Shown here: piece after piece, positions 1 to 64,000 of the stretch
Layout: the number at the start of each line of letters is the position of its first letter
Position numbering within the stretch: the stretch's first letter is position 1
Source: a virus
Lineage: Duplodnaviria > Heunggongvirae > Uroviricota > Caudoviricetes
IMG/VR virus record: IMGVR_UViG_2519899835_000003
Reading direction: 5' to 3' (one strand)
Length of the DNA stretch: 64,000 nucleotides
Translations under genes and position numbers: made by a program
The notes under the pieces: generated by a model
Told to the model about the DNA's origin: nothing
What the model saw: the letters and a program-made list of their open reading frames with translations, nothing else
Database searches by the model: none

Positions 1-1417
1 CGGCATAGCTAAAACGCCGGAATGGGCAGCAAAAATCACCAGCATCCCGGCAGAAAAAATTATCCAGTTGGCACGAGAGATCGGTTCAGCAAAACCTGCT
101 TATATTTGTCAGGGTTGGGGGCCACAACGACATTCCAACGGCGAGCAAACGTCCCGCGCTATTGCCATGCTTTCCGTTCTCACCGGTAACGTCGGCATAA
201 ACGGCGGCAACTCAGGTGTACGCGAAGGTAGCTGGGATCTGGGGGTAGAATGGTTCCCGATGCTTGAGAACCCTGTTAAAACGCAGATTTCCGTCTTTAC
301 ATGGACAGATGCCATCGACCATGGTAAGGAAATGACCGCGACCCGTGATGGTGTTCGTGGAAAAGAAAAACTGGATGTCCCCATCAAGTTTTTATGGTGC
401 TACGCCAGTAACACATTGATCAATCAACATGGCGACATCAATCACACCCATGAGGTGCTTCAGGATGACAGCAAGTGCGAGATGATTGTTGGCATTGACC
501 ACTTCATGACGGCCTCGGCTAAGTATTGCGATATCCTGTTGCCCGACCTGATGCCAACAGAGCAAGAAGACCTTATCTCTCATGAATCTGCAGGGAATAT
601 GGGCTATGTGATCCTCGCCCAACCCGCAACCTCTGCAAAATTTGAACGCAAACCCATCTACTGGATGCTGAGTGAAGTCGCCAAACGCTTAGGACCAGAC
701 GTTTATCAAACCTTTACTGAAGGTCGCAGTCAGCATGAATGGATCAAATATCTCCATGCGAAAACGAAGGAACGTAACCCTGAGATGCCCGACTACGAGG
801 AGATGAAAACGACCGGGATCTTTAAGAAAAAATGCCCGGAAGAACACTACGTCGCTTTCCGCGCATTCCGTGAAGATCCCCAGGCAAACCCGTTGAAAAC
901 ACCTTCGGGGAAAATCGAAATTTATTCTGAACGACTGGCGAAGATTGCGGATACCTGGGAATTGAAAAAAGATGAAATTATTCATCCCCTTCCAGCTTAT
1001 ACGCCAGGTTTTGATGGCTGGGACGATCCCCTGCGGAAAACCTATCCACTGCAGTTAACGGGCTTCCACTACAAGGCGCGTACCCACTCCAGCTACGGCA
1101 ATATTGATGTGTTACAGCAGGCCTGCCCACAAGAGGTGTGGATCAACCCCATTGATGCTCAGGCTCGCGGTATCCGTCATGGCGATACCGTGCGGGTATT
1201 TAACAATAATGGAGAAATGCTGATTGCCGCAAAAGTGACTCCGCGTATTCTGCCTGGCGTTACCGCCATCGGGCAAGGTGCGTGGCTTAAAGCGGATATG
1301 TTTGGTGACCGGGTCGATCACGGCGGCAGTATCAATATTCTGACCTCTCACCGCCCTTCACCGCTGGCAAAGGGAAACCCGTCGCACAGCAATCTTGTCC
1401 AGATCGAAAAGGTTTAA
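1..1417 (+). CDS. ynfF: DMSO reductase-family molybdopterin oxidoreductase catalytic subunit, 3' portion (5' end outside window)
   Basis: ORF 68..1417 translates to the C-terminal ~450 aa of a DmsA/YnfE/YnfF-type subunit. It is followed 10 bp later by the start of the Fe-S subunit gene (MTTQYGFFIDSSRCTGCKTCELACKD), the ynfF-ynfG arrangement. Paralogue choice rests on that synteny. Confidence 0.7.
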   Translation, partial: GIAKTPEWAAKITSIPAEKIIQLAREIGSAKPAYICQGWGPQRHSNGEQTSRAIAMLSVLTGNVGINGGNSGVREGSWDLGVEWFPMLENPVKTQISVFTWTDAIDHGKEMTATRDGVRGKEKLDVPIKFLWCYASNTLINQHGDINHTHEVLQDDSKCEMIVGIDHFMTASAKYCDILLPDLMPTEQEDLISHESAGNMGYVILAQPATSAKFERKPIYWMLSEVAKRLGPDVYQTFTEGRSQHEWIKYLHAKTKERNPEMPDYEEMKTTGIFKKKCPEEHYVAFRAFREDPQANPLKTPSGKIEIYSERLAKIADTWELKKDEIIHPLPAYTPGFDGWDDPLRKTYPLQLTGFHYKARTHSSYGNIDVLQQACPQEVWINPIDAQARGIRHGDTVRVFNNNGEMLIAAKVTPRILPGVTAIGQGAWLKADMFGDRVDHGGSINILTSHRPSPLAKGNPSHSNLVQIEKV

Positions 1418-1427
1418 GGAGTAGCCC

Positions 1428-1541
1428 ATGACCACACAATATGGATTTTTTATCGATTCCAGCCGCTGTACTGGCTGTAAAACCTGCGAACTGGCGTGCA
1501 AAGATTTTAAAGTTGGTTACGTATCGTTTAAAATCAATTAG
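1428..1541 (+). pseudogene. ynfG: ynfG 5' fragment (Fe-S subunit), truncated after ~28 native codons at the prophage junction
   Basis: ATG at 1428 with the native YnfG N-terminus and first CxxCxxC ferredoxin motif; reading frame leaves recognisable YnfG sequence after CKDFK and stops at 1541. Rest of the gene is absent from the window. Confidence 0.65.
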
Positions 1542-1948
1542 ATAGCCCGTCATTTCTGCGCTCACACGTCCCAACATTGAAAAACATGCAAAGCTTTGTA
1601 AGCCGATGCAAAGCTTTGTGTGTCTCACTTTTGTCCCAATACCAATCCGAATCCACCCTTTGTCATCATTGAGAAATGGCAAGGAAGAAAAGGATGTTAC
1701 TGCACGATTTGACAAATCCGCCAGAGCTATCGCATACTGACCGCACTACAACGTCAGCGGTCAACCGCACCCGATAGCTTTGCGGCTTTTTTTATGCCTG
1801 TTTACAGGTATCGCCATATCAATGGCGGGTCGAGAGAGCCTAATACAATACCCTTTCGGGAAATACGCTCCGCCGTCTGACGCGGTAGTTGAAGCCCGCC
1901 CCCCCCACTAAGGTGGCAGTCAATACTAAAACGTCAGGAGTCATAATT

Positions 1949-2578
1949 ATGACTAATCAACTCATTCCCGTTTTCGATGGAACCATCAACAACGAACCAG
2001 TTTTACTTTGCAATGCTCGCAATCTGCACGCTTTTCTTGGTATTGGTAAAATGTTTGCTCACTGGATCAAGGACAGGCTGGGTGAATATGGATTCGTTGA
2101 AAATCAAGATTTTGTGATTGCTTGCCAAAATTGGCAAGCAAAAGGTAGAGGCGGTCACAACCGCAAGGAATACCACCTCACCCTCGACACAGCCAAAGAG
2201 CTTGCGATGGTTGAACGTAACGAAAAAGGCCGCCAGATACGCCGCTACTTCATCGAGTGCGAAAAGAAACTTCGCAACATTCAGCCAGTACAAACTGAGC
2301 AGCAATTCACAACCGAGGAAATCATCCTCCTCTGCTACATGCAACTCTGGATGGAAAAAGCACAACAACTCAGTAAGCAGCTATACCCCGTCATGAGAGA
2401 ACTGAATTCTGATTACTACGGGAAACTGTTTGATCTGGCCTACGAGACTCGTCATATAACCAACCGGACTCGCGACACATTGCTCCGCGAAGCAGCAAAA
2501 CTTGATCCCGCCAACTATATGGTGCATAGGGCCAGAAGTATGCTGGCGCAACTAAGAGCAAGACAATTTGAATTCTGA
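1949..2578 (+). CDS. AntA-family phage antirepressor-like protein
   Basis: Internal ATG of ORF 1889..2578 preceded by AGGAG. N-terminal LIPVFDG...NARNLHAFL...YHLTLDTAKELAMVE pattern recalled as the AntA/AntB domain; the C-terminal ~75 aa (EEIILLCYMQLWMEKAQ...LRARQFEF) recur in the protein at 46568..47233. Confidence 0.55.
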   Translation: MTNQLIPVFDGTINNEPVLLCNARNLHAFLGIGKMFAHWIKDRLGEYGFVENQDFVIACQNWQAKGRGGHNRKEYHLTLDTAKELAMVERNEKGRQIRRYFIECEKKLRNIQPVQTEQQFTTEEIILLCYMQLWMEKAQQLSKQLYPVMRELNSDYYGKLFDLAYETRHITNRTRDTLLREAAKLDPANYMVHRARSMLAQLRARQFEF

Positions 2579-2583
2579 AACCA

Positions 2584-2606
2584 AAGGAGCTTCGGCTCCT
2601 TTTTTC
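2584..2606 (+). terminator. Rho-independent terminator (GGAGC-TTCG-GCTCC + T run); approximate coordinates
   Basis: Perfect stem-loop followed by TTTTTT directly after the stop at 2578; the same hairpin recurs on the minus strand after the paralogue ending at 46568. Confidence 0.6.
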
Positions 2607-2625
2607 ATGCCTGAAGGAAAGGAAA

Positions 2626-2847
2626 ATGGCAGATATCATCGACAATGCCGCTGAAATCGAAGAATTGCAGCGCAATCTCTCCCTGCAAAAATACAAATCC
2701 GATAGTAATGCCCCATCTGCTACTCATTGTTGCGAGTGTGGCGATCCGATAGATGAGCGGCGACGCCTGGCTGTTCGTGGATGCCGAGCTTGCGCCAGTT
2801 GCCAGCAGGATATTGAACTTATCAACAAACAGAGAGGTGTGAAGTGA
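2626..2847 (+). CDS. TraR/DksA-family C4 zinc-finger protein
   Basis: 73 aa with CxxC...17 aa...CxxC (CCECGDPIDERRRLAVRGCRACASC), the phage TraR-like arrangement. Confidence 0.6.
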   Translation: MADIIDNAAEIEELQRNLSLQKYKSDSNAPSATHCCECGDPIDERRRLAVRGCRACASCQQDIELINKQRGVK

Positions 2848-3161
2848 ACATCAACACCACGATAACGATCGATACAGCCCTGAACACCGGCCTGGCGCTC
2901 CTTGGTTATTTCTACATCATGTTCTGCAGCGGACGATGGCTGTCACTGTTGTTCATGAAAAAATGGAATAAACGCCGTAAGCAGGAGCAACGCCAGAAGG
3001 CAATGGATGCATTTTTCGAAGCCTTCGGGATTGACAGCATGGAACCAGGGGATCCAGCTCGCGCAATCAGCAGAGGGGGCGTAGTAATCCTTGTATATCG
3101 GAGTGAAGAGAAAAATGACGATCACAAAACAACGTGTAGAAAAAATCATATATCGCCATGA
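2844..3161 (+). CDS. Hypothetical small membrane protein
   Basis: ORF with a hydrophobic N-terminal segment (LALLGYFYIMF) and start overlapping the upstream stop; 3' end overlaps the next gene so true extent is uncertain. Confidence 0.3.
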   Translation: MNINTTITIDTALNTGLALLGYFYIMFCSGRWLSLLFMKKWNKRRKQEQRQKAMDAFFEAFGIDSMEPGDPARAISRGGVVILVYRSEEKNDDHKTTCRKNHISP

Positions 3162-3429
3162 AATGGGACTGAACAGCGATGTCACTGCCGAAGAGGTTTA
3201 TGACCTGGCTGTACTGGCGCTGAATTTATCAAATATCGCAAACCTGAAGCGATACGAGCTTGATATGGATTGTTGTGACTCGTTCGGTCAGGATTGTGGC
3301 GCTGACATGACTGAAGATTCTGATGGCGATTATGTTCTGTTTGATGACGTGGTTAAGTTGTTTGAGTTTGATACAACCACTCAAAAGTTAGAAATCCCGG
3401 CAAAGGAGGCTGCCAGTGAGCAAGATTGA
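3115..3429 (+). CDS. Hypothetical acidic protein
   Basis: Internal ATG of ORF 3091..3429; acidic C-terminal half. No motif recognised. Confidence 0.35.
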   Translation: MTITKQRVEKIIYRHEMGLNSDVTAEEVYDLAVLALNLSNIANLKRYELDMDCCDSFGQDCGADMTEDSDGDYVLFDDVVKLFEFDTTTQKLEIPAKEAASEQD

Positions 3430-4102
3430 CTATCAGGCACTGCGCGAGGCGGCGGAACAGGCAACGCAAGATGAATGGGTAGCATATATTTTGCCGGGTC
3501 ATAACGGCATTTATCCTGCGCGCACGTCTGAGGGTAGGCATTGCGGATACTTTATTGACTGGCCTGGCATCTGTCAGGGGCGGGAGAGCATCAACATGAG
3601 CATCAGAACCTACGCAGTGAATTGCAATGACGCATGGCTAAACACCGAAGGTGATGACATCTCCGGCTCATACGTTAAGTACAAAGACCATCAGGAAGTG
3701 GTTGCCGCTCTTGAGGCCAAGTGCGCGGCGCTGGCAGCGGAGAATGCGGGAATAAAGTCTGCAATTCCAGAATCACGGGATATTGAGGATGACAATGACA
3801 ATATGGATGACGTATCTCTCGCGGAAGACTTCGGGTTCAATCATGCAATAGAACGGATGAGGAGACAGATACCTGAAACGCCAACCACTGATGCTTTCCT
3901 GGCTGAAGTCCGGGCGCAGGGGGTGGATGCTGCTATAGAAGCTGCAAAAAATCTGGTGGCCCAAGAATATGAGTATAAGGATTTCAAAGCGGCGCAGAGT
4001 GATTGCTGTATGCACCCTGGTTCAGACCTGGTAGGGAAGGTTGAAATGACTGAGTGGTTAGTTGACTTTGCTGCCCAGCTTCGCAAAGGAGGCAACCAGT
4101 GA
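3416..4102 (+). CDS. Ead/Ea22-like protein
   Basis: GTG start after AAGGAGG; N-terminus MSKIDYQALREAAEQATQ is the signature start of lambda Ea22-like proteins. Confidence 0.6.
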   Translation: MSKIDYQALREAAEQATQDEWVAYILPGHNGIYPARTSEGRHCGYFIDWPGICQGRESINMSIRTYAVNCNDAWLNTEGDDISGSYVKYKDHQEVVAALEAKCAALAAENAGIKSAIPESRDIEDDNDNMDDVSLAEDFGFNHAIERMRRQIPETPTTDAFLAEVRAQGVDAAIEAAKNLVAQEYEYKDFKAAQSDCCMHPGSDLVGKVEMTEWLVDFAAQLRKGGNQ

Positions 4103-4650
4103 GCGAAATTAATTACCAGGCACTGCGTGAGGTGGCGGAACGTGCAATTCCAGCAATGGAACGCCTGTTAATGTTGCCAGCTGATGATGACTTGTTAAGT
4201 GAACAGGAACTTAAAGATTACGGTGTGGATATTGATGCGCTCAACGCCTTCAAATTTCTGACCGGACCAGAAACCGTGCTGGCACTGCTGGATGAACGGG
4301 AAAGAAACCTGCAATACATCAAAAGCAGCGATCAGGAGAACGAGGAGATTGCGTTAACGGTAGGGAAGCTGCGCGTTGAGCTTGAAGCAGCAAAATCAAA
4401 ACTCAACGAACAGCGTGAGTATTACGAGGGCGTTATCTCGGATGGAAGTAAGCGCATAGCAGAGTTAGAAAGTGATTCTCAGGCACAAAAGTTAGTTGAA
4501 GCAATCATTGTTGCGATAGAAAACGAACAGGAACGTCTTTTTGATGAAGATTACCTAATGGATTCGAAAGAATGCATTGACGTAATTCGTGAAGAAGTAA
4601 AGCGATGGAATGATTCCCGCGCCGCTGGCATTCGCATCAAAGGAGAGTGA
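4099..4650 (+). CDS. Ead/Ea22-like protein (second paralogue)
   Basis: N-terminus [16 protein letters not shown]; coiled-coil-like acidic body; overlaps upstream stop by 4 bp. Confidence 0.55.
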
Positions 4651-4651
4651 G

Positions 4652-4975
4652 ATGACCACATCGCATTCTGCAATTACCCAGAAAAAAGCCTTCCACATAC
4701 TCGAACGATTAGAGGCGCTTGCTACGGAGGAGGAGATATCCCCGGAGAAACTGGTTGAGTTCAGCCGTGTGATATTGCGTCGCAAGAACGATATGGAGCG
4801 GCTGACATCTGGCGCTCCATCCTTATCAGTCAGGCGAACACTTTGTTGCAGCTTCTGCAACAAATCCCAGTACGCCGTCAAAAAGTTAATTGCTGGGGAC
4901 GCCGTTTTCATCTGCGACGAGTGTGTGGATGTGTGCAACAGAATTATCCGGGGAGAGAAAGAGGGATCAGCATGA
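4652..4975 (+). CDS. ClpX-type C4 zinc-finger domain protein (107 aa)
   Basis: C-terminal [38 protein letters not shown] matches the N-terminal zinc-binding domain of ClpX (CSFCGKSQHEVRKLIAG...ICDECVDLCNDIIREE). No AAA+ ATPase portion present. Confidence 0.65.
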
Positions 4976-5493
4976 AATTTTCCAAATTTTCTGAGTTGGT
5001 GAATCGTATTTTGTCCAACAACCACAGCCATCGTCGCGATATGGATGTAACGATCGTTGTTCATTCGCCTGGTCGCATCGGTTCAACACCATCAGTTGAG
5101 GTTCAGTCAATTCAGGCGGGTTTTGATTGGGATGCCGGGAAGGTGATGATTTTTCCAGCACAGCCACTGACCACGCTAACACCGGAGCAGGTTGCTGATA
5201 TCACTGATAGTGTGCGCAAAGGTCAGTCTTGGCACGCGTATCAGGAATACAAGAAGCATAAAGAGCAGTTGGAAAAATTGTCGATGGAGTTGGAAGCCGC
5301 TAAACAGCGGGAAAAAGATCTGTTTATGGAAAATGTTCGACTTAAGTCAGGTATAGCCGGTCTGATACACCTCGGTATTCGATATGCAGATGTTGAGGTC
5401 ATGAAAATTGCTGGAGATGCCCAGCTTTCTACCCCATGCACTGACAGCATCATAAACAGCATTGCAACAGGCATTCGCATCAAAGGAGAGTGA
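4972..5493 (+). CDS. Hypothetical protein
   Basis: Internal ATG ([10 protein letters not shown]) of ORF 4843..5493; C-terminus ends in the shared GIRIKGE junction sequence. Confidence 0.4.
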
Positions 5494-5494
5494 T

Positions 5495-6010
5495 ATGGCG
5501 TTAACACACCACGAACTCTGTCAGATTGCGTACAAGTTCCTTAAGCGCAACGGGTTCAAGGTTTGCTTTCATGACCGCTTTATAGCTGTAACCAGTACCG
5601 GAGAACAGCCAGATGCTATGGGATTCAGAAATTCAGCATCATGCCTGATAGAGGCGAAGTGTTCTCGTGCTGACTTGTTGGCAGATAGAAAAAAGCGTTT
5701 TCGTAAAAATCCATCTCTTGGAATGGGCGACTGGCGATTCTTTATTAGTGAGCCGGGAATTATTTCAGTTGAGGATTTACCACCTGGCTGGGGATTACTT
5801 CACGTTGTTAACGGAAGAGTACGGAAAGTACATGGGTGGCCCAAGGGTAATTGCTGTTGGGGTAATCCTGACGATAAGCCATTTACTGGAAATAAGCAGG
5901 TTGAATGCGATTACATGTTATCTGCATTAAGGCGCATGGAGTTGAGAGGGCACCTTAATGAAATATATGACGGTGTAATTGTTAATAAGAAAGAAGGAAA
6001 CGCGGCATGA
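5495..6010 (+). CDS. Hypothetical protein (possible PD-(D/E)xK-like fold)
   Basis: Internal ATG (MALTHHELCQ) of ORF 5462..6010; contains D...EAK spacing compatible with a restriction-endonuclease-like fold, unverified. Confidence 0.4.
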   Translation: MALTHHELCQIAYKFLKRNGFKVCFHDRFIAVTSTGEQPDAMGFRNSASCLIEAKCSRADLLADRKKRFRKNPSLGMGDWRFFISEPGIISVEDLPPGWGLLHVVNGRVRKVHGWPKGNCCWGNPDDKPFTGNKQVECDYMLSALRRMELRGHLNEIYDGVIVNKKEGNAA

Positions 6011-6136
6011 CCACTATTACCAAAGAGCGACTGCTGACAATCAAGCAGTGGCGCGAAACATACGGACCTGGTAGCAACGTTGTACTGCCAGCAGAAGAAG
6101 CGGAAGAACTGGCACGAATTGCACTGGCATCACTGG

Positions 6137-6667
6137 ATGCGCGAACAGATTCGCCACGAGCATGTCAAATGGTCTGACTCCACATTTGGCTGCGTTGGCC
6201 CCATTGGTCCGCTGAAACATCTCTCAAAAGAGGCTCTGGAAGCTGCAGCCGAACCAGACGATCTTAGCGAGTGGGCTGATATGCAGTTTCTGTTGTGGGA
6301 TGCACAGCGCCGTGCTGGTATCAGTGATGCTGAAATTACCGCTGCTATGGAAAATAAATTGAAGATCAACATGGAACGCCAGTGGCCTGAACCAAAAGAT
6401 GGTGAGCCTCGCTTGCACATTAAAGAACGCGGCAACTCTCCGGTAACTCCGGGTGGTTGGATAAGCTGTAGTGATCGAATGCCGGAAGACACCAAAATGT
6501 TACTGGCATTTAGTCAAGGTGAAATCGTGGCCGCATATTGGAACTGGGTTGTAAATCCAATTGATTACAAAAAATATAGAGCTTTCACGTATTTATCAGG
6601 AAATATCTTGGATGACGTAACTCACTGGATGCCGCTACCAGAACCGCCGAAGGAGGTACGCCAATGA
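6137..6667 (+). CDS. DUF550/DUF551-like prophage protein (N-terminus uncertain, possible frameshift with an ORF starting near 6007)
   Basis: C-terminus ...THWMPLPEPPKEVRQ is shared with the protein at 49821..50465. An upstream 57-codon ORF (MTTITKERLL...) in another frame resembles the N-terminus of that paralogue. Confidence 0.45.
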   Translation: MREQIRHEHVKWSDSTFGCVGPIGPLKHLSKEALEAAAEPDDLSEWADMQFLLWDAQRRAGISDAEITAAMENKLKINMERQWPEPKDGEPRLHIKERGNSPVTPGGWISCSDRMPEDTKMLLAFSQGEIVAAYWNWVVNPIDYKKYRAFTYLSGNILDDVTHWMPLPEPPKEVRQ

Positions 6668-6753
6668 CCTAGCCTGAAGCATTTGCAATTGTAGTGGCTG
6701 CCATTTCGATCGCACTGATTGTTTTTGCGATTTGCCGCTGGGGGTAAAATAGT

Positions 6754-6945
6754 TCACCTGCATGGAGATTTGATGCCGGGGAATTGTGGGGGAGCATTCA
6801 AACCTCTCCCCTTCCCGGTTAAAGACTCCATTGCTTTGCGGTCAGAGAGATACATCAGCTTCATCAGCTTAATGAAACGCATAGATCCGCCATGCTTTTT
6901 CAGCAAATACGCTGCCATTTGCGCAACTTTTTCTTCATTAAACAT
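6754..6945 (-). pseudogene. Possible N-terminal remnant of a Panacea (DUF4065)-like gene
   Basis: 63-aa ORF: MFNEEKVAQMAAYLLKKHGGSMRFIKLMKLMYLSDRKAMESLTG resembles the start of DUF4065 proteins as recalled; frame then runs into unrelated sequence and stops. Confidence 0.2.
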
Positions 6946-7068
6946 AAATCGGCTCTCTGTCTCACATGAAATACTCTTTCTGACTATATGTTAATAGCTC
7001 CGGTTATTACAGGTTAATGTGTGTTTATTTCTTAATCAGCCCCGCACTTCCGTACGGGGCCATTTCTG

Positions 7069-10000
7069 TTAATCCACTCCCACTTTTTTGTTGTACTCGC
7101 GGTTAAACCGATCCACGGCAACCTTCATATCCCGCTCTACCGATTTCACCATCGCCGCCTGCTGCGCCAGACTGAGAGAACTGTCGGCATAAATGGCATC
7201 GCGCTGTTTGCGCAAATCCTTCAGTCTCTTCCGGGTATCCTGCATAAGCCCGTTCATCAACAATTTTCCGTTGTTCTCGTCAATGAACGCCGTTCTTTCT
7301 GCACCGGTCAGACTCTTCAGCTCTGCGTGATACTGCGCAACCTCTGTCATCCGGTCGTACATCTTCTGCTGGTCTGCATACGGCATCACCTCACCCGAAA
7401 TTTTCCCCAGGAAGGGCACCTGCTGTTCCGGTATATCAATACCATTCAGCGATTTCACCGCCGCATCCGTGGTTTTGGAAATGAAGCGCCCTGTCCCTCC
7501 GGAGATATAGTCAATCCAGAATTTCAGCGATTCCGGTGTGATATCCACCGCGCCGGGACGATACTGGCTGCCACCTGAGAACGCATTCAGCCAGAATGCA
7601 AACGCCTTGTACGCTTCTGGCGTTGAACGTCTTCCCAGCTGGCTGTCAGGTTTTGGTGTACCAAACGGCATGTTCTCCTGGTAAATCTGCGCCCCCATGA
7701 AGTTTTCGTTCATGGAAAGATTCGCAAACGGACGCAGAATTGTCGGTGCTGCATTTTTCAGCAATGCCCCCGACAACGTTTCCGACGTCTCGCTGCCGAT
7801 CGGGCTGAATGCCCCCAGGATACCGCCGACAACATTACCGGCAGCACGTGAAGCAGTCAGGTCGCCCGCTGCCACACCTTCAGCTGTATGACCAAGCAGG
7901 AAGAACACGTTGTACCCGTAAGGCAGAGGAATACTCCAGTACTCACCGGCCTTGCCCCCGAACATCGATTTCATGATGACGAGGTTACGCTCTTTCACAT
8001 GAGACGGTACTTTGTCGTACCAGTTAACCCCGTCATCATCCTCACCCGCCACACTGCGGTTAAGCGAGCCAAGCAGATAACCCGCTCCCACAGCTGCAAG
8101 CACGATTTTCTGCGGTACATTGAGATTCTTCCAGCGAAGGCGCTCCAGTAACGGCCCGTCGCCATTAAGATGTCCGAGCGTTCTCACCAGGTTTGCGGTC
8201 CCCTGAATGCTGGCGTTGGCAAACATGTACAGCGAGTTCATCAGCATCCCCTGCTCACCACGACGGTTAAAGTTCACCGTCATGTTTTTGGCAAGAGACG
8301 CCGCCTGCTGGCGTGACAAACCGGCATCACGGGCGTGTTTATAGGCAGAAAGACGCAGAGCGTTTTCAACCGCGCCGTTGGCATCCTCGACCAGGTTCAG
8401 GAACGAATGCCATGCACCGATACTCTGGCCTTTCCATCCGCCCTTCGCCAGCGACACAAGGCGATCCATTTCCTTCTGCTGGCCCTCAAGGTCACCCATG
8501 TTAAACCAGCCGGTTTTACCTCCGTCCTCAACAAACTCTTTCCACACTTTCTGCCACTGTGCGCCTTTGCCCGTGAGGGTTTTACCCCGCAGACTTGCGT
8601 ATACGGCTGACATGGCGGAACGGCTGTCTTTCACCACAGCCAGCGCGGATAAGTTATCCAGCTCTTTCAGTTTACCGTCGCTCCTTCCCTGCTCAGCCTT
8701 CAGGTTCATCACCGCAGTCTGCACGTCACGGATGAAGTTACTGACCAGAAATTCCGGGTTATACGACGTGTTCACCGTTGCCAGGAAGCGGTTAACTTTC
8801 CCCAGCGTACGGATTACGGCGTTACTGGTTTCCGGCCCCATGTTCTTCATCGCACGCATCAGGCGCGGATCATGAAGTTTAATGTAGTAAGTTTTGCCGT
8901 CCTTTTTGGTGGTGAAGTAGCGATCCGCCATCATTGCCATCGGCACAGGGCGCTCGACAACTTCGCGAATGGTTTCACCAGTTTCCTGGTCCTTGCGCTC
9001 TGCAATCACACGCATTGTATCCGGTCTGTCATCAGTGAATACCTGCCAGTAATCCTTGTCGGGATTATCCTGTACCAGTTTCAGGAAGGCGTTACCCACT
9101 TCATTTTTGCGATTGCGGATCAGCGATTCACTCAAATCCTGTATCGCCTGAGTGGAAGGAGACTGTGCGCGGGATGCACGCCCCATGGCCTGCTTACTTT
9201 CACGCCCGCCGATGGTGAATCCCTTGCCTGTACGTGGCTGTGACACCACACCGTCAACATCCTGCCCTTTCAGGGGGACGTAGTAACGGTAGGCTTTCTG
9301 CCAGGCATCCACCACGCCGCTCTCTTCCAGTCCTGCCTCACGGATAATCTCACGGCGACGGGCCAGCATATCGTCAATAATCCCTGCCAGACGGTCATAC
9401 TGTGCCTGTTTGCCGCTGTTACGCACACGCTGCATGATTTCCGTCGCTTCCGCGTTGGTCATCCCCGAACCGCCGTCCGGCATTTTCGGGTTGATTTTCG
9501 CAATATGCACGTTACGTTCCGGCGCGTGACGGGCGTAGAGGTACTCATCCAGATCGGCCTGCGCAATTTTGTAGTCCGCCAGCAATTTGGCCAGCGGCTG
9601 AACGTAGCGCTCCTTCATTACGTTCAGGTCGTTTTCCGCCTTCCCGTGGAAGAGTTCTTCAGCCATATAGGCGTTATTGCTGTCATCTATTTTTCCGCCA
9701 GTTTTACGGATATTCTCCTGCACCGCCTTCAGCACCTGGAATTTATCCTGCATCTGGCGAACAAAACGGGATGCAATTGTCTCTTCCGGCGTCAGACTGC
9801 TGGTGCGGGAGTAATACGGCCCCTTGCGAATATCTTCAGGATAGAGTATTTTATCAACAGAGCCGCGATAAGAATGTTCCCCTTTGGGCAATTGGAGCCC
9901 TCTGTGCAGAAGGTTATCGCGGCTTAATTTTTCTCTCCGGTACAACGTTAAACCGGTCATTTCCATACTCTTCAGTTTTTTCCCGTTTTCCGTACCGTAA

Positions 10001-13000
10001 ACAGATGCCACCTTGTTGATTTCCAGGCGCGACCGGACAGCCTTCATGTGTACCGCTGACACCACCGGATCACCATTTTTATCCACGGCATCAAGCAGCA
10101 TCACAACCGCGTTTCTTTCTGTCGCGGAACGGTAAATTGCATCCGGATCGTGCATCAGTTCCGGTAGTCTCTCGATAACATCCATCGGCACCACATGTTT
10201 CACACCATTGGTGGCCTTACGCACAGTGTCGCGGGAGATAACCAGCGGCAAATCTGGTGCGCCAAGGTGACGCAATACCGGCGGCGTACGCCCGATGTTT
10301 ACCGTTAAATCCGTTGAGCGCAGAGACTTCATCATTCTGGCAAGGTCATCACGATAACGCTCGCCCTCACCTTCCGGCACTTTGAACGGATCAGGCTTAC
10401 CGCTACGGGAGTACTGAGACGATGCGTCCGCGCCATCCTCACGCGGCGTGTAACCTTCCCGCACACGCTGGCCTAACGTGCGAATAGTTTCGCGAACAAG
10501 TCTGATATCGTTCAGTTCCGTCGGCTTCAGTAACCCCGTACGACGCAGTACCCCTTTGACCAGGGCAACAACACGCTCCCATGCCGCCACGAATTTAATC
10601 GGCTGCTTCTCTGCCATATGCGCCAGAAATTCACCCGCCTGCACTTCCGGTGATTCCTTACCATAAGACGCATCAACCTTACGCCAGGCTTCACGGATGG
10701 TGGCGTTATCACTGTCACGGGTTTTCAGCACGGTCTTAATAATCGTCTGATATTCCGCTGGCGTGACTACATGCTCCATTGCATGGTGAATAATCTCGTG
10801 ACGTAACTTCTCGCGAACGGTCCGCCCGTCAGGGATGTTATCCGCCACCAGGACAATTTCACGTTTATCCGGACGATAGAACGCGTGCACCTTGCCGTAA
10901 CCGTCGAATGATTCACCCGCCAGTGCTTCAGCCTCTTTCTGTGACTTCACCACGCGGACCTTCAGGTCACTGTCCTTAATGCCACTAATCACGCCACGGG
11001 CAACAGCTTCAACCTGCGGGACCGGACTGCCTTTGGCTTCCGCACTACGGTTAACATCCGAAATCAGATTGCCTTCAGGTGTGCGGGTCACGCCCTTACG
11101 GGAATAAAACGCAACTCCCTTGTCCGTCTCACGGGTTTTCAGTGTTCGGAACAAGTGATCGAATGCCTCACGAATACCGCCATCCAGTTCTGCATTCGTC
11201 GGATAAGCGTAGGTGTCCGGCTGTCCATGGTCATCCGCCTTACGGATATTGACCAGATAATCATTCTCCACGCCAGCCATACGCGCTTTATCCTGAACAT
11301 AACGCTCAAAGGCTCGCGCCGCCATTTCAACATCCGTTGACCAGTACGGTTTTGAACGAACGCCATCCAGGCGTTCAGAACGACGCAACATGTCACTGCT
11401 GTTAATGGCTTTCATCACGCCTTTAAACGCGTCGTAAACCTCCTGACGTACCGGATATTCCGCATCAACATACCTGCCGTCTTTAAATACGCGCACGGCA
11501 CGCTGTGCTTCCGTCATATAGTCGCCACCTGACGTGATCTTCCCGTCAGTGGAAACATCATAACGACCAAAATAATTATCCAGTGAATGGAACCATTCGT
11601 GGGCCAGCGCCCCCGGTCCGTTACCTTTTGTCAGGTTGATTGCCACCTCACCCGGCTCATAGTGTGCCGCCGCCTTACCCTTACCACGGGCACCAAAAGC
11701 AAGCCCAAGACGACCGTTCAGAGAAAGCGCTTTTGTCGGCACGTTCAGCACGTCAGCCAGGTCATGCAGCGAGTCATAAGCCCGGTTCAAATCAGCCTGA
11801 CGACGCGGACTTTCCACATAATTACCAAACTGCACACCACGAAAACCAAACGCATCACTGAACTGCTCCGGCGAAACATCCCCCTTGCGGCGTTCTGGTC
11901 CGGTACGATCGCGGTTGGTGGCGTTACGCTGCTCCTCACGCGAGACTTCACGCAGCGCCTTCACCTGATTAACCAGCTCATCACGATGTGTGCGCACATA
12001 ATCATGTGCATCACGGGCAGACTCAAAACCGCCCTTCAGTTTCTGCCTGTTTTTGCCATAACCGATAAAAATGTCGCCACTGGCCTTATGCCGGTACACG
12101 TCAAAGGTTATTCTGTCATCAGCAGAGGTTGCTGGCGTTTCCCTTTCTCTGGAGCCTTGTTCATCGAAATATGCTTTCGCCTTTTTCAGTAACTCATCCC
12201 GGCTTTCCGAGAAAAAGAGGTCGCGCCCCTTGCTATCACGAAGCGAATACATCATTTGCGGCGGATCGTAACGTTTTCCCCCGACAAACGAATAAACACC
12301 GGACCTGACACGATAGCCGGATGCTTTATCAATCTGCAATGCAGAAAGCGTACGGAGCAGTTTCCAGGTATCCGACATGCTCCGTAACCCCGGCTTACTG
12401 TCCATCATATCAGCCAGTTTCGCTGCCGGAATTTTCCCCTCCAGCATACCGGCAGTAGCTTCGCGACCGCTTTTAACAATGCTGATCCATTTCTGCATGT
12501 TACGGCTTGTTCTGGTGGGAATTTCACTGCGATACAACGCCATCATTGCCAGCGTGTCACTATCCACACCTTCTTTTTCCAGACGGGCATAATCCGGCTT
12601 TGGAAACAGTTTGCTCAGTGGTTGTGTCGCGTACTCCCCATCCTCCAGCGTTTTACCCATAGCTTCAGCAAGCTGCGCATAACGGTGTTTTGCCGCGCCC
12701 TTAATCTCCTCGCCAAAGTCTTCAATTTTCGCACCACGCACCTGCTGGTGAGTGCTCGGTTTATCTACCGGCACCGGCACCTCAGTATCCGGAACATCGG
12801 TTATGGTCTGGCGATTATCCCCGGTCTGTCTGCGTGCTTCTGCCTGCTGTGCCAGTTCCGGAAGGGAGTCACGAACCATACGAGGGAGTGATTCAGGCTG
12901 TGGCATATCAACCCCACGCTGACTTTCAGGTGCAGGAAGTCCTTCACGCACTGGTGCTGTGGCGTTCTGCTCATCCGGTGACGGCAGACCACGACGAACT

Positions 13001-15420
13001 GTTTCGCCCTCCAGTATTTCCCCCTGGCGACCAGCGGCATTTTCCGGTGCCTGCGCACGTCCTTTCTGGAAACTCTGGCCCTTCACCTCACCGGTTGTGG
13101 TAAAACGACCACCACGTCCGGCCTGATTTTCATCCGGCGTACGCGCCACTTCTCCTGGTAACGGATATCCCTGTCCGGGATGAATATCGCCGGGAGCGGG
13201 AAGGCGTGGACGCTCAGTTAACTCCTGTGCTGTCGGACCGGCATCACCTTCAGCCATCTGGGAACGCACCAGTTCTTCCGCCGTCGGCGCGTTGCCACGG
13301 GCAAGACGGGCCTGCACTTCTGTATCATCCCCCGTAAAACCACGGAATCGCGGGTCACGCATGAACGCGGGCTGTTCCATCGGATCAGCATCAGTAATAC
13401 GCTCTCCGTCAGCCAGAGTGTTAATGGTCTCCGTTGCCACATCTTCAGAGAACGCAGGATTATCCATTTCAACGGCATACTGATTCTCGCCTTTCTTCAC
13501 TACGGACGGTTTCAGGCCGGTGGCGCTGGCATTGCGGAAAACGTCGCTCCCCAGAGCACTTTTTTCATCCGTGAAATAACGGTTGTCCGGACGCACCTTT
13601 TCAATGCGTTCTGCTGGTCTGGACGCACCACTCTCGTTAATTTCAATACGAACTTCATCCGGATCGCGGAACCGCACCGTCGGGTAAATACTCCCGTCGC
13701 CATCATCCGCATTTTCCGGCTGTGGCTGTGCCTCCGGTCTGGCCTCCCGCTGAGGGCGAAGCACATCACGTATTGCCTGTAACTGCTGCTCTTCAGTATC
13801 AGTACGCCCTTCCTTCTGGCTGAGTTTTCGGTATTCCTCAAGCAGTTCAGGGCGCGGCTTCGCCTTCAGCTCATCCATCACCGCCTGTCGCTTCGCCTGT
13901 TCATCCAGTTCATTCAACAGCTGGCTGGCGGCTTCCCGGCGATGAACGGCAGACGTGTCTCCCTCATGTGCCATATCCGCATCAGCATACTGTTCCAGAA
14001 GCTGCTCGCGATTCATCCCCTGCATAGATTCACGATGCTGTGCCACCGGATCAACCGGTTCGGGTTGCGGAGCCGATTCGTCCTGAGGAACGCTTTCAGC
14101 CTCACGCATGGCTGCTTCATCTGCCGCCTGACGTTTTCCACGATATCCGGCAGCCGCACCGAATGGTGCCCCCATTGCAGCACCAAGGGCTGCACCTTCG
14201 ATCGTTGCGTCAGCCACGCCCTCCCACGGTGACACATCCATTCCGGCGGTCTCACGCAATGCCGTGTTTTCCTGATAGCGTGAATAGCCACCCTGCGCCG
14301 CATTAATCGTCCCCTGTTCCGTGGCATTTCTGACAATGCCGCTTTTAACGGTCTTCGCCGTGCCCCGCATCGCCAGATTAAGCAACTGAGCATCGCCCAG
14401 TTTTGCCGCCATGGCATTCACAGCCAGCAATTCAGGATCGGTTGCCAGTTGCGCACGCACCTCATCGGCAACACGCTCTTTTGCCAGGTCCATTTTCTGG
14501 CGGTCAGTAAGCTGCGCGTGCTGCGGATCTGCATCAATTGACAAAAAGGTCTGCTGAAATTTCGGTGACTTCGCCAGCTCAGAATAATCCGCGTTAAGAA
14601 CAGCATCTGCCGCTGCCATTGCACTCCGCCCTTGCGCACTGACAGTGGAATGGGTGATCAGGCCTGCCTGGAAAAAATCCGGCATTTTTTTATCGACAGC
14701 TTCGGCTGCCAGTGCTGTGGCTCTTTCCGGCTGCATCCCTACCGCGATGTATTTTTTCTCCAGCCCGGCGGTCAGCACTTTTCGCAGAGTGACATCACCC
14801 AGCTTTTTAGTCACACCGCCTGCAACCATATCCGGTACAAGCGCACCAATCAGGTTAACCCCTTTCGCTACCCAGACCGCTGAATCATCATATCCTTCAG
14901 TCATCGGTGTATTCAGCGCCCGCTGCGCCCCCGGCGACATCTTGCCAGTCAGCCATTCATCCGAGGCTTTAGCGCCGCCACTGACTGCCTTGCCTGTGAC
15001 CTTCAGACCTTTACCGACAGTATCAGTAACCGCATTTTTTCCATCAGGCAGAGTGTCGATGACCTCATCCGCCCCCTTGCTGCCACCGACAAAAATATCC
15101 TGAACAGTTGCTACTCCCGGCAGCCCCATACGGCTGAACTCATTTAAAATACGTGCCCCTGTTTTTACCGGGCTCTGAATCATCGCATCACCGAGTCCAC
15201 GGGCCATTTCCCCTGTCCCCCGGACGGACTGGGCGACACCTTTCCCCATAGTTGGCAATACATCGCCCAGGCTGAACGACGTGCTGTTGTCCTTCCAGCG
15301 ATTGGGATCGGAGAAAAACACATCATAGCTGTCAGTCTCTCCCGGCTGCTGAATGTTCAGGCTGTTGCGGCTCTGGTTGCCAAATTGCGCTTCAGGGCGC
15401 TGTTCATCGGAATAAGCCAT
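7069..15420 (-). CDS. Giant multidomain virion protein (2,783 aa) with two HExxH zincin-like motifs; probable injected internal/ejection protein
   Basis: Single uninterrupted 8,352-bp ORF with ATG start, last gene of the minus-strand virion module. Contains ALAHEWFHSLD (about 11,590-11,600) and LRHEIIHHAMEH (about 10,775-10,800). Confidence 0.8.
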   Translation of the reverse strand: MAYSDEQRPEAQFGNQSRNSLNIQQPGETDSYDVFFSDPNRWKDNSTSFSLGDVLPTMGKGVAQSVRGTGEMARGLGDAMIQSPVKTGARILNEFSRMGLPGVATVQDIFVGGSKGADEVIDTLPDGKNAVTDTVGKGLKVTGKAVSGGAKASDEWLTGKMSPGAQRALNTPMTEGYDDSAVWVAKGVNLIGALVPDMVAGGVTKKLGDVTLRKVLTAGLEKKYIAVGMQPERATALAAEAVDKKMPDFFQAGLITHSTVSAQGRSAMAAADAVLNADYSELAKSPKFQQTFLSIDADPQHAQLTDRQKMDLAKERVADEVRAQLATDPELLAVNAMAAKLGDAQLLNLAMRGTAKTVKSGIVRNATEQGTINAAQGGYSRYQENTALRETAGMDVSPWEGVADATIEGAALGAAMGAPFGAAAGYRGKRQAADEAAMREAESVPQDESAPQPEPVDPVAQHRESMQGMNREQLLEQYADADMAHEGDTSAVHRREAASQLLNELDEQAKRQAVMDELKAKPRPELLEEYRKLSQKEGRTDTEEQQLQAIRDVLRPQREARPEAQPQPENADDGDGSIYPTVRFRDPDEVRIEINESGASRPAERIEKVRPDNRYFTDEKSALGSDVFRNASATGLKPSVVKKGENQYAVEMDNPAFSEDVATETINTLADGERITDADPMEQPAFMRDPRFRGFTGDDTEVQARLARGNAPTAEELVRSQMAEGDAGPTAQELTERPRLPAPGDIHPGQGYPLPGEVARTPDENQAGRGGRFTTTGEVKGQSFQKGRAQAPENAAGRQGEILEGETVRRGLPSPDEQNATAPVREGLPAPESQRGVDMPQPESLPRMVRDSLPELAQQAEARRQTGDNRQTITDVPDTEVPVPVDKPSTHQQVRGAKIEDFGEEIKGAAKHRYAQLAEAMGKTLEDGEYATQPLSKLFPKPDYARLEKEGVDSDTLAMMALYRSEIPTRTSRNMQKWISIVKSGREATAGMLEGKIPAAKLADMMDSKPGLRSMSDTWKLLRTLSALQIDKASGYRVRSGVYSFVGGKRYDPPQMMYSLRDSKGRDLFFSESRDELLKKAKAYFDEQGSRERETPATSADDRITFDVYRHKASGDIFIGYGKNRQKLKGGFESARDAHDYVRTHRDELVNQVKALREVSREEQRNATNRDRTGPERRKGDVSPEQFSDAFGFRGVQFGNYVESPRRQADLNRAYDSLHDLADVLNVPTKALSLNGRLGLAFGARGKGKAAAHYEPGEVAINLTKGNGPGALAHEWFHSLDNYFGRYDVSTDGKITSGGDYMTEAQRAVRVFKDGRYVDAEYPVRQEVYDAFKGVMKAINSSDMLRRSERLDGVRSKPYWSTDVEMAARAFERYVQDKARMAGVENDYLVNIRKADDHGQPDTYAYPTNAELDGGIREAFDHLFRTLKTRETDKGVAFYSRKGVTRTPEGNLISDVNRSAEAKGSPVPQVEAVARGVISGIKDSDLKVRVVKSQKEAEALAGESFDGYGKVHAFYRPDKREIVLVADNIPDGRTVREKLRHEIIHHAMEHVVTPAEYQTIIKTVLKTRDSDNATIREAWRKVDASYGKESPEVQAGEFLAHMAEKQPIKFVAAWERVVALVKGVLRRTGLLKPTELNDIRLVRETIRTLGQRVREGYTPREDGADASSQYSRSGKPDPFKVPEGEGERYRDDLARMMKSLRSTDLTVNIGRTPPVLRHLGAPDLPLVISRDTVRKATNGVKHVVPMDVIERLPELMHDPDAIYRSATERNAVVMLLDAVDKNGDPVVSAVHMKAVRSRLEINKVASVYGTENGKKLKSMEMTGLTLYRREKLSRDNLLHRGLQLPKGEHSYRGSVDKILYPEDIRKGPYYSRTSSLTPEETIASRFVRQMQDKFQVLKAVQENIRKTGGKIDDSNNAYMAEELFHGKAENDLNVMKERYVQPLAKLLADYKIAQADLDEYLYARHAPERNVHIAKINPKMPDGGSGMTNAEATEIMQRVRNSGKQAQYDRLAGIIDDMLARRREIIREAGLEESGVVDAWQKAYRYYVPLKGQDVDGVVSQPRTGKGFTIGGRESKQAMGRASRAQSPSTQAIQDLSESLIRNRKNEVGNAFLKLVQDNPDKDYWQVFTDDRPDTMRVIAERKDQETGETIREVVERPVPMAMMADRYFTTKKDGKTYYIKLHDPRLMRAMKNMGPETSNAVIRTLGKVNRFLATVNTSYNPEFLVSNFIRDVQTAVMNLKAEQGRSDGKLKELDNLSALAVVKDSRSAMSAVYASLRGKTLTGKGAQWQKVWKEFVEDGGKTGWFNMGDLEGQQKEMDRLVSLAKGGWKGQSIGAWHSFLNLVEDANGAVENALRLSAYKHARDAGLSRQQAASLAKNMTVNFNRRGEQGMLMNSLYMFANASIQGTANLVRTLGHLNGDGPLLERLRWKNLNVPQKIVLAAVGAGYLLGSLNRSVAGEDDDGVNWYDKVPSHVKERNLVIMKSMFGGKAGEYWSIPLPYGYNVFFLLGHTAEGVAAGDLTASRAAGNVVGGILGAFSPIGSETSETLSGALLKNAAPTILRPFANLSMNENFMGAQIYQENMPFGTPKPDSQLGRRSTPEAYKAFAFWLNAFSGGSQYRPGAVDITPESLKFWIDYISGGTGRFISKTTDAAVKSLNGIDIPEQQVPFLGKISGEVMPYADQQKMYDRMTEVAQYHAELKSLTGAERTAFIDENNGKLLMNGLMQDTRKRLKDLRKQRDAIYADSSLSLAQQAAMVKSVERDMKVAVDRFNREYNKKVGVD

Positions 15421-15432
15421 ACAGACTCCATA

Positions 15433-15458
15433 AAAAAACCCGGCACAATGACCGGGTA
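15433..15458 (-). terminator. Candidate rho-independent terminator between the 421-aa gene and the giant gene (approximate)
   Basis: Minus-strand reading gives CCCGG-loop-CCGGG hairpin followed by a T run (plus strand: AAAAAAACCCGGCACAATGACCGGG). Confidence 0.35.
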
Positions 15459-15488
15459 TCAGGAAATAGTATTAACGGGAATGGTGAA

Positions 15489-16754
15489 TTACTGCGCGTA
15501 ATTCTGTTTCAGACCACGGATAAACTCAGATGCAGAGGCCGCGCTATCATCCCTGGCCTGTTCCCCCCTGGCCTTTTGAATACGGAGAAAATTCGCATAC
15601 CCGTGTTCCAGCAATTTCTGATTCTGAGGCTCCAGCATTTCTGGCTGACGGGAGGCCACTTCTCTGGCAAATGCCTGCTTATCCGGATCATCACCCGCCC
15701 AACTGGTAATCCCTTGTTGAATTTTTTGCTGCTGAATTTGCTGCTGATACTGCGGCAGTCCCATCGAAGCATAATATTGCGTCACTGCTCCCTGCGCATC
15801 ACCGCCGTCCTGTGCAACCTTTATCGCTACCTGGCTGGCTCCTTTCTGAAGTTGATCCGCAGAAAGTCCCTGCTGCTTCGGCGTGAAATAGCCGAAATTT
15901 TTCGAAATTTCCGCGAATTTACTGCGATCCCTGACAAGCTCAACAGCCTTATCAACAGGCACCGCCAGCACGGTTTGATCATCAGGATGTGCACTGCCGT
16001 ATTCCGTAACGGGTTTATGTGCTGTAGAGCCATCACTGTATGTGAGATCAAGGCCGATAAGTATGTACCCTTCCTGCTGTGCCGGTACTATACTGCCAAT
16101 CCTGGCCTCTTTTATCGTCTTTTTCCCGGTTGAATCGGGCATGCCAATACGCTGTTGCAGTTCCGGGCCAAACACCCCGGAAAGGACATCAAGATTCTCC
16201 GGCGTATTAAGTGAAGCGATAGCCCTGTCTGGCTTGTCATCAAAGATTTTTTGCAGGTTGTTCACGGCCTGACCCGCTTTCGCTACATAGCCATCATTCG
16301 CCATCAGCCTCAGCGGATTACCCTCTGACAACTGGCCGTAAAGACGCATTGCTGCATCCCGATCGCCAGCATCCACAGCCTTTCCAAGCGCCGCCATCAC
16401 AGGCTGATCGCGCGCCAGCATATCGTTATACTCAAGCCGTCGCTGGTTGTATTTCTGCATCCGGAGTCGCTGCTGCTCCATACCCAGCGACGCATTCCGG
16501 TAATTCTGGTTGGCGTTAAACTCCCTTTCCTGCAGTGCATAATTACGGTCGTCGACTTTGGCTCTGTAATCAAAGTTCCGCTGATCAACGTCTTTATTAT
16601 GTTCAAACTGCGACTGTGCAAATTCAAAATCGCGCTCGTTATTTTTCTGTTGTTGAGCAAGCTGTGCTTCTCGCAAACCAAGTTCCTTACGACGGGTCAT
16701 TGCCTGGTCAACCGTGCTGAATCCGGCAAGTAAACCCTGTGCAAATCCGCTCAT
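15489..16754 (-). CDS. Probable internal virion/ejection protein (421 aa)
   Basis: Q/N-rich low-complexity protein immediately upstream of the giant gene in the virion module; position-based call. Confidence 0.45.
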   Translation of the reverse strand: MSGFAQGLLAGFSTVDQAMTRRKELGLREAQLAQQQKNNERDFEFAQSQFEHNKDVDQRNFDYRAKVDDRNYALQEREFNANQNYRNASLGMEQQRLRMQKYNQRRLEYNDMLARDQPVMAALGKAVDAGDRDAAMRLYGQLSEGNPLRLMANDGYVAKAGQAVNNLQKIFDDKPDRAIASLNTPENLDVLSGVFGPELQQRIGMPDSTGKKTIKEARIGSIVPAQQEGYILIGLDLTYSDGSTAHKPVTEYGSAHPDDQTVLAVPVDKAVELVRDRSKFAEISKNFGYFTPKQQGLSADQLQKGASQVAIKVAQDGGDAQGAVTQYYASMGLPQYQQQIQQQKIQQGITSWAGDDPDKQAFAREVASRQPEMLEPQNQKLLEHGYANFLRIQKARGEQARDDSAASASEFIRGLKQNYAQ

Positions 16755-16764
16755 TCACCACTCC

Positions 16765-17016
16765 TTAAAACAAAGAACCAGCAATACCACCTATGACAGC
16801 ACCAATAGCCGCACCGGGGAGACCACCAACAGCAGCGCCCATAGCTGCACCCGTACCAATTCCCGTGCCGATATTCTGTTTGTTCTGCGCTTTCTGTTGC
16901 GCCGCCATCTGTTTGTTCGCGGCCTCAATTTCTTCACGTCGTCTGTCGGCATCACTTATTCCCTGTAATGCCTCACGCCGCGACTGATTCACAATATCCA
17001 GTAAACCGTATCCCAT
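16765..17016 (-). CDS. Glycine-zipper membrane protein (83 aa)
   Basis: C-terminal GTGIGTGAAMGAAVGGLPGAAIGAVIGGIAGSLF glycine-zipper segment. Confidence 0.5.
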   Translation of the reverse strand: MGYGLLDIVNQSRREALQGISDADRRREEIEAANKQMAAQQKAQNKQNIGTGIGTGAAMGAAVGGLPGAAIGAVIGGIAGSLF

Positions 17017-17025
17017 ATTGCCCCC

Positions 17026-17478
17026 TTACGCTGACACCAGTTTTCCGCCAACACTCAGTTGTTGTCTTGCAGGTGCAGAAGCCCCCGTCAGTATGTTCAT
17101 CTGGCGATCCTGCTCTGCTTCACGGATACCATTTTTCGCGCCAGCAATTGCCAGAGCATTACGCAAACCCAGTGTGTTACTGTTGGGATTATCCGGGCGG
17201 CTTACCCCGTATCTCGCCATCTGGTTATCCTGCGCCATCTGCGCTGTACGGAGACTGGAAGTGGCAAGGCCGCCCACCCGGGCAAGCTGTGCATTCATCA
17301 GGCTGTTGTTCTCGCCAAGGTCAGCCAGCCTTGCCACGCGGGGCAAATATCTGGTTCGCCAATCGTCGTATTGTTGGCGTGTCAGCGCTGCTGACGTCTG
17401 CCAGTCACCCTGTGGACGGGCAGCTCCGGTATAACCGTATCTCGCAAGTGTTTCGTATTTACCGTACTCCATAATCAC
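17026..17478 (-). CDS. Hypothetical virion-module protein (150 aa)
   Basis: ORF in operon with flanking virion genes; no motif recognised. Confidence 0.4.
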   Translation of the reverse strand: MIMEYGKYETLARYGYTGAARPQGDWQTSAALTRQQYDDWRTRYLPRVARLADLGENNSLMNAQLARVGGLATSSLRTAQMAQDNQMARYGVSRPDNPNSNTLGLRNALAIAGAKNGIREAEQDRQMNILTGASAPARQQLSVGGKLVSA

Positions 17479-18050
17479 AGTCTCCAGTTCTGAGCCTGAT
17501 GCTGAATGGCATTAGCGCCGGTGCCAGGTGTTTTAGCACCGCCACTTCCTCCGCTACCGCCAGCCTTATACATCGCATATGCACCTACCGCACCCAAACC
17601 AGCGCCAACAAGAGAGGCTCGCCCCTGCTGTTTCGTAAACGCAGCCTGTGCGTCCGATTTAGCTTTTGCCAGACTGCTGTCTGCCAGCGAGTTAAAACTC
17701 TGTAACGCATCCGCCTTTTGACCAGAACCGAGAGCAGCAACATCCTGTAGCCCGGCAACATACTTATCTGCCTGCGATACCTGCCCCCGTGTGGTTGTGT
17801 CAATCTGCCCGGTTACCTGATCACTCTGGTTCGCATTCATTACCGCGTTAAAGCGACCACTGGACGGGTCAACACCGGACTGAGCAAGATTATCCGCCAG
17901 CTCCCTTCCGTGCTTCGCCAAACTGTTTCTGATACCCAAGATTTGTGGTGCCAGCGATATTGTCGTACTGCTGCTCACTGTTAAGGTCATCGACCTTTTC
18001 CATGAAGTTATCTTCAGCCGGGCGGAGGATATTTTTGATAATCCTGCCAC
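17475..18050 (-). CDS. Hypothetical virion-module protein; N-terminal ~40 aa doubtful (frame-fragmented region 17,880-18,133)
   Basis: C-terminal 150 aa look protein-like (glycine-rich tail); the N-terminal part overlaps two other open frames that read more plausibly. Confidence 0.35.
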   Translation of the reverse strand: MAGLSKISSARLKITSWKRSMTLTVSSSTTISLAPQILGIRNSLAKHGRELADNLAQSGVDPSSGRFNAVMNANQSDQVTGQIDTTTRGQVSQADKYVAGLQDVAALGSGQKADALQSFNSLADSSLAKAKSDAQAAFTKQQGRASLVGAGLGAVGAYAMYKAGGSGGSGGAKTPGTGANAIQHQAQNWRL

Positions 18051-18226
18051 CCTTTCCAGGCCACTTCTTCCTGTGCTATTTGCGCTGCTGTTGGTTTTAC
18101 TTTGGTATCACCACCGCCTTTTTTTCCACCCATAATGGCCCCCTGGATAACAAAAAACCCTGCCGGGGCAGGGTCAGAATGTGAATTGCAATGTTGGTTT
18201 AAACACAATGATGAAAACTGTAGCAG

Positions 18227-18628
18227 TCAGACCGCTATCCTGAACACCATGAAGCCATCCTCATCATCCGGCATTCGCTCAAAGCCCAGACGTTTTCCCA
18301 GCCGGATAAATCCCCGTCTTGCCGTATGAAATTCAGCCCAGCGTCCGCCAGCCAGATGGGTTAATGTCTTCACCTCCGGCAGGTAACGCTCAACGCTGTT
18401 ACTCCCCGTACACACGCCCAGCAACACCAGAACATAAGGGATACCATCAGCACTGAGCACAGAACGCAGCACCAAAAAGCCATCAGGTGCCTCAAAACAA
18501 AACGCCTGCTTTTTAAGGCAGGCGTCTTTAACTTCATTCATAAATTCAGGGTTGCGGGAATTTCTCACAACACGCTGCATATACCGGAGAATTTTGTCGT
18601 CCATTCTCTCACCAGAAACGGGTGCCAT
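18227..18628 (-). CDS. Hypothetical protein (133 aa)
   Basis: ORF between the hok-like gene and the virion proteins; followed by a hairpin plus T run near 18,153-18,175. Confidence 0.45.
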   Translation of the reverse strand: MAPVSGERMDDKILRYMQRVVRNSRNPEFMNEVKDACLKKQAFCFEAPDGFLVLRSVLSADGIPYVLVLLGVCTGSNSVERYLPEVKTLTHLAGGRWAEFHTARRGFIRLGKRLGFERMPDDEDGFMVFRIAV

Positions 18629-18684
18629 ATCGGCTGAACCTCAGCAACCAGTTGACGGGGACTCTCGTCCCCGTCGCGGTTTTC

Positions 18685-18825
18685 CTACTGCTTACACTGT
18701 AAGAACGCCGCAAACTCCGCTCCCCACAAATTCAGCCGGAACTCACACAGTGAACCGTGCAACATCCAGATGGTGAAGATAACCGTCATGCAAATTGTGA
18801 CGGTGATAAGCGATTTTTGCGACAT
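18685..18825 (-). CDS. Hok/Gef-family type I toxin (46 aa), not in the supplied ORF track
   Basis: ATG with AAAAGGAG 7 nt upstream; MSQKSLITVTICMTVIFTIWMLHGSLCEFRLNLWGAEFAAFLQCKQ has the Hok fold signature (single TM helix, then SLCE.R...E.AAF). Frame anchored against the overlapping plus-strand ORF 18552..18776. Confidence 0.6.
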   Translation of the reverse strand: MSQKSLITVTICMTVIFTIWMLHGSLCEFRLNLWGAEFAAFLQCKQ

Positions 18826-19057
18826 AGCGCTTGACTCCTTTTACAGAGAGGCGCTAACCTTCTACTTGCTTAAGGTACGAAGTGTTAGGGCCTCGGGTTA
18901 ACGTTAAGTTGACTCGGGGCCTTTCCACATCAGGCCTTCAGGTTCACCCTCCAGCCATCAGCCGAAAGGCATCCACGCATAATTTACGGTTTTTGCCCTG
19001 TACGGGCAATAAAAAACCCGCCATCACAGCGGGTAGTAAACGGTTACCGGATACAGG

Positions 19058-19792
19058 TCAGAATTTCAGGCCAATGCCAGCAGTAACGCCACTCGTGCGC
19101 CAGTCGCCAGAGCCGGAACCTTCGTAAGCCACATCCAGTGTAACACTCTCATTCAGGTTAAACTGTGCACCTGCAGCCCACGCAAGGGAGGTTTTTTTCG
19201 TGCTGTTGCTTTCAGAAAATCCGCCACTACTGTTAATATTGTCCTTAATTTTCAGGTCAGCGCTAACTTTAGCAACGCCCATCCCTGCCATCGCATATAA
19301 ACTCATGTACTGATTAACCCGCCATGAAGGCCCCGCTAACAGACTCCAGTAATTCGCCCTGATATCCGTTCTGGCAGAAGCTGCCGGATTCTTAATCTTC
19401 CTGGTATGATCGGCTGACTGCACATCAATAAATGTCTGTGAGTTAGTGAGAGAACGCGTCCATGTAAAAGAGGTGATAACGCCAAAATCATCCGTTATCT
19501 CGTAGCGATACCTGATATTAATGCCCTGTGGATTTTTATCCTTGCCTTCATATCCACTGACCCGACCATCTGTATATTCGCCCAATGAAGAAAAGTAGTT
19601 TCTGTTGACGAAATGACTGAAAGTCTCCCTGTTATGAGCAGTCGCATCCTTTACAAAATCCTTCAGTCCCGGAAACTGAAAGTGCGCATACCCCAGAGAA
19701 ATTGTATGCTCTCCTTCTGCTGCATGTGCAGATAAATTTACACAGGCAATCCCGGAGATTGCACACACAACCAGTGTTGCTATACTCTTCAT
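19058..19792 (-). CDS. lom: Lom/Ail/OmpX-family outer-membrane protein
   Basis: Signal peptide plus Ail/Lom-type beta-barrel sequence ending ...VTAGIGLKF; located beside tail genes as in lambda. Hairpin plus T run downstream near 19,013-19,037. Confidence 0.85.
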   Translation of the reverse strand: MKSIATLVVCAISGIACVNLSAHAAEGEHTISLGYAHFQFPGLKDFVKDATAHNRETFSHFVNRNYFSSLGEYTDGRVSGYEGKDKNPQGINIRYRYEITDDFGVITSFTWTRSLTNSQTFIDVQSADHTRKIKNPAASARTDIRANYWSLLAGPSWRVNQYMSLYAMAGMGVAKVSADLKIKDNINSSGGFSESNSTKKTSLAWAAGAQFNLNESVTLDVAYEGSGSGDWRTSGVTAGIGLKF

Positions 19793-19882
19793 TTAAGATA
19801 TCCTGTATTCAGATAACACGCTAAACTTTTTAATAATACATCTTTTTAGACATTTTAAATGAATATTAAAGACTCGCTTCAA

Positions 19883-20500
19883 CTAATCATATACTGATGT
19901 ATTAATAACCAGGACCTTATCTATATACGGCTTTCGAATATCCCATGTTGCACCACCGGAATAATGCTCACAGGAATATATTTTATTTCCTGTAGCACCA
20001 GTGGATGTGGTATAAATCGGTCGATCATAAGGAGTTCTTTTCCAGTTATAATACCCGACCAGTGCAGGCATGATTGCGCATGGATATCCAAGGTCCTTTT
20101 CAAATTTGATATCAACAGGTATTAACTTCGCGTCAAGCAGCATCATTTCGCCATGATAAATCATCTCACCGTCCGGGTTATACATGGCGATACCATACTC
20201 AGAAGGTGGAGTAACCATATTCGCGAAAGCATAAACCGTCGTAACACCAGGGTTCGTTCCCCTGACAATTACATGAAGCCTTAGTGCATGATATCCATCA
20301 ATCTGTTCATGCGTGTACATGACATCGGCCTTCTTCTCTGTTCTGATAAAGAAAAAACAACTTTTGCCTGACGGGATTGATGTTTTAAAAAAAGACTTTT
20401 CAGTCGCCGGTATGGTGCCTTTGTTGATCAGACACTGCGGCGTAAAACCTGGACTTATCCATACGCTGCCATCCGGCTTCATAATGCTCAAACCGTACAT
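19883..20500 (-). CDS. Hypothetical protein with internal YG(F/L/I)-x-(I/M)-(Y/K)-(N/P)-DG repeats
   Basis: 205-aa ORF between J-like gene and lom; repeated MYGLSIMKPDGS / YGIAMYNPDGEMIY segments. Confidence 0.45.
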   Translation of the reverse strand: MYGLSIMKPDGSVWISPGFTPQCLINKGTIPATEKSFFKTSIPSGKSCFFFIRTEKKADVMYTHEQIDGYHALRLHVIVRGTNPGVTTVYAFANMVTPPSEYGIAMYNPDGEMIYHGEMMLLDAKLIPVDIKFEKDLGYPCAIMPALVGYYNWKRTPYDRPIYTTSTGATGNKIYSCEHYSGGATWDIRKPYIDKVLVINTSVYD

Positions 20501-20505
20501 AACAC

Positions 20506-20784
20506 TTATCCCCAGAATGTATAAATATAAGATCCCATACCCTGCTCAAGATTCGACCACGTCACCGTATTGTCATTAATGGTTATCTTCGGTACTTTCC
20601 GATCCGCAAATACATTATTCCAGGGAAATAAACAACATACAGCCTGCAATGATTTCCCGTCGGGTTTATTAGTGTACGTCTTTGAGCCAGACTCCGCTGT
20701 AAATCTGTCCAGGAAAAATACTGGAGTCAGCACGCCCGTAACATTAACGTTATTTCTGTTATAAATGGCAAAACCGTATTCCAA
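20506..20784 (-). CDS. Hypothetical protein (92 aa), same repeat family as downstream gene
   Basis: Starts MEYGFAIYNRNN; stop is 5 nt before the start of the next gene. Confidence 0.4.
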   Translation of the reverse strand: MEYGFAIYNRNNVNVTGVLTPVFFLDRFTAESGSKTYTNKPDGKSLQAVCCLFPWNNVFADRKVPKITINDNTVTWSNLEQGMGSYIYTFWG

Positions 20785-20798
20785 TACTCACCTCCTGA

Positions 20799-22067
20799 TC
20801 AGCGTAATCTGCCTATGCGAACAGCCAGTCGTCCATTCTGATCATAAACCTCAATTTTATCATTGCGGATCACCAGTCCTACATTCTGATTAGAGTAACG
20901 AATTGTCAGTTGCCCTTGTGACGTAACACTGAAAAGGCCTCCAATATTCAGGTTACCCTGAGAATCAACCTGAAAGTTTCCGTTCTGAATAACGGCACTC
21001 CGGATAACTGGCGAAGTGATACTTACCCCAGCTTTTACCTCATCCGCCACAACCTTCCGCGACACCAGTGTTTCAATCACCGCGTCATAAATCATCGCTT
21101 TCGGGATCACTACCTTGCCACCTGATACCGCAAACGGATAGGCTGTGTTATCCGGATTATTCGGGTCAAAGACAAACAACTGCGACGCAGAAATTGCAAC
21201 CTGACTTACAGGCCTGCCTTCACTGTCTTTTCCGGCGACAATCCCGATCCCCGCAGTGATACCATCAACTCCCGCTTTTTTTGACCACATCGCAAGGAAC
21301 GCCTCACCGCCTTCTTTATCCAGTTTAGTGATGCGCTTGTCGACCTCATTAAGCGATTCACTGGTTGACGAATCCAGTGTGCTAATGCGGGTTTCAATAC
21401 CACCAATCGTTCTTGTCGTTTCTTCCCTGAGAGTCCCCACAACTTCGGTTGTCTTAATTGCAGCATCCTTTACAGCCTGCCCCTGCGCGTTTTTTATTTC
21501 TTTACGCAGCTCGGACACAACCGGCGACTTTGCAGCCTCATCGCGGATCTGGTCAATGATGGCCTTCACGCCGATCTGTGTTTGTGCCTGAGTGCCTTTT
21601 TCAGCATTCCATGGACCTTTCACTCCTGCCGCGTTAACAAAACGTATCCAGTAAAATCCCGACCAGCCAGGGTCAACCGGATCGCCGTAAACCTGCCCCG
21701 GCGTCGTGGCAACCAGCACTGCATCAGCAAGGTCATCCTCCGTACCCCGCCAGATTTCAGTCAGTGAATGTCCGCGATAATTAGGCATATCCCATTCAAG
21801 AAGAACCGAGCCAAATCCTCCTGTCGCCTTAAAATTCAGCGGTTTTGTGGGAAAATCAACAGTCATTAAAGTACTGTCAATCTCAATACCCGGATTCAGT
21901 GCATATGAGGCACCACCCTGTGTACGACGTCGGGCAAGTTTAAGGCCAACCAGCTCTTCACGGGTCACAAAAGCATGACGACCGTCGCCACGCTGCCCGG
22001 TGCCAATTTCCATATTTTCCACAACAGCGGATAAATCCTTCCCCGCCCGCCACGGTTTTTTGCTCAT
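20799..22067 (-). CDS. Tail tip / host-specificity protein with lambda J-like C-terminal region
   Basis: PTKPLNFKATGGFGSVLLEWDMPNY fibronectin-III-like segment and ...KIEVYDQNGRLAVRIGRLR ending recalled as typical of J-family C-termini. Confidence 0.55.
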   Translation of the reverse strand: MSKKPWRAGKDLSAVVENMEIGTGQRGDGRHAFVTREELVGLKLARRRTQGGASYALNPGIEIDSTLMTVDFPTKPLNFKATGGFGSVLLEWDMPNYRGHSLTEIWRGTEDDLADAVLVATTPGQVYGDPVDPGWSGFYWIRFVNAAGVKGPWNAEKGTQAQTQIGVKAIIDQIRDEAAKSPVVSELRKEIKNAQGQAVKDAAIKTTEVVGTLREETTRTIGGIETRISTLDSSTSESLNEVDKRITKLDKEGGEAFLAMWSKKAGVDGITAGIGIVAGKDSEGRPVSQVAISASQLFVFDPNNPDNTAYPFAVSGGKVVIPKAMIYDAVIETLVSRKVVADEVKAGVSITSPVIRSAVIQNGNFQVDSQGNLNIGGLFSVTSQGQLTIRYSNQNVGLVIRNDKIEVYDQNGRLAVRIGRLR

Positions 22068-23689
22068 ATCGGTAACTCCGACATCGATGTACTCAGGGTT
22101 ATTCGTTCCACCTGCCCAAATCCGGATACCATCACCTGCCAGTTTTGCCCGGTTGCTGCCGGAAGTCTCACCACACTTCCCTTAAACGTACCCGGCGCAA
22201 AATGAATAACAGGAACATCATCAGCCATAACGGTGATCCCCACCCGCTCAGGTGCTGGAGATTTCACCCTGATACAGGAAAAAGAGGTTCTTTCAGGCAA
22301 TGAAAAAATTTTTGAATGCCACCTTATCGTGGACGGCAGAGAGCCCCCGGCAAGCACTGACATTTTGTCTCCTGTCACCACGCGCATCATATCTTTTGCG
22401 AGATCAACCCATGCGCAGTCAAACGGTGTACTGAGATAGCGGATATCCATGTTCACCGGGTTGAAGACAAACACATCCTGCTTACCATCAGGTTTCGTGT
22501 AACAGGCAATGTACTCACCACGCCATGAGTAAGCCACAATGGACGACGGATTAAACTGACTCTGCCACTGTTCTGGTGAAATGATTTTTTCCGTTACCAC
22601 GGCTGTACTGCCGCCTGCATCAACCGATACCAGGCCATTTGTTCCTGCATACAGCACGAATCCCTCCATCGCCACCATACTTCTTCGGCTCAGGCATGCC
22701 TGCATGGAAGGGATTTTGGAACCAGAAATTGTGGACGGTGATACCCCACTGAACAAATAAGGCTCCCCCTTTGTCGCCACCACCAGTGACGTTCCCAGCG
22801 GACAGATAGCCACAATATCTTCTGCCGTCGTGTGACGATTCACTTCCGGCCATGCATACGGCAGATACGCTTCCGAAAACATCACTTCATTACCGGCAAA
22901 CCCGGCGGCAATACCATTAGCCATCAGGCAAAGGCCTGTCATATTCTCTGGCGGCGGCAGGTAATCCCATGTCGCCAGGGAAGGCCCAAGGTTTTTCGCC
23001 GGTATTTTGTCCGTGTAACTGAGCACGGATGCATCCAGTTCAGCCACAAGTAAAAAATCCGCCTCCCCTCCACCTGATGCAGAGCGATAAATCCGGCGAC
23101 GTTTAATACTGGCATTCTGCAATGGTACCGGAGCCAGCGCCAGTTGTACCGCAGTTCCCGGAGTACGGAGTGTTACCTCCAGAGACGCCGGACCTGGCGG
23201 ACCTTCTTCACCATAATCTGAGACAAAGGTTTCCGTATAAAACCGGGTTTCATCATCATTCGGGTTATCGTCAGAAACATCACCGCCCTGCTGGACAGTA
23301 CAGACAGGAGCTGTCGTCGGCGCGGGGATCCCAAGACGATACGATGATGTCGGGTGATTCCCGTCCCCTTTTGTGGCAATAGTCGCATCCGTCACTTTAG
23401 GAAAACGCCCGTCAGTGTAGTAAATACGCCCGTGGGGGTCCTGAGCGATCGGACTGCGGATCACATCCACCACATCCGGCCATGCAAACCAGAAATCGTC
23501 ACGGTAATGAAAAATTGTTTTTGGCTTAATTGTGAATGTTTTCTCAACCCCGGATATCTGACGTTCTGGTGTAATAACACCAAACCGGAAATGGCAGTCC
23601 TCCGCCAGTACAGCGGAATGCTCGGACAGCATGGATGTCACAACGCGCGGCATCATCCCACGCATCGTGGTGATATCGATATAGGGCAT
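22064..23689 (-). CDS. Tail protein (541 aa from internal ATG with AAGGAA RBS)
   Basis: Overlaps the downstream J-like gene by 4 bp; start set at MPYIDITT, the first ATG with a ribosome-binding site. Confidence 0.45.
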   Translation of the reverse strand: MPYIDITTMRGMMPRVVTSMLSEHSAVLAEDCHFRFGVITPERQISGVEKTFTIKPKTIFHYRDDFWFAWPDVVDVIRSPIAQDPHGRIYYTDGRFPKVTDATIATKGDGNHPTSSYRLGIPAPTTAPVCTVQQGGDVSDDNPNDDETRFYTETFVSDYGEEGPPGPASLEVTLRTPGTAVQLALAPVPLQNASIKRRRIYRSASGGGEADFLLVAELDASVLSYTDKIPAKNLGPSLATWDYLPPPENMTGLCLMANGIAAGFAGNEVMFSEAYLPYAWPEVNRHTTAEDIVAICPLGTSLVVATKGEPYLFSGVSPSTISGSKIPSMQACLSRRSMVAMEGFVLYAGTNGLVSVDAGGSTAVVTEKIISPEQWQSQFNPSSIVAYSWRGEYIACYTKPDGKQDVFVFNPVNMDIRYLSTPFDCAWVDLAKDMMRVVTGDKMSVLAGGSLPSTIRWHSKIFSLPERTSFSCIRVKSPAPERVGITVMADDVPVIHFAPGTFKGSVVRLPAATGQNWQVMVSGFGQVERITLSTSMSELPI

Positions 23690-24029
23690 AGAAATTCCTT
23701 TGACTGCTTCAGGCTTAAAAATCAGGGGATTTATGATGGAATTCGCTAAAATCGCGATCGGTATCACTGCAACAGAGTGTTGCTATGATATTCTGGGCAA
23801 GACGTAACAACTCACTAATTGTTATCAAACTTCTTTCTTCTGGTCGGGGAGCATGTTGCTCCCCTTTTTATTGCATCATTACGGCAGCCACTGCACAGAG
23901 CGTTACCACTGCACCCAGCCACACAAAAATCTCCTGCTGTGTAGTGCTTCTTTACGTATTTCAGATTTGCCTGTTTCATGACAATTTATCAATTAGCATT
24001 AGCTAAACATTTTATACATAGTATACGAT

Positions 24030-24263
24030 TTACATTATTTGAGAGCAGGTTGTGCTGTCAAATGCTCCAGCTCCAACCCAACGCCAGTTGTAGTGATGCC
24101 CTGCATGATACAATTTATACTTCCCGCTTTTCTTAATCCCATAAATTGGCATTATAGTTTCTTCCCCACCTAAATATGCTTTACCATGGCAAAGCGGAGT
24201 TGGCAAAGATTTGCAACCAGATAATAATATCAATACAGCTAAAACACATTTGTACATTATCAA
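24030..24263 (-). CDS. Small lipoprotein (77 aa)
   Basis: Signal peptide with lipobox LLSGC (MIMYKCVLAVLILLSGCKS...); sits between the tail-fibre genes and the tail protein gene. Confidence 0.55.
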   Translation of the reverse strand: MIMYKCVLAVLILLSGCKSLPTPLCHGKAYLGGEETIMPIYGIKKSGKYKLYHAGHHYNWRWVGAGAFDSTTCSQIM

Positions 24264-24269
24264 CTCCTT

Positions 24270-24815
24270 CTAAACCTTATAAACAGATATAGTTTTTCCG
24301 TTTTGATTAAAGAGCCAGTTTTTAGAAACTATTGCACTATAATGCCGAGTATTGTTTGCAAATGATAATGGTGTGAATGAGATATTGGTTCCATCAAATG
24401 ATAGAGTAAAGTTTTGATTAGGCCCGTTCGTTAAGCCCAGATACATCTTGGTAGAGTCTTGCGTTTGAGAAAGATGCGTAATTGAACAACCTAACAACGA
24501 ACCATTTATTGAACCAGCCGGATTTTGTGTTTGCACACGGCTGGAAACGGCAGAGCCAGCACCTGTCGTTGTTGAGTTATTAGAATACCCTCCATAGTTA
24601 TTGTTTACAGGAACAATTTGTATATTTGTTGCCTGAACTAAAACAACAAAATTTGAACGACCTACAGTGATAGAAAAGTCCTGTACACTTTTCCCAACCA
24701 TTTGCGACATATAAAACGGTGTACTTAGCTTAAGTTTGGCACCTGCCGATTTCATTGACCTTTCACCAGTTACACTAACGGCAGAGGAGCCAACCCATCC
24801 GGAAGCAACCCCCAT
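24270..24815 (-). CDS. Hypothetical tail-fibre-associated protein (181 aa)
   Basis: S/T/N-rich ORF directly downstream of the collagen-repeat tail fibre gene. Confidence 0.4.
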   Translation of the reverse strand: MGVASGWVGSSAVSVTGERSMKSAGAKLKLSTPFYMSQMVGKSVQDFSITVGRSNFVVLVQATNIQIVPVNNNYGGYSNNSTTTGAGSAVSSRVQTQNPAGSINGSLLGCSITHLSQTQDSTKMYLGLTNGPNQNFTLSFDGTNISFTPLSFANNTRHYSAIVSKNWLFNQNGKTISVYKV

Positions 24816-24897
24816 TTAACATCCTCCTGTCATTCGGACGATAACACCAACCATCTTCTGCCTCAGACTAATGGTTCTCTGTTCTCTGATTGTTTTA

Positions 24898-27543
24898 TTA
24901 TTTCTCTTTAAGGTCGCTAATCTCTTTACGCAGATTTTTTATTCCTTCAACTAACAGTGCAATAACACCATTATAATTTAATCGAAATCTCTCTTCACCA
25001 GATATGATATCTGTATCAGATGTAACTAACTCTGGTTGAGCCTTTAACGCATCCTGTGCAAATAATCCCACAGATTGTTGCCAACTGCCATCAGCATTCT
25101 GTATTTCATACAAATAACCCGTTAGCAAGTCAAGCTTCTCCAGACAATTATCTATTCGTATTGCATTTCGCTTGTTGCGTTTATCCGAACGGATCTGAAC
25201 ATCGTTAAATGAGCCGTTTCCGGTCACCGTCAAATTGCCATTAATACCACCATTAAAAGTTTGTGCCTGAGTCCATGTATTGGCAGTAGTAAGCAGTTCT
25301 GTTCCTTGCCCGGGGGCTCCTGTGTCTCCCTTCGGTCCCTGCGGCCCTTCCGGACCTGCTGGACCTGCTACTCCCGGATCACCTTTATCGCCTTTCGGCC
25401 CCGGCGCACCTGCCGGACCTGCTGGTCCAGCCACCCCCGGATCGCCTTTGTCACCTTTTGGCCCCTGTGCGCCTGCCGGGCCTGCGGCTCCCGTATCCCC
25501 TTTCGGTCCCTGTGGCCCCGCCGGACCTGCTGGTCCAGCCACCCCCGGATCGCCTTTGTCACCTTTTGGTCCCTGTGCGCCTGCCGGGCCTGCAGCTCCC
25601 GTATCCCCTTTAGGTCCCTGCGGTCCTGCCGGGCCTGCGGCTCCCGTATCCCCTTTAGGTCCCTGCGGTCCTGCCGGGCCTGCGGCTCCCGTATCCCCTT
25701 TAGGTCCCTGCGGTCCTGCCGGGCCTGCGGCTCCCGTATCCCCTTTCGGTCCCTGTGGCCCCGCCGGACCTGCTGGTCCAGCCACCCCCGGATCGCCTTT
25801 GTCACCTTTTGGCCCCTGTGCGCCTGCCGGGCCTGCGGCTCCCGTATCCCCTTTCGGTCCCTGTGGCCCCGCCGGACCTGCTGGTCCAGCCACCCCCGGA
25901 TCGCCTTTGTCACCTTTTGGCCCCTGTGCGCCTGCCGGGCCTGCGGCTCCCGTATCCCCTTTCGGTCCCTGTGGCCCCGCCGGACCTGCTGGTCCAGCCA
26001 CCCCCGGATCGCCTTTGTCACCTTTTGGCCCCTGTGCGCCTGCCGGGCCTGCGGCTCCCGTATCCCCTTTCGGTCCCTGTGGCCCCGCCGGACCTGCTGG
26101 TCCAGCCACCCCCGGATCGCCTTTGTCACCTTTTGGCCCCTGTGCGCCTGCCGGGCCTGCGGCTCCCGTATCCCCTTTCGGTCCCTGTGGGCCTGCCGGA
26201 CCCGTATCGCCCTTGTCTCCCTTCGGGCCGGGAACGCCACCACCTGCAGCAACCTCTTCTGCCTTCTGTCTCGCCGCCTTGGCCTCATCCATTGCCGCCT
26301 TCACAGCCTTCGACGTGGCAGCCTTTGTTTCGTCATTACTGGCAGTATCACTACTTAGCTGCACAATTCCCTTCTGTGCCGTCGTCGCGTCCACCACATT
26401 TGCTGCGCTGCCCGCCGGACCAGGCTCCCCGCGGGGGCCCTGCGGCCCAGCTTCGCCTCGTTCACCTTTCGGACCTGCCGGACCTGTCGCACCGGCATCT
26501 CCTTTCGGTCCCTGCGGCCCCGCCGGGCCTCTCTCTCCTGCAGGTCCGCGTAGCCCCTGCTCTCCCTGAGGCCCTCGTTCTCCCGGCTCACCTTTTTCAC
26601 CTGCGGGACCGGCTGGTCCGGTGTCACCTTTAGGTCCTGCATCACCTTTCGGCCCGGGTGGTCCCCCCGGGTCTCCGGGGGCTCCTTTTTCACCTCTGGC
26701 CCCGGTTTCACCTCGTGGACCAGCAGGCCCCTGAATCCCCCGCTCTCCTTGCGGCCCCACCGGTCCTGTTTCACCGCGTGGTCCTTGTGCGCCTTGTGGA
26801 CCTGTTTCTCCACGAGGGCCTGCATCACCTTTCGGTCCGGTATCACCTTTAGGGCCTCTGGCATTCTCTGCCATACGCCTGGCCTCTTCAGCACTAACCG
26901 TAGCAGCCTCAGCACGTTTAAGAACGTCTCCGGCGGCCTCATGAGCCACTCTGGCGGTTTCAGCATGTTGTCTGGCATCATTCGCGTCTGCTGCCGCGGC
27001 CTTTTCAGACTCGCATGCCCGGGTCGCCGCTTCTGCAGCTTCACTGGCTTTTTGTCCGGCTTCAGCCGCCCTGCTGGTTGCCGTCTTTGCACTGTCAGAT
27101 GCACTCTTCGCACTGGCTGCTGCACTGTCTTTTGACTGTGTGGCCTGAGTGTTTTTTGTCGCCGTGTCTTCATTCAGGCGACGAATAGTGGCAAGGTCAT
27201 CAGCCACATTATTCTGTATCTGCCGGAAATCTGTCAGCAGTTCTCCGGGTATGCTAACCTCAACAAGACTGCGGCGTAACAGCATATTGAGCGTCACCGT
27301 ACTTTCGGTCCCCTCAATACGCACACGTCCGTAGACAGCAGTCTTCCCTTTCACCGTCACCGAAACCGCATACTCCCCCGGATCCATCGTCATTCCGTAA
27401 TATCCACCTTCACGGGTCACTGCCGACGCACTGGTGCCGCTGAGCGCATCCGGTGAAACTGTCAGCGCCGTCAGGGTAATATTTGCTCCTGATATCGCCT
27501 CACCATCAGGAGATTTCAGCGTCCCCGAAACAACAACACTCAC
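24898..27543 (-). CDS. Side tail fibre with collagen-like Gly-X-Y repeats and C-terminal intramolecular chaperone-type domain
   Basis: 881 aa; two long GXY blocks ([36 protein letters not shown] repeated); C-terminus ...[27 protein letters not shown] resembles the auto-cleaving chaperone of tail fibres/endosialidases. Confidence 0.8.
25250..26250. repeat. Tandem near-identical 108-bp (36-codon) and shorter 45-bp units inside the tail-fibre gene (approximate bounds)
   Basis: DNA lines from about 25,430 to 26,200 repeat almost exactly; the supplied six-frame track shows long artefactual ORFs on both strands here. Confidence 0.8.
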
Positions 27544-28190
27544 ACTCCACCTCCGTTAAACACTTTTTTACGGGCAGACAATGCACTGTCTGCCCCCTGT
27601 TTGATCCCAAGTTGCTCAACAAAACTCTGATAATGCTGCGCAGCCAGCCCCGATTCTGCGCCACCGGCAGCATCCTTACTGAAAGCGCGAAACAACATCC
27701 AGTCCACCAGTGGGTTAACATAAGCATCTTCCAGTGGAACTGGCGTATCATCGTCCTGCGTCAGAACATACACTGCCTCCGGTATCCGGCTTACCACTGC
27801 ATCAATACTTATCTCTTTGTCAGGGACAGGAAACAGCCAGAATACGCGCGGGGACAGGTCGTTGCTGATAAAACATTCAGGAATGCCCTTCACTGTGAGC
27901 CACTCAGGATACTGCGCATCCAGCACCTCCCGGGATAATGGTCTGACTGCACTACCGTCACTGAGGCATATCACGTCAAGAAGTTGTATTACACCATCGG
28001 GCAAAACCTGACGGGCGCCCGGAACACAACTGATTGTTTCCAGGCTTGCGCCAGCATCCGGTCTCGCCAGAATCACTGCCCTCACAGCATCATTGTAATA
28101 ATCGCACAATTCCTGCAGGGACCAGCGAACCATCATCGGGTCAACCAGTTGTGTATTCACACGTCCGATGATTTCTGTAATCGTCGTCAT
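27540..28190 (-). CDS. Virion structural protein (possible head-tail adaptor)
   Basis: Position between capsid genes and tail fibre; 4-bp overlap with tail fibre start. Confidence 0.4.
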
Positions 28191-28813
28191 CAGTAAAACC
28201 TTTGTCTGCGGACAGGATTGCGGTATGAGGAGTACGGACTTGTCGCCAGTGTGTCGCGATATGCCCGACGGATACCCTCAGAAAACAGCACAGAGAAATA
28301 CTGTGCGCGCGACGGGTCTGACCATGAAACCCCGGTCTGCATGAACAACCGTTCAAGCGCCCCTGCTGCCACTTCTTCAGACCATGCCCGCAGTTCATCC
28401 TGCACCTGACGGCTCCCTGCTTTCGGAGCAACGGCATAAAGCACACTCACCTCTCCGGGCGAACAGGCAAAATGCATTACCCGCCCCGGGCGGATTTCTA
28501 CATCATGACCGGCAAAAAGCTCACGCCCGTCAGCGAGGATACGAATAATATGTACGCACTCTTCATTCTCCGCGTCATATGGCAGCACACAGTCCTCTCC
28601 AGCTGACGGTGACAGCGTGGCTTCACGGCGGCACAACAGGGACTGACGGCAGAATGCCACTGCCGACATGGATAACGCATCCGTCATCATAATGTTCAGC
28701 GGACCACTGATATGGCGACGGACATACGGTAAAAAATCAGTCAGTTCCGCCATGCTGTTCAGTCTCCGCAACACGACGGCGAAATGCCTCACGCACACGG
28801 ATACGGAATGCAT
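28190..28813 (-). CDS. Virion structural protein
   Basis: ORF in head-completion region; function by position only. Confidence 0.4.
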   Translation of the reverse strand: MHSVSVCVRHFAVVLRRLNSMAELTDFLPYVRRHISGPLNIMMTDALSMSAVAFCRQSLLCRREATLSPSAGEDCVLPYDAENEECVHIIRILADGRELFAGHDVEIRPGRVMHFACSPGEVSVLYAVAPKAGSRQVQDELRAWSEEVAAGALERLFMQTGVSWSDPSRAQYFSVLFSEGIRRAYRDTLATSPYSSYRNPVRRQRFY

Positions 28814-29198
28814 CAGCCGTTTCTTTCGGGTCTTTGTGAATATTCAGCTCTTCTGCCTCACACAACGTTGCCAGCCGTGCGGACGTGAGTTTGCTCAAAT
28901 CCACATCCTGACCACCAACGCTAACCACAAAACTGTTCTCCGCTTCTGCAAGAGCAACCTGTTCTCTTTCCTGCGCCTGCTGTGCCTGCCGCAACTGCTC
29001 ATCCTGTTGTTGCTTTTTCAGTACGCCATCAAGCTCTTCATGACGAACCCAGACGTCAGAAAAGGCCAGCAACTGCCAAGCAAACGCATTGTCAACATGC
29101 ACCGGCTCAAGACGCGGGAACAGTGTACGACTCCCGGTAAGGGTATCCTTTTTCACGGGTTTGGGGCCGATATAGACAACGGCAATTTTTTCGCTCAT
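28737..29198 (-). CDS. Virion structural protein
   Basis: ORF in head-completion region; overlaps neighbour, start uncertain. Confidence 0.35.
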   Translation of the reverse strand: MSEKIAVVYIGPKPVKKDTLTGSRTLFPRLEPVHVDNAFAWQLLAFSDVWVRHEELDGVLKKQQQDEQLRQAQQAQEREQVALAEAENSFVVSVGGQDVDLSKLTSARLATLCEAEELNIHKDPKETADAFRIRVREAFRRRVAETEQHGGTD

Positions 29199-29248
29199 AT
29201 AATTCCCCGGGTAAAAAAGCCCGCATGACGCGGGCCAGAAGGTTTATA

Positions 29249-29638
29249 TCAGTAACCCACCACGGTATAACGCAGCAGAACATTCAGGGTGCCGGTTGCA
29301 GCGGCAGTCTTAATGGTGACAGTAACCAGCTCCCCGTCACGCAGTGTGGTGTACGGCTCCACGGGCACATATCTGGCAAATTTTGCAGAAACAGCTTCGC
29401 TGTTATCGATGAGAACATGCTCACCGGACTTAATGCTGACGGTTGCAGTACCCAGACCGCCCGTTGAAACCAGTTGCAGTGAGTTGATACGGATACCAAC
29501 TGGCAGTGAAAGAAGATGAATAACACTGTCCGCTTCCGCAGCGTTCACTGTAAACACACCTTCTGCCACCGACTCATTACCGTGCGTACCTGAATAAATC
29601 CGCTCACTCAGTGATGGAGCAAGGATAGTCTTTGCCAT
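29249..29638 (-). CDS. Virion structural protein (possible decoration/head-completion protein)
   Basis: 129-aa ORF directly downstream of the major capsid gene. Confidence 0.4.
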   Translation of the reverse strand: MAKTILAPSLSERIYSGTHGNESVAEGVFTVNAAEADSVIHLLSLPVGIRINSLQLVSTGGLGTATVSIKSGEHVLIDNSEAVSAKFARYVPVEPYTTLRDGELVTVTIKTAAATGTLNVLLRYTVVGY

Positions 29639-29692
29639 AATTAATGACTCCTGAAAAAGCCGGGCGATAACCCGGCATGGGGAAAGGAAAAA

Positions 29693-30907
29693 TCACAGCT
29701 TCACTGCGGTATCAATGGCAATCACGCCGTGATCCTGCATCTTGCCGCTCTTCTCGGGGAAACGGATTTTTTTCAGACCGTTGATCCAGCTGATTGCTAT
29801 CTCAGTACGGTTATCCATATCCGTTTTCTTCTCAACCATGTTGAAGTGACCGCCGCCCTTCTGACCGTACGCATTCGCCAGCGCCTGAGCCCCCAGCAGC
29901 ATGGCACGGTCGATGTTGGTTGCAGCAGCCTTTTCTGCCATCGTTGCCGTAAGGTCATTGTTCGACACCATAACCTTTGACCCCTGATAGAAACGGATCG
30001 GCATCCCCGCATACTTACGGACCAGAATATTGCGCCACATCGCACATTCGCCTTTGAACAGCGGATGGTTAAAACCTTTTGAGCGGTTTACGGCACGCGT
30101 CATCATCTGGTTCCAGTCCTTGCCGGACGTGGAGGTGTACCAGTCATTCCACTGACGCGGCGTGACGTAGAGGACGTAATACGGATCTTCGCCATACAAT
30201 TCATCACCGGACAGGCGTACCGGTTGTAACGGATGAGCCATCTCGTCAATAAACAACGAGAGATTATCGACCAGCGCAAGGGTGAACAGGTCAGACTGGT
30301 CAATACTCTCAAAACTCGTCGCATCCCCACCGAAAAAATGACGATCATGCGTCGGCGGCAGTACGTCGTTGATCATGATTTTTTTGAATTCAGGGTGATC
30401 TGCCGTTGGCAGAATGGTGTCATCAGCAACAAAATCACCGCGGGCACCGGCAAGATGCACTATCGCACACTGGTCTTGCAGGTCGTTAAAGTACGTACCC
30501 AGCAGCGTTCTGGCAGAGGATGCCAGGTTGAACTTCGTACGCTGCTGGCTCATACGTCCGCCCGCATCCACCAGGTGACGGCCCTGATTAATTTTCAGGG
30601 AAAAATCAGCATGGCTGAGGTCTTCACCACGGCCTTCAACGCGCTCATCCCCCATCGTCGGACGTTTAGAGAGTTTGTGCATGATGCTGAACGTCACTTC
30701 ATCACCGGCCTGTTTGTTGAGGTCCGTGATTCGCACAACCGGTGCACCTGCACTGGTCTGCTTCGTGCTTTTCTTGTCAGGCGAAACTGCTTTTGGTGCA
30801 TCCTGCTGTTCAGTGAGAATATTCACCATCGAGCGGTTTCGGTTGGCAGCCGTGAAAAGCGCCACCTGATACAGCTTATTCGCCTGGGCTGTTGTTACTG
30901 TGGTCAT
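29693..30907 (-). CDS. Major capsid protein
   Basis: 404-aa ORF following the scaffold gene in the terminase-portal-scaffold-capsid order; size and position typical. Confidence 0.6.
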   Translation of the reverse strand: MTTVTTAQANKLYQVALFTAANRNRSMVNILTEQQDAPKAVSPDKKSTKQTSAGAPVVRITDLNKQAGDEVTFSIMHKLSKRPTMGDERVEGRGEDLSHADFSLKINQGRHLVDAGGRMSQQRTKFNLASSARTLLGTYFNDLQDQCAIVHLAGARGDFVADDTILPTADHPEFKKIMINDVLPPTHDRHFFGGDATSFESIDQSDLFTLALVDNLSLFIDEMAHPLQPVRLSGDELYGEDPYYVLYVTPRQWNDWYTSTSGKDWNQMMTRAVNRSKGFNHPLFKGECAMWRNILVRKYAGMPIRFYQGSKVMVSNNDLTATMAEKAAATNIDRAMLLGAQALANAYGQKGGGHFNMVEKKTDMDNRTEIAISWINGLKKIRFPEKSGKMQDHGVIAIDTAVKL

Positions 30908-30929
30908 TACGTCAGTACTCCTTCAGTGG

Positions 30930-31937
30930 TTACCCGAGTTTTTCCAGAATCGCGTCAATTTCAGCGTCCGTCATGCCTCGCATGGCTGCTTCAATTTCGG
31001 TATGGGAAGCACCAAGTAACCGTTCAAAATTATCACCGGTTCCGACGGAAGCCGTGTTGCCAAGCTCTGACGGGGAAGCAGGCACTGCCATCTCCCGTTC
31101 AGCGGCTTTCACTTTTTCTTCTGCCGTTTTCCGGATATCCGTGTTGTCTGCCTTGTCATCAGAAGGCGGCTCACTGGCTTCACCGAAAGCGAGCTGCGTA
31201 CGGCGGGCCACTTCGGCGAAACGTTCAGTGAGCGGTTTGTCTTTCCATACGGGGTCATTCTGGAGCTTCCCGTCGATGGATACGGCAACCGAGAAGCGAT
31301 CCGGATCGGAGTTCTGCCACGTTTTCAGCACCGGCACGTCATTCATTGCATCAAGAACCGGTGATAAATCCTCACCACCATGACCTTCTGCCTGCTGTGC
31401 TGATTGCTGAACACGGGACTGGAGATAGTTATTTTTACGGATAAGCGAAGCCACCGCGTCACCAATTTCCGGATACATCTCCCTGATACGGGCAATCTTC
31501 TCATCAGAGATTTTTTCGTTTTCCGGTAACGGTGCGGGTTTCATACCGGCCTGGTGAATCTGAGACGTCAGCAGTTCAACCAGGCGTTTTTCTTCGGCTA
31601 TCTGTCCCCGAAGAAGTGCGGCTTCCTGTTCGGCCCGCTGCTTACCGGAACGTTCAGCCTCAAGGACTTCATAGGGAATGACGTGTTTACCATCGCGGGT
31701 GAGCACACCCTTCGCCTCCGGCTCCTTCACGTCCTGCGTCTGCTCAGCACTGGCATCCGGCGTCGGTGCCGCAGTGTTATCGCCCGTCTGTGTCTGTGCT
31801 GCCTCATCCGCATGATTTTCTGTGGCGGCCTCTGTCACGCCGTCCTGTTCGTGACCGTCAATATCCACATCCCCAAGTCCTTCCAGCATTTTTTCCAGTT
31901 GTTCCGGGGTTTCTTCACCCGTAAATTCAAAATCCAT
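30930..31937 (-). CDS. Scaffolding protein
   Basis: Acidic, alpha-helical, low-complexity 335-aa protein between portal and capsid genes. Confidence 0.55.
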   Translation of the reverse strand: MDFEFTGEETPEQLEKMLEGLGDVDIDGHEQDGVTEAATENHADEAAQTQTGDNTAAPTPDASAEQTQDVKEPEAKGVLTRDGKHVIPYEVLEAERSGKQRAEQEAALLRGQIAEEKRLVELLTSQIHQAGMKPAPLPENEKISDEKIARIREMYPEIGDAVASLIRKNNYLQSRVQQSAQQAEGHGGEDLSPVLDAMNDVPVLKTWQNSDPDRFSVAVSIDGKLQNDPVWKDKPLTERFAEVARRTQLAFGEASEPPSDDKADNTDIRKTAEEKVKAAEREMAVPASPSELGNTASVGTGDNFERLLGASHTEIEAAMRGMTDAEIDAILEKLG

Positions 31938-32094
31938 AAATAACTCCGCATGGTCTGTTTATCGGACAGATCCGAATGGTTGAGTAAATAAGGCTTATCG
32001 CTGCCCCCGCGAATAAGCGCACCGCTCCCGGAACGCTTACCTCCGGAAACAAAAAACCCCGTACGATGACGGGGTTCCGTTAAGTTCAGGATAT

Positions 32095-34239
32095 TCATAG
32101 CGGCAATTCATGCATCCGCTGTTGTAGTGTATGTAGCATCTGTTGCTGAAGAGCTTCCTGCTCCTGTTCCATATTCTGTATGCCGGTAATGATTTCTGCC
32201 GTATGCGCCTGGTTGAGCGCATCCACATAACGCTGTCCCTGTGCCGCGGCGACATCCCGTTGTGCGCCAGCATTATCCCGTTGCGCAGCTGCCTGTGCCC
32301 TGGCAGCTTCTGCTTCCAGTTTAGCCACCCGGCCTGCCATTTCGCGCATCTGCAGTTCTTCCTGTTGTTGCTGCTGGGCCTGTTGCTGCTGAGCGGCCTG
32401 CTGCTCTTCCGGGGTCATCTCATCCGGTGATTTTGGTGTCCCCAGCGCCGCACGAATACGTTCGACAAATTCCTGTTTCTGCGGCACATCCAGAAGGTTA
32501 ACCCACAGGTCGAGCACGACGGCCTGCACCTGAGGTGGCAGCCCCTGAATAACCTCTGACATTCGCTGTGCAAGCTGTGCCTTAAACGCCGGTGTCTGCT
32601 GAACAGGAGCCAGCGCAATATGTGTATTTAACCTTGAAATATCATTGGTCAGTTCACCATTATCACCTTCAGCATTGAGAACAATGGTCTGGCGACGCTG
32701 GCGATCATCACGATTAATCACCACCGCATGATTACGCCGCTTTTTCAGGCCATCGAGAAGATAAGCGAGCAACAGCCTTCCCACCTGCTGGCAGGCAAAC
32801 TGGTAGTTATCGTTGATTTCGGCAAGGGTTGTGGCTCCCTGCTCCACCAGGTTGCTGATCGCCACGCCGGACGATGCATTTGAATCCTGCCCGAGAAATG
32901 CGGAATAAACCCCCATCGTGTCCTGGATAAGTTTTTCCGACTCCTGCATGACCTGAAACTGCTGGCTGGCAACCTGAAAATCCTGTTCAACCCGGAAAAC
33001 ATCAGCAACGCTTTTCTGATTTTTTCGGGCCGGATTCAGTTTAATAATGCCATCCGGACGCTCGATCTGCTCCATCAGCTCGTTGTCTGACAACTGGGTG
33101 GCATCCTCGTCCATAATCACGCGTTTGGCCTGAAGCAACCACGTCAGTTTTATACGACGAAAATTCACCTCATCCTGTGCCGGAATGGCCCGGGAAATCA
33201 GCCCGTAAGGCTCCCCGGTTTTATCCTTCCGGTATCCCCAGAAGGGAACCAGCGGGAACATCCCCTGCGGCGCACTGCAGGGGCGATCCACAATAAAGTG
33301 CGGTCCCACAAACCAGGCTTCACGAATACGACTTACCCGCCCGACTCTCACCTGCACCCGCCCGGATGCCACAGCCACCGCATGCATCAGATTATTTTTA
33401 TCAAAGGCCACCACCCGTCCATTACTGAGTTCAATCACCGGAAGACGCTCGAATGTACGGTAATAAACCACCTGAAGCAGCACACGACGGCGTTCACGCT
33501 GAAGCCATTCGTTCTCCTTACGATCCCATGACTGATACTCTTCCCATGCACTCATCAACGGACTGGGCTGGCCTTCAGTAACCGTGGTATCGACAAAACC
33601 ACGCCAGTCATCAATGGCATAATCGATAACCTGAGCCATTCCCGGGAATGTGGCTTTTGCCTCATCGGTATCCATCCAGCGGCGGCGCATCAGCCAGCGG
33701 CAGTCACTTAAATCAGCTTCCCGGCTGAGCCAGTCCCAGAACACTTCATTCCGGCTGACAGTAGACACCTTAAACTCAGGCCCGAACGGATCGCTGTTCC
33801 GTCTGACCTCCACCCAGCTGAGCCCCGCCTTGATTTGTTCCGCATAGGCATCAGAGCGGGCTTTATTCATATTGCCAAGGCGGCATGCATCGGCAAATTC
33901 AGCATTAATAGCTTCAGCCAGTTTTTCAGTTTCATCATCTGGCTCGTCTGACATCACCACCAGATCAGTCCGTGTTTTGGCCTCCATTCCCAGAACACCA
34001 TCAACGGTAGGCGCGATGAGGTTATGGATAGTCATCGGCTGACCGCGATCTTTCAGTACCTGAAGAACTTCTGGTGGCAACTGGTCACCATCGTAATACG
34101 CACAGGCCTTGTTTGCGGCATCGCGCCATTTAGGCTGACTGTCAATATCAGAACAAAGCGCCTGTAACTGGCGCTGAGAAAAACGCGGCGTGGCTCCGTT
34201 GTCGTTTTTCGTCGCCATGGTATTAGTTTCATTTTTCAT
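32095..34239 (-). CDS. Portal protein
   Basis: 714-aa ORF immediately after the terminase large subunit; Q-rich helical C-terminal tail as in P22-type portals. Confidence 0.7.
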   Translation of the reverse strand: MKNETNTMATKNDNGATPRFSQRQLQALCSDIDSQPKWRDAANKACAYYDGDQLPPEVLQVLKDRGQPMTIHNLIAPTVDGVLGMEAKTRTDLVVMSDEPDDETEKLAEAINAEFADACRLGNMNKARSDAYAEQIKAGLSWVEVRRNSDPFGPEFKVSTVSRNEVFWDWLSREADLSDCRWLMRRRWMDTDEAKATFPGMAQVIDYAIDDWRGFVDTTVTEGQPSPLMSAWEEYQSWDRKENEWLQRERRRVLLQVVYYRTFERLPVIELSNGRVVAFDKNNLMHAVAVASGRVQVRVGRVSRIREAWFVGPHFIVDRPCSAPQGMFPLVPFWGYRKDKTGEPYGLISRAIPAQDEVNFRRIKLTWLLQAKRVIMDEDATQLSDNELMEQIERPDGIIKLNPARKNQKSVADVFRVEQDFQVASQQFQVMQESEKLIQDTMGVYSAFLGQDSNASSGVAISNLVEQGATTLAEINDNYQFACQQVGRLLLAYLLDGLKKRRNHAVVINRDDRQRRQTIVLNAEGDNGELTNDISRLNTHIALAPVQQTPAFKAQLAQRMSEVIQGLPPQVQAVVLDLWVNLLDVPQKQEFVERIRAALGTPKSPDEMTPEEQQAAQQQQAQQQQQEELQMREMAGRVAKLEAEAARAQAAAQRDNAGAQRDVAAAQGQRYVDALNQAHTAEIITGIQNMEQEQEALQQQMLHTLQQRMHELPL

Positions 34240-35945
34240 CAGTGAGCCATCCAGTGTGTGGTTCTGCGTTTATCCGTTTTCTGTCTTACCCTCACCGGCA
34301 TTCTGGCGCGCATCTCCTGGGCAATCATGTAGCTCATAAGCTGATCATCAAAACAGCCTTCCTGTGCATTCATGGAGCCTTTCGCGTCATAAACGTAGGT
34401 GTTCATTTCTGATAATGTGCCCGTCCAGCGGATCCCCGACAGGCCGTTATTCAGCAGCGTTTTCATTCCCTCAGTCAGGACCGGTTTACTCTGGCGGGTT
34501 GTCAGCCAGCCAAGACGGGGCGTATCGTCGTCATATGCCTGGTCAAGGTGCTGTTCGTTGTAGATATAACGCGTCGGATAGAGTTCCCGGAGTTTCAGGA
34601 TAACGGCATGTCCGTGATTGTTACGCTCCGGCCCCACAAACGCGTTGTTGTACATACGGCAGACCTGCGCAATGAGATGAGCGAAAAGCTCCGCATCGAG
34701 ATGACCAAACCAGTGGGCTACCTGCTCACCATTACTACATCTGATGATATCCAGCGATGAGCGGTCTCCGTGCTCCAGCCCCTCAGCGGTATCCGCTCCG
34801 CATACATACTCTTCATCCGGATCCGGTAGCTCCCAGACCAGCAGATAATTCATCAGCGTCCGGTGCTGTTCGGCTTTATTCCCGTCACGCAGAGACTGCG
34901 CTTTGGTCTTCGTTCCTGTAACCGGTTCAATGTCATAAACAATCAGCGGTGGCGAACAGAATGACTCTGCCTGCAGCGTGCTTTCCGCACTGAACACCCG
35001 TCGTCCGGACGTCAGAAACGCCTCCTGTGGTGTTGAGGGAAACTCCTGCTTCATTTCCTCACGCTGTTCAGTTTCCTTGCAGATGTACCAGTGTTTCTGC
35101 TCATCGGTAAGCGTGATGTTCATTGCTTTTTCAACCGCAGAAAAATACGCTGTTTTTTCCCGTGACAGCTTAAGTCCGCTTTCCGGCACTCTGGCGCTGT
35201 ATTTGAGATCCTGCCACCAGGCGTAAAAATGGAATTTATAATCCTGTGGCGTCAGCGCCAGCCCTGATGCAGTGATTTCCTGTGCCCGGTTACTCATCTC
35301 GTAAAAATCGCCACCCACACCTTCAGCAGTGGATTCATCAAAAATAATGCACTCATCAGAGACGGCATTAAGTGTACCGGTTCGCAGCTCTTTCGCCTTA
35401 GCCGGATATTTTGCGCAAATTTTGCCGTGCTCTGAGATATGCAGGCGCTGCACCGTACCTGAACGGAATGAGGTTGCCACCTGGATACTCGAGCCGTGCC
35501 CAAACAGGATATAGCCACCGCTGGCTCCGCTACGACGTTCAACGATGGTGAATGAGGCTCTCAGCCAGTCAGGAAGATGATCAAACGGTACAGCAATTTT
35601 GGTGCGGAAAATTTCACTGGCAGCCTGTTTATCCTGAGCGACAATCCCGCATTTGAGATGCGGTATGAATAATGCCTGGTCGAGAAGATAAATATCAATG
35701 GCCGTGGAAAACCCCAGCTGGCGTGCTTTCAGGATAATATTTTTATTGTGCATGCTCCGGAACAACTGGCGCTGCGCCGGTCGCATTCTGAAGGTGACCA
35801 GCTCACCTTTTTCGTTCTGTATCTTGTAGAGATGATTGAGCCGCCACCAGGGATTGCTCAGTTTAGTCATGATGAACAGACGTTGTTCGGCCTCTGTCAT
35901 TTCTGACGGTTCATCACATCGCGGTTCATTCTTCCGGAATGTCAT
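34239..35945 (-). CDS. Terminase large subunit
   Basis: 568 aa; ATPase-like N-terminal region and nuclease-like C-terminal region, placed between small-subunit and portal genes. Confidence 0.7.
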   Translation of the reverse strand: MTFRKNEPRCDEPSEMTEAEQRLFIMTKLSNPWWRLNHLYKIQNEKGELVTFRMRPAQRQLFRSMHNKNIILKARQLGFSTAIDIYLLDQALFIPHLKCGIVAQDKQAASEIFRTKIAVPFDHLPDWLRASFTIVERRSGASGGYILFGHGSSIQVATSFRSGTVQRLHISEHGKICAKYPAKAKELRTGTLNAVSDECIIFDESTAEGVGGDFYEMSNRAQEITASGLALTPQDYKFHFYAWWQDLKYSARVPESGLKLSREKTAYFSAVEKAMNITLTDEQKHWYICKETEQREEMKQEFPSTPQEAFLTSGRRVFSAESTLQAESFCSPPLIVYDIEPVTGTKTKAQSLRDGNKAEQHRTLMNYLLVWELPDPDEEYVCGADTAEGLEHGDRSSLDIIRCSNGEQVAHWFGHLDAELFAHLIAQVCRMYNNAFVGPERNNHGHAVILKLRELYPTRYIYNEQHLDQAYDDDTPRLGWLTTRQSKPVLTEGMKTLLNNGLSGIRWTGTLSEMNTYVYDAKGSMNAQEGCFDDQLMSYMIAQEMRARMPVRVRQKTDKRRTTHWMAH

Positions 35946-36741
35946 CCAGTCTCCCCGAATTACTCATTTCATGCAGCGATGACACGATGTCACTGACAGG
36001 CGTAACAACGCCCCGACGCTGGCTGGTCAGAATATCGGTTTCCGCTCTGAGTTTATCTCTGGCAGCGTTGGTTCTTTCCCGGTCAGCACGAAGTTTTGGT
36101 GCTGTTTCAGCCAGAACGTCCAGCGTCAGCAATGAGCGTTCAATTGACTCGATACGGGCAATATTCCGGTCAAGAGCCTGTTCAGCTTTGAGTATTTTGT
36201 CGTACAGAGCAACGCGGGTTTCCACGTCAGCCGCCTCTTTCAGGTCGGCGAACATTTTTTTCAGTGTTCCTGTTACTGAAAGTGCGCGGGCCCGGGTAAA
36301 CACCAGTTCATCGGCAAGTTCCATTCCGACTGCATCATCTATGAGGTTATCTGCCTCGAGATACTTCGCGTATCCACGGTGTCTGACGGCGTGGGTGTTA
36401 CGCTGAGAAAAAGCATTTGAAGGTGGCAAAAGTCTGGAACCACGAGTCCGTTTCGTTTCTGCCAAATTTGCGCATTTTTCATCACAACCATCATCGCCTG
36501 AAGGCTCGTCATGACTGGAGTTGCCGTCAGATTTCTGCGCACTTTTTTGATCATCAATTTGCGCATTTTTCTGCGCACTTTTCTCTGTATTTCTGGGGGA
36601 GTGTTTGCGCAGTTTAATGTACCGCCGAGCCGTGTCATAACTGATATTGTTCTGACGGCACCAGTCCTGAAGCTTTATGCCGGTTTTGACATGTTCGCGT
36701 CGAAATGCCTGCTCCAGCTTTTTCCAGTCCAGCTTTGCCAT
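35926..36741 (-). CDS. Terminase small subunit
   Basis: N-terminal HTH-like segment (ISYDTARRYIKL); overlaps the large-subunit start. Confidence 0.5.
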   Translation of the reverse strand: MAKLDWKKLEQAFRREHVKTGIKLQDWCRQNNISYDTARRYIKLRKHSPRNTEKSAQKNAQIDDQKSAQKSDGNSSHDEPSGDDGCDEKCANLAETKRTRGSRLLPPSNAFSQRNTHAVRHRGYAKYLEADNLIDDAVGMELADELVFTRARALSVTGTLKKMFADLKEAADVETRVALYDKILKAEQALDRNIARIESIERSLLTLDVLAETAPKLRADRERTNAARDKLRAETDILTSQRRGVVTPVSDIVSSLHEMSNSGRLDDIPEE

Positions 36742-37343
36742 GTCACCTTCTGACGTTCTCTGTTAAAAACTGATGCACAATGACTGCTGTAAATTTTCAG
36801 ATTTCACACAGCAGAGCCATGTCTGATTAATGTTTAACCTTATTTAGGTTATATCCGCTTCATTCCACTACAGCACCAGATAGGCTGCCTCGCGGATAAA
36901 TGCCAAAGTCTCCTGATATAGAAACCCGTCGCCACATCGAGCGCTGATCAACATTTGTATATTCACTGCGACAGAAAGAATTTATTTTATTGAATAGTTA
37001 GAAATACAGAATTGCATGCTTTATAAGCATTGACGCACACTTCATTTTTAGCAATATATTCTGTTCTCATAGACGATCAGCCCTGCATGCACTGCCGGAC
37101 ACCGTCGGCAATTTTACAGACCTAAGAGGCAATACCAAAAAGCTAACGCGCTTTATCAAGACTTGAGCAACCAACCAATAAAAAAAGCACCAGTACCGCT
37201 ACCAATGCCCATTTCGTCGTTGTTCACAGCATTCTGTGTACCCACTGTATTTCGCGTCATATCACCACGTCAGACAATCCTTAAGGATTACATAAGATTT
37301 ACGCATAATAATGCCCATTTTCAACACAGACAAGGGAATTTAT

Positions 37344-37925
37344 ATGTTAAATCAAACGCTAACAAAATCTCTTCTTATATTTTTACTTGTCATAATCGTT
37401 TCTGTATCCATCATATACATTGTAAGAACTCCAGTCAGACTTGATGTGAACGATGTCACTGAGATTAACCAGAAACATCCCATTATTTTTCTCATCCGGC
37501 ATGGGGAAAGATGCGATCGCTCCCAAAGAATATGTCTTTCAGCACATGAGGGAATCACAGTAAACGGAGCTAACAAAGCTCAACAATATGGAGATAAATT
37601 CAGAAGAATGTTTCCATACTACAGTCTCTATTCTACAGACACACTCCGAACAATGCAGACAGCCACTTTTTTTTCGGGAGGTAAGACAGCAACTATTCCG
37701 GACATATCGACATGTGATGATAACGCAGTAAATAATATCCTTAAAATATCAAAATCAGATCATGTTACTGTGATTTTCACACATAATCACTGTCTGTCCA
37801 GAATTGCAAAAAAAATGAATGGATGGAGATTTAAACCTGATTATATGGGCACACTGGTTCTGCATCGGGAAAATCACAATCTGATTCTCGACGGACATTT
37901 AAAACCAAACGAGCTTACCCAGTGA
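37344..37925 (+). CDS. Ais/PmrG-like histidine-phosphatase-family protein (putative LPS core heptose(II)-phosphate phosphatase), membrane-anchored
   Basis: Opposite strand to all flanking phage genes; N-terminal TM helix; catalytic FLIRHGERCDRS (RHG motif) and ...VIFTHNHCLSRIAK...FKPDY colinear with E. coli Ais as recalled. AT-rich ~570-bp upstream region. Confidence 0.65.
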   Translation: MLNQTLTKSLLIFLLVIIVSVSIIYIVRTPVRLDVNDVTEINQKHPIIFLIRHGERCDRSQRICLSAHEGITVNGANKAQQYGDKFRRMFPYYSLYSTDTLRTMQTATFFSGGKTATIPDISTCDDNAVNNILKISKSDHVTVIFTHNHCLSRIAKKMNGWRFKPDYMGTLVLHRENHNLILDGHLKPNELTQ

Positions 37926-38005
37926 TCCATTTGTTGATAATGCACTGGCATTGATTCAGGTTATATCTCTCCTCATAAAAAAGGCCAGCGATTGAGCTGG
38001 CTCTG

Positions 38006-38464
38006 TTAATCGAGGCATTGCATCCTGATGTACTCCTGCAGGTAGTTAACCTGCGCGGTTATCTTGTCGATTCCACTTCGGAGACGGTAATAATTGAGTT
38101 CAGCATCTGCTGTAAGTCCTGAGCTTTCTCCATCGCCCATGCCGCTGGCTCCGGTCGTTGACTTTGCACAGGTGGCGGCGACTTGCAGGCGCTTACGCCC
38201 AGCAGAAACATCAGCACGGAGACTTTCAATAGTCGCGTTAGCATCAGCAAGCTCCCTGGTGTATCTGGCATCGAGTGCAGCAACATCACGCTGGCGCTGC
38301 TGTATGTCAGCAATGGTGGCGTTCGCCTGGCTGAGTTTTGTCTTCGCATCATCTCGCTGCTCTTTGTAGGTGATGGCGTTATCACGGTAATGGTCTGTTG
38401 CCAGCCACAGCGATCCACAACCAAGCAGCAGGACAATAAGCACGCCATACAGCACACGATTCAT
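38006..38464 (-). CDS. Rz-type inner-membrane spanin
   Basis: MNRVLYGVLIVLLLGCGSLW N-terminal TM, coiled-coil body; last gene of holin-lysozyme-Rz order. Confidence 0.7.
   Translation of the reverse strand: MNRVLYGVLIVLLLGCGSLWLATDHYRDNAITYKEQRDDAKTKLSQANATIADIQQRQRDVAALDARYTRELADANATIESLRADVSAGRKRLQVAATCAKSTTGASGMGDGESSGLTADAELNYYRLRSGIDKITAQVNYLQEYIRMQCLD
38059..38211 (-). CDS. Rz1-type outer-membrane lipoprotein spanin, embedded in Rz in +1 frame
   Basis: Lipobox LLGVSAC followed by proline-rich CKSPPPVQSQRPEP; located wholly within Rz. Confidence 0.5.
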   Translation of the reverse strand: MFLLGVSACKSPPPVQSQRPEPAAWAMEKAQDLQQMLNSIITVSEVESTR

Positions 38465-38799
38465 ATCACCACCAACGGATTGCCCAGACCAGAACAGCAA
38501 TTGCCACAATACGAATGGCAAAAGCTGCCGCTCTTGTTAAATCCAGACTTGCTGGCGTCTCCACCTCAATGCCTTTCATAATGGACAACCTCAGAAAGAA
38601 TCTTTTATACTTCCTCACAGGGAAAGAACCTCCCTACCCATAATTTCTCCCTTGCCTTATTCAAGGTCAGAAACACAAAACCCCGCTTGCTGCCAACAAA
38701 CGGGGTTTTTACTTTTACTCACTTAAATTTTGCCAGTTCGCAGGATTTCGTGTTATCCGTTCGCGTTGGTCAACGGCATTTTTCAGCAGAATATTCTGC

Positions 38800-39333
38800 T
38801 TATCTGTCGATACTCCAGCACGCCAGCGCGCTCTCCTGGTCACGCCGCGATACCTGCCCGTAACAGTTATTTGAGCGGTTCCGACAGTCCCTGCCGCCGT
38901 CATATATCCATCGGCGGATTTCAGCACATGCACCTTTCCGGTCTCCTGCGTTCAGTTTCCGGTAAAACGTTGAGGTGAAGCATTTCGAAGGCCCGATGTT
39001 GTACGGGCAGAATGACGCGATGCCCGCTTTCTGCGGTTCGGTCAGTGGCACTCTGATGTTTTTCTCCACCCATGCCAGCGCCTTATCACGCTCAATGGCG
39101 TTAACCCGGTCGCATTTTTCCTTCGACAACTTCATGCCCGGAACGACAGGTTTGCCATCCACCAGGATGGCACCGCGGCAGATAGTCCAGATACCCGCAC
39201 CATCACGGTATGCCGTGGTGTGGTTACCTTCTTTTTCGTCAAGAAACTGGTCGAGGATTTCAGGCGCAGAAGCGCCCGCAGCAATCAGCGCCAGAACGAC
39301 CGCTGATAAACCATAGCGGAATTTCCTGCTCAT
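38800..39333 (-). CDS. Phage lysozyme (GH24 family, signal-anchor type)
   Basis: MSRKFRYGLSAVVLALIAAGASAPEILDQFLDEKEGNHTTAYRDGAGIWTICRG is a T4-lysozyme-like catalytic start (E...D...T); DLP12 RrrD-like. Confidence 0.85.
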   Translation of the reverse strand: MSRKFRYGLSAVVLALIAAGASAPEILDQFLDEKEGNHTTAYRDGAGIWTICRGAILVDGKPVVPGMKLSKEKCDRVNAIERDKALAWVEKNIRVPLTEPQKAGIASFCPYNIGPSKCFTSTFYRKLNAGDRKGACAEIRRWIYDGGRDCRNRSNNCYGQVSRRDQESALACWSIDR

Positions 39334-39337
39334 CAGC

Positions 39338-39553
39338 TTACTCTCCCCGCGCCGCCTTACGCCGGTCCTCTTTGATTTTGAAATACAGGTTAGTCAGGTA
39401 CGTCAGCAGCCCAAACAGCAGACTCCCCAGCACGCCTATTGCCGCCCACTGAGACGGGGAAACCCTGTCCAGCAACTGCAGGAACCAGTAGCCCGTTCCC
39501 ACCGCTGACGTGGTGTATGACACACCTGTTGTGATTTTTTCCATCTGGTACAT
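39338..39553 (-). CDS. Holin (EssD-like, 71 aa)
   Basis: [23 protein letters not shown]... with TM segments and charged C-terminus, directly upstream of lysozyme. Confidence 0.8.
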
Positions 39554-39629
39554 ACCCCGTCTCCCGCAATCCGGAAGCTCACAACAATATAAAGACCACC
39601 GGCACACACCGATGGTCCCTTGCGCATGC

Positions 39630-39875
39630 TTACATCATCATGTCGCTGTCAGGTGTAGGTTCACCGCCATCTGAAGCACTCCCGTCACCCGCGATACCTT
39701 CCGGCTCAGGAACCGCTGCTACGCCCAGCAGCTCATCCAGAATGGCATCCACTTCTGCATCAAGACGCGACTCAAGATTCTGGCGAAGTTTCTGTTTCAG
39801 TGCGCTCCGGACTTCTTCAGAGCGCAGGACTTCCTTCACTGCCTCTGCAGTGACCAGGGATGTGATTTCTGACAT
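39630..39875 (-). CDS. Hypothetical small acidic protein
   Basis: Internal ATG of ORF 39630..40037 between nanS-p and holin; weak RBS. Confidence 0.3.
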
Positions 39876-40222
39876 GGGATTTTCTCGCTGAAAGGGGTTG
39901 TTAAGGAGTAACGGGTTCTTCGGGTTTGCTTCCGGCTGACTGACTGGCGCTGATTTTCTCAGCGGCCCTTTTATCAATCTGCCTGCACCAGAAATCGCGC
40001 ACAGCCCTGTACCCACCCGAAAGAAGATACAGCACACAGACCGCCGTACAGAAGTACAGCATCACCTGATGAATAAATGTCATAATTTCTTACCGTTATG
40101 GTTGACAATGAGAATTGTTTTCATTTAAAAAACCAATGTACGAAAGCATCTTTTCTTTACATTCTCCATTGGGATTACCTCCGCCAGCTTCCATTCCTGC
40201 CGCTGGCGGCTTTTTTTAGCAA

Positions 40223-42133
40223 TTATGCGGCTGCTCCAGCTTTGTTTGCTTTAACTTCCACCGTATCAATAAGTACAGGGTAGGTTTCTGCACTACCTGT
40301 AATATCCGTAATGACAAACCTGTTGAGTCCATTAGCAGTATTGGCCCATTTCACCAGGTCAAACGCCTGTCCATCCACACCATCGAGCACCGGAGTAACA
40401 TTAATGCTGTTACTGCCCTTAAATTTAAATGCAAGCGTATGCCAGTCATGGTCGAATGCGCCAAACGTGCCAAGTTCTTTTTGTTGATTAACTGTATGAT
40501 GGTATGCAACATTAATACTGGCTTTATCTGTCTGGACAAAGAAAGAACTCAGATGGCCTTCACCACCCTCACCCGGCCATTCCGCTATTCGCCAGTACAA
40601 ACCAAAGGCATACTTGTTTCTGGTTGTCTCAAGATTGACGTTTTCGGGGATTTTAAACCGGACAGCAATTTCCCCGCCTTTTTCCAGTAAAAGTTTTGCC
40701 TTGTCTGCAGCAATATCACAGTACATTGACCAGGATTTCGCGCTGTTATTTTTCTCAATTCGCAGAGCTTTATTGCCGCTGTCATCAACCAGTGTGCGTC
40801 TGCCATACATACCGTCCCAGCCATAAGGTTTCAGCTGATTGTCTGTAGCTTTTTTGGCATCGTAAAAAATTACAGACTCTGAGGTGGTAACCGGCCTGTC
40901 TGGAACAACCACCCCGGCAGTACCATTAACAAACGCAGAAGACTTACCCGCGCAGCTCAGAATCGCCGTTGCCAGACGGTCGGAAATAATCCCACGGCGA
41001 GCCCATGAACTGAAATGGCTCGCCCTGTCCTGTGACGTCCAGGTGGCTGAGCTGTCACGCCATTTCGAACCGTAATATCCGATACCCGGAATGTCCGGGT
41101 CTTCTTCCGGTTTGTTCGTCGGCACATTCACCCCGTTCTCATCCGTCATGAACGGTACGAAATGGATATTCTTTTCCGTTTTATTTTTATAGCTGCCGTA
41201 CACCGTCTGGTACGTGGATTCGTTCTTCTGCTTCCAGAAATACGTCGTGTCCCCGCATATCCAGGGAACACCGCCAGCAGAGCCACCGACGCACTGGCCT
41301 GCCATATCCGCCAGGTCTGCACGGAATTTATCAACCAGCGCACCAAACTGTGCGGCATGATTTGCCGGCGTACCGCCAAAATCAAATTCCCCCTGCATCC
41401 ACACCACGGCAAACAGCACATTTTTCGGGTTCTTCTCCAGTGCCGCTTTTGTTCGACCGATAAGGTCCTTATACAGCGGCTTGTCCACACCCCAGCGGGT
41501 TGAATTCTCCGAGGCACCACTCGCGTCACTGTATGTGCCATCAGCTCCGGTGGTGAACGCTGAACCACCACGACAGCACGGAACCAGCAGAATGCCCGCA
41601 TTCGCCGGTATAAACGGCAGCAGTTTTTTGGCGATATGCAGCCCCTGCCCCACGGTTCCGTACTGCCCCTTTGACAGGTCCGCTTTCGGATGGTTAAGAC
41701 GGCTCATGTCCTGCACATCATGCAGACAATGGTCCGCCGGAATGATGTCGTTATATTTGCATGCTGCACCGCCCGGTGTCACCGTACTGCGACGCGCTAA
41801 CTGTTTAATACGTGGATCAGGGCTGTCGAATGTATCCGGTAATGGCAGTCCCTCACCGTATGACATACCATTGGACTGACCAGCAAGCGCGATCACATAG
41901 TAATATTCTGGCGCAACAGAAGGCGCTGAGGTCGTCGGACGGTTGCCTGGCTCCTCTGGTGATGAGATGCTCCCCTCACTCACAACTGGCTGGATGAACT
42001 CCGCACCATAACCAGCTGTCGAAATCAGCGCACTACCATAAGGCTGCCACCCTTCCTTCAGTTTTTGAGTTATTCGTTTCGCAAGGTCTGACGGCGACGC
42101 CGCCCTGACAACATCATAGTGTTTAAATGCCAT
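40223..42133 (-). CDS. NanS-p-type prophage esterase (DUF1737 N-terminal domain + SGNH/SASA 9-O-acetyl sialate esterase domain)
   Basis: N-terminus MAFKHYDVVRAASPSDLAKRITQKLKEGWQPYG and YYYVIALAGQSNGMSYGEG serine-esterase block; position between Q and the lysis genes as in Stx phages. Confidence 0.7.
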   Translation of the reverse strand: MAFKHYDVVRAASPSDLAKRITQKLKEGWQPYGSALISTAGYGAEFIQPVVSEGSISSPEEPGNRPTTSAPSVAPEYYYVIALAGQSNGMSYGEGLPLPDTFDSPDPRIKQLARRSTVTPGGAACKYNDIIPADHCLHDVQDMSRLNHPKADLSKGQYGTVGQGLHIAKKLLPFIPANAGILLVPCCRGGSAFTTGADGTYSDASGASENSTRWGVDKPLYKDLIGRTKAALEKNPKNVLFAVVWMQGEFDFGGTPANHAAQFGALVDKFRADLADMAGQCVGGSAGGVPWICGDTTYFWKQKNESTYQTVYGSYKNKTEKNIHFVPFMTDENGVNVPTNKPEEDPDIPGIGYYGSKWRDSSATWTSQDRASHFSSWARRGIISDRLATAILSCAGKSSAFVNGTAGVVVPDRPVTTSESVIFYDAKKATDNQLKPYGWDGMYGRRTLVDDSGNKALRIEKNNSAKSWSMYCDIAADKAKLLLEKGGEIAVRFKIPENVNLETTRNKYAFGLYWRIAEWPGEGGEGHLSSFFVQTDKASINVAYHHTVNQQKELGTFGAFDHDWHTLAFKFKGSNSINVTPVLDGVDGQAFDLVKWANTANGLNRFVITDITGSAETYPVLIDTVEVKANKAGAAA

Positions 42134-42619
42134 GAATCCTCCCGGCCGGGATAATATTGTGAGTAAAATAAGGAGCGGGCTGAAGTCCGGAAGTTACAGG
42201 ACAATGGCAGAAGGGAGACTACAGCCCGCAATTCGAAAAAGGTCGCGCAGTTGCGCAGAGTGATTACTATGGGGTATTATTCGCCAGCTGAAATATTACT
42301 TCACGTTTCATTGTTCATTCCTTGCCGCCCGCGTCTCCCAGCGCGGGCTTTTTTGTCCATAAGAAAGCCCCTCCGGAGAGGGGCTGGAGAGTGGCGCTAT
42401 GTGCCATTGCATGGTGCCGGGTGCCTCCCGGTGAGTTCAGCCCGGTGCCACTAAACCCGCGTCATTCTCGTTTTGATAATCAGAGATTATACCGTCACCA
42501 GTCGCCCCTCCGCTCAGGGGGATTCACCATGCAGTTTTTTCTAACAAATTCTCATCCGGGCAGACAACATTCAACTGACTTAATTGTGAGGTATGTAACA
42601 TTCCCGTTGAACGGATACA

Positions 42620-42650
42620 AAAAAAGCCAGCCACCAGGGGAGGCTGGCAA
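42620..42650 (-). terminator. Rho-independent terminator in the Q-nanS intergenic region (approximate)
   Basis: Minus strand reads GCCAGCC-loop-GGCTGGC followed by TTTTTTT. Confidence 0.45.
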
Positions 42651-42829
42651 ACTCGTAGAGCAAAATGCTGTTACGCAAACTTCGTTACAGGGTTATCCTG
42701 CAATACTTAAAATATACAATATTTAGAAAACTAATAGTGCCATATGAGATTTTTAAGATTTTGTTATTAATTGCGGTCGTACCTTCCTTTCTGTGTACTT
42801 TCCGTATAGCTCACAGGATTCTGGGTACA

Positions 42830-42858
42830 AAAAAACCCGCGCATCGGCGGGTTCGGCT
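42830..42858 (-). terminator. Rho-independent terminator ~45 nt downstream of Q (approximate)
   Basis: Minus strand reads AACCCGCCGATGCGCGGGTT followed by TTTTTT. Confidence 0.45.
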
Positions 42859-42898
42859 GCGTGGCAATGTAACCACTCTTATCATGATATGCAGATTT

Positions 42899-43333
42899 TT
42901 ACGATCGTAAACTATTTTTTCGCTGATAAAATACAGAGGTTCTCCCTCCCGGCAATTCACGCTCAACATACCGATCCATCTCAAGCCTCACTCCCAGCAT
43001 CATCAGCATGCCTTCAACAATCCCCTCCGCTTTGTGAAGGCGTTTACCTATACAGGTGTCAGAGCACCCATGTTTCCGTGCCAGCGCCATGAACGTCTCC
43101 CCCAACACGTAGTAATCAACCAGCAAGTCATGCAGATCGCGATTGTTCCGGTAAAGGCGGGCTATGCACCCGCATATCACCATCGCATCATCGTCACAGC
43201 ACTGTGGACGTGATTTTACTTTTTCGGGGATCAGTCCCTTAAATCCGGCAGCAATGGGCGACCATGTAACATCCTCATAGTTATTTACCGCCCATGCCCC
43301 CCAGCGCTCAAGAACCTGCCGGATATCACGCAT
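42899..43333 (-). CDS. Late-gene antiterminator Q (DLP12 QuuD-like)
   Basis: [34 protein letters not shown]...[16 protein letters not shown] matches the QuuD-type Q family; start set at internal ATG overlapping ninH. Confidence 0.75.
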
Positions 43334-43523
43334 CAGTATCTTTACCCCATCCGCGATGAACCATAAGGACGCCATTGACGACGGCGTGCTTTTTCGCATC
43401 TTTATCATCAATGTATTTTCTGACTGTAGCACGATTGCAGTTCAGTATTCTGGCGACTTCTGTCTGATTTCCCCTGGTGCAGATCAGTAATTCAGGTATC
43501 GTTTGAATTTTAGCATTCATCAA
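43326..43523 (-). CDS. ninH: NinH-like protein
   Basis: ...[30 protein letters not shown]...[10 protein letters not shown] resembles lambda NinH; directly upstream of Q. Confidence 0.65.
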
Positions 43524-43882
43524 ATGTTCTCCAGTTCGGTGATTTTTATCCCCACTCTACCGCCAGGCACTTTCACGCCGCGAATTACGCGAATGTCATC
43601 GAATTGCTCGTCGTCGTCCGCAAATCCGGCGTGGATAAGAGAGTCGAGTAAACCTTTCAGGATGTTATCGAGGTCGCGACGGCGGGAATCTGGTGGTTCA
43701 GCAATAATTGTGATGCGAAGTCGTGATTTAGTGAAAATGTCTAATCTGAGTTGCCGGATGATTTGCTGTACGTCTTTTCGGTATTTCTGGCCTTTATCGC
43801 TGATGTAGTACTGGCTTCCCCGTCTTCGCCAGTAGGTATTCACCGTCGGCGGCCAGGGAAGCACAAACTCATATTCATTCAT
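43520..43882 (-). CDS. rusA: RusA-family Holliday-junction resolvase
   Basis: 120 aa; MNEYEFVLPWPPTVNTYWRRRG...DLDNILKGLLDSL is the RusA signature. Confidence 0.85.
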   Translation of the reverse strand: MNEYEFVLPWPPTVNTYWRRRGSQYYISDKGQKYRKDVQQIIRQLRLDIFTKSRLRITIIAEPPDSRRRDLDNILKGLLDSLIHAGFADDDEQFDDIRVIRGVKVPGGRVGIKITELENI

Positions 43883-44169
43883 GACTTAATCTTCCCCTCC
43901 TTCAGCAATATCGCCTGCGTCCTGATCACGCCTTCCAGGTGGTAAAGTCTGGCGTCGTTGTTGTCGAGAATTCGGGTGCGTCGGTCGATCTCCGCGTGGC
44001 AGTCACTACAAGCCCATGCACCGATCAGGTCGTCAGGCTTCATTCCCGTTCCGCAAATTCCAGCCATCCGGTAATGTGCCAGAACTGTCGTTTCAGGATT
44101 GCCATTGCATACGCCGTAAATCCGTACCTGGCATTCTCTGCCGCGCGCTTCTTTGCGTAGGTTAGCCAT
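43879..44169 (-). CDS. DUF1364 (YbcO-like) protein
   Basis: RGRECQVRIYGVCNGNPETTVLAHYR...CSDCHAEIDRR cysteine/histidine pattern matching DLP12 YbcO as recalled. Confidence 0.55.
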   Translation of the reverse strand: MANLRKEARGRECQVRIYGVCNGNPETTVLAHYRMAGICGTGMKPDDLIGAWACSDCHAEIDRRTRILDNNDARLYHLEGVIRTQAILLKEGKIKS

Positions 44170-44897
44170 TAAGCAGCCTCCCCTGTTACTTTCAGCATTC
44201 CGTTATCGAGCGGCTTTCTGGTCAGCCACTGTTGACCACGCCCGGTGATTTTTGTGGTGAACGAGATCTGTATTCCGTGATTTGTATTGACCGCTGTTTC
44301 TTTCACTGTGAAATAGCCGCGATCCATATATTCCTGCATTGGCACATTGCGCCGGGAACCTGAAGCAATAAGGATTTTGTGATCGCGCATCCACGCAAAC
44401 AGTTTGTTTGGACCAATACCAACAACCTTTGCAAAGTTTCCAATCAAAATTCCGCTGGCCTCGCCAACTCGATCGGCAAACTCAACTTTAGGTGCTGCGA
44501 GAGCAAGCTGTTTCTCCAGTTCAGCCTTCTGGTCTTCAAGGTCGGCCGCAAGGCGCAATGCCTCAGAAAAGGTTTGTGGTATTTTCGCGGTTGCCCCTTC
44601 AAGCTCTCGCCAACGGTCAACAAGACGAGCGGTGAATTCCGGCGACAATTGGGCGACGACAATAATGCTGTCTCGCTTACCTTGTTCGCCTTCGAAGACG
44701 TAAGCCTCGACACTACGGCGCAGTCCTAAGTTATTGATTTTTTCGAAAACCTGCAATGCAGGAAGTTGAATAACTCCAGATTCAGCCAGGCGCTCTATTG
44801 ATATTTTTACGTTATCTGGACGACTCCCCACCAACTCAGCGATTTCAATGCTGGTCATTTTGATGATGCTGCTATTTATCAGCTCATTCATTGTCAT
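44169..44897 (-). CDS. Rha-family phage regulatory protein / antirepressor
   Basis: N-terminal MTSIEIAELVGSRPDNVKISIERL resembles the Rha domain start. Confidence 0.6.
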   Translation of the reverse strand: MTMNELINSSIIKMTSIEIAELVGSRPDNVKISIERLAESGVIQLPALQVFEKINNLGLRRSVEAYVFEGEQGKRDSIIVVAQLSPEFTARLVDRWRELEGATAKIPQTFSEALRLAADLEDQKAELEKQLALAAPKVEFADRVGEASGILIGNFAKVVGIGPNKLFAWMRDHKILIASGSRRNVPMQEYMDRGYFTVKETAVNTNHGIQISFTTKITGRGQQWLTRKPLDNGMLKVTGEAA

Positions 44898-44927
44898 GTC
44901 CTCTCATATTGAAAATTCAGCAATAAA

Positions 44928-44955
44928 AAACCCAGCCGAAGCTGGGTTTGTTAAG
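44928..44955 (-). terminator. Rho-independent terminator after the antirepressor gene (approximate)
   Basis: CCCAGC-CGAA-GCTGGG hairpin with T run on the minus strand. Confidence 0.5.
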
Positions 44956-44965
44956 TTGTCAATTG

Positions 44966-45649
44966 TCAGTAGCGATGCAGTGAAGGCGGCAACTCTTTGT
45001 TCTTAAGCCTTTCCCATGCCAGAAGGTTCGTCGGCCCGTCAGGCTCATAAATATCTATATCCCGCGTGTGATTAATTAAAACGCCCCTCGCCCTCCCGAT
45101 GATATACGAGAACTCATAGCCGTAGTCGTGGCATATGCCGGAATAGCCAGACTGAATCAGTTTTAATGCGGGATACAACTCACGGAACAATGCCTGTGAG
45201 CGGTTGGCATAATCCCACAGCCATACAAGGCTGTCTGTTTCTTTTGCGGAAAGCCCGTTGGGCTTCTTCTCTTGTTTGCCAGTATTTTTCTCGCACTGGC
45301 TGAAATAGCAGTCTTCCAGTTTTTCGAACACATCCCACGCCTGATCGGTTTCTAGCATTTTGGCGTGACGGGCTGCGCCTCGTTCTGTCCAGAGGATGAG
45401 GGAGCGAACGTTACGGGCAATTTTCACAGAGTAGTTAAAAGCTACTCTGTGCTTGAACTCACGTAAAGTTTCACCTTCAAGTTTGAAGAAGTGTTTTTCC
45501 TCAATGAAACGACCTTTGTTTTCGTGGTGATTCTGGCGAATACGAATAGCTTCTGTGCCGTAAAGGTGCGCCAAAAGTTCGGTAGTGATAACGGGGATCT
45601 GCTTGTAAGTAATCGTGGAGAGTGTTTCAACAGAGATTTGAGTTGTCAT
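44966..45649 (-). CDS. ORF6N-domain antirepressor paralogue 1
   Basis: N-terminal ~110 aa ([15 protein letters not shown]...[35 protein letters not shown]) nearly identical to the protein at 46568..47233; C-terminal domain differs. Confidence 0.6.
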
Positions 45650-45923
45650 AATGACGCCCTCGAGTGGTTTCTTAATAACTCACCACCGACGACGCCAATC
45701 GTCTGGTGGTGAACTGTGCAGGGTTGGCGTAACCGGGAAACCGACCGGCGCGGATCTCTCCGCCCCCACACAGCCCACCATAATTCAGATGTGCGCGTGC
45801 ATACGACAATAAAAAACACGCTCGCGGCGTGTATCTGTCGCGGTCTCTATCCAGGACGCCAATCCCGACGCCAGATTTTGCTGGCGCGTGAGGAATATAG
45901 CCCCGAATAAATCATCACGTCAA

Positions 45924-46106
45924 TCACCTTGTTTTCCTCGCACGATGTCTTAGCCACCGGATATCCCACAGGTGAGCCGTGTAATTGAAGGCTTTAACGT
46001 CAGATTCTTTTGGGATTGGCCTGGGTTTATTTCTGGAACGTTTCGTTGGAAGGTAATTGCAGTTTTCACAGACTATATCGGTAATGCTTCGTCGCTGTCG
46101 TCTCAT
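45924..46106 (-). CDS. ninE: NinE-like protein
   Basis: [36 protein letters not shown]...[17 protein letters not shown] resembles lambda NinE; start overlaps ninB stop. Confidence 0.55.
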
Positions 46107-46513
46107 TCATACCTCCTGTCGGTAAATCTGACACCCTGCTCCACAGCCCAGGAAGTTGTGTACTCAATCAGGCTTGCCATACGCTTCACGCTCATCTGCG
46201 CACTGCTTTCGCGGATATTGACGTATTCACCTTCAAGACCAGGCAAAACATCAGCTTCCTGTTTTGTCGCCACGGCATGACCGCTGATTAACAAAACTTT
46301 CCACTGTTCTGGTTTTAGCCATCTGCCGCACCACTGAACCTGTCGGGAGATATCAGCGACCATCGCGTGAAATTTGGCATTTTGATCGAGATTCCGCTTG
46401 TAATCGGTGATGCGGATCGTAACGGGTTTGTCTTTATCGAGAGTTGTTGCAAGGATGGCGTTAATGGCGAATTGTTGCTGCTGCTTACTTCGGAGGAAGA
46501 TAGTCTGGTTCAT
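46103..46513 (-). CDS. ninB: NinB recombination protein
   Basis: ...[11 protein letters not shown]...[41 protein letters not shown] colinear with lambda NinB. Confidence 0.7.
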
Positions 46514-46567
46514 TATTCCCTCTCACTGGATTTTCCCAACAAAAAAGGAGCCGAAGCTCCTTTAGTT

Positions 46568-47233
46568 TCAGAATTCAAATTGTCTTGCCCGCAGGCTTTT
46601 CAGCATTGGCATGGCCCGCTGGATAACGGAACTTGACATGTCGAGACGTGTTACCTCCCTCAGTAGCGCGTCTCTGTTCTTCGTCACCATGTAGATGGTC
46701 TCAAACGCAATGTCATACAGCTTGTTCGTGTATGAGGAGTTCAGCTCTTTCATAATGGGATACAGGTGTTTGCTGATGTCCTGGGCTTTTTCCATCCAGA
46801 GCTGCATGTAGCAAAGGAGGATGATTTCTTCGGCTGTGAATTGTGGCTGAATCTGCGGCTGCTGTTCGGTTGGTGCTGTTTTTCCCTGGCTGAAATAGCA
46901 GTCTTCCAGTTTTTCGAATACCTCCCACGCCCGATCGGTTTCGAGCATTTTTGCGTGACGGGCTGCGCCGCGTTCTGTCCAGAGGATGAGGGAGCGGGCA
47001 TTTTTACCAACTAACCCGATTGTTTCGGGTCTGTTCTTAAACTCGCGTAATTCGTTTTTTTCAATTTTAAAGTAATGCTTTCCGGGCATGAATCGCGTCG
47101 TGTTGTTCAGAAAGTTATCAGAAATGTTTTTGATTTTTGTTCCGTAAAGGTGAGCCAACAGTTCAGTAGTAATTACGGGGATCTGGTTATAGGTAACAGG
47201 GGAAAGGTTTTCGACAGAAATTTGAACAGCCAT
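46568..47233 (-). CDS. ORF6N-domain antirepressor paralogue 2 (C-terminal domain shared with 1949..2578)
   Basis: Same N-terminal domain as 44966..45649; C-terminal EEIILLCYMQLWMEKAQ...LRARQFEF plus the identical downstream terminator hairpin shared with the left-arm gene. Confidence 0.6.
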   Translation of the reverse strand: MAVQISVENLSPVTYNQIPVITTELLAHLYGTKIKNISDNFLNNTTRFMPGKHYFKIEKNELREFKNRPETIGLVGKNARSLILWTERGAARHAKMLETDRAWEVFEKLEDCYFSQGKTAPTEQQPQIQPQFTAEEIILLCYMQLWMEKAQDISKHLYPIMKELNSSYTNKLYDIAFETIYMVTKNRDALLREVTRLDMSSSVIQRAMPMLKSLRARQFEF

Positions 47234-47575
47234 AATGACCTCGCGTTTCGATAATTTTTACCTCGCCACCGTCAGGTGCTAATCATCGTGGTGGCGAACT
47301 GTGCGGGGTTAGCACTACCGGTCGAAACATCCGGCGAGCCTTTCGGCTCCCCCACACAGCCCGCCATAAATCGCGAATGTGACTGTGCTTAGCGCATAAA
47401 AAAACCGCCAGCGCGGTTATGCACCGTTTCGATATCCGGGGTGCTAATCCCGACGCCAGGTTTTGCTGGCGCGTGAGGAATATAGCCCCGAACACGCGAC
47501 GTTGTCAAACTGATGGCATTGCAGATCCCTACGCAATGTAACACTATGTGTTATACATTAATAACGGAACAAAAA

Positions 47576-47946
47576 ATGCGCATTTTTAAAAACGCCTGGT
47601 TTGAGCGATTTGCACGCAAAACAAAATATCCGACCAATCACTGCGCGAAATTGTTAAACAGGCTGATAACGGGCTTATCTCAGCAAACCTGGGTAACGGC
47701 GTTATCAAGCAACGTCTGCCACGAGTCGGTGGCGGCAAATCTGGCGGTTATCGCACAATCATTTTCTATCGCGTCGGCACAAGGGCCTTTTTCGTATATG
47801 CATACGCAAAAAATGAACGTGAAAATATAACCGCTACTGCGGAAAGTGCATTTCGGAAGGCGGCTCCTCACGTACTCAATCTAACAGATGAACAACTGGC
47901 ACAACTGATTCTACAGGGTCAGTTTACGGAGGTACCCAATGAGTAA
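47576..47946 (+). pseudogene. HigB/RelE-family type II toxin, interrupted by a 1-nt frameshift in an A-run near 47,618-47,626
   Basis: Frame 1 gives MRIFKNAWFERFARKTKY... then unrelated sequence; the adjacent frame gives ...QSLREIVKQADNGLISANLGNGVIKQRLPRVGGGKSGGYRTIIFYRVGTRAFFVYAYAKNEREN...EVPNE, ending in ATGAGTAA overlap with the antitoxin start. Confidence 0.55.
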
Positions 47947-48256
47947 AAATTACCGCAGTGATGCGCTTGCATCCGTACATGAAATGATGGAATCGCTTCA
48001 TGATATCGGCGCAGTAACGAAACAGACTATGCGAGAATTCGATGAAACTTGTCTCCAGCCAGCGCCGGTAATGTCTCCGGAAAGGATCCGTGCACTGCGC
48101 GAACGAGAGCATCTGTCTCAACCTGTTTTTGCCAGATACCTCAACGTCAGTAAAAACCTGATATCAGACTGGGAACGTGGTGTAAAACGGCCGGGAGGTG
48201 CCGCTCTTCGCCTTCTTTCAGTCGTAGAGAAAAACGGAATCCAGGTAATATCATGA
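47939..48256 (+). CDS. HTH XRE-family antitoxin (HigA-like)
   Basis: 105 aa with C-terminal HTH (LSQPVFARYLNVSKNLISDWERGVKRP); start overlaps the toxin stop. Confidence 0.65.
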   Translation: MSKNYRSDALASVHEMMESLHDIGAVTKQTMREFDETCLQPAPVMSPERIRALREREHLSQPVFARYLNVSKNLISDWERGVKRPGGAALRLLSVVEKNGIQVIS

Positions 48257-48269
48257 TACTCCAATACAA

Positions 48270-48292
48270 CAAAACCCGCCGAAGCGGGTTTT
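48270..48292. terminator. Bidirectional hairpin terminator between convergent genes (approximate)
   Basis: AAAACCCGC-CGAA-GCGGGTTTT with A run before and T run after. Confidence 0.45.
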
Positions 48293-48306
48293 CATTAGAA
48301 GCACCT

Positions 48307-48792
48307 TTAGTTTTGCTGTTCTATTTTAAGCTTGATAGTTTCATACAAAACAATAGTTGCGCCTGTTTTACATAATTCCCGGCTGTCATACGCACGAGAC
48401 CAATAACACAACCAGTTCTCGAGATCTTCTCGAGTATAGGTTTTGCAGGCCAGTCCCTCTGCCATTTCCACGATTTCATCGCCTGGTGCTGTTAACTCAT
48501 AGCCATTCAACAACAAGAAGACATAACCAGCCATCATAGCTGTTCGTTTGTTTGCATTAGCAAATGGATGATTCTGAATCAGACTTTCAATCAATACTGA
48601 TGCCAGTACAAACATGTCATTAGTCTGTTCATACCATCGAACCATGCTGGGACGAGACTGAGAAGAACTTAAATTATCAACACTCAGCACACTAACAGGT
48701 TCATCTGGTGTTTGAAGCTCAATTAAAAGGCGATTAATTTCGGTAAGATCATCAAACGAAAGGTAGTGCACTCCTTCAACAATCTCAGCCAT
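48307..48792 (-). CDS. Doc (death-on-curing)/Fic-family toxin
   Basis: HPFANANKRTAMMAGYVFLLLNGY matches the Doc motif H-x-F-x-(D/N)-A-N-K-R. Confidence 0.6.
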   Translation of the reverse strand: MAEIVEGVHYLSFDDLTEINRLLIELQTPDEPVSVLSVDNLSSSQSRPSMVRWYEQTNDMFVLASVLIESLIQNHPFANANKRTAMMAGYVFLLLNGYELTAPGDEIVEMAEGLACKTYTREDLENWLCYWSRAYDSRELCKTGATIVLYETIKLKIEQQN

Positions 48793-48810
48793 AGAGCACA
48801 ATACCCATCA

Positions 48811-48990
48811 TTACACTTTTGAAAGTTCTTCCATTGCCTTCTCGTAACGAGAAAAACCGAAATCGAAAGCATTTTTCACCTGCTCACGATGAGTGCAATT
48901 TTCATCGATAGCCGGGCGCGGAGCTGCCACAACGCTTTTATCGCGAGGGGGAATAGTCAATCGCGGGTGTTTTTTTAGTGCGTAGCTCAT
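48811..48990 (-). CDS. Putative cognate antitoxin of the Doc-family toxin
   Basis: 59-aa ORF immediately upstream on the same strand with a 6-nt gap; no family motif recognised, call by genetic context. Confidence 0.35.
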   Translation of the reverse strand: MSYALKKHPRLTIPPRDKSVVAAPRPAIDENCTHREQVKNAFDFGFSRYEKAMEELSKV

Positions 48991-49199
48991 TGGGTGTACC
49001 CTTACTTCTCCGTCCTGTTCTTTAACAAAAATCAAGTCAATACAAAATTAGTCAGGCTAATGTTGTTAGCATAGCCTAATACCAATCGTATTCACAACCA
49101 CAGTAAGTGAAAAAACCCGCCGAAGCGGGTTAAGTGCGGGTGCGTTGAGGATGCCTGACACATCAGAGGTGGCGAGGGATTTCTCCCTCGCCGGGTCTC

Positions 49200-49412
49200 T
49201 TACTCCTCAGGTTCGTAAGCTGTGAAGACAGCAACCTCCGTCTGACCGGTTCGGATTCGTACCTCGCATAGGTCTTTCCTCGTTACCAGTGCCGTCACTA
49301 CGACGGTAATACAGATGACGATCAGGGCGACTAACATCGCCTTTTGCTGCTTCATAGCCTGCTTCTCCTTGCCTTTCGGCGCGTAAGAGGCTAACCTACA
49401 TGTGTCTAGCAT
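49200..49412 (-). CDS. hok: mok/hok type I toxin locus (Hok toxin = 49200..49355, in-frame Mok extension to 49412)
   Basis: MKQQKAMLVALIVICITVVVTALVTRKDLCEVRIRTGQTEVAVFTAYEPEE is a canonical Hok/Gef; upstream in-frame MLDTCRLASYAPKGKEKQA mirrors mokC. Hairpin plus T run downstream near 49,112-49,132. Confidence 0.8.
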   Translation of the reverse strand: MLDTCRLASYAPKGKEKQAMKQQKAMLVALIVICITVVVTALVTRKDLCEVRIRTGQTEVAVFTAYEPEE

Positions 49413-49600
49413 GAAATTGGCCTCAGATTAATGTTAGGCGTCTTGCAGGACGCGTAATGTTAACTGGGGTTTTTCTCTGTCTGCCTTACGGTGGCATGCC
49501 CGAGGCAGACAGCCTCAAGCACCCGCAGCAATTCTACTTAACTCTCGCTTTACCGCAAACCGTTTTTACCCGATATGGGAATTCCCATATCGTAATGAAT

Positions 49601-49705
49601 TCAGTTCCCTAGTCGATCCATCAAAAACACAACCAGGCAGTAAACGCCCACAACAGCAATAACAGCCAGCGCACCTTCCATTGCCAGTGATATATCATCC
49701 GACAT
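49601..49705 (-). CDS. Candidate small hydrophobic peptide gene (34 aa), not in ORF track
   Basis: ATG with AAGGAGGG 7 nt upstream; MSDDISLAMEGALAVIAVVGVYCLVVFLMDRLGN, one predicted TM helix. Confidence 0.3.
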   Translation of the reverse strand: MSDDISLAMEGALAVIAVVGVYCLVVFLMDRLGN

Positions 49706-49740
49706 ATTCCCTCCTTTGGTGTTAATCCCGGCGAACGTTT

Positions 49741-49824
49741 TTACCCCCACCGACAAATAACATATACTAAAAAAGTGATAGCCATAGCAACGCCTGTAAT
49801 TGCAAATGCTTCAGGCCAGTTCAT
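49741..49824 (-). CDS. Candidate small hydrophobic peptide gene (27 aa), not in ORF track
   Basis: ATG overlaps the stop of the upstream gene (ATGA) with AGGAGG upstream; MNWPEAFAITGVAMAITFLVYVICRWG. Confidence 0.3.
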   Translation of the reverse strand: MNWPEAFAITGVAMAITFLVYVICRWG

Positions 49825-50405
49825 TGGCGCACCTCCTGCGGCGGTTCTGGTAGCGGCATCCAGTCGGTTACATTGCGGCTCTGTGTTTCGAAAAATTCAT
49901 CACCATCACGGACTACATCAAAAAACTCACCGTCTCGATATTGCGCATAAAGAACGAATGCGCCATCACATAAAATAATTACGTGCTGACCGTCATCCGG
50001 CATTCGCTCACTACAGCTTATCCAACCATCCAGAGTTACCGGATGGTTGGTTGACGTTTCCGAGATTTCCCGAAAATTATTGGTTGACGAACCCTTCTTT
50101 TCCCGAAAGTTTCCAGCCTGAAGCATGGCGGCGCTGTCTGGCGGGGCAGCATATAGCGGCACGTATATTTCCGGTTCCTTATCAGCACCGGGTTGCTCTT
50201 CCAGTGAGAATGTCTTTCCGGTAAATCGATTCATATAAAGCACGGGCTCTGCTTCCAGCGAAGCCTGAGCAACAAGGGCCAGTGCTAAATCCAACTCAAT
50301 TGCCTCGAGAGAATTTTTGAATGCTGTCTGTTTTACTGCAAATTTCATCGCCTTTACATTTTCACTAACATGACTGATTAACTGCTCTTTTGTAAAAGTG
50401 GTCAT
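49821..50405 (-). CDS. DUF551-domain prophage protein
   Basis: Start set at MTTFTKEQ after the conserved junction RBS; C-terminus ...DWMPLPEPPQEVRQ paralogous to 6137..6667. Confidence 0.5.
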   Translation of the reverse strand: MTTFTKEQLISHVSENVKAMKFAVKQTAFKNSLEAIELDLALALVAQASLEAEPVLYMNRFTGKTFSLEEQPGADKEPEIYVPLYAAPPDSAAMLQAGNFREKKGSSTNNFREISETSTNHPVTLDGWISCSERMPDDGQHVIILCDGAFVLYAQYRDGEFFDVVRDGDEFFETQSRNVTDWMPLPEPPQEVRQ

Positions 50406-50461
50406 CTCATTCTCCTTTGATGCGAATGCCAGCGACAATTGAAGCCTGATAGCTAATTTAC

Positions 50462-50872
50462 TCACAGTACCGCCTCCTGAAAATTCCCCTGATAGAAAGC
50501 CAGCACGCGCTGCATAACTTCACTATTCCGGCACTCGCGACAGATTATGTTCAGGCGTCTATCGTAGCGGCGAATTTCTCCGTCTGGTAACTTTCGAATC
50601 AATGTCTGGTCAGTTGTTTTCTCCGGTGTCTTACGCCATACGCGATACACCTGTTCTGATGCAAAAACACCGTATTTACCGGACATGTATAAATCGCCAC
50701 AAGCCAGTACATCCACAAGGCAACGTCTGACTGAATGCCAGCCTGCTCCCGTCGCTCTCTCCAGTTGCGATATCGTCATGCGTTCATTTTTGCGTACCAA
50801 TCCGATAATTCGTGCCTTCAGTTCTTCCCGCTGTTCGTGTGTAAAAGGTTTCGCCATAAGCGCCTCCGGCAA
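50462..50872 (-). CDS. Hypothetical protein (136 aa)
   Basis: ORF overlapping neighbours by 4 bp in the post-replication region; C-terminal CRECR motif. Confidence 0.45.
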   Translation of the reverse strand: MPEALMAKPFTHEQREELKARIIGLVRKNERMTISQLERATGAGWHSVRRCLVDVLACGDLYMSGKYGVFASEQVYRVWRKTPEKTTDQTLIRKLPDGEIRRYDRRLNIICRECRNSEVMQRVLAFYQGNFQEAVL

Positions 50873-51643
50873 TCACTTTTCCGACACAATACGACCGGAT
50901 GAATCGACAATCTGTCGAACAATATCCCGGTGCTTGTTCAGCTCCCGCAGCGCGGCGCAGACTCGCTCCCACTTCTGGACCTGTTTTTTGGCGCGACGAA
51001 GTTCTCGACTGGCAGCATGCAGCGATGGAAGCATCACCGAACTGGCAGATTTTTCGGTGAATGATGGAACTTCTCGGATAAACTCATCTGTACTGGCCTT
51101 TGCCGTGCTCTCTGATGCCAACGGAAAACGATTCATTTCATCGCCTGCCGCGCTGTTTTCTGCGTCATGGTGTGATTGCTTATTCTGCGATGATAAGGCG
51201 CTCAAATCGCCGTTTTCGACATCAGGCATTTTGTAACGGAATTTTCCGTTGCTGATCTCGCGTACCAGGCGTCTCGTTGCTGTTACCACCGCCAACGTGG
51301 AAGCAACCTTACGAGTGCTGACACCGAACTTCCCCGCCAGTTCCTCACAGGTTTTAGCCCCCTCCTGAGAGATAAACTCAATCATCATGTCAGCGCTAAC
51401 TTTTGGAGCGACCTCTTCGGTCAGCATATCCTGTGTTTCAGATTTTACTGGCCGCTCTTCGGTTACCCCGGCTTCACCTTCGACAGCCAGAAACCAGGTG
51501 TGACCCGTTTTATCAACAACGCCATTTTTTTTGAGCTCCCACAGTTCGTTGAGAACTTCTTCACGGCTGATATCAAGCCGCGCCGCCAGTTCAACAGAAT
51601 TGGCTTTTCCCATCGCTTTCAGTGCATGCAATACGGTTTCCAT
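50873..51643 (-). CDS. Hypothetical protein with N-terminal winged-helix-like segment (256 aa)
   Basis: N-terminal ...ANSVELAARLDISREEVLNELWELKKNGVV resembles a wHTH; common partner of O/P-type replication genes in E. coli prophages. Confidence 0.45.
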   Translation of the reverse strand: METVLHALKAMGKANSVELAARLDISREEVLNELWELKKNGVVDKTGHTWFLAVEGEAGVTEERPVKSETQDMLTEEVAPKVSADMMIEFISQEGAKTCEELAGKFGVSTRKVASTLAVVTATRRLVREISNGKFRYKMPDVENGDLSALSSQNKQSHHDAENSAAGDEMNRFPLASESTAKASTDEFIREVPSFTEKSASSVMLPSLHAASRELRRAKKQVQKWERVCAALRELNKHRDIVRQIVDSSGRIVSEK

Positions 51644-51668
51644 CGAAAATTTACCTCGTCAAAAATTC

Positions 51669-52409
51669 TCACATACCCTGACGTCCAACGTTTGACCGCC
51701 AGCTCTCCCAGTTAAAATTCACCCAACGACCACCGTTCATGGTCATCCGGTCCATAATCCTCTCACCAAGAAGCGTGCTCATTGCGGCATGATTCAGGTT
51801 TGTCAGCATCCCGACACTGCGCAGTGATGCCGTCCGGCGGTCAACAATCTGGTGCAGTACCACCTGCTCGTTTTTCGTCTCACGCTGGATGCCAATTTCG
51901 TCAAGAACCAGGAGGTCCACTTCGCACAGTTCACGCAAAAATTTTTCCCCTGACAGTCCGTCGTCATAGCTGGCATGTAACGCGCTCATCACATCCGCCA
52001 CGGTGACCACTATCACGGATTTACCGGCCTTCAGCAGACGATTACCCACAGCCGCCGCCAGATGATTTTTTCCGGTTCCCGGATTCCCGCTGAACACGAA
52101 GTTTGTATAACTGGTCATCAATTCATCGACAATGGATTTCGCCTGGCTCAGAGCATGGCGCTGACCGTCGTTCTGCACCCGGTAGTTCCCGAATGAGCAC
52201 TTCCTGTGAAGCGGCTGGATGCCCGCACGGTTCAGGATTTTTTCAACCCGCGCCTGATGATTCAGGCGGTTAATTTCCTCGCTGCGCTTACGGCCCTCAG
52301 CCAGTTGCCATTCCCGCCATTCGTCGGTCGTCCGGAACGGTGCTGCCACGTGCGGTGGTGCCAGACGGCGCACCCGTTCAAGAATCCCTCCAGTCGAAAT
52401 GTTTTTCAT
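51669..52409 (-). CDS. DnaC-like helicase loader (IstB-type AAA+ ATPase), functional analogue of lambda P
   Basis: Walker A FSGNPGTGKNHLAAAVG and Walker B LLVLDEIG. Confidence 0.8.
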   Translation of the reverse strand: MKNISTGGILERVRRLAPPHVAAPFRTTDEWREWQLAEGRKRSEEINRLNHQARVEKILNRAGIQPLHRKCSFGNYRVQNDGQRHALSQAKSIVDELMTSYTNFVFSGNPGTGKNHLAAAVGNRLLKAGKSVIVVTVADVMSALHASYDDGLSGEKFLRELCEVDLLVLDEIGIQRETKNEQVVLHQIVDRRTASLRSVGMLTNLNHAAMSTLLGERIMDRMTMNGGRWVNFNWESWRSNVGRQGM

Positions 52410-52415
52410 GGCTGA

Positions 52416-53498
52416 TTACCCCCTGAAACCCGGCGGAATTTCGGTGTCCGGTTCAGAAATGTGATTCACGCAACGCAGGCTGACTGCGCCAGCCTTCGGC
52501 AGCGACCACGGATTTTCGAAATTCCTGTTCGGGCCAAAAAACGTCGATGCCTGCTGAACAAATTCAGTTCCCGCTTTCCCGGTAGCCTCCAGGTATCTTG
52601 CGTAACGCCTCACGCCATCCAGCACGACATCCGGTGACACCCCTTCGCGTAATCTGGCCCTCCAGGCATTGAACGCGGATTTCTTCGGGTTTGACCCTGC
52701 CCGATGCGGATATTCACGCCAGACCCGTTCGAACACGTCAGGATAATCAACTCGTCCCGCAGACGGTCCCGGCATCGCCCGGGTTAACCCAATCGGCTTC
52801 CCGCTCATCGCGGAATCGGCTTCAGGCTGCTGCGGTTGGCGTTGTTGCTCCGGTTCGACGATCAGCACCTGCTGCACACAACGCCCGGAATCTGCTTCCG
52901 GTGTCGTGCCAGCTGGTCCTGGACGTTCAGTCAGAACAGGACAAAAATCCCCCTGTGGGTCCGTGGCGATTTTTTCGCCATGGACCAGAAGGGTTTTATC
53001 CCTTTCCTGTTCTTGTTCCTGTTCCTGTTCTTGGCTTGAAAGGGGCTCTGAAGGGGCTTCAATTTTCCGACATGATTCACGTCTGACATCCAGGTGGAAA
53101 TCATCCTTATATCTATCATAAAAGGATGATAAAAAAGGATTTTCCAGCAACGCGGAATATTCATTTCTTACCCCAGCACAACGGTTATCGCCAGGTTTCA
53201 GCGATTCACCAACCTGCCATGCTGCCATTTCATGCACCCATACAACCTCAGAATCATGGTCATAGCTGCAAAAACCAGCCTCGCAAGCCATTTGAAGCCC
53301 CTTAGAAGCCCCTTCAGGATCAAGTCCGGTTTCGTGAGCAATGTACAAAACAGGCAGGTAATAAAGGCCCAGCATATTGGAATGAGGCGAGGTCATCATA
53401 TACAACGCCACTACCATACTTTCCGGACCAGACTTCCTTAGTTTTCGCCCTGTATCGCCTAACCAGAACTGAGGTGAAATTGTTGCGTAATTACGCAT
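52416..53498 (-). CDS. Replication initiation/replisome-organiser protein (O-like)
   Basis: 360 aa immediately upstream of the DnaC-like gene; contains an internal (EQ)n run and a copy of the 60-bp repeat also found upstream of its start. Confidence 0.6.
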   Translation of the reverse strand: MRNYATISPQFWLGDTGRKLRKSGPESMVVALYMMTSPHSNMLGLYYLPVLYIAHETGLDPEGASKGLQMACEAGFCSYDHDSEVVWVHEMAAWQVGESLKPGDNRCAGVRNEYSALLENPFLSSFYDRYKDDFHLDVRRESCRKIEAPSEPLSSQEQEQEQEQERDKTLLVHGEKIATDPQGDFCPVLTERPGPAGTTPEADSGRCVQQVLIVEPEQQRQPQQPEADSAMSGKPIGLTRAMPGPSAGRVDYPDVFERVWREYPHRAGSNPKKSAFNAWRARLREGVSPDVVLDGVRRYARYLEATGKAGTEFVQQASTFFGPNRNFENPWSLPKAGAVSLRCVNHISEPDTEIPPGFRG

Positions 53499-53524
53499 AG
53501 TCCCCTCGCATACAAGATTTACTC

Positions 53525-53695
53525 CATACCGCAGACGGTCCCGGTATCTCCCGGGTTAACCCAATCGGCTTCAGGCTGCTGCGGTTGGTGTGACTGCACA
53601 TTGGTGTGACTGCACATCTTCACAGACGGTCCCGGTATCTCCGGGTTAACCCAATCGGCTTCAGGCTGCTGCGGTTGGTGTTGTTGCTGGCGAAA
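53525..53695. repeat. Two direct copies of a ~60-bp element plus tandem 15-mers between cII and the O-like gene; third copy inside the O-like gene near 52,740-52,850 (approximate)
   Basis: GACGGTCCCGGTATCTCCCGGGTTAACCCAATCGGCTTCAGGCTGCTGCGGTTGGTG occurs twice ~90 bp apart with GGTGTGACTGCACAT x2 between; a near-identical copy lies within the O-like coding sequence. Confidence 0.6.
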
Positions 53696-53751
53696 TTCTT
53701 CCAGATGTGGCAGAATTATTCCCGTGTATTGCTCCATGCCCTGCCTGAATA

Positions 53752-54048
53752 TCAGATGTTCATCAGGATTTGCTCAGAACGTCCGGCCCCAACCGGACGT
53801 TTTTTATTTGCATGAACGTTAATGGCATGCTGGAAAGCCCGGCTGATCGGACTGATATCAGATGCCATCTGGAACGCGCATAAAATCGCCGCGATGTATC
53901 GCCAGTCGGTACGACTGACCTTCGATTCATGGCAGCCAATCATCTTCGCCAGTCCCCTTTGCGTCAGAGCTGACAGGTTGATAAGTAAATCCGTTTCAGC
54001 GCGATCGATATCGCGCTGTGACAGTTTGCTGTAACTTGTTTGTGACAT
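53752..54048 (-). CDS. cII: CII-like transcriptional activator
   Basis: C-terminus ...NKKRPVGAGRSEQILMNI parallels lambda CII ...NKKRPAATERSEQIQMEF; position between cro and O. Confidence 0.65.
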   Translation of the reverse strand: MSQTSYSKLSQRDIDRAETDLLINLSALTQRGLAKMIGCHESKVSRTDWRYIAAILCAFQMASDISPISRAFQHAINVHANKKRPVGAGRSEQILMNI

Positions 54049-54145
54049 TTGTTAATTTTCCTATATTGATATGGGGTTAAGCGGCAATCCCCAATGGGTT
54101 TGCCACTGATGTTTGCTCACCCTGTTAGAGGTGAACGACCAGCAA

Positions 54146-54157
54146 TGTTAAAGAGCG
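54146..54157 (-). promoter_or_regulatory. nutR boxA (CGCTCTTTAACA on minus strand)
   Basis: Perfect boxA consensus 7 nt downstream of the cro stop; followed by a stem-loop (boxB candidate) near 54,120-54,140. Confidence 0.5.
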
Positions 54158-54164
54158 GTGTTAC

Positions 54165-54389
54165 TTATTCAGCCTGGTTCGGATGAGGAAACAGGTGCGG
54201 TAAGTCCGGGCGAATTTCGTAAGCCTTAACCTGACCATTGGTGGCATTAACGATAGCGAAAACTTTTTCAGGAGAAACTTTTCCGCCTCGCAACCATTTA
54301 TGAACAGCGGGCTGTGATACGCCGCAATCAGCTGCAAGTCGTTTTTGACTGCCAACAATATTCAAGGCTCGCTGAATCACTAAATTCAT
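54165..54389 (-). CDS. cro: Cro-like repressor (HTH)
   Basis: 74 aa from second ATG; ...GSQKRLAADCGVSQPAVHKWLRGG HTH; divergent from cI across a 110-bp operator region. Confidence 0.7.
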   Translation of the reverse strand: MNLVIQRALNIVGSQKRLAADCGVSQPAVHKWLRGGKVSPEKVFAIVNATNGQVKAYEIRPDLPHLFPHPNQAE

Positions 54390-54444
54390 GAGCATACCTC
54401 TACAGCAAATAAAGCATAACCAAAAATAACATGAGTTATACACC

Positions 54445-54499
54445 AGGGCAATAACAATTGTTGTTTTACTTTTGATAACCGTGGTTATAGATTACAGGT
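54445..54499. promoter_or_regulatory. OR/PR/PRM region with ATAAC-N4-GTTAT operator palindromes
   Basis: ATAACCGTGGTTAT perfect inverted repeat (about 54,475-54,488) 11 nt before the cI ATG, with related half-sites (ATAACATGAGTTAT, ATAACAATTGTT) upstream. Confidence 0.5.
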
Positions 54500-55207
54500 A
54501 TGAAAACATTCGCAGAAAGACTAAATGCCGCCATGAGTTCAGCCGGGTTGTCACAAGCACAACTTGCAGACATGGTGGGGGTATCACAACCAGCCATACA
54601 AAAGATGTCATCTGGTAAAACAACCGGATCACGTAAAATGGTCGAATTAGCCAACGCGTTAAGAGTTCGCCCTGAATGGCTAAGCTCTGGTATAGGGTCA
54701 ATGAGACCACAGAGCGCAGAAGAGCCATCTAATGCTCGGGAATCATCTTTAAAAGCTATCGCCTGGGATGATCATCAAAATGATAATGAAGAATTTGTTG
54801 CGCTCCCCCTTCTAAATATTTCACTTTCAGCTGGCGGAGGAAGTTGTGCATTGGAGGAGTCCGCAGAATTCTCTCTAGTTTTTAGGCGCTATTACCTGAA
54901 AAAAATGGGAGTTCCAGAAAAAGCGGCAAAGTTGGTCAGGGTTGTTGGGCAAAGCATGGAGCCAACACTCCATGATGGTGATGTGGTGGGGGTAAACACG
55001 CAAGATACGAGCATCAGGGATGGTAAAACATATGCAATTTGCCAAGCTGATTTGTTAAGGGTAAAAACGCTCATAGCCACGCCAACATCGGTAATTATCA
55101 GATCGATAAACCGCGAAGAGTATCCTGATGAAGTAATGAACAGAGAAGAATTCTACAAAAACGTAAGAATCATAGGGCGAGTGTTCTGGTCATCACATAG
55201 CTGGTAA
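54500..55207 (+). CDS. cI: CI-type repressor (N-terminal HTH, C-terminal S24 LexA-like autopeptidase)
   Basis: N-terminal LSQAQLADMVGVSQPAIQKM HTH; C-terminal VVGQSMEPTLHDGDVVGV with catalytic Ser and downstream Lys. Confidence 0.85.
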   Translation: MKTFAERLNAAMSSAGLSQAQLADMVGVSQPAIQKMSSGKTTGSRKMVELANALRVRPEWLSSGIGSMRPQSAEEPSNARESSLKAIAWDDHQNDNEEFVALPLLNISLSAGGGSCALEESAEFSLVFRRYYLKKMGVPEKAAKLVRVVGQSMEPTLHDGDVVGVNTQDTSIRDGKTYAICQADLLRVKTLIATPTSVIIRSINREEYPDEVMNREEFYKNVRIIGRVFWSSHSW

Positions 55208-55360
55208 TCAGACTCCAACTGAACTTTTGCTATAAGAACACTCACGAAGAACGGCCTTTTATTGTGCTCAATACCACCGATGGTAAACCATTCGCCAAGT
55301 AGCCAATTCATAAAATGCCATTTCTAAATCCCCCCGGCTCCAGTGCCGGGTTTTATTTAC

Positions 55361-55582
55361 TTAATTACACAGTCGCATATCCTGAAGTAACACATCTATA
55401 GCTAACTTCACAGCGAGATCATCCAATTCATCATGGTGAAGCACTCGGATCATTCCCGCAATAGCATCTGCTGAAATAGCTTCCCCAGTAGCAATAACCT
55501 CAAGCAACGACACCCCTAGAATTTCGACTACCCGCTGGTGCAACACACCAAATTCCCCTTCGATTAACATGCAATCACCCAT
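55361..55582 (-). CDS. Hypothetical protein encoded antisense between cI and the pL/N region
   Basis: ORF 55361..55627 (alternative start codon at 55627, internal ATG at 55582 taken as start); convergent with cI. Confidence 0.3.
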   Translation of the reverse strand: MGDCMLIEGEFGVLHQRVVEILGVSLLEVIATGEAISADAIAGMIRVLHHDELDDLAVKLAIDVLLQDMRLCN

Positions 55583-55701
55583 AACAATCAGCCTTTCCCC
55601 CTTGAAAATATCACGCGGATACCACAAAAAATAAAATATTTTTGTTATCAGTCATTTATAACGTTTTTCATAAAATGATAAATATAGTTATTGCACAACC
55701 A

Positions 55702-55717
55702 GATAACTTAGGTTATC
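55702..55717. promoter_or_regulatory. OL operator palindrome GATAACTTAGGTTATC (approximate)
   Basis: Same ATAAC/GTTAT half-sites as the OR palindrome, ~50 bp upstream of nutL. Confidence 0.4.
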
Positions 55718-55764
55718 TTCAATTCAACAGCAGGACGCTGGAAGCCAAACGGAACAGATTGGCC

Positions 55765-55805
55765 GGCTCTTTAACATTGATGGACTCTCAACCTAACCGT
55801 TGAGA
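55765..55805 (+). promoter_or_regulatory. nutL: boxA-like GGCTCTTTAACA followed by stem-loop TCTCAAC-CTAACC-GTTGAGA
   Basis: Shares the 13-mer CTCTTTAACATTG with the nutR site; lies ~110 bp upstream of the N-like gene. Confidence 0.5.
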
Positions 55806-55915
55806 CCAAAATCTAAGTGGTTTTGGGGATGACGCGAATTTCAGTTGCAAGGCCGCGATCGAGAAGAAAAACACCTCGACGCGTCATACACCAAAGCCAC
55901 TTAAAGGAGACCATC

Positions 55916-56221
55916 ATGGTAACCATAATCTGGAAAGAATCCAAAGGTACGGCAAAAAGCCGCTATAAAGCTCGCAGGGAAGAACTTATTGCAGAGCGGC
56001 GCAGTAGTGAAAGACTGACACGGAAGATTGCGCTAAAGATCTCTGGTTGCGTCGGAGCAGACAAAGCAGTATCACTCGGAAGCCTTCGCTGCAAGAAGGC
56101 AGAAGAAGTCGAGAGTAAACAGAACCGTATTTACTACCGCAAACCACGCAGTGAAATGGGTGTGACTTGCTCAGGCCGCCAGAAACAACGCGGAAAATCA
56201 ATTCCGGCTTATTACGATTGA
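55916..56221 (+). CDS. Putative antitermination protein N (arginine-rich)
   Basis: First gene after nutL; AAAGGAGA RBS; N-terminal KSRYKARREELIAERRSSERLTRK arginine-rich motif. Confidence 0.45.
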   Translation: MVTIIWKESKGTAKSRYKARREELIAERRSSERLTRKIALKISGCVGADKAVSLGSLRCKKAEEVESKQNRIYYRKPRSEMGVTCSGRQKQRGKSIPAYYD

Positions 56222-56226
56222 GGTTA

Positions 56227-56511
56227 ATGATGAAGTTCAAATTGAACGATGAAGTTAAATGGTCAAGCTCATCAAACGGTGTAACGAAGGTAAAAATCGG
56301 GTTTATCGTCGAGGTGATTCCTCCTGGTGTCAACGTAAAAAAATTCGAACTAGGCCGTCTGCTAGATGCACCTGGCCTTCCGAGGAAAGAAGAGAGCTAT
56401 ATAGTTTGTGTAGGTTCAAGACCCGGATCTCGTGCCAAGCCAAAATATTACTGGCCGCGAGTTAATAACCTGCGTCGATTACAACAAAAAACTTGCGCCC
56501 TTAAAACTTGA
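56227..56511 (+). CDS. Hypothetical protein (possible frameshift with overlapping ORF 56432..56617)
   Basis: Internal ATG pair after GAGGT; 3' end overlaps another open frame by ~80 bp. Confidence 0.35.
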   Translation: MMKFKLNDEVKWSSSSNGVTKVKIGFIVEVIPPGVNVKKFELGRLLDAPGLPRKEESYIVCVGSRPGSRAKPKYYWPRVNNLRRLQQKTCALKT

Positions 56512-56648
56512 AATTCTTCAGGCCGCCGGAAAAATGCAGCTTAAACTGGACGAATTCATCGACTGTATGGATGAAATGAATAAAGCAGTTCAGAAGCTTA
56601 AAGAGCTGACCGCCTGATATTAATAAATTGCAACTACCGGAGTTAACT

Positions 56649-57008
56649 ATGAATGAAACAGAACTGAAGCACATTATCGCCCTGCTTCTGGAAGATGCCA
56701 GACAGGTTTATCGACTTAGCCCAAATTCCGCAACGCAGGAACGCATCCGGATAGCGGAAACAGCACTGAAACAGGACAATGGAAACGGCATATCCAAATT
56801 TAGCGCCGCCAGTGAAAATGAAGTAATAGAAATAAACAGCAATATCAGCGACAGTTGCGTCGCTTACAGCCACCAAATAATTCGTGTAAGTGCAAGAATA
56901 ATGGAAGTGATGGCAAGTGAGCTTGAAAAGAACAACATCAAGCCCACTGATTGTTGTTTAAGAACCGTAATGAACGTTATTTATTACTCGATGTTCCGAA
57001 GTCGCTAA
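56649..57008 (+). CDS. Hypothetical protein
   Basis: Internal ATG (MNETELKHII) of ORF 56628..57008. Confidence 0.4.
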   Translation: MNETELKHIIALLLEDARQVYRLSPNSATQERIRIAETALKQDNGNGISKFSAASENEVIEINSNISDSCVAYSHQIIRVSARIMEVMASELEKNNIKPTDCCLRTVMNVIYYSMFRSR

Positions 57009-57186
57009 CAGCGTCGAGTTTTTCATTAAAAAATGATTCAAATGCATCGTAAAATACGGCAATAGCACCGCCCTTATCTACCGCGGCAGGAACTGCCTTT
57101 TGAGGTATATCTTTCTCCGTAAATTGTGTGTTGTAAGTATCGACAGCCAGCCGCATCAGAAACATCACTTTTTCTTCTTGTGTCAT
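56977..57186 (-). CDS. Hypothetical protein encoded antisense within the early-left operon
   Basis: 69-aa ORF with AAGGAGAG 8 nt upstream of its ATG on the minus strand; convergent with the flanking plus-strand genes. Confidence 0.45.
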   Translation of the reverse strand: MTQEEKVMFLMRLAVDTYNTQFTEKDIPQKAVPAAVDKGGAIAVFYDAFESFFNEKLDAVSDFGTSSNK

Positions 57187-57427
57187 AAATTCACTCTCCT
57201 TACGGGGTTTGTAGTTGAGGAGTTCTCCACGGGTGAGGTGGAGATCGTGCGCCGGACACGGGTGAGTTCCTGCACTCTCAGTTTACTGAACAGACATTAC
57301 CCTGAAAGCCAGGGTACTACACGAAAGCGCGAGGCGAAGACTCTTTCCCATAGAAGGATTGTCGTTAGATTTCTTCGACCGTGCGCTTCCGGTTGTGAAT
57401 AACAACATTGCTGTGTGTAACCCTTGG

Positions 57428-57465
57428 CGGATATCGGTTTGCCGATTGCTGATGTCCGCCCTTTT
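57428..57465 (+). terminator. Candidate rho-independent terminator inside the early-left operon (tL-like; approximate)
   Basis: GGCGGA..ATCGG-TTTG-CCGAT..TCCGCC compound hairpin followed by CTTTTT. Confidence 0.4.
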
Positions 57466-57642
57466 TAAAGTGAATTTTGTGATGCGGTGAATGCGGCTAT
57501 GCGCACGCGGAACAGTTAAACCGACAGGATGTCACGGAAAGTCATCGTCCCCTGACCCGGCGTTAGTTGTTAACTGGTTAACGTCACCTGGAGGCACCAG
57601 GCACCGCATCAACAAAGTTCATTTGTGAAAATGGAGATAATT

Positions 57643-57864
57643 ATGATTGCTCATCACTTCGGAACTGATGAAATACCACGTCAGTGCGTGACGCCTGGCG
57701 ATTATGTTCTTCATGAAGGTCGGACATATATCGCTTCAGCAAACAATATTGAAAAGAGAAAACTCTATATTCGTAACTTCACAACAAAAACATGCATTAC
57801 CGACTGCATGATTAAAGTTTTCATCGGGCGCGATGGCTTACCCGTAAAAGCAGCGTCGTTGTGA
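57643..57864 (+). CDS. KilR-like host-killing/cell-division inhibitor peptide (73 aa)
   Basis: [32 protein letters not shown]... recalled as matching Rac KilR; GGAGA RBS; upstream of the RecE-like gene as in Rac. Confidence 0.5.
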
Positions 57865-57947
57865 CGAGTAATAAAATACACCTTCCATATCTGTAACAGA
57901 CAAGCCGAAATAAAACCGCATTAATTATCAATCACGGAAAAATCAAA

Positions 57948-58334
57948 ATGAAAGAACTTGCGCAAAATGAAATATTTTCCAAAACCAGTCCTGATGCAAT
58001 AAATGAACTCAAAGAAATTGCAGAACGCATCAGTAAAATATGCAAAGAATACAAAATCGACTTTGTATTTTCTTTTTCAGTGCTTACAGAAGTTGGAAAT
58101 AACGAATATAAGGACAGTCGTTTTGTTTTATGTGGGTTAAATGGCAAAACACCAAGCCCATATATTCATGCTGCACGTGAAGTTGTCAGAAGCAACATTG
58201 GAGTACAACAAATCCATACACTTGCACAGGCTCTTGAGTTTGCAAGAGAAAATTCTGAGTGCGACTGCCCTGAATGCCAGCACGAAAAGGGAAAAACAAC
58301 TCACAAAACAGCAAACCAGGCAACCTTCCACTGA
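57948..58334 (+). CDS. Hypothetical protein with C-terminal CxC...CxxC motif
   Basis: 128 aa; ...ENSECDCPECQHEKG; occupies the racC/ydaE position of Rac-type operons. Confidence 0.45.
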   Translation: MKELAQNEIFSKTSPDAINELKEIAERISKICKEYKIDFVFSFSVLTEVGNNEYKDSRFVLCGLNGKTPSPYIHAAREVVRSNIGVQQIHTLAQALEFARENSECDCPECQHEKGKTTHKTANQATFH

Positions 58335-58441
58335 AATAAAAATCCGGCAGCGCAGGCTACCGGATTTCTCCCTGCGTCACCGTATTCGGAGAAATCAGAC
58401 AAAGGGTCGCTAATTCTAATCCAGCCAGAGGTTTAAATACA

Positions 58442-60514
58442 ATGAGCGCTGATAAACAGACTTTTGCACTACACTGCGAAGCAAAAAACGATAAAGTCAG
58501 AAAACGCCTTGGCATCAAAGGCGGTTTTTTCTGGACCGAGGCCAGAAAACTTTCTGTCGCAGTTTCCCGCTGCATTGCAGCCATGGACGATGCAGGCTAC
58601 GACGAGGATGATTTCAAAAAACCCGTTCGCGTAAATTTCCCCGTCGTGAATGACCTTCCACCGGAAGGCGTGTTTGATACTGAATTCTGCAACCGCTATG
58701 AAAAAGGCGGTAACGATGGCATCACCATGATGGCTATCCCCTTCGATGACAACATCAACGGTGAAGATGCCACAACTGCTGGCGATGACAACGATAACCT
58801 GGACGGAACTATTCCGGATGATGTGGAGAAAAGCGAATCCCCGGACAGCGACGATGACTGTTCTGAGTGTGAAATTCCCGTCGCCACTCTGAGCCTTACT
58901 CATCGCTTCCTTCACCTCTTCTTATTCAGCAAAGATGAAGATGGAAAATACCGGCATCATGCCACACCAGAACAACGCAATAACGTGATCCGTATGGAGA
59001 TGGACACAGAGGACAGTTACCTTCAGAGCCTGCTTACTGCTGTGCGCGCCGCGCATCATGAACTGGATAAACTGACGAACTATCACCTTAGTCGCCTGGC
59101 TGAATCTGTAGGGAAAGCATTCCCCCACTCTGCAAATCATCGCATCAGCCCGGCTGAATTCGACAAGTTCATTTCCACCTGGATGAAAACTGACTACCTT
59201 GATCAGGGCCTGCTGACAAAAGAATGGCAGAACGGAAATTATGTTTCAGGCATTACCCGTACGCCTTCCGGTGCTAACGCTGGCGGCGGAAATATTACCG
59301 ATCGTGGTGAAGGATTCAAACATGATAAGACATCACTCGCACGAGATGTAGCCACCGGCGTTCTGGCCCGTTCAATGGATGTGGATATTTATAACCTGCA
59401 CCCAGCACACGCAAAACGCGTTGAAGAAATCGTGTCAGAGAATAAGCCGCCCTTTTCTGTTTTTCGCGACAAATTTATCGCCATGCCCGGTGGGCTGGAT
59501 TATTCCCGCGCCATTGTGGTGGCTTCCGTGAAAGAAGCACCAATCGGCATTGAGGCCATCCCGGCACGCGTGACTGAATATCTCAACAAAGTGTTGACCG
59601 AAACCGATCACGCTAACCCGGATCCGGAAATCGTGGAAATTGCCTGCGGTCGCTCATCAGCACCGATGCCGCAGCGCGGAACAGCAGAAGGAAAACATGG
59701 CGATGAAGAAAAGCAACAAACATCGGACACAATGGCTAATGAACAGGCAGCGCCTGAATCAGTGGAAGAAATTCCAGTTAAACATAATGAGGACACGCAA
59801 TCACTGGAAAATGTCTCATCTGTAGAAACGAAATACCAGGAACTGAGGGAGGAACTCAATAAAGCCAGGGAAAACATCCCCCCAAAAAATCCAGTCGATG
59901 CCGACAAATTACTGGCTGCCTCGCGTGGAGAATTCGTTGAAGGCATCAGTAACCCTGCTGATCCGAAGTGGGTGAAGGGGATCCAGACTCGCGACACTGA
60001 GGACCAGAATCAGCCCAAAGTGGAACAAATTGCCCCAGAAGCGGGACAAAACAGCCCGGATACGCAACAAAACGGGCCAGAAGAGCAACAGCCAGGGCCA
60101 GTAATGCAACAGGAAGTGGAAAAGGTTTGCACCACATGCAGTCAGAACGGTGGCGGCCATTGCCCTGACTGTGGTCCAGTAATGGGAGATGAAACTTACG
60201 CTGAAACTTTTGGAGAAAATGACGCCGCTGATGGAGAAGACTCAGCACAAACTGAGGAGAAGATCATTCAGGAAAACTCTGTTGATGCCGCTCAGGAGGG
60301 CGAAACCGTTGTTCAGAACGAGCCAGGCAGTGATACGTCCGGCGATGACGCCAATTCTGAGCCAGTAACTCTCGACTGGAAAAGACAGCTCGTGATTGCC
60401 GCCGTCTATGGTTTGTGCGCCAACCCCGCATGTATAGCCACAGCGCCAGCAATCCCTGATATCGCCATCATGATTGCCAACAGGCTTGAAAATTTCGAAG
60501 GTGATAAATCATGA
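58442..60514 (+). CDS. RecE (exonuclease VIII) N-terminal-region homologue lacking the C-terminal nuclease domain (690 aa)
   Basis: Blocks [82 protein letters not shown]...[32 protein letters not shown] recalled as colinear with the dispensable N-terminal ~600 aa of Rac RecE; ORF ends 4 bp into gam. Confidence 0.55.
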
Positions 60515-60807
60515 ATGCCTGGCTTATCCCCGATCGCATTGAAGAGCAGTCATGGGCACGACACTACCAGCAAATTGCCCGTGAAGAAACTGAAGCTGAG
60601 CTGGCAGACGACCTGGAAAAAGGTCTGCCCCAACACCTGTTTGAATCGCTATGCATCGATAATCTGCAACGTCACGGGGCCAGCAAAAAAGCTATTTCCC
60701 GTGCATTTGATGACGATGTCGATTTTCAGGAACGCATGGCAGAACACATCCGCTACATGGCTGAAACCATCGCCCGTCACCAAATTAATATTGATTCAGA
60801 GGTATAA
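60511..60807 (+). CDS. gam: Gam (RecBCD inhibitor), short form
   Basis: [26 protein letters not shown]...[26 protein letters not shown] is near-identical to lambda Gam. Confidence 0.85.
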
Positions 60808-60812
60808 AACGG

Positions 60813-61598
60813 ATGAGTACAGCACTCGCAACGCTGGCAGGGAAGCTGGCTGAACGTGTCGGCATGGATTCTGTCGACCCACAGGAACTAATCACCACTC
60901 TTCGCCAGACGGCATTTAAAGGTGATGCCAGCGATGCGCAATTTATCGCATTGTTGATCGTCGCCAACCAGTACGGCCTTAATCCCTGGACGAAAGAAAT
61001 TTACGCCTTCCCTGACAAGCAGAACGGCATCGTTCCGGTGGTTGGCGTTGATGGCTGGTCCCGCATTATCAATGAAAACCAGCAGTTTGATGGCATGGAC
61101 TTTGAGCAGGACAATGAGTCCTGTACATGCCGGATTTACCGCAAAGATCGCAATCACCCGATCTGCGTTACCGAGTGGATGGATGAATGTCGCCGCGCAC
61201 CATTCAAAACCCGCGAAGGCAGAGAAATCACCGGACCGTGGCAGTCGCATCCCAAACGGATGTTACGGCACAAAGCCATGATTCAGTGTGCTCGCCTGGC
61301 CTTCGGATTTGCTGGCATCTATGACAAGGATGAAGCCGAGCGTATTGTCGAAAATACTGCATATACTACAGAACGTCAGCCGGAACGCGACATCACCCCG
61401 GTTAACGAAGAAACCATGTCGGAAATTAACGCCCTTCTTACTTCCATGGAAAAAACGTGGGATGACGACCTGTTGCCGCTCTGTTCCCAGATTTTTCGCC
61501 GCAACATTTACACATCTTCAGAACTAACACAGGCTGAAGCTGTGAAGGTTCTTGGATTCCTGAAACAGAAAGTCACAGAGCAGAAGGTAGCAGCATGA
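60813..61598 (+). CDS. bet: Bet (Red-beta single-strand annealing protein)
   Basis: [48 protein letters not shown]... essentially lambda Bet. Confidence 0.9.
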
Positions 61599-62272
61599 CA
61601 CCGGACATTATCCTGCAACGTACAGGGATCGACGTGAGAGCTGTCGAACAGGGGGATGATGCGTGGCACAAATTACGGCTCGGCGTCATCACCGCTTCAG
61701 AAGTTCACAACGTGATAGCAAAACCCCGCTCAGGAAAGAAATGGCCTGACATGAAAATGTCCTACTTCCACACCCTGCTGGCTGAGGTTTGCACCGGTGT
61801 GGCTCCGGAAGTTAACGCTAAAGCGCTGGCCTGGGGAAAACAGTACGAGAACGACGCCAGAGCCCTCTTTGAGTTCACTTCCGGCGTGAATGTTACTGAA
61901 TCCCCGATCATCTATCGCGACGAAAGTATGCGCACCGCTTGCTCTCCCGATGGTTTATGCAGTGACGGCAACGGCCTTGAACTGAAATGCCCGTTTACCT
62001 CCCGGGATTTCATGAAATTCCGGCTCGGTGGTTTCGAGGCAATAAAATCGGCTTACATGGCCCAGGTGCAGTACAGCATGTGGGTGACGCGAAAAGATGC
62101 CTGGTACTTTGCCAACTATGACCCGCGCATGAAGCGTGAAGGCCTGCATTATGTCGTGATTGAGCGGAATGAAAAGTACATGGCGAGTTTTGACGAGATG
62201 GTGCCGGAGTTCATCGAAAAAATGGACGAGGCACTGGCTGAAATTGGTTTTGTATTTGGGGAGCAATGGTGA
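61595..62272 (+). CDS. exo: Exo (Red-alpha 5'-3' exonuclease)
   Basis: [68 protein letters not shown]... essentially lambda Exo. Confidence 0.9.
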
Positions 62273-62323
62273 TAGCCAGTAGCAACGAGGTGCAAATGAT
62301 ATGACAATTAAGGAATACTACCG

Positions 62324-62575
62324 GTGTTCGTTCTAATCCAGCGCGGGCAGTCTTTCGTCGATGCCAACAACTATCCGGTTGAAGTCTGCAAAATCACTCT
62401 GACGCAGGTAATCTTCCGCAGGCTGGATGGGAGAACCAGAGCCGCTTCAATTAGCGCATTTAATGCAGAATTTGAGCGAATCGATCACAACGAACTACAC
62501 ATGATTAAAGCAGAAATTGAGAAGGAAAAGCATATTGCCAGCCTTCGAAAAATGCGCCGCATATCAATCAACTGA
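62324..62575 (+). CDS. Hypothetical protein
   Basis: 83-aa ORF between exo and xis. Confidence 0.4.
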   Translation: MFVLIQRGQSFVDANNYPVEVCKITLTQVIFRRLDGRTRAASISAFNAEFERIDHNELHMIKAEIEKEKHIASLRKMRRISIN

Positions 62576-62609
62576 CAACCGCCTTCGGGCGGTTTTTAAT
62601 GGCGAAAAT

Positions 62610-62981
62610 ATGGATTCACACAGTATCACCCTCAAAGAGGCCTGTAAGTTTCTCAAGATATCAAGGCCAACAGCTGTTAACTGGATACGAACGGGCCGAC
62701 TACAGGCAACCCGAAAAAATTCTTCCGGTAAAAGATCACCTTATCTCACAACCCGGCAAGCCTGCATTGCAGCACTTCATTCACCGCTGCATACTGTCCA
62801 GGTGAGCGCGGGTGATGGCATAACAGAGGAAAGAAAATGTCACTCTTCCGCAGAGGTGAAATATGGTACGCCTCGTACTCGCTCCCGGGCGGGAAGCGAA
62901 TTAAGGAGTCTCTTGGCACAAAGGACAAGCGGCAAGCTCAGGAGTTGCACGACAAGCGAAAAGCAGAACTCTGGCGAGTAG
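62610..62981 (+). CDS. xis: Putative excisionase (HTH); 3' extent uncertain, frame overlaps int by ~145 bp
   Basis: Internal ATG; [31 protein letters not shown] directly upstream of int. Confidence 0.45.
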
Positions 62982-64000
62982 ACAGACTGGGGGATATGCC
63001 AGATGTCACTTTCGAAGAAGCCTGCCTGAGATGGCTTGAGGAAAAAGCCGACAAGAAATCCATCGATTCCGATAAATCCAGAATCGCATTCTGGATTGAG
63101 CATTTCGAGGGAATAAGGATTAAGGATATATCGGAGGCAATGATCTACTCAGTTATCAGCAAAGCGTATAACCGAAAAACAAAGGAGAGATGGAAGTTGC
63201 AGGTGGAGGCTGCATTAAGAAAAGGGAAAGAACCACCAGCCTATATACCTAAATCGGTGAGCACGCAAACAAAAGCAACACACCTGGCAATGATCAAGGC
63301 TATTCTGCGCGCCGCAGAGCGAGACTGGAAATGGCTTGAAAAAGCACCTGTAATCAAAATACCTGCCGTAAAAAACAAACGCGTGAGATGGCTGGAAAAA
63401 GAAGAAGCCAGGAGACTCATTGATGCATGTTCTGATCCCCTGAAATCTGTAGTTAAATTTGCACTGGCAACTGGCCTGAGGAGATCAAACATTATTAATC
63501 TGGAGTGGCAACAAATCGATATGCAGCGACGTGTTGCCTGGGTAAACCCTGAAGACAGTAAGTCAAACCGCGCTATTGGGGTCGCACTGAATGACACTGC
63601 CTGCAAGGTGTTGCGTGATCAAATAGGCAAACATCACCGCTGGGTGTTTGTTTATACCACTGCTGCCAGAAGGCCTGACGGGACAATGACACCAAGCATC
63701 AGAAAGATGCGCCTGGACTATAACACATCGTGGTTAACAGCATGTCGTCGGGCAGGAATTGAAAATTTCCGTTTTCATGACCTCCGCCATACCTGGGCCA
63801 GTTGGTTAATTCAGTCAGGTGTACCACTGTCAGTACTTCAGGAAATGGGCGGCTGGGAGTCTATCGAAATGGTGCGTAGGTACGCACACCTTGCACCTAA
63901 TCATTTGACAGAGCACGCGAGGAAAATTGACGACATATTGGGTGACGATGTCCCAAATTTGTCCCACCCTGAGGTTTTTGAGGATGCAAAGAAAGCATAA
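62837..64000 (+). CDS. int: Tyrosine integrase
   Basis: [36 protein letters not shown]-terminus; C-terminal R...HDLRHTWAS...RRYAHL catalytic block (R-H-R-Y); stop at window end. Confidence 0.85.

Follow-up and report, generated by a model that had tools for sequence, protein, structure and literature searches.

The window analysed here, a 64,000-nucleotide stretch of DNA of a virus of the class Caudoviricetes, encodes a 2,783-aa protein that probably serves the short-tailed Stx-type phages (Sepvirinae) as an essential ejection protein inside the virion; it is a polyvalent protein of the phage type, which would carry effectors together with self-processing peptidases. The protein is an already described one, the giant head protein of the short-tailed Stx-type phages, and does not represent a new kind of system. 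From the N-terminus onwards, it consists of a module with a glycine zipper, a linker, a cassette formed by an unnamed region (denoted mid), LPD5, a CLCA_X-type zincin and LPD1, a second, gluzincin-like zincin, a MuF-C domain and a module that includes LPD38. The initial annotation, made from the sequence alone, had described a single 8.35-kb open reading frame with two HExxH motifs, and both the frame and the motifs are confirmed at the following positions:

7069..15420, minus strand: complete gene, 2,783 aa and stop codon, ATG start (open reading frame list and translation)
15426-15429, minus strand: ribosome-binding site GGAG, 5 nt 5' of the start codon at 15420 (by inspection of the sequence)
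14041..15420, minus strand: conserved N-terminal module, aa 1-460, common at the N-terminus of giant phage proteins
14122..14205, minus strand: glycine zipper GxxxGxxxGxxxG, aa 406-433, with G413, G417, G421 and G425
12784..14040, minus strand: Pro/Glu/Gln-rich low-complexity linker, aa 461-879 (composition per 100 residues)
11851..12783, minus strand: unnamed mid region, aa 880-1046, and LPD5, aa 1047-1190 (Pfam LPD5, E 4.5e-43)
11131..11850, minus strand: first zincin domain of the CLCA_X type, aa ~1191-1350, followed by LPD1, aa 1351-1430 (NCBIfam and Pfam)
11587-11601, minus strand: HExxH motif 1, HEWFH, aa 1274-1278, part of the extended invariant motif HEWxHxLD
10411..11013, minus strand: second zincin domain, gluzincin-like, aa 1470-1670 (predicted zincin fold)
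10786-10800, minus strand: HExxH motif 2, HEIIH, aa 1541-1545
10630..10632, minus strand: Glu1597, candidate third zinc ligand, 56 residues past the first His of motif 2
9934..10203, minus strand: MuF-C domain of the PBECR predicted-RNase type, aa 1740-1829 (Pfam PF18819, E 1.4e-17)
7072..9924, minus strand: conserved C-terminal module of ~950 aa, aa 1833-2783, largely helical but including a small beta domain
7408-8025, minus strand: LPD38, aa 2466-2671, inside the C-terminal module

The gene is the last one in the late (virion) operon, in agreement with the earlier proposal that it closes the virion module, and its counterparts occupy the same position in Ralstonia phage GP4 and in Stx2 phage 86, in which the integrase comes next. 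Judged by sequence comparison, it is the orthologue of ORF80/ECs1242 of Sp5 (VT2-Sakai), gp47 (vb_24B_48) of phi24B and gp35 of Stx2-86, all of which belong to the same length class (2,783-2,811 aa) and contain both HExxH motifs within identical surrounding sequence; in the RefSeq/GenBank annotation, the Sakai and phi24B orthologues start 13 codons further upstream than the frame analysed here. For the greater part of the protein, the amino acid identity per 100-residue block is 83-99% to Sp5 and 89-100% to Stx2-86, whereas residues 801-1200, which cover the unnamed region and LPD5, are merely 56-76% identical to Sp5. A single protein family, PHROG 616, spans the whole protein end to end (6167 bits). 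At 90-100% DNA identity, the gene matches 186 records of Stx-type phages and is present in 427 of the 5,426 complete E. coli genomes. It takes up ~14% of the genome of a short-tailed Stx phage, and such phages disseminate Shiga toxin genes within E. coli; the prophage in the window, unlike its Stx-phage relatives, apparently lacks stx genes. The capsid protein encoded in the window is annotated as a member of the N4-gp56 family.

The properties expected of an ejection protein, that is, a location inside the head and a requirement for infectivity but not for DNA packaging, are all documented in the literature on the phi24B and Sp5 orthologues. In the proteomic analysis of phi24B, gp47 yielded 10,962 spectra, behind the capsid protein alone, with peptides that span residues 133 to 2504; the earlier claim that the protein is packaged in the virion is thus borne out by an orthologue, and the outcome that would have refuted it, absence from virions, did not occur. 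The phi24B capsid has T=9 geometry, and gp47 is not visible in the cryo-EM map, including the resolved tail. Counted at the protein level, the gp47 spectra per gel slice are most numerous in the top slice and tail off below, a spread that is compatible with partial cleavage, smearing or decay over six months' storage. Deletion of ORF80 in Sp5 abolished plaque formation and lysogenisation in a K-12 background, although the DNA was packaged all the same and the heads looked normal (PMC5155283). Because this orthologue is essential, the window protein is likely to belong to the infection apparatus as an indispensable component, rather than being just an accessory carrier of counter-defence functions. 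The structurally related LPD38 protein of Escherichia phage PTXU04 is needed for efficient infection as well. The particles of the Sp5 deletion mutant were not bound by an antibody against the tail fibre (PMC5155283), which is not predicted by a pure ejection model and suggests that the protein contributes to attaching the tail or stabilising the particle. No similarity in sequence or fold was detected to the characterised ejection proteins of podoviruses (T7 gp14-16, P22 gp7/16/20, DEV gp71-73).

The likeness to polyvalent proteins that had been proposed from the sequence holds: LPD5, LPD1, MuF_C and LPD38, four families whose definition derives from polyvalent proteins (Iyer et al. 2017, PMC5512222), all score above the curated Pfam cut-offs. 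Several unrelated domains, including those of the LPD type, are combined in one very large polypeptide; the gene lies among virion genes and, as shown for the phi24B orthologue, its product is packaged; and two conserved HExxH domains represent the zincin-like metallopeptidase hub of this class. Zincin hubs, MuF-C, LPD domains and a virion-gene neighbourhood are likewise characteristic of the phage-type polyvalent proteins of Iyer et al. (2017), and LPD38 is confined to the phage-type members (Iyer, Burroughs, Anand, de Souza, Aravind 2017). The window protein differs from many members of the class in that the common nucleic-acid hubs (methyltransferase, SWI2/SNF2 helicase, ParB, ADP-ribosyltransferase) are missing. 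Sequence searches against all PDB chains, with the whole protein and with profiles of the C-terminal module, both zincins and mid-LPD5, returned nothing significant, and none of the PADLOC defence models matched.

Of 148 related giant proteins, 40 carry the N-terminal module close to the N-terminus, and M1 is conserved in 30 of the 31 aligned sequences. A single moderately hydrophobic segment (aa 181-199) lies in this module, as does the glycine zipper, a possible membrane-insertion element, whose four glycines are kept in 27-31 of 31 sequences; the Pfam Gly-zipper models match weakly (E 0.08-0.2), under the cut-off. The linker that follows is probably disordered, as suggested by its composition, and matches no family in tile-wise Pfam searches. 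The motif R-x-LP(A/S)P is repeated three times in it, at aa 740, 812 and 828; these repeats were considered as possible cleavage sites and rejected, given that they are not conserved in distant homologues.

Judging from the composition of the protein, 0.039 HExxH motifs would be expected by chance; the two observed, HEWFH and HEIIH, are 267 residues apart, and both are embedded in conserved domains of a predicted zincin type, in line with the previous assignment of zincin peptidases. In the first of these domains, H1274, E1275, W1276, H1278 and D1281 are unchanged in all 23 sequences of distant homologues. The domain aligns with positions 3-245 of the 250 positions of the NCBIfam model NF041907 (CLCA_X; E 6.5e-45) at a score of 153.5 bits, below the curated whole-protein cut-off of 260 bits; since the match concerns a domain within a larger protein, it shows domain homology rather than membership in a stand-alone family. 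The CLCA_X zincins, which are found mostly in phages and plasmids and often within proteins of >1,000 aa, share with this domain a conserved acidic residue after HExxH: the motif was described as HExxH followed by a conserved Asp and written HExxHxxxD (Lenart et al. 2013, PMC3650047), whereas the window protein has HExxHxxD. The first zincin also matches the second one in profile-profile comparison (E 1.1e-5). The LPD1 domain that follows is recognised with an E value of 7.9e-23 (Pfam). Mid, LPD5 and the first zincin co-occur in the same order in homologues and, together with LPD1, appear from these sequence comparisons to travel as one cassette, of which mid and LPD5, with the invariant residues D901, G903, K911, R1165, N1169 and R1172, are the stretch that varies most between the lineages of Stx phages.

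The second zincin is covered by no Pfam model; in tile-wise searches at E<=10, Peptidase_M76 gives a sub-threshold hint at motif 2. The structure model of this domain has the hallmarks of the gluzincin fold, namely a beta-sheet, an active-site helix with HExxH and a third ligand on a later helix: the candidate ligand Glu1597, which is kept in 145 of 145 sequences, falls on such a helix (model residue 128, helix 122-135). Among its structural neighbours, the peptidases are lethal factor, Pro-Pro endopeptidases, SprT, Wss1 and minigluzincins. The domain comprises at least 355 representative clusters, is usually located 15-61 residues downstream of LPD1 and, in 11 of 18 cases, lies within 68 residues of the C-terminal module.

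The MuF-C domain scores 64.1 bits against PF18819 (cut-off, 27.6 bits), and 18-20 of 20 sequences retain its residues H1742, H1791, K1735, D1758 and S1806. MuF-C was classed as a PBECR domain by Iyer et al. (2017; PMC5512222), and the domain in the window protein is accordingly a predicted RNase-like domain, not a metallopeptidase. This assignment bears on the proposal, put forward in a recent phi24B preprint, that the protein is a cell-wall-digesting ejection protein, a metallopeptidase that cuts peptidoglycan to open a conduit to the inner membrane. A short-tailed phage has to cross the wall, the protein is inside the virion, two genuine zincin domains are predicted, and in some relatives a lytic transglycosylase precedes the C-terminal module, all of which is in keeping with this proposal. 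However, the domain designated metallopeptidase in the preprint is the RNase-like MuF-C, whereas the predicted peptidase domains are the two HExxH domains; the peptidase neighbours of the second zincin are protein-cleaving, which counts against digestion of the wall; and no family of peptidoglycan peptidases was matched in Pfam or NCBIfam. Thus, wall digestion seems an unlikely function for this protein.

The C-terminal module contains one hydrophobic helix (aa 2435-2457), and its structure model has a pLDDT of 79.3. It has no relative among solved structures, those of ejection proteins included, and the 75 matches in BFVD are all giant polyvalent proteins of phages, the PTXU04 protein among them. 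Homologues with 35-77% identity close giant proteins that differ in the upstream domains, and in other phages these domains include methyltransferase, ADP-ribosyltransferase, pyrophosphatase, lytic transglycosylase and RelA/SpoT. The module likewise closes giant proteins encoded by GP4-like viruses and by viruses of Vibrio, Burkholderia and even Methanosarcina. The same ~950-aa LPD38 C-terminal module as in the window protein is present in gp68 of Ralstonia phage GP4 (3,224 aa), which is the last structural gene as here, and in proteins of Burkholderia DC1, Vibrio phages and PTXU04. The identity to the window protein is 27-40% for GP4, DC1 and the Vibrio phages and 16% for PTXU04 (a structural match), and the upstream cargo domains of all these proteins differ from those of the window protein. 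GP4 and phi24B, in addition, have a common portal and tail architecture. The order of the modules is fixed across the homologues of the giant protein.

The C-terminal module is also the sole basis of the label DarB-like, which the GP4 homologue carries in RefSeq: PHROG 10089 ('DarB-like antirestriction') matches aa 2344-2671, overlapping the LPD38 region. DarB of phage P1, a large protein, is packaged and then injected, and a purely accessory role after its fashion, with the protein injected to disarm restriction or abortive infection and dispensable when such defences are missing, would accord with the counter-defence role proposed for polyvalent proteins (Iyer et al. 2017, PMC5512222) and with the divergence of the LPD5 cassette between lineages, as expected of an effector in an arms race. 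Nevertheless, the methyltransferase and helicase domains of DarB are absent from the window protein, in which Pfam detects no P-loop, helicase or methyltransferase match and the patterns G....GK[ST], DE[AH][DH] and [DN]PP[YFW] do not occur; the previous observations that Walker A, DEAD/H and (D/N)PPY motifs are lacking and that the protein is not of the DarB type are therefore upheld. Moreover, an accessory role, as proposed for the polyvalent class, is at odds with the requirement of the Sp5 orthologue for plaques and lysogens in K-12, with the loss of tail-fibre antibody binding upon its deletion (PMC5155283) and with the need for the PTXU04 relative in efficient infection. The Sp5 data already weaken this alternative, and we consider it quite improbable.

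The suggestion, derived from a COG1483 match, that Sp5 ORF80 is an AAA+ ATPase powering tail assembly would explain why the deletion mutant has DNA-filled heads and no detectable tail fibre (PMC5155283), but a Walker A motif is found nowhere in the protein, no P-loop or AAA family is matched in Pfam, NCBIfam or PHROGs, and the phi24B orthologue is a major virion component, not an assembly factor; without a nucleotide-binding motif, this assignment is contradicted and unsupported, and its chances are minimal. A conventional tape-measure or tail-fibre protein with chance HExxH motifs, which the great length and the position at the end of the structural block might suggest and which the initial annotation had named as a refuting outcome, is already refuted: Pfam, PHROGs and NCBIfam yielded no match to such a family, the phage has a short tail, the phi24B orthologue is missing from the tail as resolved, the fibre genes are located elsewhere in the window, and both HExxH motifs are conserved across hundreds of distant homologues (for motif 2, E1542 and H1545 in 145/145 and H1541 in 143/145 sequences).

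Under the preferred interpretation as an essential ejection protein, several copies of the giant protein would be packed into the T=9 head and would exit via the tail at the start of infection, before or together with the DNA. The N- and C-terminal modules would form a fixed chassis that serves in packaging and exit, assists passage across the envelope and accounts for the essential function, whereas the central cassettes, that is, the LPD5 cassette and the RNase-like MuF-C, would be exchangeable cargo working in the host. Such an architecture of fixed end modules around swappable cargo is suggested by the variety of domains that precede the C-terminal module, the fixed order of the modules and the divergence of the LPD5 cassette between Stx lineages. 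After delivery, the two zincins would most likely process either the giant polypeptide or a partner protein into functional fragments. With just two moderately hydrophobic segments in the whole protein, a classical membrane channel is not evident. A functional analogue could be the virion RNA polymerase of N4-like phages (N4 gp50/DEV gp71; ~3,400-3,500 residues), which resides in a short-tailed virion and is proposed to be ejected with the delivery apparatus, in DEV as a 3,398-aa protein within an envelope-spanning apparatus; the analogy is one of function only, as the window protein contains no RNA polymerase domain and has no detectable sequence similarity to these enzymes.

More tentatively, the second zincin, which could represent an uncatalogued gluzincin family, and the ~950-aa LPD38 module might be undescribed units. 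The position of the second zincin, after LPD1 and near the C-terminal module, would suit a dedicated protease that frees this module after delivery, and the module itself could conceivably serve a large group of short-tailed viruses, with members as far apart as Stx phages and a Methanosarcina virus, as a universal and essential chassis for DNA delivery. Two candidate stand-alone homologues, a 489-aa Pectobacterium protein (second zincin and MuF-C) and a 981-aa Amphritea protein (C-terminal module alone), were rejected as remnants in decayed prophages and thus provide no evidence for autonomous units. For mutagenesis, these results single out the four predicted catalytic residues as targets, along with the glycine zipper and the C-terminal module.

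The giant gene lies downstream of a 421-aa gene and a terminator-like hairpin.

15420 down to 7069, minus strand: giant ORF, 2,783 residues from an ATG start (ORF list and translation)
15432-15456, minus strand: terminator-like hairpin (CCCGG, 8-nt loop, CCGGG, seven T), read from the sequence
15489-16754, minus strand: 421-aa gene adjoining the giant gene upstream, assigned to a PHROG of unknown function

The PHROG 616 profile (2,793 positions) aligns to the giant protein end to end with 6,167 bits, and the DNA of the gene yields 186 matches at 90-99% identity among phage records, nearly all from Stx-converting phages. Stx2-converting phage 86 (Sepvirinae, Traversvirus) carries its orthologue, gp35, at the end of the late genes, with the integrase next. 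Taken together, the profile match, the DNA identity and the last-late-gene position identify the giant gene as the orthologue of ORF80 (ECs1242) of Sp5 (VT2-Sakai) and of gp47 of phi24B. Of 5,426 complete E. coli genomes, 427 carry the gene, and strain NCCP15648 has it at 100% identity. The protein itself is not new: RefSeq lists it as an LPD5/LPD38 protein.

A GGAG ribosome-binding site can be read 5 nt 5' of the ATG. In the VT2-Sakai and phi24B loci (L006, 436-474, and L007, 1349-1387, respectively), the database start of the orthologue is placed 13 codons upstream (MPGHCAGFFYGVC-MAYS...), and this extension, judging by homology with the window, probably overlaps the hairpin. The 2,793 aa given in the Sp5 paper (PMC5155283) and the ribosome-binding site in the window both fit the MAYS start, so that the longer one probably reflects misannotation. 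The hairpin itself sits between the stop codon of the 421-aa gene and this ribosome-binding site, and late transcription presumably passes it under Q antitermination. In the phi24B record, three small antisense ORFs are annotated within the orthologous gene.

The two HExxH motifs noted in the initial annotation are present as quoted, HEWFH at residues 1274-1278 (nt 11587-11601) and HEIIH at residues 1541-1545 (nt 10786-10800), with a spacing of 267 residues; 0.039 such motifs would be expected by chance given the His and Glu content of the protein. The following domains were detected.

aa 1047-1190: LPD5 (Pfam, E 4.5e-43, above the curated cut-off)
aa 1172-1427: CLCA_X (NCBIfam, E 6.5e-45, model positions 3-245 of 250; score below the cut-off for the stand-alone family)
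aa 1351-1430: LPD1 (Pfam, E 7.9e-23, above the curated cut-off)
aa 1740-1829: MuF_C (Pfam, E 1.4e-17, above the curated cut-off)
aa 2466-2671: LPD38 (Pfam, E 6.8e-47, above the curated cut-off)

The four Pfam families were defined on polyvalent proteins (PMC5512222). CLCA_X is a zincin family, the sister group to the CLCA metalloprotease domain, found chiefly in phages and plasmids and in many cases within proteins of >1,000 residues (PMC3650047). HEWFH falls within the CLCA_X match, and H1274, E1275, W1276, H1278 and D1281 are invariant in 23/23 homologous domains. The region of the second motif is covered by no Pfam model, neither in the giant protein nor in 34 homologous domains. An exhaustive HMMER search with residues 1470-1670 detected homologues of this second zincin in 355 representative proteins (E<=0.001); 148 of these were retrieved, of which 121 have a length of 1,000 residues or more, the longest reaching 6,026, while a few solo proteins measure just 210-270 residues. 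Across 145 aligned domains, E1542, H1545 and E1597 are present in all and H1541 in 143. The structural neighbours of the second zincin include anthrax lethal factor, Certhrax, Pro-Pro endopeptidases, minigluzincins, SprT/Spartan, Wss1, IrrE and ArdC, and in a profile-profile comparison the strand and HExxH helix of the two zincins align (probability 82%, E 1.1e-5). Given this conservation and the profile match, both motifs belong to conserved zincin-type domains with intact metal-binding residues, which makes them putative peptidases; recognition of both as zincins, one of them outside Pfam, is a small addition to what was known.

MuF-C has been described as a metallopeptidase (bioRxiv 10.64898/2026.04.10.717836), against which stands its classification as a PBECR domain, a predicted RNase (Iyer et al., PMC5512222). 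Residues H1742, H1791, K1735, D1758 and S1806 are kept in 18-20 of 20 homologues. The Sp5 protein was proposed by its authors to be an AAA+ ATPase (PMC5155283); this reading is rejected, as a motif scan found no nucleotide-binding motif in the giant protein. Correction of these two assignments is likewise a modest increment. A tape-measure or fibre identity was also rejected on its defining test.

The C-terminal module (residues 1833-2783) recurs at 35-77% identity, with more than 60 invariant alignment columns, at the end of giant proteins that differ in their upstream domains, which include methyltransferases, ART-PolyVal, LPD3 and inorganic pyrophosphatase. Among annotated phages, it is found in Stx phages, about 100 Vibrio phages, Ralstonia phage GP4 and relatives, Burkholderia DC1, Bacteroides and Bacillus podophages, and Methanosarcina virus MetMV. 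In GP4, reported to have the portal and tail architecture of phi24B (bioRxiv 10.64898/2026.04.10.717836), the module ends the 3,224-residue gp68, likewise the last structural gene. The predicted model (pLDDT 79.3) combines a largely helical fold and a small beta domain; comparison with solved structures yielded no meaningful relative, and its 75 matches among predicted viral structures are all pieces of giant polyvalent proteins, the one from phage PTXU04 among them. The N-terminal module (residues 1-460) is located near the N-terminus in 40 of 148 related proteins retrieved, with the start methionine aligned in 30/31 and a GxxxGxxxGxxxG zipper conserved at 413-425. Between these ends, 18/20 proteins have the second zincin 15-61 residues after LPD1, and in 11/18 the gap from it to the C-terminal module is no more than 68 residues. 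This architecture of fixed ends and a variable middle is a further small novelty.

Deletion of Sp5 ORF80 yields neither plaques nor lysogens, a defect that can be complemented; DNase-resistant genomes and normal-looking heads are still formed, and binding of an anti-tail-fibre antibody is lost (PMC5155283). Similarly, a 2,198-residue LPD38 protein of PTXU04 is required for efficient infection (bioRxiv 10.1101/2023.09.18.558157). The phi24B gp47, with LPD5, LPD1, LPD38 and MuF-C, is abundant in virions, is not in the cryo-EM map and has been proposed to be an ejection protein; its 10,962 spectra rank second after the capsid protein, peak in the top gel slice and taper through the lower slices, and the peptides span residues 133 to 2504, including both zincins and the C-terminal module (bioRxiv 10.64898/2026.04.10.717836). 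The orthologue is present in virions as a whole. From spectra per residue normalised to the portal, with the sample taken to be the batch, gp47 can be crudely put at roughly 20 copies per virion; the same arithmetic puts the hexameric nozzle at about 6 and the 18-copy lateral fibre at about 22.

These domains and virion data support the initial interpretation of a packaged, polyvalent-like zincin protein unlike DarB. Several copies would be packed in the head and exit via the tail on infection; packaging and delivery, the essential function, would fall to the fixed end modules, the central cassettes would be exchangeable effectors, and the zincins would cut the polypeptide or a partner after delivery. 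The nearest functional precedent comes from the N4-like phage DEV, whose virion RNA polymerase of 3,398 residues has been proposed to leave the particle as a component of an apparatus that spans the envelope (PMC11445570). Two observations count against this mechanism: the giant protein has just two weakly hydrophobic segments, and the lost tail-fibre signal of the Sp5 mutant may mean that the protein acts in attaching the tail or stabilising the particle. Cleavage of peptidoglycan is unlikely, being built on the mis-assigned MuF-C; those structural neighbours of the second zincin that are peptidases cleave proteins. A purely accessory, DarB-like carrier is very unlikely, being contradicted by the essentiality of the orthologue and by the fact that the protein has neither a methyltransferase nor a helicase domain; as initially noted, Walker A, DEAD/H and (D/N)PPY motifs are absent from the whole protein.

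Several variations concern the giant protein and its relatives. In 100-residue blocks, it is 83-99% identical to the Sakai protein (mostly 95-99%, with two N-terminal blocks at 83-85%) except for residues 801-1200, at 56-76%; this mosaic stretch (window 11851-13020, aa 801-1190) comprises an unnamed region and LPD5, and its sequence divergence points to exchange of cassettes or to diversifying selection. The low-complexity linker (window 12925-13203, aa 740-832) contains three R-x-LP(A/S)P-(G/D/E) repeats; Pro-Pro endopeptidases are structural neighbours of the second zincin, but distant homologues do not keep the repeats. In a Salmonella enterica homologue, some 300 additional residues are inserted between LPD1 and the second zincin, with a motif, DDTLTQGGTL, resembling the PRPP-binding loop of phosphoribosyltransferases; this is a gain of cargo within an otherwise collinear protein. 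In MetMV (MK170447.1, 40102-42492), the LPD38 module matches at 28.6% identity over 88% of the query (E 6e-84), so that this module is common to bacterial and archaeal tailed viruses.

The 421-aa gene, whose product has no Pfam family, possibly encodes a partner of the giant protein. Its Sp5 orthologue, ORF79, is essential with the same phenotype, and its phi24B orthologue, gp48, is present in virions (1,634 spectra). Three further features characterize the prophage.

40223-42133: NanS-p-type esterase gene
42899-43432: antiterminator Q gene
24898-27543, minus strand: tail fibre, 881 aa (collagen repeats, phage fibre repeat, Peptidase_S74)

The gap between the Q and esterase genes, the site of the toxin operon in Stx phages, is only 766 bp and contains neither tRNA genes nor an ORF of stxA or stxB size, so that the prophage appears to be stx-negative. 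The tail fibre is the counterpart of the collagen-like fibre ORF67 of Sp5; its collagen repeats form seven stretches, and the Peptidase_S74 domain is a chaperone at its C-terminus.

What the first reader, a model, noticed from the sequence alone, without database searches (positions are those of the whole stretch)
18685..18825. Second, unannotated Hok-family toxin gene next to lom
A 46-codon minus-strand ORF below the 60-aa cut-off of the supplied track has a good RBS and encodes MSQKSLITVTICMTVIFTIWMLHGSLCEFRLNLWGAEFAAFLQCKQ, with the Hok/Gef architecture (one TM helix followed by SLCE.R...E.AAF). It sits between lom and a 133-aa unknown gene, inside the late/virion region and separate from the nin-region hok. 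I could find no in-frame mok-like extension (in-frame TAA 18 nt upstream), so its translational control may differ from classical hok/sok. A GACGGGGAC...GTCCCCGTC palindrome lies just downstream.
Basis: seen in the sequence. Interest (0 to 1): 0.55.

Follow-up and report, generated by a model that had tools for sequence, protein, structure and literature searches.

The report
Second Hok toxin module, without mok
This Shiga-toxin phage carries a real second Hok-type membrane-toxin gene next to lom; it is already annotated and already shown to be toxic elsewhere, and its only unusual feature is that it lacks the mok leader reading frame that classical hok genes need for translation.

Summary
The 46-codon ORF at 18685-18825 (-), its AAGGAG, the in-frame TAA at -18 and the downstream palindrome are all present. 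The peptide passes Pfam HOK_GEF (33.2 bits; cut-off 22).

It is not new. RefSeq annotates it as "Hok/Gef family protein" (WP_000078907.1), and the ~375-nt module occurs in 1,675 of 5,426 complete E. coli genomes. A 2026 preprint lists the identical peptide (72_1589). It was cloned, and it is not among the three of 45 tested homologues reported as non-toxic. It is distinct from the characterised hokW-sokW, which is the nin-region locus at 49200-49524.

What I add is that the whole hok/sok-type RNA architecture is conserved around it in 22 diverse loci:
- its own promoter;
- a 5'/3' fold-back (97% of cells paired against 32-44% in slid controls; 16 pairs with compensatory changes);
- a hairpin sequestering the SD and AUG;
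- the palindrome, which is a covarying 3' hairpin;
- an antisense promoter (TTGACT-18-TAACCT) that would drive a ~60-nt Sok-like RNA.

No member has a mok frame, in any reading frame. Translational control therefore probably does differ from R1, but how is only inferred. Interest is low to moderate.

The parts
18981..19009 (-). Predicted hok promoter: -35 TTGCCC (19009..19004), 17-nt spacer, -10 TAAATT (18986..18981). It lies directly after the lom terminator (19034..19016).
   Evidence: Read. The -10 box (TAAATT/TAGATT/TAGAAT) and the -35 TTGCC are conserved at the same distance from the conserved 5' end in the relatives. The promoter scan did not flag it because it matches only 8 of 12 positions. 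BLAST homology to other E. coli copies begins at query position 16, i.e. at this promoter.
18961..18974 (-). Predicted 5' end of the hok mRNA (+1 at about 18974), the tac-like element: GGAUGCC (18974..18968) plus UCGGC (18965..18961).
   Evidence: Pairs with the 3' box in the RNAalifold consensus and in every single-sequence MFE fold of the full-length RNA. The extension helix has 4 of 5 pairs with compensatory changes. The window carries G->A at position 3, an allele found in 5 of about 90 loci. The weak Rfam sok/hok-leader hit starts here (18974..18812; 28.2 bits, E 2.7e-4).
18854..18930 (-). Non-conserved leader ORFs from an AUG/GUG pair: AUG 18930 (8 codons) and GUG 18928 (24 codons, ending at UAG 18856..18854 in the 5' arm of the SD hairpin).
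   Evidence: The start pair is present in 40 of 48 unique leaders. 33 of these have an ORF that reaches the hairpin or crosses the hok start, in varying frames. The pair is absent from all 8 Salmonella-type leaders. By my estimate this is not distinguishable from chance, given how related the sequences are.
18890..18920 (-). Hairpin in the hok leader (GCCCCGAGUCAAC-UUAAC-GUUAACCCGAGGC). Its complement forms the terminator stem of the antisense RNA.
   Evidence: Helix 3: 98.5% of cells paired, 3 pairs with compensatory changes. It is colinear with the corresponding hairpin of hokW and of the Rfam model.
18831..18860 (+). Predicted antisense (Sok-like) promoter: -35 TTGACT (18831..18836), 18-nt spacer, -10 TAACCT (18855..18860). 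It overlaps the hok SD region.
   Evidence: four of the six -10 positions (T, A, C, C, T pattern TA.CCT) are invariant in 17 diverse loci, read as TAACCT or, in two loci, TATCCT; the -35 is TTG in 15 of 17. hokW in the same window has TTGCCT-17-TAACCT at the equivalent place (read), and sokW RNA has been detected experimentally (PMC8621323). The consensus scan did not flag it because it matches only 8 of 12 positions.
18864..18926 (+). Predicted Sok-like antisense RNA of about 60 nt: a 5' tail complementary to the hok leader from about -42 to -62, then a 16-bp hairpin (18887..18923) followed by UUUCC.
   Evidence: Folds at -33.4 kcal/mol, z = -5.9, with 0 of 200 shuffles as stable. The outer 10 pairs of the stem are 99.4% paired across 17 loci, with 2 pairs showing compensatory changes. 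Neither the ends nor the expression has been measured.
18825..18856 (-). Hairpin that sequesters the SD and AUG: UAGCGC (18856..18851) pairs with GCGCUA (18830..18825), and the CUCU/GGAG pairs lie inside. SD GGAG is at 18838..18835.
   Evidence: Helix 5: 99.2% of cells paired; one pair never varies, four vary on one side only, none shows compensatory change. Stability is -11.6 to -14.2 kcal/mol in 20 of 22 loci. It persists in MFE folds of both full-length and 3'-truncated RNA.
18685..18825 (-). hok-family toxin ORF, 46 aa (cluster 72, sequence 1589, in the Escalera-Maurer preprint; WP_000078907.1).
18654..18675 (-).
   Evidence: Helix 6: 99.5% of cells paired, and 5 of 9 pairs show compensatory changes (GC->CG, GC->AU, AU->CG and others). 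It is colinear with the GGCGAGGGA-GAAA-UCCCUCGCC hairpin after the hokW stop codon. On the hok strand no U-run follows it, so it is not an intrinsic terminator for hok.
18620..18651 (-). 3' pairing region: CUGGUUGCUGAGG, which pairs with the antisense-target segment of the leader, and the fbi-like box GCCGA (18634..18630) plus GGCACCC (18626..18620), which pairs with the 5' end.
   Evidence: Helices 1, 2 and 4. Homology with other copies of the module ends right after GGCACCC. In most relatives an intrinsic terminator follows about 25 nt later. In the Stx-phage context there is none, and the annotated ATG of orf133 (18628) overlaps this box.
18156..18175 (-). First strong intrinsic terminator downstream on the hok strand, after orf133. 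A weaker hairpin with a U-tract lies inside orf133 at 18520..18503.
   Evidence: It is inferred to be a possible 3' end of a hok-orf133 transcript. This has not been shown.

Best explanation
The locus is an intact hok/sok-type type I toxin-antitoxin module of about 390 bp (19009..18620, minus strand), inserted as a cassette between the lom terminator and orf133 in the late region of a 933W/Sp5-type Stx phage.

Shown, or reported by others: it encodes a 46-aa Hok-family inner-membrane toxin. The identical peptide was cloned for an arabinose-induction toxicity assay in E. coli and is not among the three sequences the preprint reports as non-toxic.

Inferred from conservation and covariation: the gene has its own promoter. 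Its mRNA is made in a closed form, in which the 5' end (GGAUGCC..UCGGC) pairs with a box about 60 nt after the stop codon (GCCGA..GGCACCC). In this form the antisense-target segment is paired with the 3' UTR, and the SD and the A of the AUG are locked in a local hairpin. By analogy with R1 hok, 3' trimming would remove the 3' box and release the 5' end into a local hairpin.

A ~60-nt Sok-like RNA, transcribed from TTGACT-18-TAACCT on the opposite strand, is complementary to the leader from about -42 to -100. It would keep the toxin off, most probably by triggering duplex cleavage and decay.

Unlike R1 hok, hokW and hokC, no mok reading frame crosses the hok SD in any member of this subfamily. 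The antisense RNA therefore cannot act through mok. Hok translation must start directly at its own structured SD, perhaps from an upstream standby site that the antisense RNA covers.

In the Stx phage the module has no terminator of its own and faces the same way as the late operon. It would therefore also be transcribed as part of a longer RNA during lytic growth.
For: Peptide family: Pfam HOK_GEF 33.2 bits against a cut-off of 22; PHROG 251 at 85.8 bits; best NCBIfam hit is HokA.

Selection on the ORF: length conserved at 46 aa, a nearly invariant ..GSLCE.R....GAEFAAFLQCKQ C-terminal half, and dN/dS of 0.21.

Toxicity: the identical peptide, 72_1589, was cloned as LRP157. Of 45 homologues tested, only 19_179, 60_1482 and 69_1540 were non-toxic (bioRxiv 10.1101/2025.08.07.668861).

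RNA architecture: RNAalifold finds the 5'/3' fold-back without being told. On 43 non-coding pairs, 97.3% of cells are paired against 32-44% with slid partners; 16 pairs have compensatory changes against 1-6; 0 of 500 shuffles reach the observed values. MFE folds of six members all pair nt 1-14 with the 3' box in the full-length form and refold locally when truncated.

Antisense RNA: four of six -10 positions invariant and the -35 conserved; a stable terminator-like hairpin with z = -5.9, 99.4% paired across loci; element-by-element colinearity with hokW-sokW in the same window, which is experimentally a type I TA system (PMC8621323); a weak but ordered Rfam hit to the hok leader model (E 2.7e-4).

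No mok: an in-frame stop at -9, -18 or -30 in every member, and a stop within 47 nt upstream of the ATG in 15 to 22 of the 22 members depending on the frame. There is no conserved leader ORF.

Module boundaries: BLAST homology in 1,675 E. coli genomes runs from the promoter to the 3' box.
Against: No transcript, transcript end or antisense RNA has been measured for this locus. I found no dataset covering it.

Both promoters fall below the consensus scan threshold.

Conservation of the antisense promoter overlaps sequence that is also constrained by the SD hairpin, so it is not independent evidence.

The antisense terminator has only a short U-tract (UUUCC).

The window allele has an A.C mismatch in the third pair of the fold-back. 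In R1, mutations in the tac element are loss-of-function (PMC9841398), so this copy could be a weakened allele.

In the Stx-phage context the usual terminator after the 3' box is missing, so the classical route of 3'-end trimming may not apply.

My specific idea that the freed 5' end pairs with hok's anti-SD was not supported: the SD hairpin persists in the truncated folds.
Confidence: 0.72

Rival explanations
1. A mok function is still present, but as a leader ORF whose reading frame is free to vary. Ribosomes start at the AUG/GUG pair at -105/-103 (window 18930/18928, behind AAGG). They translate through the antisense-target region and stop at or next to the SD hairpin (in the window, at UAG 18856..18854). 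This opens the hairpin for hok initiation. The Sok-like RNA, whose 3' part covers codons 2-4 of this ORF, would block it, as Sok blocks mok in R1.
For: In 33 of the 40 unique leaders that have the start pair, an ORF from it reaches at least -39 or crosses the hok start. The window has a 24-codon GUG ORF ending inside the 5' arm of the hairpin. In R1 only translation of mok up to the hok SD matters, not the Mok product (PMC9841398). The AAGG before the start pair is paired in the closed form (helix 43-46 with 63-66).
Against: All 8 Salmonella-type leaders lack the start pair yet keep every other element. Frames and stop positions vary, from -81 to +134. I estimate that about 55-60% would reach that far by chance for two frames of about 22 codons, and the sequences are related, so 33 of 40 is weak. 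Seven leaders stop well short of the hairpin.
Confidence: 0.2
2. In the Stx phage the gene works as an orphan late-expressed membrane toxin (an auxiliary lysis factor or moron). It is transcribed mainly by Q-antiterminated late transcription or together with orf133. The TA-type RNA control is vestigial here.
For: It is co-oriented with the late operon and embedded in it. There is no terminator after the 3' box, and the next strong one lies after orf133. The window allele weakens the fold-back. HokW of the same phage is reported to rise on induction and to aid phage release (PMC8621323).
Against: All RNA elements are intact in the Stx-phage copies and are identical in kind to those of copies outside late operons. 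The gene has its own promoter-like elements right after the lom terminator. An unregulated Hok in a lysogen would be expected to be counter-selected, given its toxicity.
Confidence: 0.15
3. The locus is a decaying, non-functional hok relic, as several chromosomal hok loci of E. coli K-12 are.
For: mok is missing. The Rfam model scores below its gathering threshold. The fold-back has a mismatch in this allele. Some relatives are visibly truncated or degenerate (L092, L025, L060).
Against: The ORF is intact and under purifying selection, with dN/dS 0.21. Compensatory changes maintain four helices. The peptide was among those tested for toxicity and is not listed as non-toxic. The module is present in 31% of complete E. 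coli genomes, at up to 8 copies per genome.
Confidence: 0.04

Closest known systems
hokW-sokW of Sakai prophage 5 (Takada et al. 2021, PMC8621323); present in this same window at 49200..49524
   Same: Same phage type and same strand. The order of elements is the same: -10 box, 5' GG(G/A)UGC, leader hairpin, AGGUUAGC (the complement of the Sok -10, TAACCT), AAGGAG, hok ORF with the LCE.R core, a hairpin straight after the stop codon, and a GCACCC box complementary to the 5' end.
   Different: HokW is 51 aa and has an in-frame 70-aa Mok; here the peptide is 46 aa and there is no mok in any frame. The distance from AGGUUA to the AUG is 29 nt here and 36 nt in hokW. The two peptides are 33% identical. 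The antisense recognition segments are unrelated in sequence, so cross-regulation is unlikely (inference). hokW has its own terminator and this copy does not. The Rfam model scores 110 bits on hokW and 28 bits here. The hokW-sokW deletion experiments did not consider this second locus.
hok/mok/sok of plasmid R1 (the paradigm; mechanism as summarised in Le Rhun et al. 2022, PMC9841398)
   Same: A tac/fbi-type 5'-3' fold-back, a structured hok SD, an antisense promoter facing outward from the hok SD region (-10 TATCCT/TAACCT), and an antisense RNA of about 60 nt ending in a long hairpin.
   Different: R1 needs mok translation up to the hok SD, and Sok acts on the mok start region. Here there is no mok and no conserved leader ORF. 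3' processing and refolding have not been tested here.
Cluster 72 of the Hok catalogue (Escalera-Maurer et al., bioRxiv 10.1101/2025.08.07.668861)
   Same: The peptide is identical to entry 72_1589, which belongs to a high-abundance cluster, was cloned, and is not among the three sequences reported as non-toxic.
   Different: That study deliberately analysed only the coding sequence, not Mok, Sok or mRNA structure. It does not discuss the position next to lom. It notes that only 3.5% of hok-carrying phages have two hok genes.
HokA / PndA branch of the Hok family
   Same: HokA is the best NCBIfam model hit. The motifs are similar: M(S/P)QK at the N terminus and E(F/L)AAFL(Q/A)C near the C terminus (alignment).
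   Different: The score of 38.4 bits is far below the equivalog cut-off of 89, so this is not HokA. The peptide is 4 residues shorter than the 50-position HokA model.
tisB/istR-1-type control (antisense RNA blocks a ribosome standby site upstream of a structured SD). I name this from my own knowledge as a working analogy only.
   Same: A toxin ORF with no leader peptide, an SD locked in structure, and an antisense RNA that binds well upstream of the SD (here from -42 upstream).
   Different: There is no sequence or family relationship. A standby site has not been tested here. This is a statement about how the locus might work, not about membership.

Membership tests
Hok/Gef toxin family (Pfam PF01848) | Peptide matches the family profile above the curated cut-off | tested here: met
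   33.2 bits against a cut-off of 22, E 4e-8, residues 8-44. PHROG 251 scores 85.8 bits.
Hok/Gef toxin family (Pfam PF01848) | Small protein of about 50 aa with an N-terminal hydrophobic helix followed by a conserved L-C-E core | tested here: met
   46 aa; SLCEFR at residues 25-30. C27 is invariant, and L26 and E28 are conserved in at least 90% of the 26 subfamily sequences.
Hok/Gef toxin family (Pfam PF01848) | Toxic when expressed | not testable with these tools
   Reported by others: the identical peptide 72_1589 (plasmid LRP157) was among 45 homologues tested, and it is not one of the three listed as non-toxic.
hok/sok type I TA locus (R1 paradigm) | hok mRNA closed by long-range pairing of its 5' end (tac) with a 3' box (fbi) | tested here: met
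   Columns 25-38 pair with columns 385-400: 97% of cells paired, and 4 of the 5 extension pairs show compensatory changes. MFE folds of six members agree. The window allele has one A.C mismatch.
hok/sok type I TA locus (R1 paradigm) | cis-encoded antisense RNA (Sok), with a promoter inside the hok leader and a terminator hairpin | tested here: inconclusive
   The promoter TTGACT-18-TAACCT is conserved and sits at the position homologous to the sokW promoter. The predicted RNA has a stable hairpin. However, the promoter is below the scan threshold, and no expression data were found.
hok/sok type I TA locus (R1 paradigm) | Overlapping mok reading frame whose translation is needed for hok translation and which is the target of Sok | tested here: not met
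   There is an in-frame stop at -18 in the window, and at -9, -18 or -30 in all 22 loci. Most members have a stop within 47 nt upstream of the ATG in each of the three frames (15 to 22 of 22). No conserved leader ORF exists. hokW, as a positive control, shows the 70-aa Mok.
hok/sok type I TA locus (R1 paradigm) | Slow 3' processing to a translatable truncated mRNA; RNase III cleavage of the duplex | not testable with these tools
   Only in-silico truncation was possible: the 5' end refolds locally and the SD hairpin stays.
Rfam RF01794 (sok / hok leader model) | Score at or above the gathering threshold of 59 bits | tested here: not met
   28.2 bits at 18812..18974 (-), E 2.7e-4 in a local search, covering the full model length 1-157. 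The whole-window scan at gathering level finds only the hokW locus.
NCBIfam HokA equivalog (NF007290) | Score at or above the curated cut-off of 89 bits | tested here: not met
   38.4 bits.

The most novel reading that the evidence does not exclude
The cluster-72 Hok modules are a widespread hok/sok lineage (31% of complete E. coli genomes, and also Salmonella, Shigella and E. albertii) that has dispensed with mok. It keeps the tac/fbi fold-back and the Sok-like RNA, but translation starts directly at a hairpin-locked hok SD. The antisense RNA would then act by decay and/or by occupying an upstream standby site, not by blocking a leader peptide. In Stx phages this module has also lost its terminator and is fused to orf133 inside the late operon. 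If so, 933W/Sp5-type phages carry two mechanistically different Hok systems, and the published hokW-sokW deletion phenotypes were measured with the second toxin still present.
Probability: 0.4. Interest if true: 0.5.

Novelty: already known. Interest (0 to 1): 0.3.

Why it matters
The gene itself adds nothing new. It is annotated by PGAP, it was probably among the Hok/Gef genes counted in O157 genomes in 2010, and its peptide has since been catalogued and tested for toxicity.

Two practical points follow from this analysis.

First, work on hokW-sokW in Sp5 (effects on mitomycin-induced lysis and phage yield) was done with this second Hok locus intact. Single-deletion phenotypes may therefore understate what Hok toxins contribute. 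A double mutant is the obvious control.

Second, this subfamily is a natural experiment on the hok paradigm. The RNA fold-back and the antisense gene are kept under selection while mok is absent. That makes the question 'what is mok actually needed for?' testable by comparing two loci within the same phage.

Tried and rejected
1. Chance ORF: rejected by the Pfam and PHROG scores, the conserved length and dN/dS.

2. Identity with the characterised hokW: rejected. HokW is 51 aa and lies at 49200..49355.

3. In-frame or out-of-frame mok: searched in all three frames across 22 loci, and none is conserved.

4. A conserved short leader ORF: not conserved. It is absent from the Salmonella branch, and its frame and stop position vary. 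I keep it only as a low-confidence rival.

5. My hypothesis that the released 5' end pairs with hok's anti-SD, as tac pairs with ucb in R1: not supported. The SD hairpin persists in MFE folds of truncated RNAs from six members.

6. The palindrome as a terminator for hok: rejected. No U-run follows it on the hok strand, and it covaries as an internal 3'-UTR hairpin. The scan flags it only on the opposite strand.

7. Consensus promoter scan: found nothing in 18500-19150. The promoters are proposed from conservation and from homology to hokW.

8. Literature on hok loci without mok, and expression data for this locus: nothing found. The library does not hold most subscription papers, for example Pedersen & Gerdes 1999, Gultyaev et al. 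1997 and the T1TAdb paper, so an earlier description cannot be excluded.

9. Whether cluster 72 is represented in T1TAdb could not be determined, because that information is in a figure that is not held.

Full report
WHAT IS THERE

AAGGAG lies at 18840..18835. An in-frame TAA lies at 18843..18841, which is -18. The palindrome GACGGGGAC-GAGA-GTCCCCGTC lies at 18675..18654.

The neighbours are lom (19058..19792; Pfam Ail_Lom, 113 bits) and a 133-aa ORF with no Pfam hit.

The window is a 933W/Sp5-type short-tailed Stx-converting phage. The 901 bases around the ORF are 99.0-99.1% identical to phages P13374, phi191, 933W and VT2-Sakai, and to prophages in O104:H4 and O157:H7 genomes.

IS IT A HOK GENE, AND IS IT NEW?

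The peptide scores 33.2 bits on Pfam HOK_GEF against a cut-off of 22, and 85.8 bits on PHROG 251. Its best NCBIfam hit is HokA, at 38.4 bits, far below that model's cut-off of 89.

'Unannotated' does not hold for public databases. RefSeq calls the gene 'Hok/Gef family protein' (WP_000078907.1). Phage records call it 'MokW-like host killing', 'small toxic polypeptide' or 'prophage host toxic membrane protein'. Only the original 933W and VT2-Sakai records omit it.

It is not the characterised hokW. That toxin is 51 aa (PMC8621323). It corresponds to the nin-region locus at 49200..49355, which has an in-frame 70-aa Mok (49200..49412) and a 110-bit Rfam sok hit.

A recent survey of Hok diversity lists the identical peptide as 72_1589, in a high-abundance cluster. 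The authors cloned it (plasmid LRP157). Of 45 homologues tested by arabinose induction, only three others were non-toxic (bioRxiv 10.1101/2025.08.07.668861). The same preprint states that Mok, Sok and mRNA structure were not analysed, and that only 3.5% of hok-carrying phages carry two hok genes. Fozo et al. 2010 counted 14 Hok/Gef genes in Sakai by TBLASTN. The gene is therefore already known.

THE SUBFAMILY

A protein search found 56 clusters, almost all 46 aa long, from E. coli, Shigella and Salmonella, down to 59% identity. The C-terminal half..GSLCE.R....GAEFAAFLQCKQ, is nearly invariant.

Median dN/dS over 199 pairs is 0.21. It is 0.27 in the transmembrane half and 0.14 in the C-terminal half.

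I fetched 96 related loci. They lie in Stx phages next to lom, at the ends of other prophages after tail-fibre genes, as tandem pairs in Salmonella, and beside a relaxase gene.

A BLAST search with the ~400-nt module finds it in 1,675 of 5,426 complete E. coli genomes, at up to 8 copies per genome. The homology runs from the promoter to the 3' box (query positions 16-390).

THE RNA ARCHITECTURE

Alignment of 22 diverse loci (A3) shows that far more than the ORF is conserved.

(i) A -10 box (TAAATT/TAGATT/TAGAAT) lies 17 nt after TTGCC, followed by a conserved 5' end, GCG(Y)GGGTGCC.

(ii) A box, GGCACCC, lies about 60 nt after the stop codon. Without being told, RNAalifold pairs it with the 5' GGGUGCC, and it extends the helix by five pairs, four of which show compensatory changes (UA->CG, CG->GC, GC->AU).

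(iii) The antisense-target segment of the leader pairs with the 3' UTR, again with compensatory changes.

(iv) A hairpin of -11.6 to -14.2 kcal/mol encloses the SD and the A of the AUG.

Over these 43 pairs, 97.3% of cells are paired, against 32-44% when the partners are slid. 16 pairs carry compensatory changes, against 1-6 in the slid controls. None of 500 shuffles reaches the observed values.

Single-sequence folds of six members all pair nucleotides 1-14 with the 3' box. When the 3' box is removed, the 5' end refolds into a local hairpin.

This is the tac/fbi logic of R1 hok, as summarised in PMC9841398. The elements are colinear with those of hokW in the same window. The Rfam hok-leader model aligns over its full length at 18812..18974, but with only 28.2 bits (E 2.7e-4 in a local search).

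THE ANTISENSE GENE

On the plus strand, TTGACT (18831..18836), an 18-nt spacer and TAACCT (18855..18860) overlap the hok SD region. Four of the six -10 positions are invariant in 17 diverse loci, read as TAACCT or, in two loci, TATCCT. The -35 is TTG in 15 of the 17. hokW has TTGCCT-17-TAACCT at the equivalent position (read), and sokW RNA has been detected experimentally (PMC8621323).

The predicted transcript, at about 18864..18926, folds at -33.4 kcal/mol (z = -5.9). It has a 16-bp hairpin followed by UUUCC. The outer stem is 99.4% paired across the loci, with two pairs showing compensatory changes.

The C.A mismatches seen in the sense-strand hairpin become G.U pairs in the antisense strand. 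This is read directly from the sequence.

I rate the antisense RNA as probable but not shown. Both promoters fall below the consensus scan threshold, and I found no expression data for this locus.

NO MOK

Every one of the 22 loci has an in-frame stop 9, 18 or 30 nt upstream of the ATG. In each of the three frames, most members (15 to 22 of 22) have a stop within 47 nt upstream of the ATG. That is downstream of the segment the antisense RNA would cover. The distance from AGGUUA to the AUG is 29 nt here and 36 nt in hokW.

A frame-variable leader ORF from an AUG/GUG pair at -105/-103 exists in the E. coli branch. In the window it is a 24-codon GUG ORF ending at the UAG in the 5' arm of the SD hairpin. 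In 33 of 40 unique leaders, such an ORF reaches the hairpin or goes beyond it. All 8 Salmonella-type leaders lack the start pair. Given my estimate of chance expectation and the relatedness of the sequences, this is weak, and I keep it only as a rival.

My own idea that the freed 5' end opens the SD hairpin was not supported.

The alternative mechanism (direct initiation at a structured SD, with the antisense RNA acting through decay or a standby site) is inference.

FEATURES SPECIFIC TO THIS COPY

Most relatives have an intrinsic terminator about 25 nt after the 3' box. In the Stx-phage context, homology stops right after GGCACCCGTTT.

The annotated ATG of orf133 (18628) overlaps that box. 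PHROG 610 aligns only from residue 9 of orf133, so the real start is probably ATG 18604.

The next strong terminator on this strand is at 18175..18156, after orf133. A weaker hairpin with a U-tract sits inside orf133, at 18520..18503.

hok and orf133 are thus bracketed by the lom terminator and the 18156 terminator, like a moron cassette. They are co-oriented with the late genes.

The window also carries GGATGCC instead of GGGTGCC at the mRNA 5' end. This allele is seen in 5 of about 90 loci, and it breaks one pair of the fold-back.

VERDICT

The gene is already known and its peptide has already been tested for toxicity.

The added value here is the demonstration, by covariation, that a complete hok/sok-type RNA module lacking mok surrounds the gene. 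A practical consequence is that the published hokW-sokW deletion phenotypes were obtained with this second locus still present.

Noticed in passing
window 18602..18628 (-): The annotated start of the 133-aa ORF (ATG 18628) overlaps the hok 3' box GGCACCC. PHROG 610 aligns only from residue 9, so the true start is probably ATG 18604..18602, behind GGTGAGAG. The ORF has no Pfam or NCBIfam hit.
   Followed up: partly
window 18156..19034 (-): hok and orf133 are bracketed by the lom terminator (19034..19016) and a strong terminator at 18175..18156, like a second moron cassette beside lom. A further hairpin with a U-tract lies inside orf133 at 18520..18503 (-19.5 kcal/mol, z = -3.3).
   Followed up: partly
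window 18972 (-): The hok mRNA 5' end reads GGATGCC, where most relatives have GGGTGCC. The allele occurs in 5 of about 90 loci and breaks the third pair of the 5'/3' fold-back. In R1, mutations in the tac element are loss-of-function, so this copy may be a weakened allele.
   Followed up: partly
L089:2501-2641 and 2991-3131; L090:2501-2641 and 2995-3135: Salmonella contigs carry two tandem copies of the 46-aa hok module, each with its own leader, 3' box and terminator.
   Followed up: partly
L003, L004, L006: Contigs labelled Xanthomonas pisi, a Planococcaceae MAG and Vagococcus sp. carry E. coli-type copies of this hok locus (76-100% amino-acid identity). They are most likely contaminating enterobacterial DNA in those assemblies.
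   Followed up: no
window 45702..45900 and 47287..47485 (-); 42355..42560 (-): Rfam finds two copies of a C4 antisense RNA / isrK / c4-a1b1 target module about 1.6 kb apart, and an STnc100 sRNA (165 bits).
   Followed up: no
window 16765..17016 (-): An 83-aa protein with a C-terminal glycine-zipper segment (GTGIGTGAAMGAAVGGLPGAAIGAVIGGIAGSLF) is annotated 'bacteriocin' in RefSeq. It sits among late genes of unknown function.
   Followed up: no
window 18653..18676 (+): Read on the plus strand, the hok 3' hairpin is followed by CGGTTTTCC, and the scan scores it as terminator-like. It could stop any transcription running antisense into hok from the orf133 side.
   Followed up: no
L092:2340-2500, and L025, L060 at the same offsets: Some copies have lost the promoter and the 5' pairing element (L092, L025), or are degenerate in the 5' box and the SD hairpin (L060), while keeping an intact ORF. 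These look like decaying or re-wired members of the subfamily.
   Followed up: no

Follow-up and report, generated by a model that had tools for sequence, protein, structure and literature searches.

The 64,000-nt stretch of DNA analysed here, referred to below as the window, is a 933W/phi24B-like prophage without stx, of the E. coli O104:H4 type. Its tail genes are carried on the minus strand in the order fibre, adhesin, cor, a small open reading frame (ORF), nozzle, needle, Ig-like protein, hand-like protein and lom. The features of this region are listed below; the structural names of the tail parts follow the phi24B cryo-EM preprint and PMC12309495, and the lateral fibre in phi24B is gp61.

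24898–27543, minus strand: collagen-repeat lateral tail fibre, 881 aa (Pfam Collagen, Phage_fiber_2 and Peptidase_S74)
24270–24815, minus strand: tail-fibre adhesin, 181 aa, with a Gp38_N domain (Pfam PF21721, E=1e-19; PHROG 1121, E=6e-66)
24264–24269, minus strand: Shine-Dalgarno sequence AAGGAG of cor, 6 nt before the ATG and directly after the adhesin stop codon
24030–24257, minus strand: cor coding sequence, 75 aa with a 14-residue signal peptide, stop codon included
24213–24224, minus strand: lipobox codons L-S-G-C, residues 12–15 of the 75-aa form
24034–24061, minus strand: sigma-70-like TTGACA-16-AATAAT, an 11/12 consensus match only, which overlaps the cor stop and faces the small ORF
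23815–23979, minus strand: Cys-rich frame, 54 codons with 5 Cys, between cor and the nozzle gene
23846–23864, no strand assigned: GC-rich hairpin bordering the cargo slot, conserved in all relatives (four sequences aligned, the window included), with a T-run only on the plus strand
22064–23767, minus strand: nozzle protein, 567 aa, homologue of phi24B gp57 and 933W L0124
20799–22067, minus strand: central needle or J-like tail-tip fibre, 422 aa (Pfam Phage_Tail_Tip; PHROG 496; phi24B gp56)
20506–20784, minus strand: Ig-like tip protein, 92 aa (PHROG 557, annotated 'outer membrane protein')
19883–20500, minus strand: 'hand-like' candidate receptor-binding protein (RBP), 205 aa (PHROG 425, annotated 'membrane associated protein')

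The initial annotation had placed a small lipoprotein gene between the tail-fibre genes and a 'tail protein gene', which is the 567-aa nozzle gene. The gene does lie in the fibre region, but its immediate neighbours are the 181-aa adhesin on one side and the small ORF before the nozzle gene on the other. It is read in the same direction as all surrounding tail genes.

In the ORF list of the window, the gene appears as a 77-aa minus-strand frame at 24030–24263 that opens with a TTG and begins MIMYKCVLAVLILLSGC. This TTG immediately adjoins the Shine-Dalgarno sequence with no spacer, whereas the ATG at 24257 is preceded by AAGGAG at a distance of 6 nt; the ATG is therefore the likelier start, giving a protein of 75 aa. 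RefSeq annotates the same ATG start (228 nt, WP_000276176.1). The N-terminus of the 75-aa form reads MYKCVLAVLILLSG up to the cleavage site, followed by C and then KS, so that the mature protein has 61 aa, begins with Cys15 and carries Lys, not Asp, at position +2. In E. coli, lipoproteins that lack Asp at +2 are carried to the outer membrane by the Lol system. The Lys at +2 therefore predicts Lol-dependent sorting of the window protein and makes it a putative outer-membrane lipoprotein.

The gene lies in the late tail operon, and its translation is closely coupled to that of the adhesin gene, from which it is separated by an intergenic gap of 12 nt. It has no terminator of its own. A simple consensus scan of the window found no convincing promoter for cor: the sites upstream of it are weak, the best matching at 9 of 12 positions. 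The same crude scan found nothing before HK022 cor or phi80 cor either.

The initial annotation had also pointed to a Cys-rich frame of 57 codons just upstream of the lipoprotein gene. Such a frame exists and lacks a ribosome-binding site as described, but it has 54 codons, lies on the downstream side of cor with respect to transcription and is better regarded as a remnant. Phage P-EibD carries an intact small gene, orf-60D, whose product has a C-terminal membrane helix and ends in RKRYTTGAMCFMLFVWLGGVLALVATAAVVMQ followed by a stop, just before the hairpin. When aligned with P-EibD, Stx2-converting phage 86 and a 933W-type phage, the window still resembles orf-60D at the N-terminus (KHYTAG) and is then 14 nt shorter. 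The hydrophobic tail is thereby put out of frame: a conserved hydrophobic reading, IFVWLGAVVTLCAVAAVMMQ with its stop codon, is found in another frame at 23868–23951, without an ATG. The Cys-rich sequence would then be an out-of-frame reading of the hydrophobic segment and the hairpin, and the frame as a whole appears from this alignment to be a frameshifted remnant of an orf-60D-type gene at the edge of an imported block, not a gene. The frame switch falls at a run of five T (GATTTTTGTG), where a +1 slip would restore a 36-aa membrane protein; slippage at this run is formally possible. We also considered whether the small ORF and hairpin could be a type I toxin-antitoxin system or a small RNA, but Rfam gave no match at gathering thresholds, and the hydrophobic frame, which has no ATG, is best read as a frameshifted remnant.

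Several further observations concern the prophage at large. The number of collagen repeats varies, with a fibre of 881 aa in the window, 635 aa in O104:H4 strain 2011C-3493 and 673 aa in Stx2 phage 86; the repeats at 24898–27543 also produce long ORFs that are spurious, both in the alternative frames and on the opposite strand. Antiterminator Q is followed by the STnc100 sRNA (42355–42560) and a nanS-p-type esterase gene, all within 40223–43432; there is no room for stx, and the window holds no tRNA genes. Two tandem modules of isrK, C4 antisense RNA and a1b1 target, as in P1/P7-type antirepressor control, lie at 45702–47485, and a sok antitoxin RNA at 49350–49524 (110 bits). A separate Hok/Gef family gene lies at about 18.7 kb, just downstream of lom, as placed by offset from the O104:H4 annotation.

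Family membership and predicted fold

Judged by homology, the product is a true member of the Cor family. It matches PHROG 1119 ('Cor superinfection exclusion protein') with E=1.9e-33, residues 1–74 aligning to profile positions 1–77 of 78, and it reaches 70.5 bits against a cutoff of 31 for the NCBIfam equivalog NF047972 ('lamb_exclu_cor', 'phage exclusion lipoprotein Cor'), with residues 4–72 on model positions 6–77 of 78. Both matches are far beyond chance, and the ORF with a textbook lipobox that had been noted from the letters alone, located here on the minus strand, is thus borne out. So is its assignment to the exclusion lipoproteins: Cor of phi80 and N15, cited at that time merely as analogies, and Cor of HK022 are sequence homologues. 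The gene itself is nothing new. The identical protein in RefSeq O104:H4 genomes is named 'phage exclusion lipoprotein Cor' (PGAP gene name cor) and is encoded there by identical DNA, and a block of 97.7% identity occurs in Stx2-converting phage 86, Shigella phage POCJ13, phi296, phi315, phi367 and phi419. The record of phage 86 already calls the gene 'cor' and notes its surroundings as 'O86 specific region1'.

The window Cor is 51–53% identical to Cor of the SSU5 type, 42–44% to Cor of HK022, N15 and phi80, and 32% to Cor of T1. At 75 aa it fits the family norm of about 75–80 aa with a signal peptidase II lipobox. Seven residues are invariant in our alignment of seven Cor sequences (C15, C23, G30, G31, A52, G53 and C71), and the family motifs NW(R/Q)W, here within YNWRWV, and (R/H/K)AG are both present. 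The two conserved Cys of the mature domain, C23 and C71, probably form a disulfide.

A tblastn search with the window Cor gave matches in 212 phage records. A Pfam search found no family at E<=0.1 and PADLOC gave no match at the thresholds used, but neither result argues against Cor since neither library appears to contain a Cor model. A word-indexed protein search returned only the protein's own cluster, and an exhaustive phmmer search returned 22 clusters, four of them spurious. The latter (P0004, P0005, P0010 and P0014) were rejected as relatives; they are long tandem-repeat proteins that sum many weak stretches (e.g., YSLYHCAGAWE x19).

A structure was predicted with an alignment of library representatives as input. 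The resulting model is confident, and its closest structural match is T5 Llp in complex with FhuA; like Llp, the modelled protein would form a small SH3-like beta-barrel. According to the literature, Cor of HK022, N15, phi80 and mEp167 inactivates FhuA and excludes FhuA-dependent phages, T1 Cor is reported to block FhuA, and no target other than FhuA has been shown for a Cor protein. Cor and Llp have been predicted to have the same fold and to bind at the same periplasmic site, and a published AF3 model puts a T1-type Cor at the periplasmic face of FhuA, in the same place as Llp. The molecular mechanism of Cor is described in this literature as still not resolved.

Context of cor elsewhere and origin of the block

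To place the gene among its relatives, we scanned IMG/VR with the seven-sequence Cor alignment and sorted 80 cor loci by means of HMMs for four proteins. Genes for an Ig-like and a hand-like protein lie directly upstream of cor at 65 of the 80 loci, six of which are SSU5-like and have a gp38-like adhesin in front as well. The order J, Ig-like, hand-like and cor, common to T1, HK022, N15 and phi80, has been named the 'cor cassette' in a 2026 paper and linked there to the use of FhuA. The window cor is not found in this position, behind genes for a J-type tip, an Ig-like and a hand-like protein. Its lineage accounts for seven loci, and the adhesin adjoins cor at six of these; the contig of the seventh ends 63 bases upstream of cor.

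Besides the window lineage, only eight of the 80 loci lack the pair directly upstream. At these, cor (~45% identical) stands by itself in an unrelated HK97-like siphovirus, with the tail-chaperone gene on one side and the tape-measure gene on the other (L069, L072 at 7001–7237, L073, L074, L077, L078, L086 and L090), and no RBP pair was detected within 4 kb of any of them. The cassette position is thus the typical context of cor and not a property of the Cor protein, and the lone inserts are a precedent for cor as free-standing cargo.

The nearest relative outside the lineage is a 107-kb SSU5-like contig (L034) with a Cor 59% and an adhesin 57% identical to those of the window; the adhesin of SSU5 itself is 44.5% identical. 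The gene order in L034 is adhesin, Ig-like, hand-like, cor. SSU5-like plasmids of E. coli have a Tfa-type chaperone in the adhesin's place and retain the pair and cor. It follows from these loci that cor moves with the tip RBP pair rather than with the adhesin. The arrangement in the window looks like an SSU5-type module minus its Ig-like/hand-like pair.

The base composition indicates how far the imported DNA extends. Both cor and the adhesin gene have a GC content of 39%, compared with 50% for the window, and they belong to a low-GC block of ~1.4 kb at about 23,800–25,250. From the GC profile and the fibre alignment, this block also takes in the distal ~120 codons of the fibre gene (about 24898–25250), which encode its tip and S74 intramolecular chaperone. 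We conclude that the fibre tip, adhesin and cor are of foreign origin, and they are inherited as a unit. The block adjoins collagen repeats of 70% GC and corresponds to the 'O86 specific region1' of Stx2 phage 86. Adhesin and cor always occur together; the 53 genomes that have them, the O104:H4 outbreak lineage included, make up about 1% of the 5426 complete E. coli genomes. The slot between fibre and nozzle holds different ORFs in 933W-type phages and phi24B and eibD in P-EibD, and on this comparison of gene content it is a hot spot for cargo.

Which phages Cor would exclude

The prophage's own receptor can be approached through its needle tip. The 92-aa and 205-aa tip proteins are both 100% identical to their counterparts in phi24B, a BamA-dependent phage whose tip proteins are the RBP candidates (cryo-EM preprint and PMC12309495). 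Four phages that carry the same adhesin-cor cassette at 97.7% DNA identity, phi296, phi315, phi367 and phi419, are reported to use BamA on the basis of a competition assay with purified BamA (PMC12502783). The window prophage thus probably retains a BamA-binding needle tip of the phi24B type. The initial annotation had suggested that the lipoprotein blocks the phage's own receptor, and this part does not hold up well: the tip proteins are of the BamA type, the sister phages reportedly use BamA, and the RBP pair cognate to cor is absent beside it.

We favour a different role, to which we give a probability of roughly 0.6: the window Cor would exclude FhuA-dependent phages in a heterotypic manner rather than block the receptor of its own phage. 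After lipidation, Lol would deliver the protein to the periplasmic leaflet of the outer membrane, where the mature part would fold into a small Llp-like beta-barrel and bind the periplasmic face of an outer-membrane receptor. For this receptor the ferrichrome transporter FhuA is the most probable identity, as no other target has been shown for a Cor protein. Binding would switch the external loops of the receptor such that phage RBPs, and probably colicin M too, could no longer dock. We infer this Llp-like mechanism from the shared predicted fold and from the published AF3 placement of T1-type Cor. The gene may have arrived uncoupled, in the ~1.4-kb low-GC block, from an SSU5-like module of adhesin, Ig-like protein, hand-like RBP and cor that had lost its two RBP genes. 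The phages excluded would be those that depend on FhuA, such as T1, T5, phi80 and HK022, and the BamA route of the prophage itself would be untouched. Given that cor is uncoupled from the pair and that the BamA-type needle tip is kept, heterotypic protection seems most likely.

It is possible, if unlikely, that the SSU5-like branch of Cor targets another outer-membrane protein, the terminal receptor of SSU5-type phage-plasmids (e.g., another TonB-dependent transporter), and excludes these elements rather than FhuA phages. The window Cor is closest to Cor of this type (51–59%), whose gene is tightly coupled, with an 11-nt gap, to an Ig-like/hand-like pair that is just 16–22% identical to FhuA-type RBPs; the LPS core is the sole receptor reported for SSU5, and Cor- or Llp-like proteins adjoin BtuB- and LptD-specific RBPs in published phages. 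However, Cor of the SSU5 branch is 42–50% identical to the FhuA-blocking HK022, N15 and phi80 proteins, compared with 35–38% for T1 Cor against the same three, and T1 Cor is also directed at FhuA. The cutoff of the NF047972 equivalog is passed more than twofold, and exclusion lipoproteins of the Rtp45 kind, which do not act on FhuA, are absent among the 60 structural matches listed.

We consider it rather improbable that Cor blocks the prophage's own receptor, either that of the adhesin or BamA, and so spares progeny from being lost on infected cells and debris. The timing of expression would suit the protection of progeny, with cor in the late tail operon, just 12 nt behind the adhesin gene, and with no promoter of its own detected, and cor is invariably inherited together with the adhesin. 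Yet cor follows the Ig-like/hand-like pair and not the adhesin at 65 of the 80 loci, and the SSU5-like E. coli plasmids that exchange the adhesin for a Tfa-type chaperone keep both pair and cor. As for BamA, the tip proteins match their phi24B counterparts at 100% identity, and a megablast found only a segment of ~170 nt, outside cor, in common with 933W-type phages (e.g., Stx2 phage I); their slot contains different ORFs, and BamA use therefore needs no Cor. As for the adhesin, SSU5 has a related one, and the only receptor reported for SSU5 is the LPS core, which a lipoprotein in the periplasm has no means of masking.

Still less probable, in our opinion, is that cor merely hitch-hiked with the fibre-tip/adhesin host-range block and is unexpressed or unselected here. 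Its cognate RBP genes are gone, and the small ORF at its flank is a frameshifted remnant, so the slot gathers debris; the window and Stx2-86 alleles differ at two nucleotides (one synonymous, one not), too few for a signal of purifying selection. Against this, all 53 genomes and 10 phage records have an unbroken ORF preceded by a strong Shine-Dalgarno sequence, cor sits inside an actively transcribed late operon, and the lone inserts in other phages show that cor is kept without RBP partners. That the adhesin-linked branch of Cor was retargeted from FhuA to the adhesin's outer-membrane receptor or to BamA is a similarly faint prospect, although, if Cor did mask BamA, it would be the first phage lipoprotein to mask the essential BAM insertase from the periplasmic side.

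The window cor is a putative receptor-masking gene set apart from its cognate RBP genes and carried as cargo in the host-range cassette of Stx-type phages. Lysogens with this cassette, those of the O104:H4 type included, would be predicted to be resistant to T1/T5-type phages and to colicin M, provided that Cor is expressed, and such resistance would be relevant to the phage typing and phage therapy of these pathogens. With 61 residues and a confident Llp-like model, the compact window Cor is also a reasonable candidate for structural work together with FhuA.

Comparison with known exclusion lipoproteins

For T5 Llp (PDB 8A60, 7QJF), a structural alignment with the window Cor gives 13% identity, sequence homology is not detectable, and no T5-like phage is found among the tblastn matches listed for Cor. 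In T5, llp neighbours the gene of the RBP pb5, and its expression comes early in the lytic cycle. The exclusion lipoprotein Rtp45 (phage Rtp; PDB 9RPS) follows the same logic, being a small lipoprotein on the periplasmic side, encoded beside RBP genes, that distorts receptor loops. Unlike Cor, however, it acts on LptDE, and it is absent from the sequence and structural matches listed.

T1 (Drexlerviridae) has a Cor of the same family at 32% identity, likewise a lipoprotein and a reported blocker of FhuA. T1 is a lytic phage, and its cor lies on the opposite strand as a unit of its own after the RBP pair. Cor of HK022, phi80, N15 and mEp167 resembles the window Cor over its full length, in size, in its lipobox and two Cys and in the GG, AG and NWRW motifs. 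The surroundings differ. In these phages, cor comes after the J, Ig-like and hand-like genes, is set off by a gap of ~110 nt and is followed by a strong terminator, whereas in the window it lies 12 nt after a gp38-like adhesin gene and has no terminator of its own. The four phages moreover use FhuA themselves, while the window cor sits in a short-tailed phage that uses BamA.

The nearest relatives are Salmonella phage SSU5, with Cor (gp25), and the SSU5-like phage-plasmids (e.g., pLAU-OXA1 and L034), at 51–59% identity for Cor and 45–57% for the adhesin. In these elements the Ig-like and hand-like genes still stand between cor and the adhesin (or Tfa), at a site where the window lineage is without them, and they share with the window the tight translational coupling of cor to the gene upstream.

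Follow-up and report, generated by a model that had tools for sequence, protein, structure and literature searches.

Probable in-frame expansion of a collagen-like repeat array in the lateral tail fibre of a phi24B-type E. coli prophage

A gene on the minus strand of the analysed window (the whole stretch of 64,000 nucleotides) probably encodes the lateral tail fibre of a phi24B-type prophage, with a second collagen domain that has been expanded in frame, a C-terminal Peptidase_S74 domain predicted to cleave itself off, and a putative Gp38_N adhesin, encoded by the next gene, at the fibre tip. The prophage is stx-negative, of the short-tailed phi24B/933W type (Sepvirinae), and is integrated in an E. 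coli chromosome; a tRNA scan of the 64-kb window found none. The protein belongs to a familiar type, and what sets it apart is the scale of the expansion alone, which makes the fibre about twice as long as normal.

The fibre gene is a single ORF running from a GTG start to the stop codon. Its domains and its two neighbouring genes are as follows.

27540..28190, minus strand: tail adaptor (SU10_adaptor family), forming the ring that receives the N-terminal domains of the fibres; 97% identity to its phi24B counterpart, whose gene is the one immediately upstream of gp61
24898..27543, minus strand: lateral tail fibre gene, 881 aa; GTG start, 4-nt overlap (GTGA) with the adaptor gene stop, GGAGG just upstream
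27244..27543, minus strand: N-terminal anchor, aa 1 to ~100, CarboxypepD_reg / phage_tail_N beta-sandwich (Pfam; identity to phi24B gp61)
26857..27243, minus strand: Ala/Glu/Lys-rich alpha-helical coiled-coil rod, aa ~101-229 (from sequence; 'PCoil' of Ghosh et al. 2012, PMC3368898)
26404..26856, minus strand: first collagen domain, aa 230-380, 22 + 28 triplets, with one G-D-P-G-G-P-P-G interruption
26260..26385, minus strand: Phage_fiber_2 repeat, aa 387-428, separating the two collagen domains by a short stretch of other sequence (Pfam PF03406, E 1.8e-14)
25303..26238, minus strand: second collagen domain (the expanded array), aa 436-747, 104 triplets, GC content 0.71
25189..25302, minus strand: short distal tip, aa 748-785, ending at the predicted cleavage site (alignment to S16 gp37, PDB 6F45_A; cleavage motif, PMC7917993)
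24901..25188, minus strand: predicted Peptidase_S74 intramolecular chaperone, aa 786-881, 10.9 kDa (Ser786, Asp787, Lys791)
24270..24815, minus strand: putative 181-aa tail-fibre adhesin, Gp38_N docking segment at aa 1-40 followed by a C-terminal beta-sandwich (Pfam PF21721, E 1.1e-19; phrog_1121 'tail fiber adhesin')

Both PHROG and Pfam place the protein in tail-fibre families, CarboxypepD_reg scoring above its Pfam cut-off and phage_tail_N below (19.8 vs 26.6 bits). Over residues 1-176 the protein is all but identical to phi24B gp61/'tsps', and in 149 Stx-phage records the first 131 residues match at 99% identity or more. Since gp61 forms the six trimeric lateral fibres seen by cryo-EM (preprint 10.64898/2026.04.10.717836), and the Sp5 homologue ORF67 has been placed on the tail by immuno-EM (PMC5155283), the designation of this gene as a tail fibre in an earlier note, made from the sequence without database searches, is upheld. 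The anchor includes Lys65 and Lys67, which in gp61 are named contact residues, and the coiled coil of gp61 begins at residue 100 (preprint 10.64898/2026.04.10.717836). By the same architecture, three chains would make up each fibre, and six fibres would bind the tail adaptor ring through their N-terminal beta-sandwich domains, an attachment seen for the identical N-terminus in phi24B; its authors consider the lateral fibre an unlikely trigger of DNA release (both from preprint 10.64898/2026.04.10.717836). The shaft would continue as the coiled coil and then as two collagen triple helices with the Phage_fiber_2 motif between them.

The phi24B and Sp5 fibres share with this one residues 1-176, the domain order (PfN, coiled coil, collagen, Phage_fiber_2, collagen) and the position of the gene directly downstream of the adaptor gene. 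They differ in length (645 aa vs 881 aa), in the second collagen domain (114 aa vs 312 aa) and in the distal end, which in phi24B and Sp5 is a small globular PfC followed by an 89-aa PfC-like ORF, with neither an S74 domain nor a Gp38_N gene. No alignment was obtained between phi24B gp61 and residues 748-881, and the two distal modules differ in type. The E. coli EPcl prophage fibres (Ghosh 2012) likewise have uninterrupted Gly-X-Y domains flanked by PfN, coiled coil and Pf2, and the interruption at residues 290-297 of our fibre matches the single G-x-P-G-G-P-x-G interruption described for the first collagen domain of EPcl proteins (PMC3368898).

Collagen sequence totals 462 aa of the fibre (Pfam Collagen, E 1.4e-69), in Gly-X-Y tracts at aa 230-295 (22 triplets), 297-380 (28) and 436-747 (104), the last being the longest uninterrupted tract (312 aa) and occupying 936 bp (25303-26238). 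Within it lies a unit array proper of 846 bp, a fair match to the roughly 900 bp of near-perfect tandem repeats that had been claimed, and the 36-codon unit and its shorter 15-codon variants could both be located. In coding order the array consists of the following.

25753..26184, minus strand: four tandem 108-bp (36-codon) units, identical in DNA (repeat dissection and pattern control)
25618..25752, minus strand: three tandem 45-bp (15-codon) units, with at most 1 mismatch among units
25510-25617, minus strand: fifth 108-bp unit, with 3 mismatches (repeat dissection)
25339-25509, minus strand: degenerate 171-bp unit, matching the array end of other alleles, e.g. P0002-P0007

Tandem Repeats Finder independently reported periods of 108, 45, 54 and 216. 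The repetitiveness of the array far exceeds what chance or mere collagen coding gives: its longest exact self-match is 368 bp, against at most 42 bp (mean 25) when the same Gly-X-Y codon triplets were shuffled 200 times, and just 11 bp in the first collagen domain, whose DNA is non-repetitive (50/50 9-mers distinct). Proline fills 50% of the X positions and charged residues make up 17%, a composition that fits a predicted collagen triple helix; among EPcl collagens, trimer formation is known for recombinant EPclA collagen only (PMC3368898). Pairs of units at the 45-bp spacing are also present in three IMG/VR contigs. Long ORFs on the plus strand or in other frames over the array (e.g. 25261-26358 and 25280-26569) were rejected as genes, being stop-free by-products of GC-rich repeated codons; the collagen frame was taken as the coding frame because homologues exist for it.

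Length variation of the array between isolates, which the earlier note had foreseen as in-frame expansion and contraction, is seen directly. Among alleles that otherwise hardly differ, the number of long units is 0, 1 or 2, for proteins of 599, 635 and 671 aa: P0001 has none, and O104:H4 has one (9 complete genomes). From the two-unit allele of NCCP15648 the present gene is separated by a single base over 1,800 bp of flanking sequence and by 630 bp inside the array. O111 strains have another family of alleles, whose three lengths (match spans of 3533, 3290 and 3227 bp) differ in frame by 81 aa and 21 aa. Among the closest known relatives are the fibres of Stx2 phage 86 (gp21), Shigella phage POCJ13 (gp56) and O104:H4 P13374 ('EPclD', Ghosh et al. 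2012), which share the C-terminal tip and S74 domain as well as the downstream adhesin and cor genes. The 36-aa unit is shared with the O104:H4 and NCCP15648 alleles at 99% DNA identity, whereas O104:H4-type fibres measure 635-673 aa with 0-2 long units, and the Stx2-86 fibre has a non-repetitive collagen of 322 aa. Ghosh et al. call the Stx2-86-type collagen 'by far the longest' of its group (PMC3368898).

The 312-residue second collagen domain probably grew as the 108-bp and 45-bp units were multiplied in tandem and rearranged, with the frame kept. The likely route is that repeat copies recombined unequally or misaligned by slippage, possibly with the fibre genes of co-resident prophages as partners. 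At 0.29 nm per residue, the rod would be ~150 nm long, vs ~80-90 nm for the one- and two-unit alleles. Tandem Gly-X-Y repeats also occur in the tail or receptor-binding proteins of S. thermophilus DT1 (ORF18), lactococcal BK5-T and the P335 phages, which are unrelated in sequence, virion architecture and host group. In work attributed to Duplessis & Moineau in 2001 and Boyce et al. in 1995, the Gly-X-Y repeat number in tail fibres of Gram-positive phages is said to change spontaneously in frame.

Beyond the array, the C-terminus is supported as a Peptidase_S74 intramolecular chaperone, as had been proposed. Pfam PF13884 matches aa 786-841 with 33.4 bits (E 5.5e-8), its cut-off being 22; the dyad motif S786-D-K-R-N-K791 forms the start of the domain, and among 148 diverse C-terminal domains its Ser, Asp and Lys are conserved in 96%, 97% and 97%. 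In 122 of 147 homologues the domain ends no more than 5 residues from the C-terminus, and here it ends at the stop codon. A profile reaches solved S74 domains in S16 gp37 (6F45), the GP4 fibre (8JOV), MYRF (7DC3) and the GA-1 chaperone (3GUD), and the released GA-1 chaperone begins at the aligned conserved Ser. An AlphaFold2 monomer model of aa 736-881 from a 13-sequence alignment was poor, with a pLDDT of 50. By homology, the last 96 residues would start the folding of the trimer at its C-terminal end and afterwards sever themselves between Arg785 and Ser786 (DVQIR^SD), a predicted autocleavage that would turn the full-length chain of 84.5 kDa into a product of 73.6 kDa. C-terminal position and Ser/Lys dyad are shared with the S74 domains of the K1F endosialidase, the GA-1 neck appendage (3GUD), the T5 L-shaped fibre and MYRF (7DC3), profile-level homology extending to 3GUD and 7DC3; in the classic cases, unlike here, the domain chaperones a triple beta-helix or beta-prism, while in this fibre it sits 38 residues past collagen. 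The combination of collagen and S74 is already common in databases.

Two points lie outside the earlier note: the copy number, found nowhere else, and the Gp38_N adhesin gene downstream of the fibre gene. The same order, S74-fibre then Gp38_N, recurs in the POCJ13, Stx2-86, O104:H4 and O111 prophages and in a Salmonella contig. The best PDB match of the fibre C-terminal region is 6F45_A (E 1.4e-11; E 6.3e-21 with a profile), and DVQIR^SD aligns with DVYIR^SD and DLNVS^SD (PMC7917993). In the solved S16 system the Gp38_N segment docks on the cleaved gp37 tip (PMC7917993). Because the fibre tip and chaperone are homologous to those of S16 gp37 (6F45), the cut at DVQIR^SD probably uncovers a site on which the adhesin can dock: the new C-terminus ...DVQIR would bind the 181-aa protein through the latter's Gp38_N segment, as in the gp37-gp38 pairs of S16 and T2. 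That protein is then the probable, putative receptor-binding subunit at the fibre tip, an assignment based on its N-terminal 40 residues and the gene order; the fibre would be a spacer and not itself the receptor binder, the array acting as a flexible spacer of adjustable length that may set the reach of the adhesin rather than as a recognition element. Salmonella phage S16 (T2-type) offers the nearest parallel, with a homologous C-terminal region, the Ser-Asp-x-Arg-x-Lys autocleavage motif and a Gp38_N adhesin gene after the fibre gene; it differs in being a myovirus with a beta-structured, collagen-free fibre, and its gp38 has the polyglycine-rich receptor-binding domain (Pfam GP38), which was not found in the 181-aa protein. 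In the Gp38_N docking segment of the latter, G-W-V-G-S-S and P-F-x-M-S are invariant among homologues. Its C-terminal domain is a confident, variable beta-sandwich; sequence and fold searches matched it to no solved structure, only other small Gp38_N proteins being significant. The neighbouring cor gene suggests that the adhesin may bind FhuA. A literature search linking Cor/FhuA to Stx-phage fibres returned nothing specific.

The exact 881-aa sequence is absent among 15 billion proteins, and a pattern scan, with the window's own array as positive control, found no array of at least 3 long units in IMG/VR, the JGI metagenomes or the GTDB representative genomes; the copy number, which rests on one assembly, must then be a genuine extreme or, in part, a product of mis-assembly. 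The full-length protein search was dominated by compositional collagen matches (eukaryotic collagens, Glaesserella adhesins) and scored 8,000 word-sharing candidates, and so is no complete census of alleles. That the true allele has some 1-2 long units, as in the nearest relatives, the extra copies coming from mis-assembly or over-extension of a perfect repeat, is a minor possibility: besides the uniqueness just described, the nearest allele differs inside the array only, the perfect repeats span 368 bp, more than typical short reads, and many database copies of the fibre protein are truncated 'partial' fragments, which indirectly bears out the predicted proneness of the region to assembly trouble. 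Short-read mis-assembly, however, normally shortens repeat arrays by collapse and does not lengthen them; this array is no simple reiteration, its units being of three kinds that each carry point differences, and it ends in the 171-bp unit known from other alleles and keeps its reading frame intact over all 936 bp. Independent instances of tandem 45-bp units are known from other viral contigs, and length polymorphism of the domain is real in complete genomes. Unlikely, and in our view speculative, is a contingency locus, in which frequent in-frame gain and loss of units, perhaps fed by co-resident prophages, would give side fibres of ~70 to ~150 nm whose length is selected for O-antigen or capsule thickness, the 104-triplet allele being an adaptive extreme instead of the outcome of neutral chance or mis-assembly.

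Two further explanations concern the function of the proteins. The fibre could have its own receptor-binding tip, with the 181-aa protein serving as an assembly chaperone only (as T4 gp38) and absent from the virion, which would agree with the label 'distal long tail fiber assembly catalyst' that some databases give to Gp38_N proteins and with the lack of a canonical GP38 polyglycine domain. We judge this improbable: the fibre has a built-in S74 chaperone, leaving a second one without an obvious role; the 38 residues from collagen to cleavage site are too few for a receptor-binding domain; Gp38_N docks on the cleaved tip in S16; and a variable beta-sandwich with homologues 55-88% identical is the pattern expected of a receptor binder. 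It is hardly credible that the collagen-like protein has no place in the virion and serves the bacterium instead, as a prophage-expressed surface or virulence factor comparable to streptococcal Scl. Ghosh et al. did consider that collagen-like proteins of prophages might interact with the host (PMC3368898), and YadA-like collagen-rich adhesins of Glaesserella are among the compositional matches, but the bacterial matches share Gly-X-Y composition only, the fibre sequence has no signal peptide or anchor for the bacterial surface, the gene belongs to the tail module, its translation being coupled to that of the adaptor, and the N-terminus is identical to that of a protein seen in the virion. The reading we prefer remains a lateral fibre with an expanded collagen domain and a docked adhesin.

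These results extend a known pattern of phage fibres and leave current understanding unchanged. Short-read assemblies are not to be trusted for this fibre gene, and for typing or host-range prediction the adhesin gene should be examined rather than the fibre. The length of the fibre can change about twofold in frame while anchor and tip stay untouched, and the receptor-binding part in this sub-group is probably a separate, swappable adhesin of 181 aa, docked after the fibre has cleaved itself. Which E. coli strains Stx-type phages can adsorb to, and hence where toxin genes can spread, depends in part on their side fibres.

The phage in the window is a short-tailed prophage of the Stx-converting type (Sepvirinae), with Shigella phage POCJ13, Stx2 phage 86 and the O104:H4 phages as its top matches, and it adjoins ynfF in an E. 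coli chromosome. Its fibre gene (24898-27543, minus strand) begins with a GTG codon, continues to its stop codon and encodes 881 aa; the start, preceded by GGAGG, overlaps by 4 nt the stop of the adaptor gene (27540-28190, minus strand). Over residues 1-176 the fibre and the 645-aa 'tail spike protein' of phi24B are essentially identical in sequence, and the adaptor, of the SU10_adaptor family, shares 97% identity with the phi24B gene in the equivalent position. A 2026 cryo-EM preprint names these phi24B counterparts gp61 and gp62 and describes six trimeric lateral fibres made of gp61. Their N-terminal domains attach to the gp62 adaptor ring, Lys65 and Lys67 being among the contact residues, and the fibres continue as a coiled coil from residue 100 and then as a long flexible collagen-like shaft (10.64898/2026.04.10.717836). 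Both lysines are kept here. The Sp5 homologue, ORF67, is essential and was placed on the tail by immuno-EM (PMC5155283). Across 149 phage records, identity over the N-terminal 131 aa is 99% or higher, and Pfam and PHROGs agree on the domain content (CarboxypepD_reg/phage_tail_N, Collagen, Phage_fiber_2, Peptidase_S74 and phrog_366 'tail fiber protein'). Because of the phi24B and Sp5 homology, the conserved N-terminus, these families and the coupling to the adaptor, the tail fibre named in the earlier note is correctly identified, and can be specified further as a podovirus lateral fibre.

A giant minus-strand ORF (7069-15420, 2,783 aa), an LPD38/LPD5 domain protein by annotation of related genomes, corresponds to Sp5 ORF80 (2,793 aa), a protein that Sp5 needs in order to form its tail. 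A 422-aa protein resembling central tail fibre J (20799-22067, minus strand; phrog_496, phrog_31) and a 567-aa phrog_511 protein (22064-23767, minus strand) are positional equivalents of the phi24B central needle (gp56) and nozzle (gp57); it is the needle, not the lateral fibre, that is proposed as candidate BamA binder in phi24B (10.64898/2026.04.10.717836). The gap of ~770 bp between the nanS-p-like esterase gene (40223-42133) and the Q-like antiterminator gene (42899-43432) holds no ORF of stxA or stxB size, and the tRNA genes usual upstream of stx are absent across the whole window; the prophage appears to be stx-negative.

The fibre contains three Gly-X-Y tracts, the third of which houses the repeat array (all on the minus strand):
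aa 230-295: first tract, 22 triplets
aa 297-380: second tract, 28 triplets
aa 436-747 (25303-26238, 936 bp): third tract, 104 triplets
25753-26184: four 108-bp units with identical DNA, each encoding the same 36 residues
25618-25752: three 45-bp units, each encoding the same 15 residues
25510-25617: additional 108-bp unit with three substitutions
25339-25509: degenerate unit of 171 bp

This map agrees with the tandem 108-bp collagen-like repeats and 15-codon variants described in the earlier note, and Tandem Repeats Finder independently returned periods of 108, 45, 54 and 216. The longest exact self-match in the array is 368 bp, against a maximum of 42 bp (mean 25) in 200 shuffles of the array's own 9-bp triplet codons. 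Repetitiveness is a property of the third tract and not of collagen coding generally: the longest self-match in the first collagen domain is only 11 bp, with 50 of 50 9-mers distinct, compared with 34 of 104 in the array. The window was examined and is otherwise without a collagen-like tract of note. Long ORFs over the array in other frames or on the other strand (25261-26633, plus strand; 25368-26288, minus strand; 292-429 aa) were rejected as stop-free by-products of repeated GC-rich codons; such overlapping ORFs could mislead gene callers.

Fibre length does vary between isolates, as had been anticipated. Over its first 1,359 bp the NCCP15648 allele has a single base difference from the window, and over its last 441 bp it has none, yet it is 630 bp shorter, entirely inside the array, with two long units and 671 aa. 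Nine complete O104:H4-type genomes have one long unit (635 aa), and no long unit is present in a 599-aa database protein whose chaperone differs slightly. O111 and related strains carry a second allele family, in which the collagen sequence is of another kind and mostly non-repetitive; it comes in three lengths (754, 673 and 652 aa), set apart by a tandem duplication of 81 aa, in frame, and an indel of 21 aa. For 28 genomes listed, the match spans 3533 bp in eight, 3290 bp in 17 and 3227 bp in one, with an IS600 insertion in two. In matches H62 and H81 (NZ_CP027331.1, NZ_CP074868.1; O111-type strain 2013C-3277), IS600 splits the fibre orthologue and the span is 4557 bp, against 3290-3533 bp in other strains. 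Length differences in multiples of three residues were reported for the collagen domains of E. coli prophage proteins (Ghosh et al. 2012, PMC3368898).

The 881-aa allele is extreme. It has 462 collagen residues (312 uninterrupted), compared with 322 aa in Stx2-86 gp21, whose collagen was termed 'by far the longest' (PMC3368898). With 0.29 nm allowed for each collagen residue and 0.15 nm for each coiled-coil residue, the estimated rod length is ~153 nm, against ~82 nm for the O104:H4 allele. The exact protein was not found among ~15 billion proteins, whereas the adhesin encoded next door is present on at least 771 contigs. An exact pattern of three unit starts at 108-bp spacing, matching three times in the window as control, had no match in IMG/VR, JGI metagenomes or GTDB representative genomes. 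In IMG/VR, 22 contigs contain a 30-mer of the unit, singly in 19 and doubled at 45-bp spacing in three, within tracts of 22-58 triplets versus 104 here.

This uniqueness, with perfect repeats that extend beyond short-read length, raises the question of an assembly artefact in copy number, and 'partial' fragments of the fibre gene are plentiful in databases (11 of 15 matches in one search, several representing 50-100 sequences). We nevertheless consider a wrong copy number unlikely: repeat mis-assembly usually loses copies rather than gaining them, the array is a mixture of three kinds of unit, each bearing its own substitutions, and its reading frame is unbroken. Its 3' end agrees with the array end of other alleles (database proteins P0002-P0007), and tandem 45-bp units are independently present in other contigs. 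That there is an array, and that it is polymorphic, holds whether or not the number is right.

As for origin, 108-bp direct repeats with hundreds of perfectly matching bases would be a substrate for unequal homologous recombination and replication slippage, with frame kept because units are multiples of 9 bp. Units typical of other alleles are also present in the window's array, and up to 25 places per E. coli genome match the fibre region, which makes it plausible that the fibre genes of co-resident prophages exchange sequence. On a larger scale, fibre modules are evidently exchanged between phage types: P0049 (Shigella boydii) joins a lambda-type side-tail-fibre N-terminus to the same collagen unit, tip and chaperone, and the window-type N-terminus is fused to other distal parts in P0002 (845 aa, inserted globular domain) and P0034 (901 aa, unrelated non-collagen part).

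The suggestion of a C-terminal intramolecular chaperone is supported at the level of sequence. Peptidase_S74 (aa 786-841) scores above the Pfam cut-off, and an exhaustive search (E ≤ 0.001) found the domain in 8,809 cluster representatives. When 148 of these were aligned, Ser786, Asp787 and Lys791 proved to be conserved in 96-97%, and the domain lies at the extreme C-terminus in 122 of 147 homologues. A profile built from 23 sequences reached the solved structures of S16 gp37 (6F45, E 6e-21), the Ralstonia GP4 fibre (8JOV), the MYRF autoprocessing domain (7DC3) and the released GA-1 chaperone (3GUD), whose chain starts at the aligned Ser. Among proteins with unrelated upstream parts, conservation starts just before the predicted cleavage site, at a 13-residue stretch, and the chaperone can therefore be regarded as a portable module. 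Cleavage as predicted, between Arg785 and Ser786, would split the protein into a mature chain of 73.6 kDa and a fragment of 10.9 kDa.

What the earlier note missed is the downstream adhesin gene and its probable S16-like coupling to the fibre. The top PDB sequence match of the fibre is a fragment of S16 gp37 crystallised together with the adhesin gp38. In S16, cleavage of the chaperone at DLNVS^SDRRIKK exposes a docking surface for the gp38 N-terminal domain, and T4-like Yersinia phages have DVYIR^SD at this position (PMC7917993); our fibre has DVQIR^SD. The gene at 24270-24815 (minus strand) encodes 181 aa, of which the first 40 are Pfam Gp38_N (E 1.1e-19); PHROGs call it 'tail fiber adhesin', and its only phage relatives beyond its own group are gp38 adhesins of T4-like Klebsiella/Raoultella phages (~29% identity). 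The same arrangement, a fibre gene ending in S74 followed by a Gp38_N gene, is seen again in POCJ13 and in O104:H4 and O111 prophages. An unrelated Salmonella contig (L008 1-5513, Logan SRR1965798) has a 1,555-aa fibre (Phage_fiber_2, Peptidase_S74) followed by two differing Gp38_N genes, a canonical GP38 of 261 aa and a 170-aa relative of the window's adhesin, which suggests alternative adhesins serving one fibre.

Directly downstream of the adhesin gene lies a gene for a Cor superinfection-exclusion lipoprotein (24030-24263, minus strand; phrog_1119, E 2e-33), and the pair is conserved in POCJ13, Stx2-86, O104:H4 and O111 prophages. Since Cor of T1, phi80 and N15 blocks FhuA-dependent phages, the adhesin receptor might be FhuA.

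Between the collagen and the predicted cleavage site there are just 38 residues, which is not enough for a receptor-binding domain, so the array is most likely a flexible spacer with the adhesin at its tip. Most likely, the trimer would be folded from its C-terminus by the S74 chaperone, which would then cut itself off, and the adhesin would dock onto the newly exposed fibre end. Variable-length collagen-like phage fibres (PMC3368898), the phi24B/Sp5 lateral fibre, S74 chaperones and gp37-gp38 coupling were already known, and the neighbouring gene of POCJ13 is already a 'tail fiber adhesin' in RefSeq. New here are one extreme allele and the explicit reading of the fibre of this sub-group as a detachable adhesin, with a fold matched by no solved structure, on a collagen spacer.
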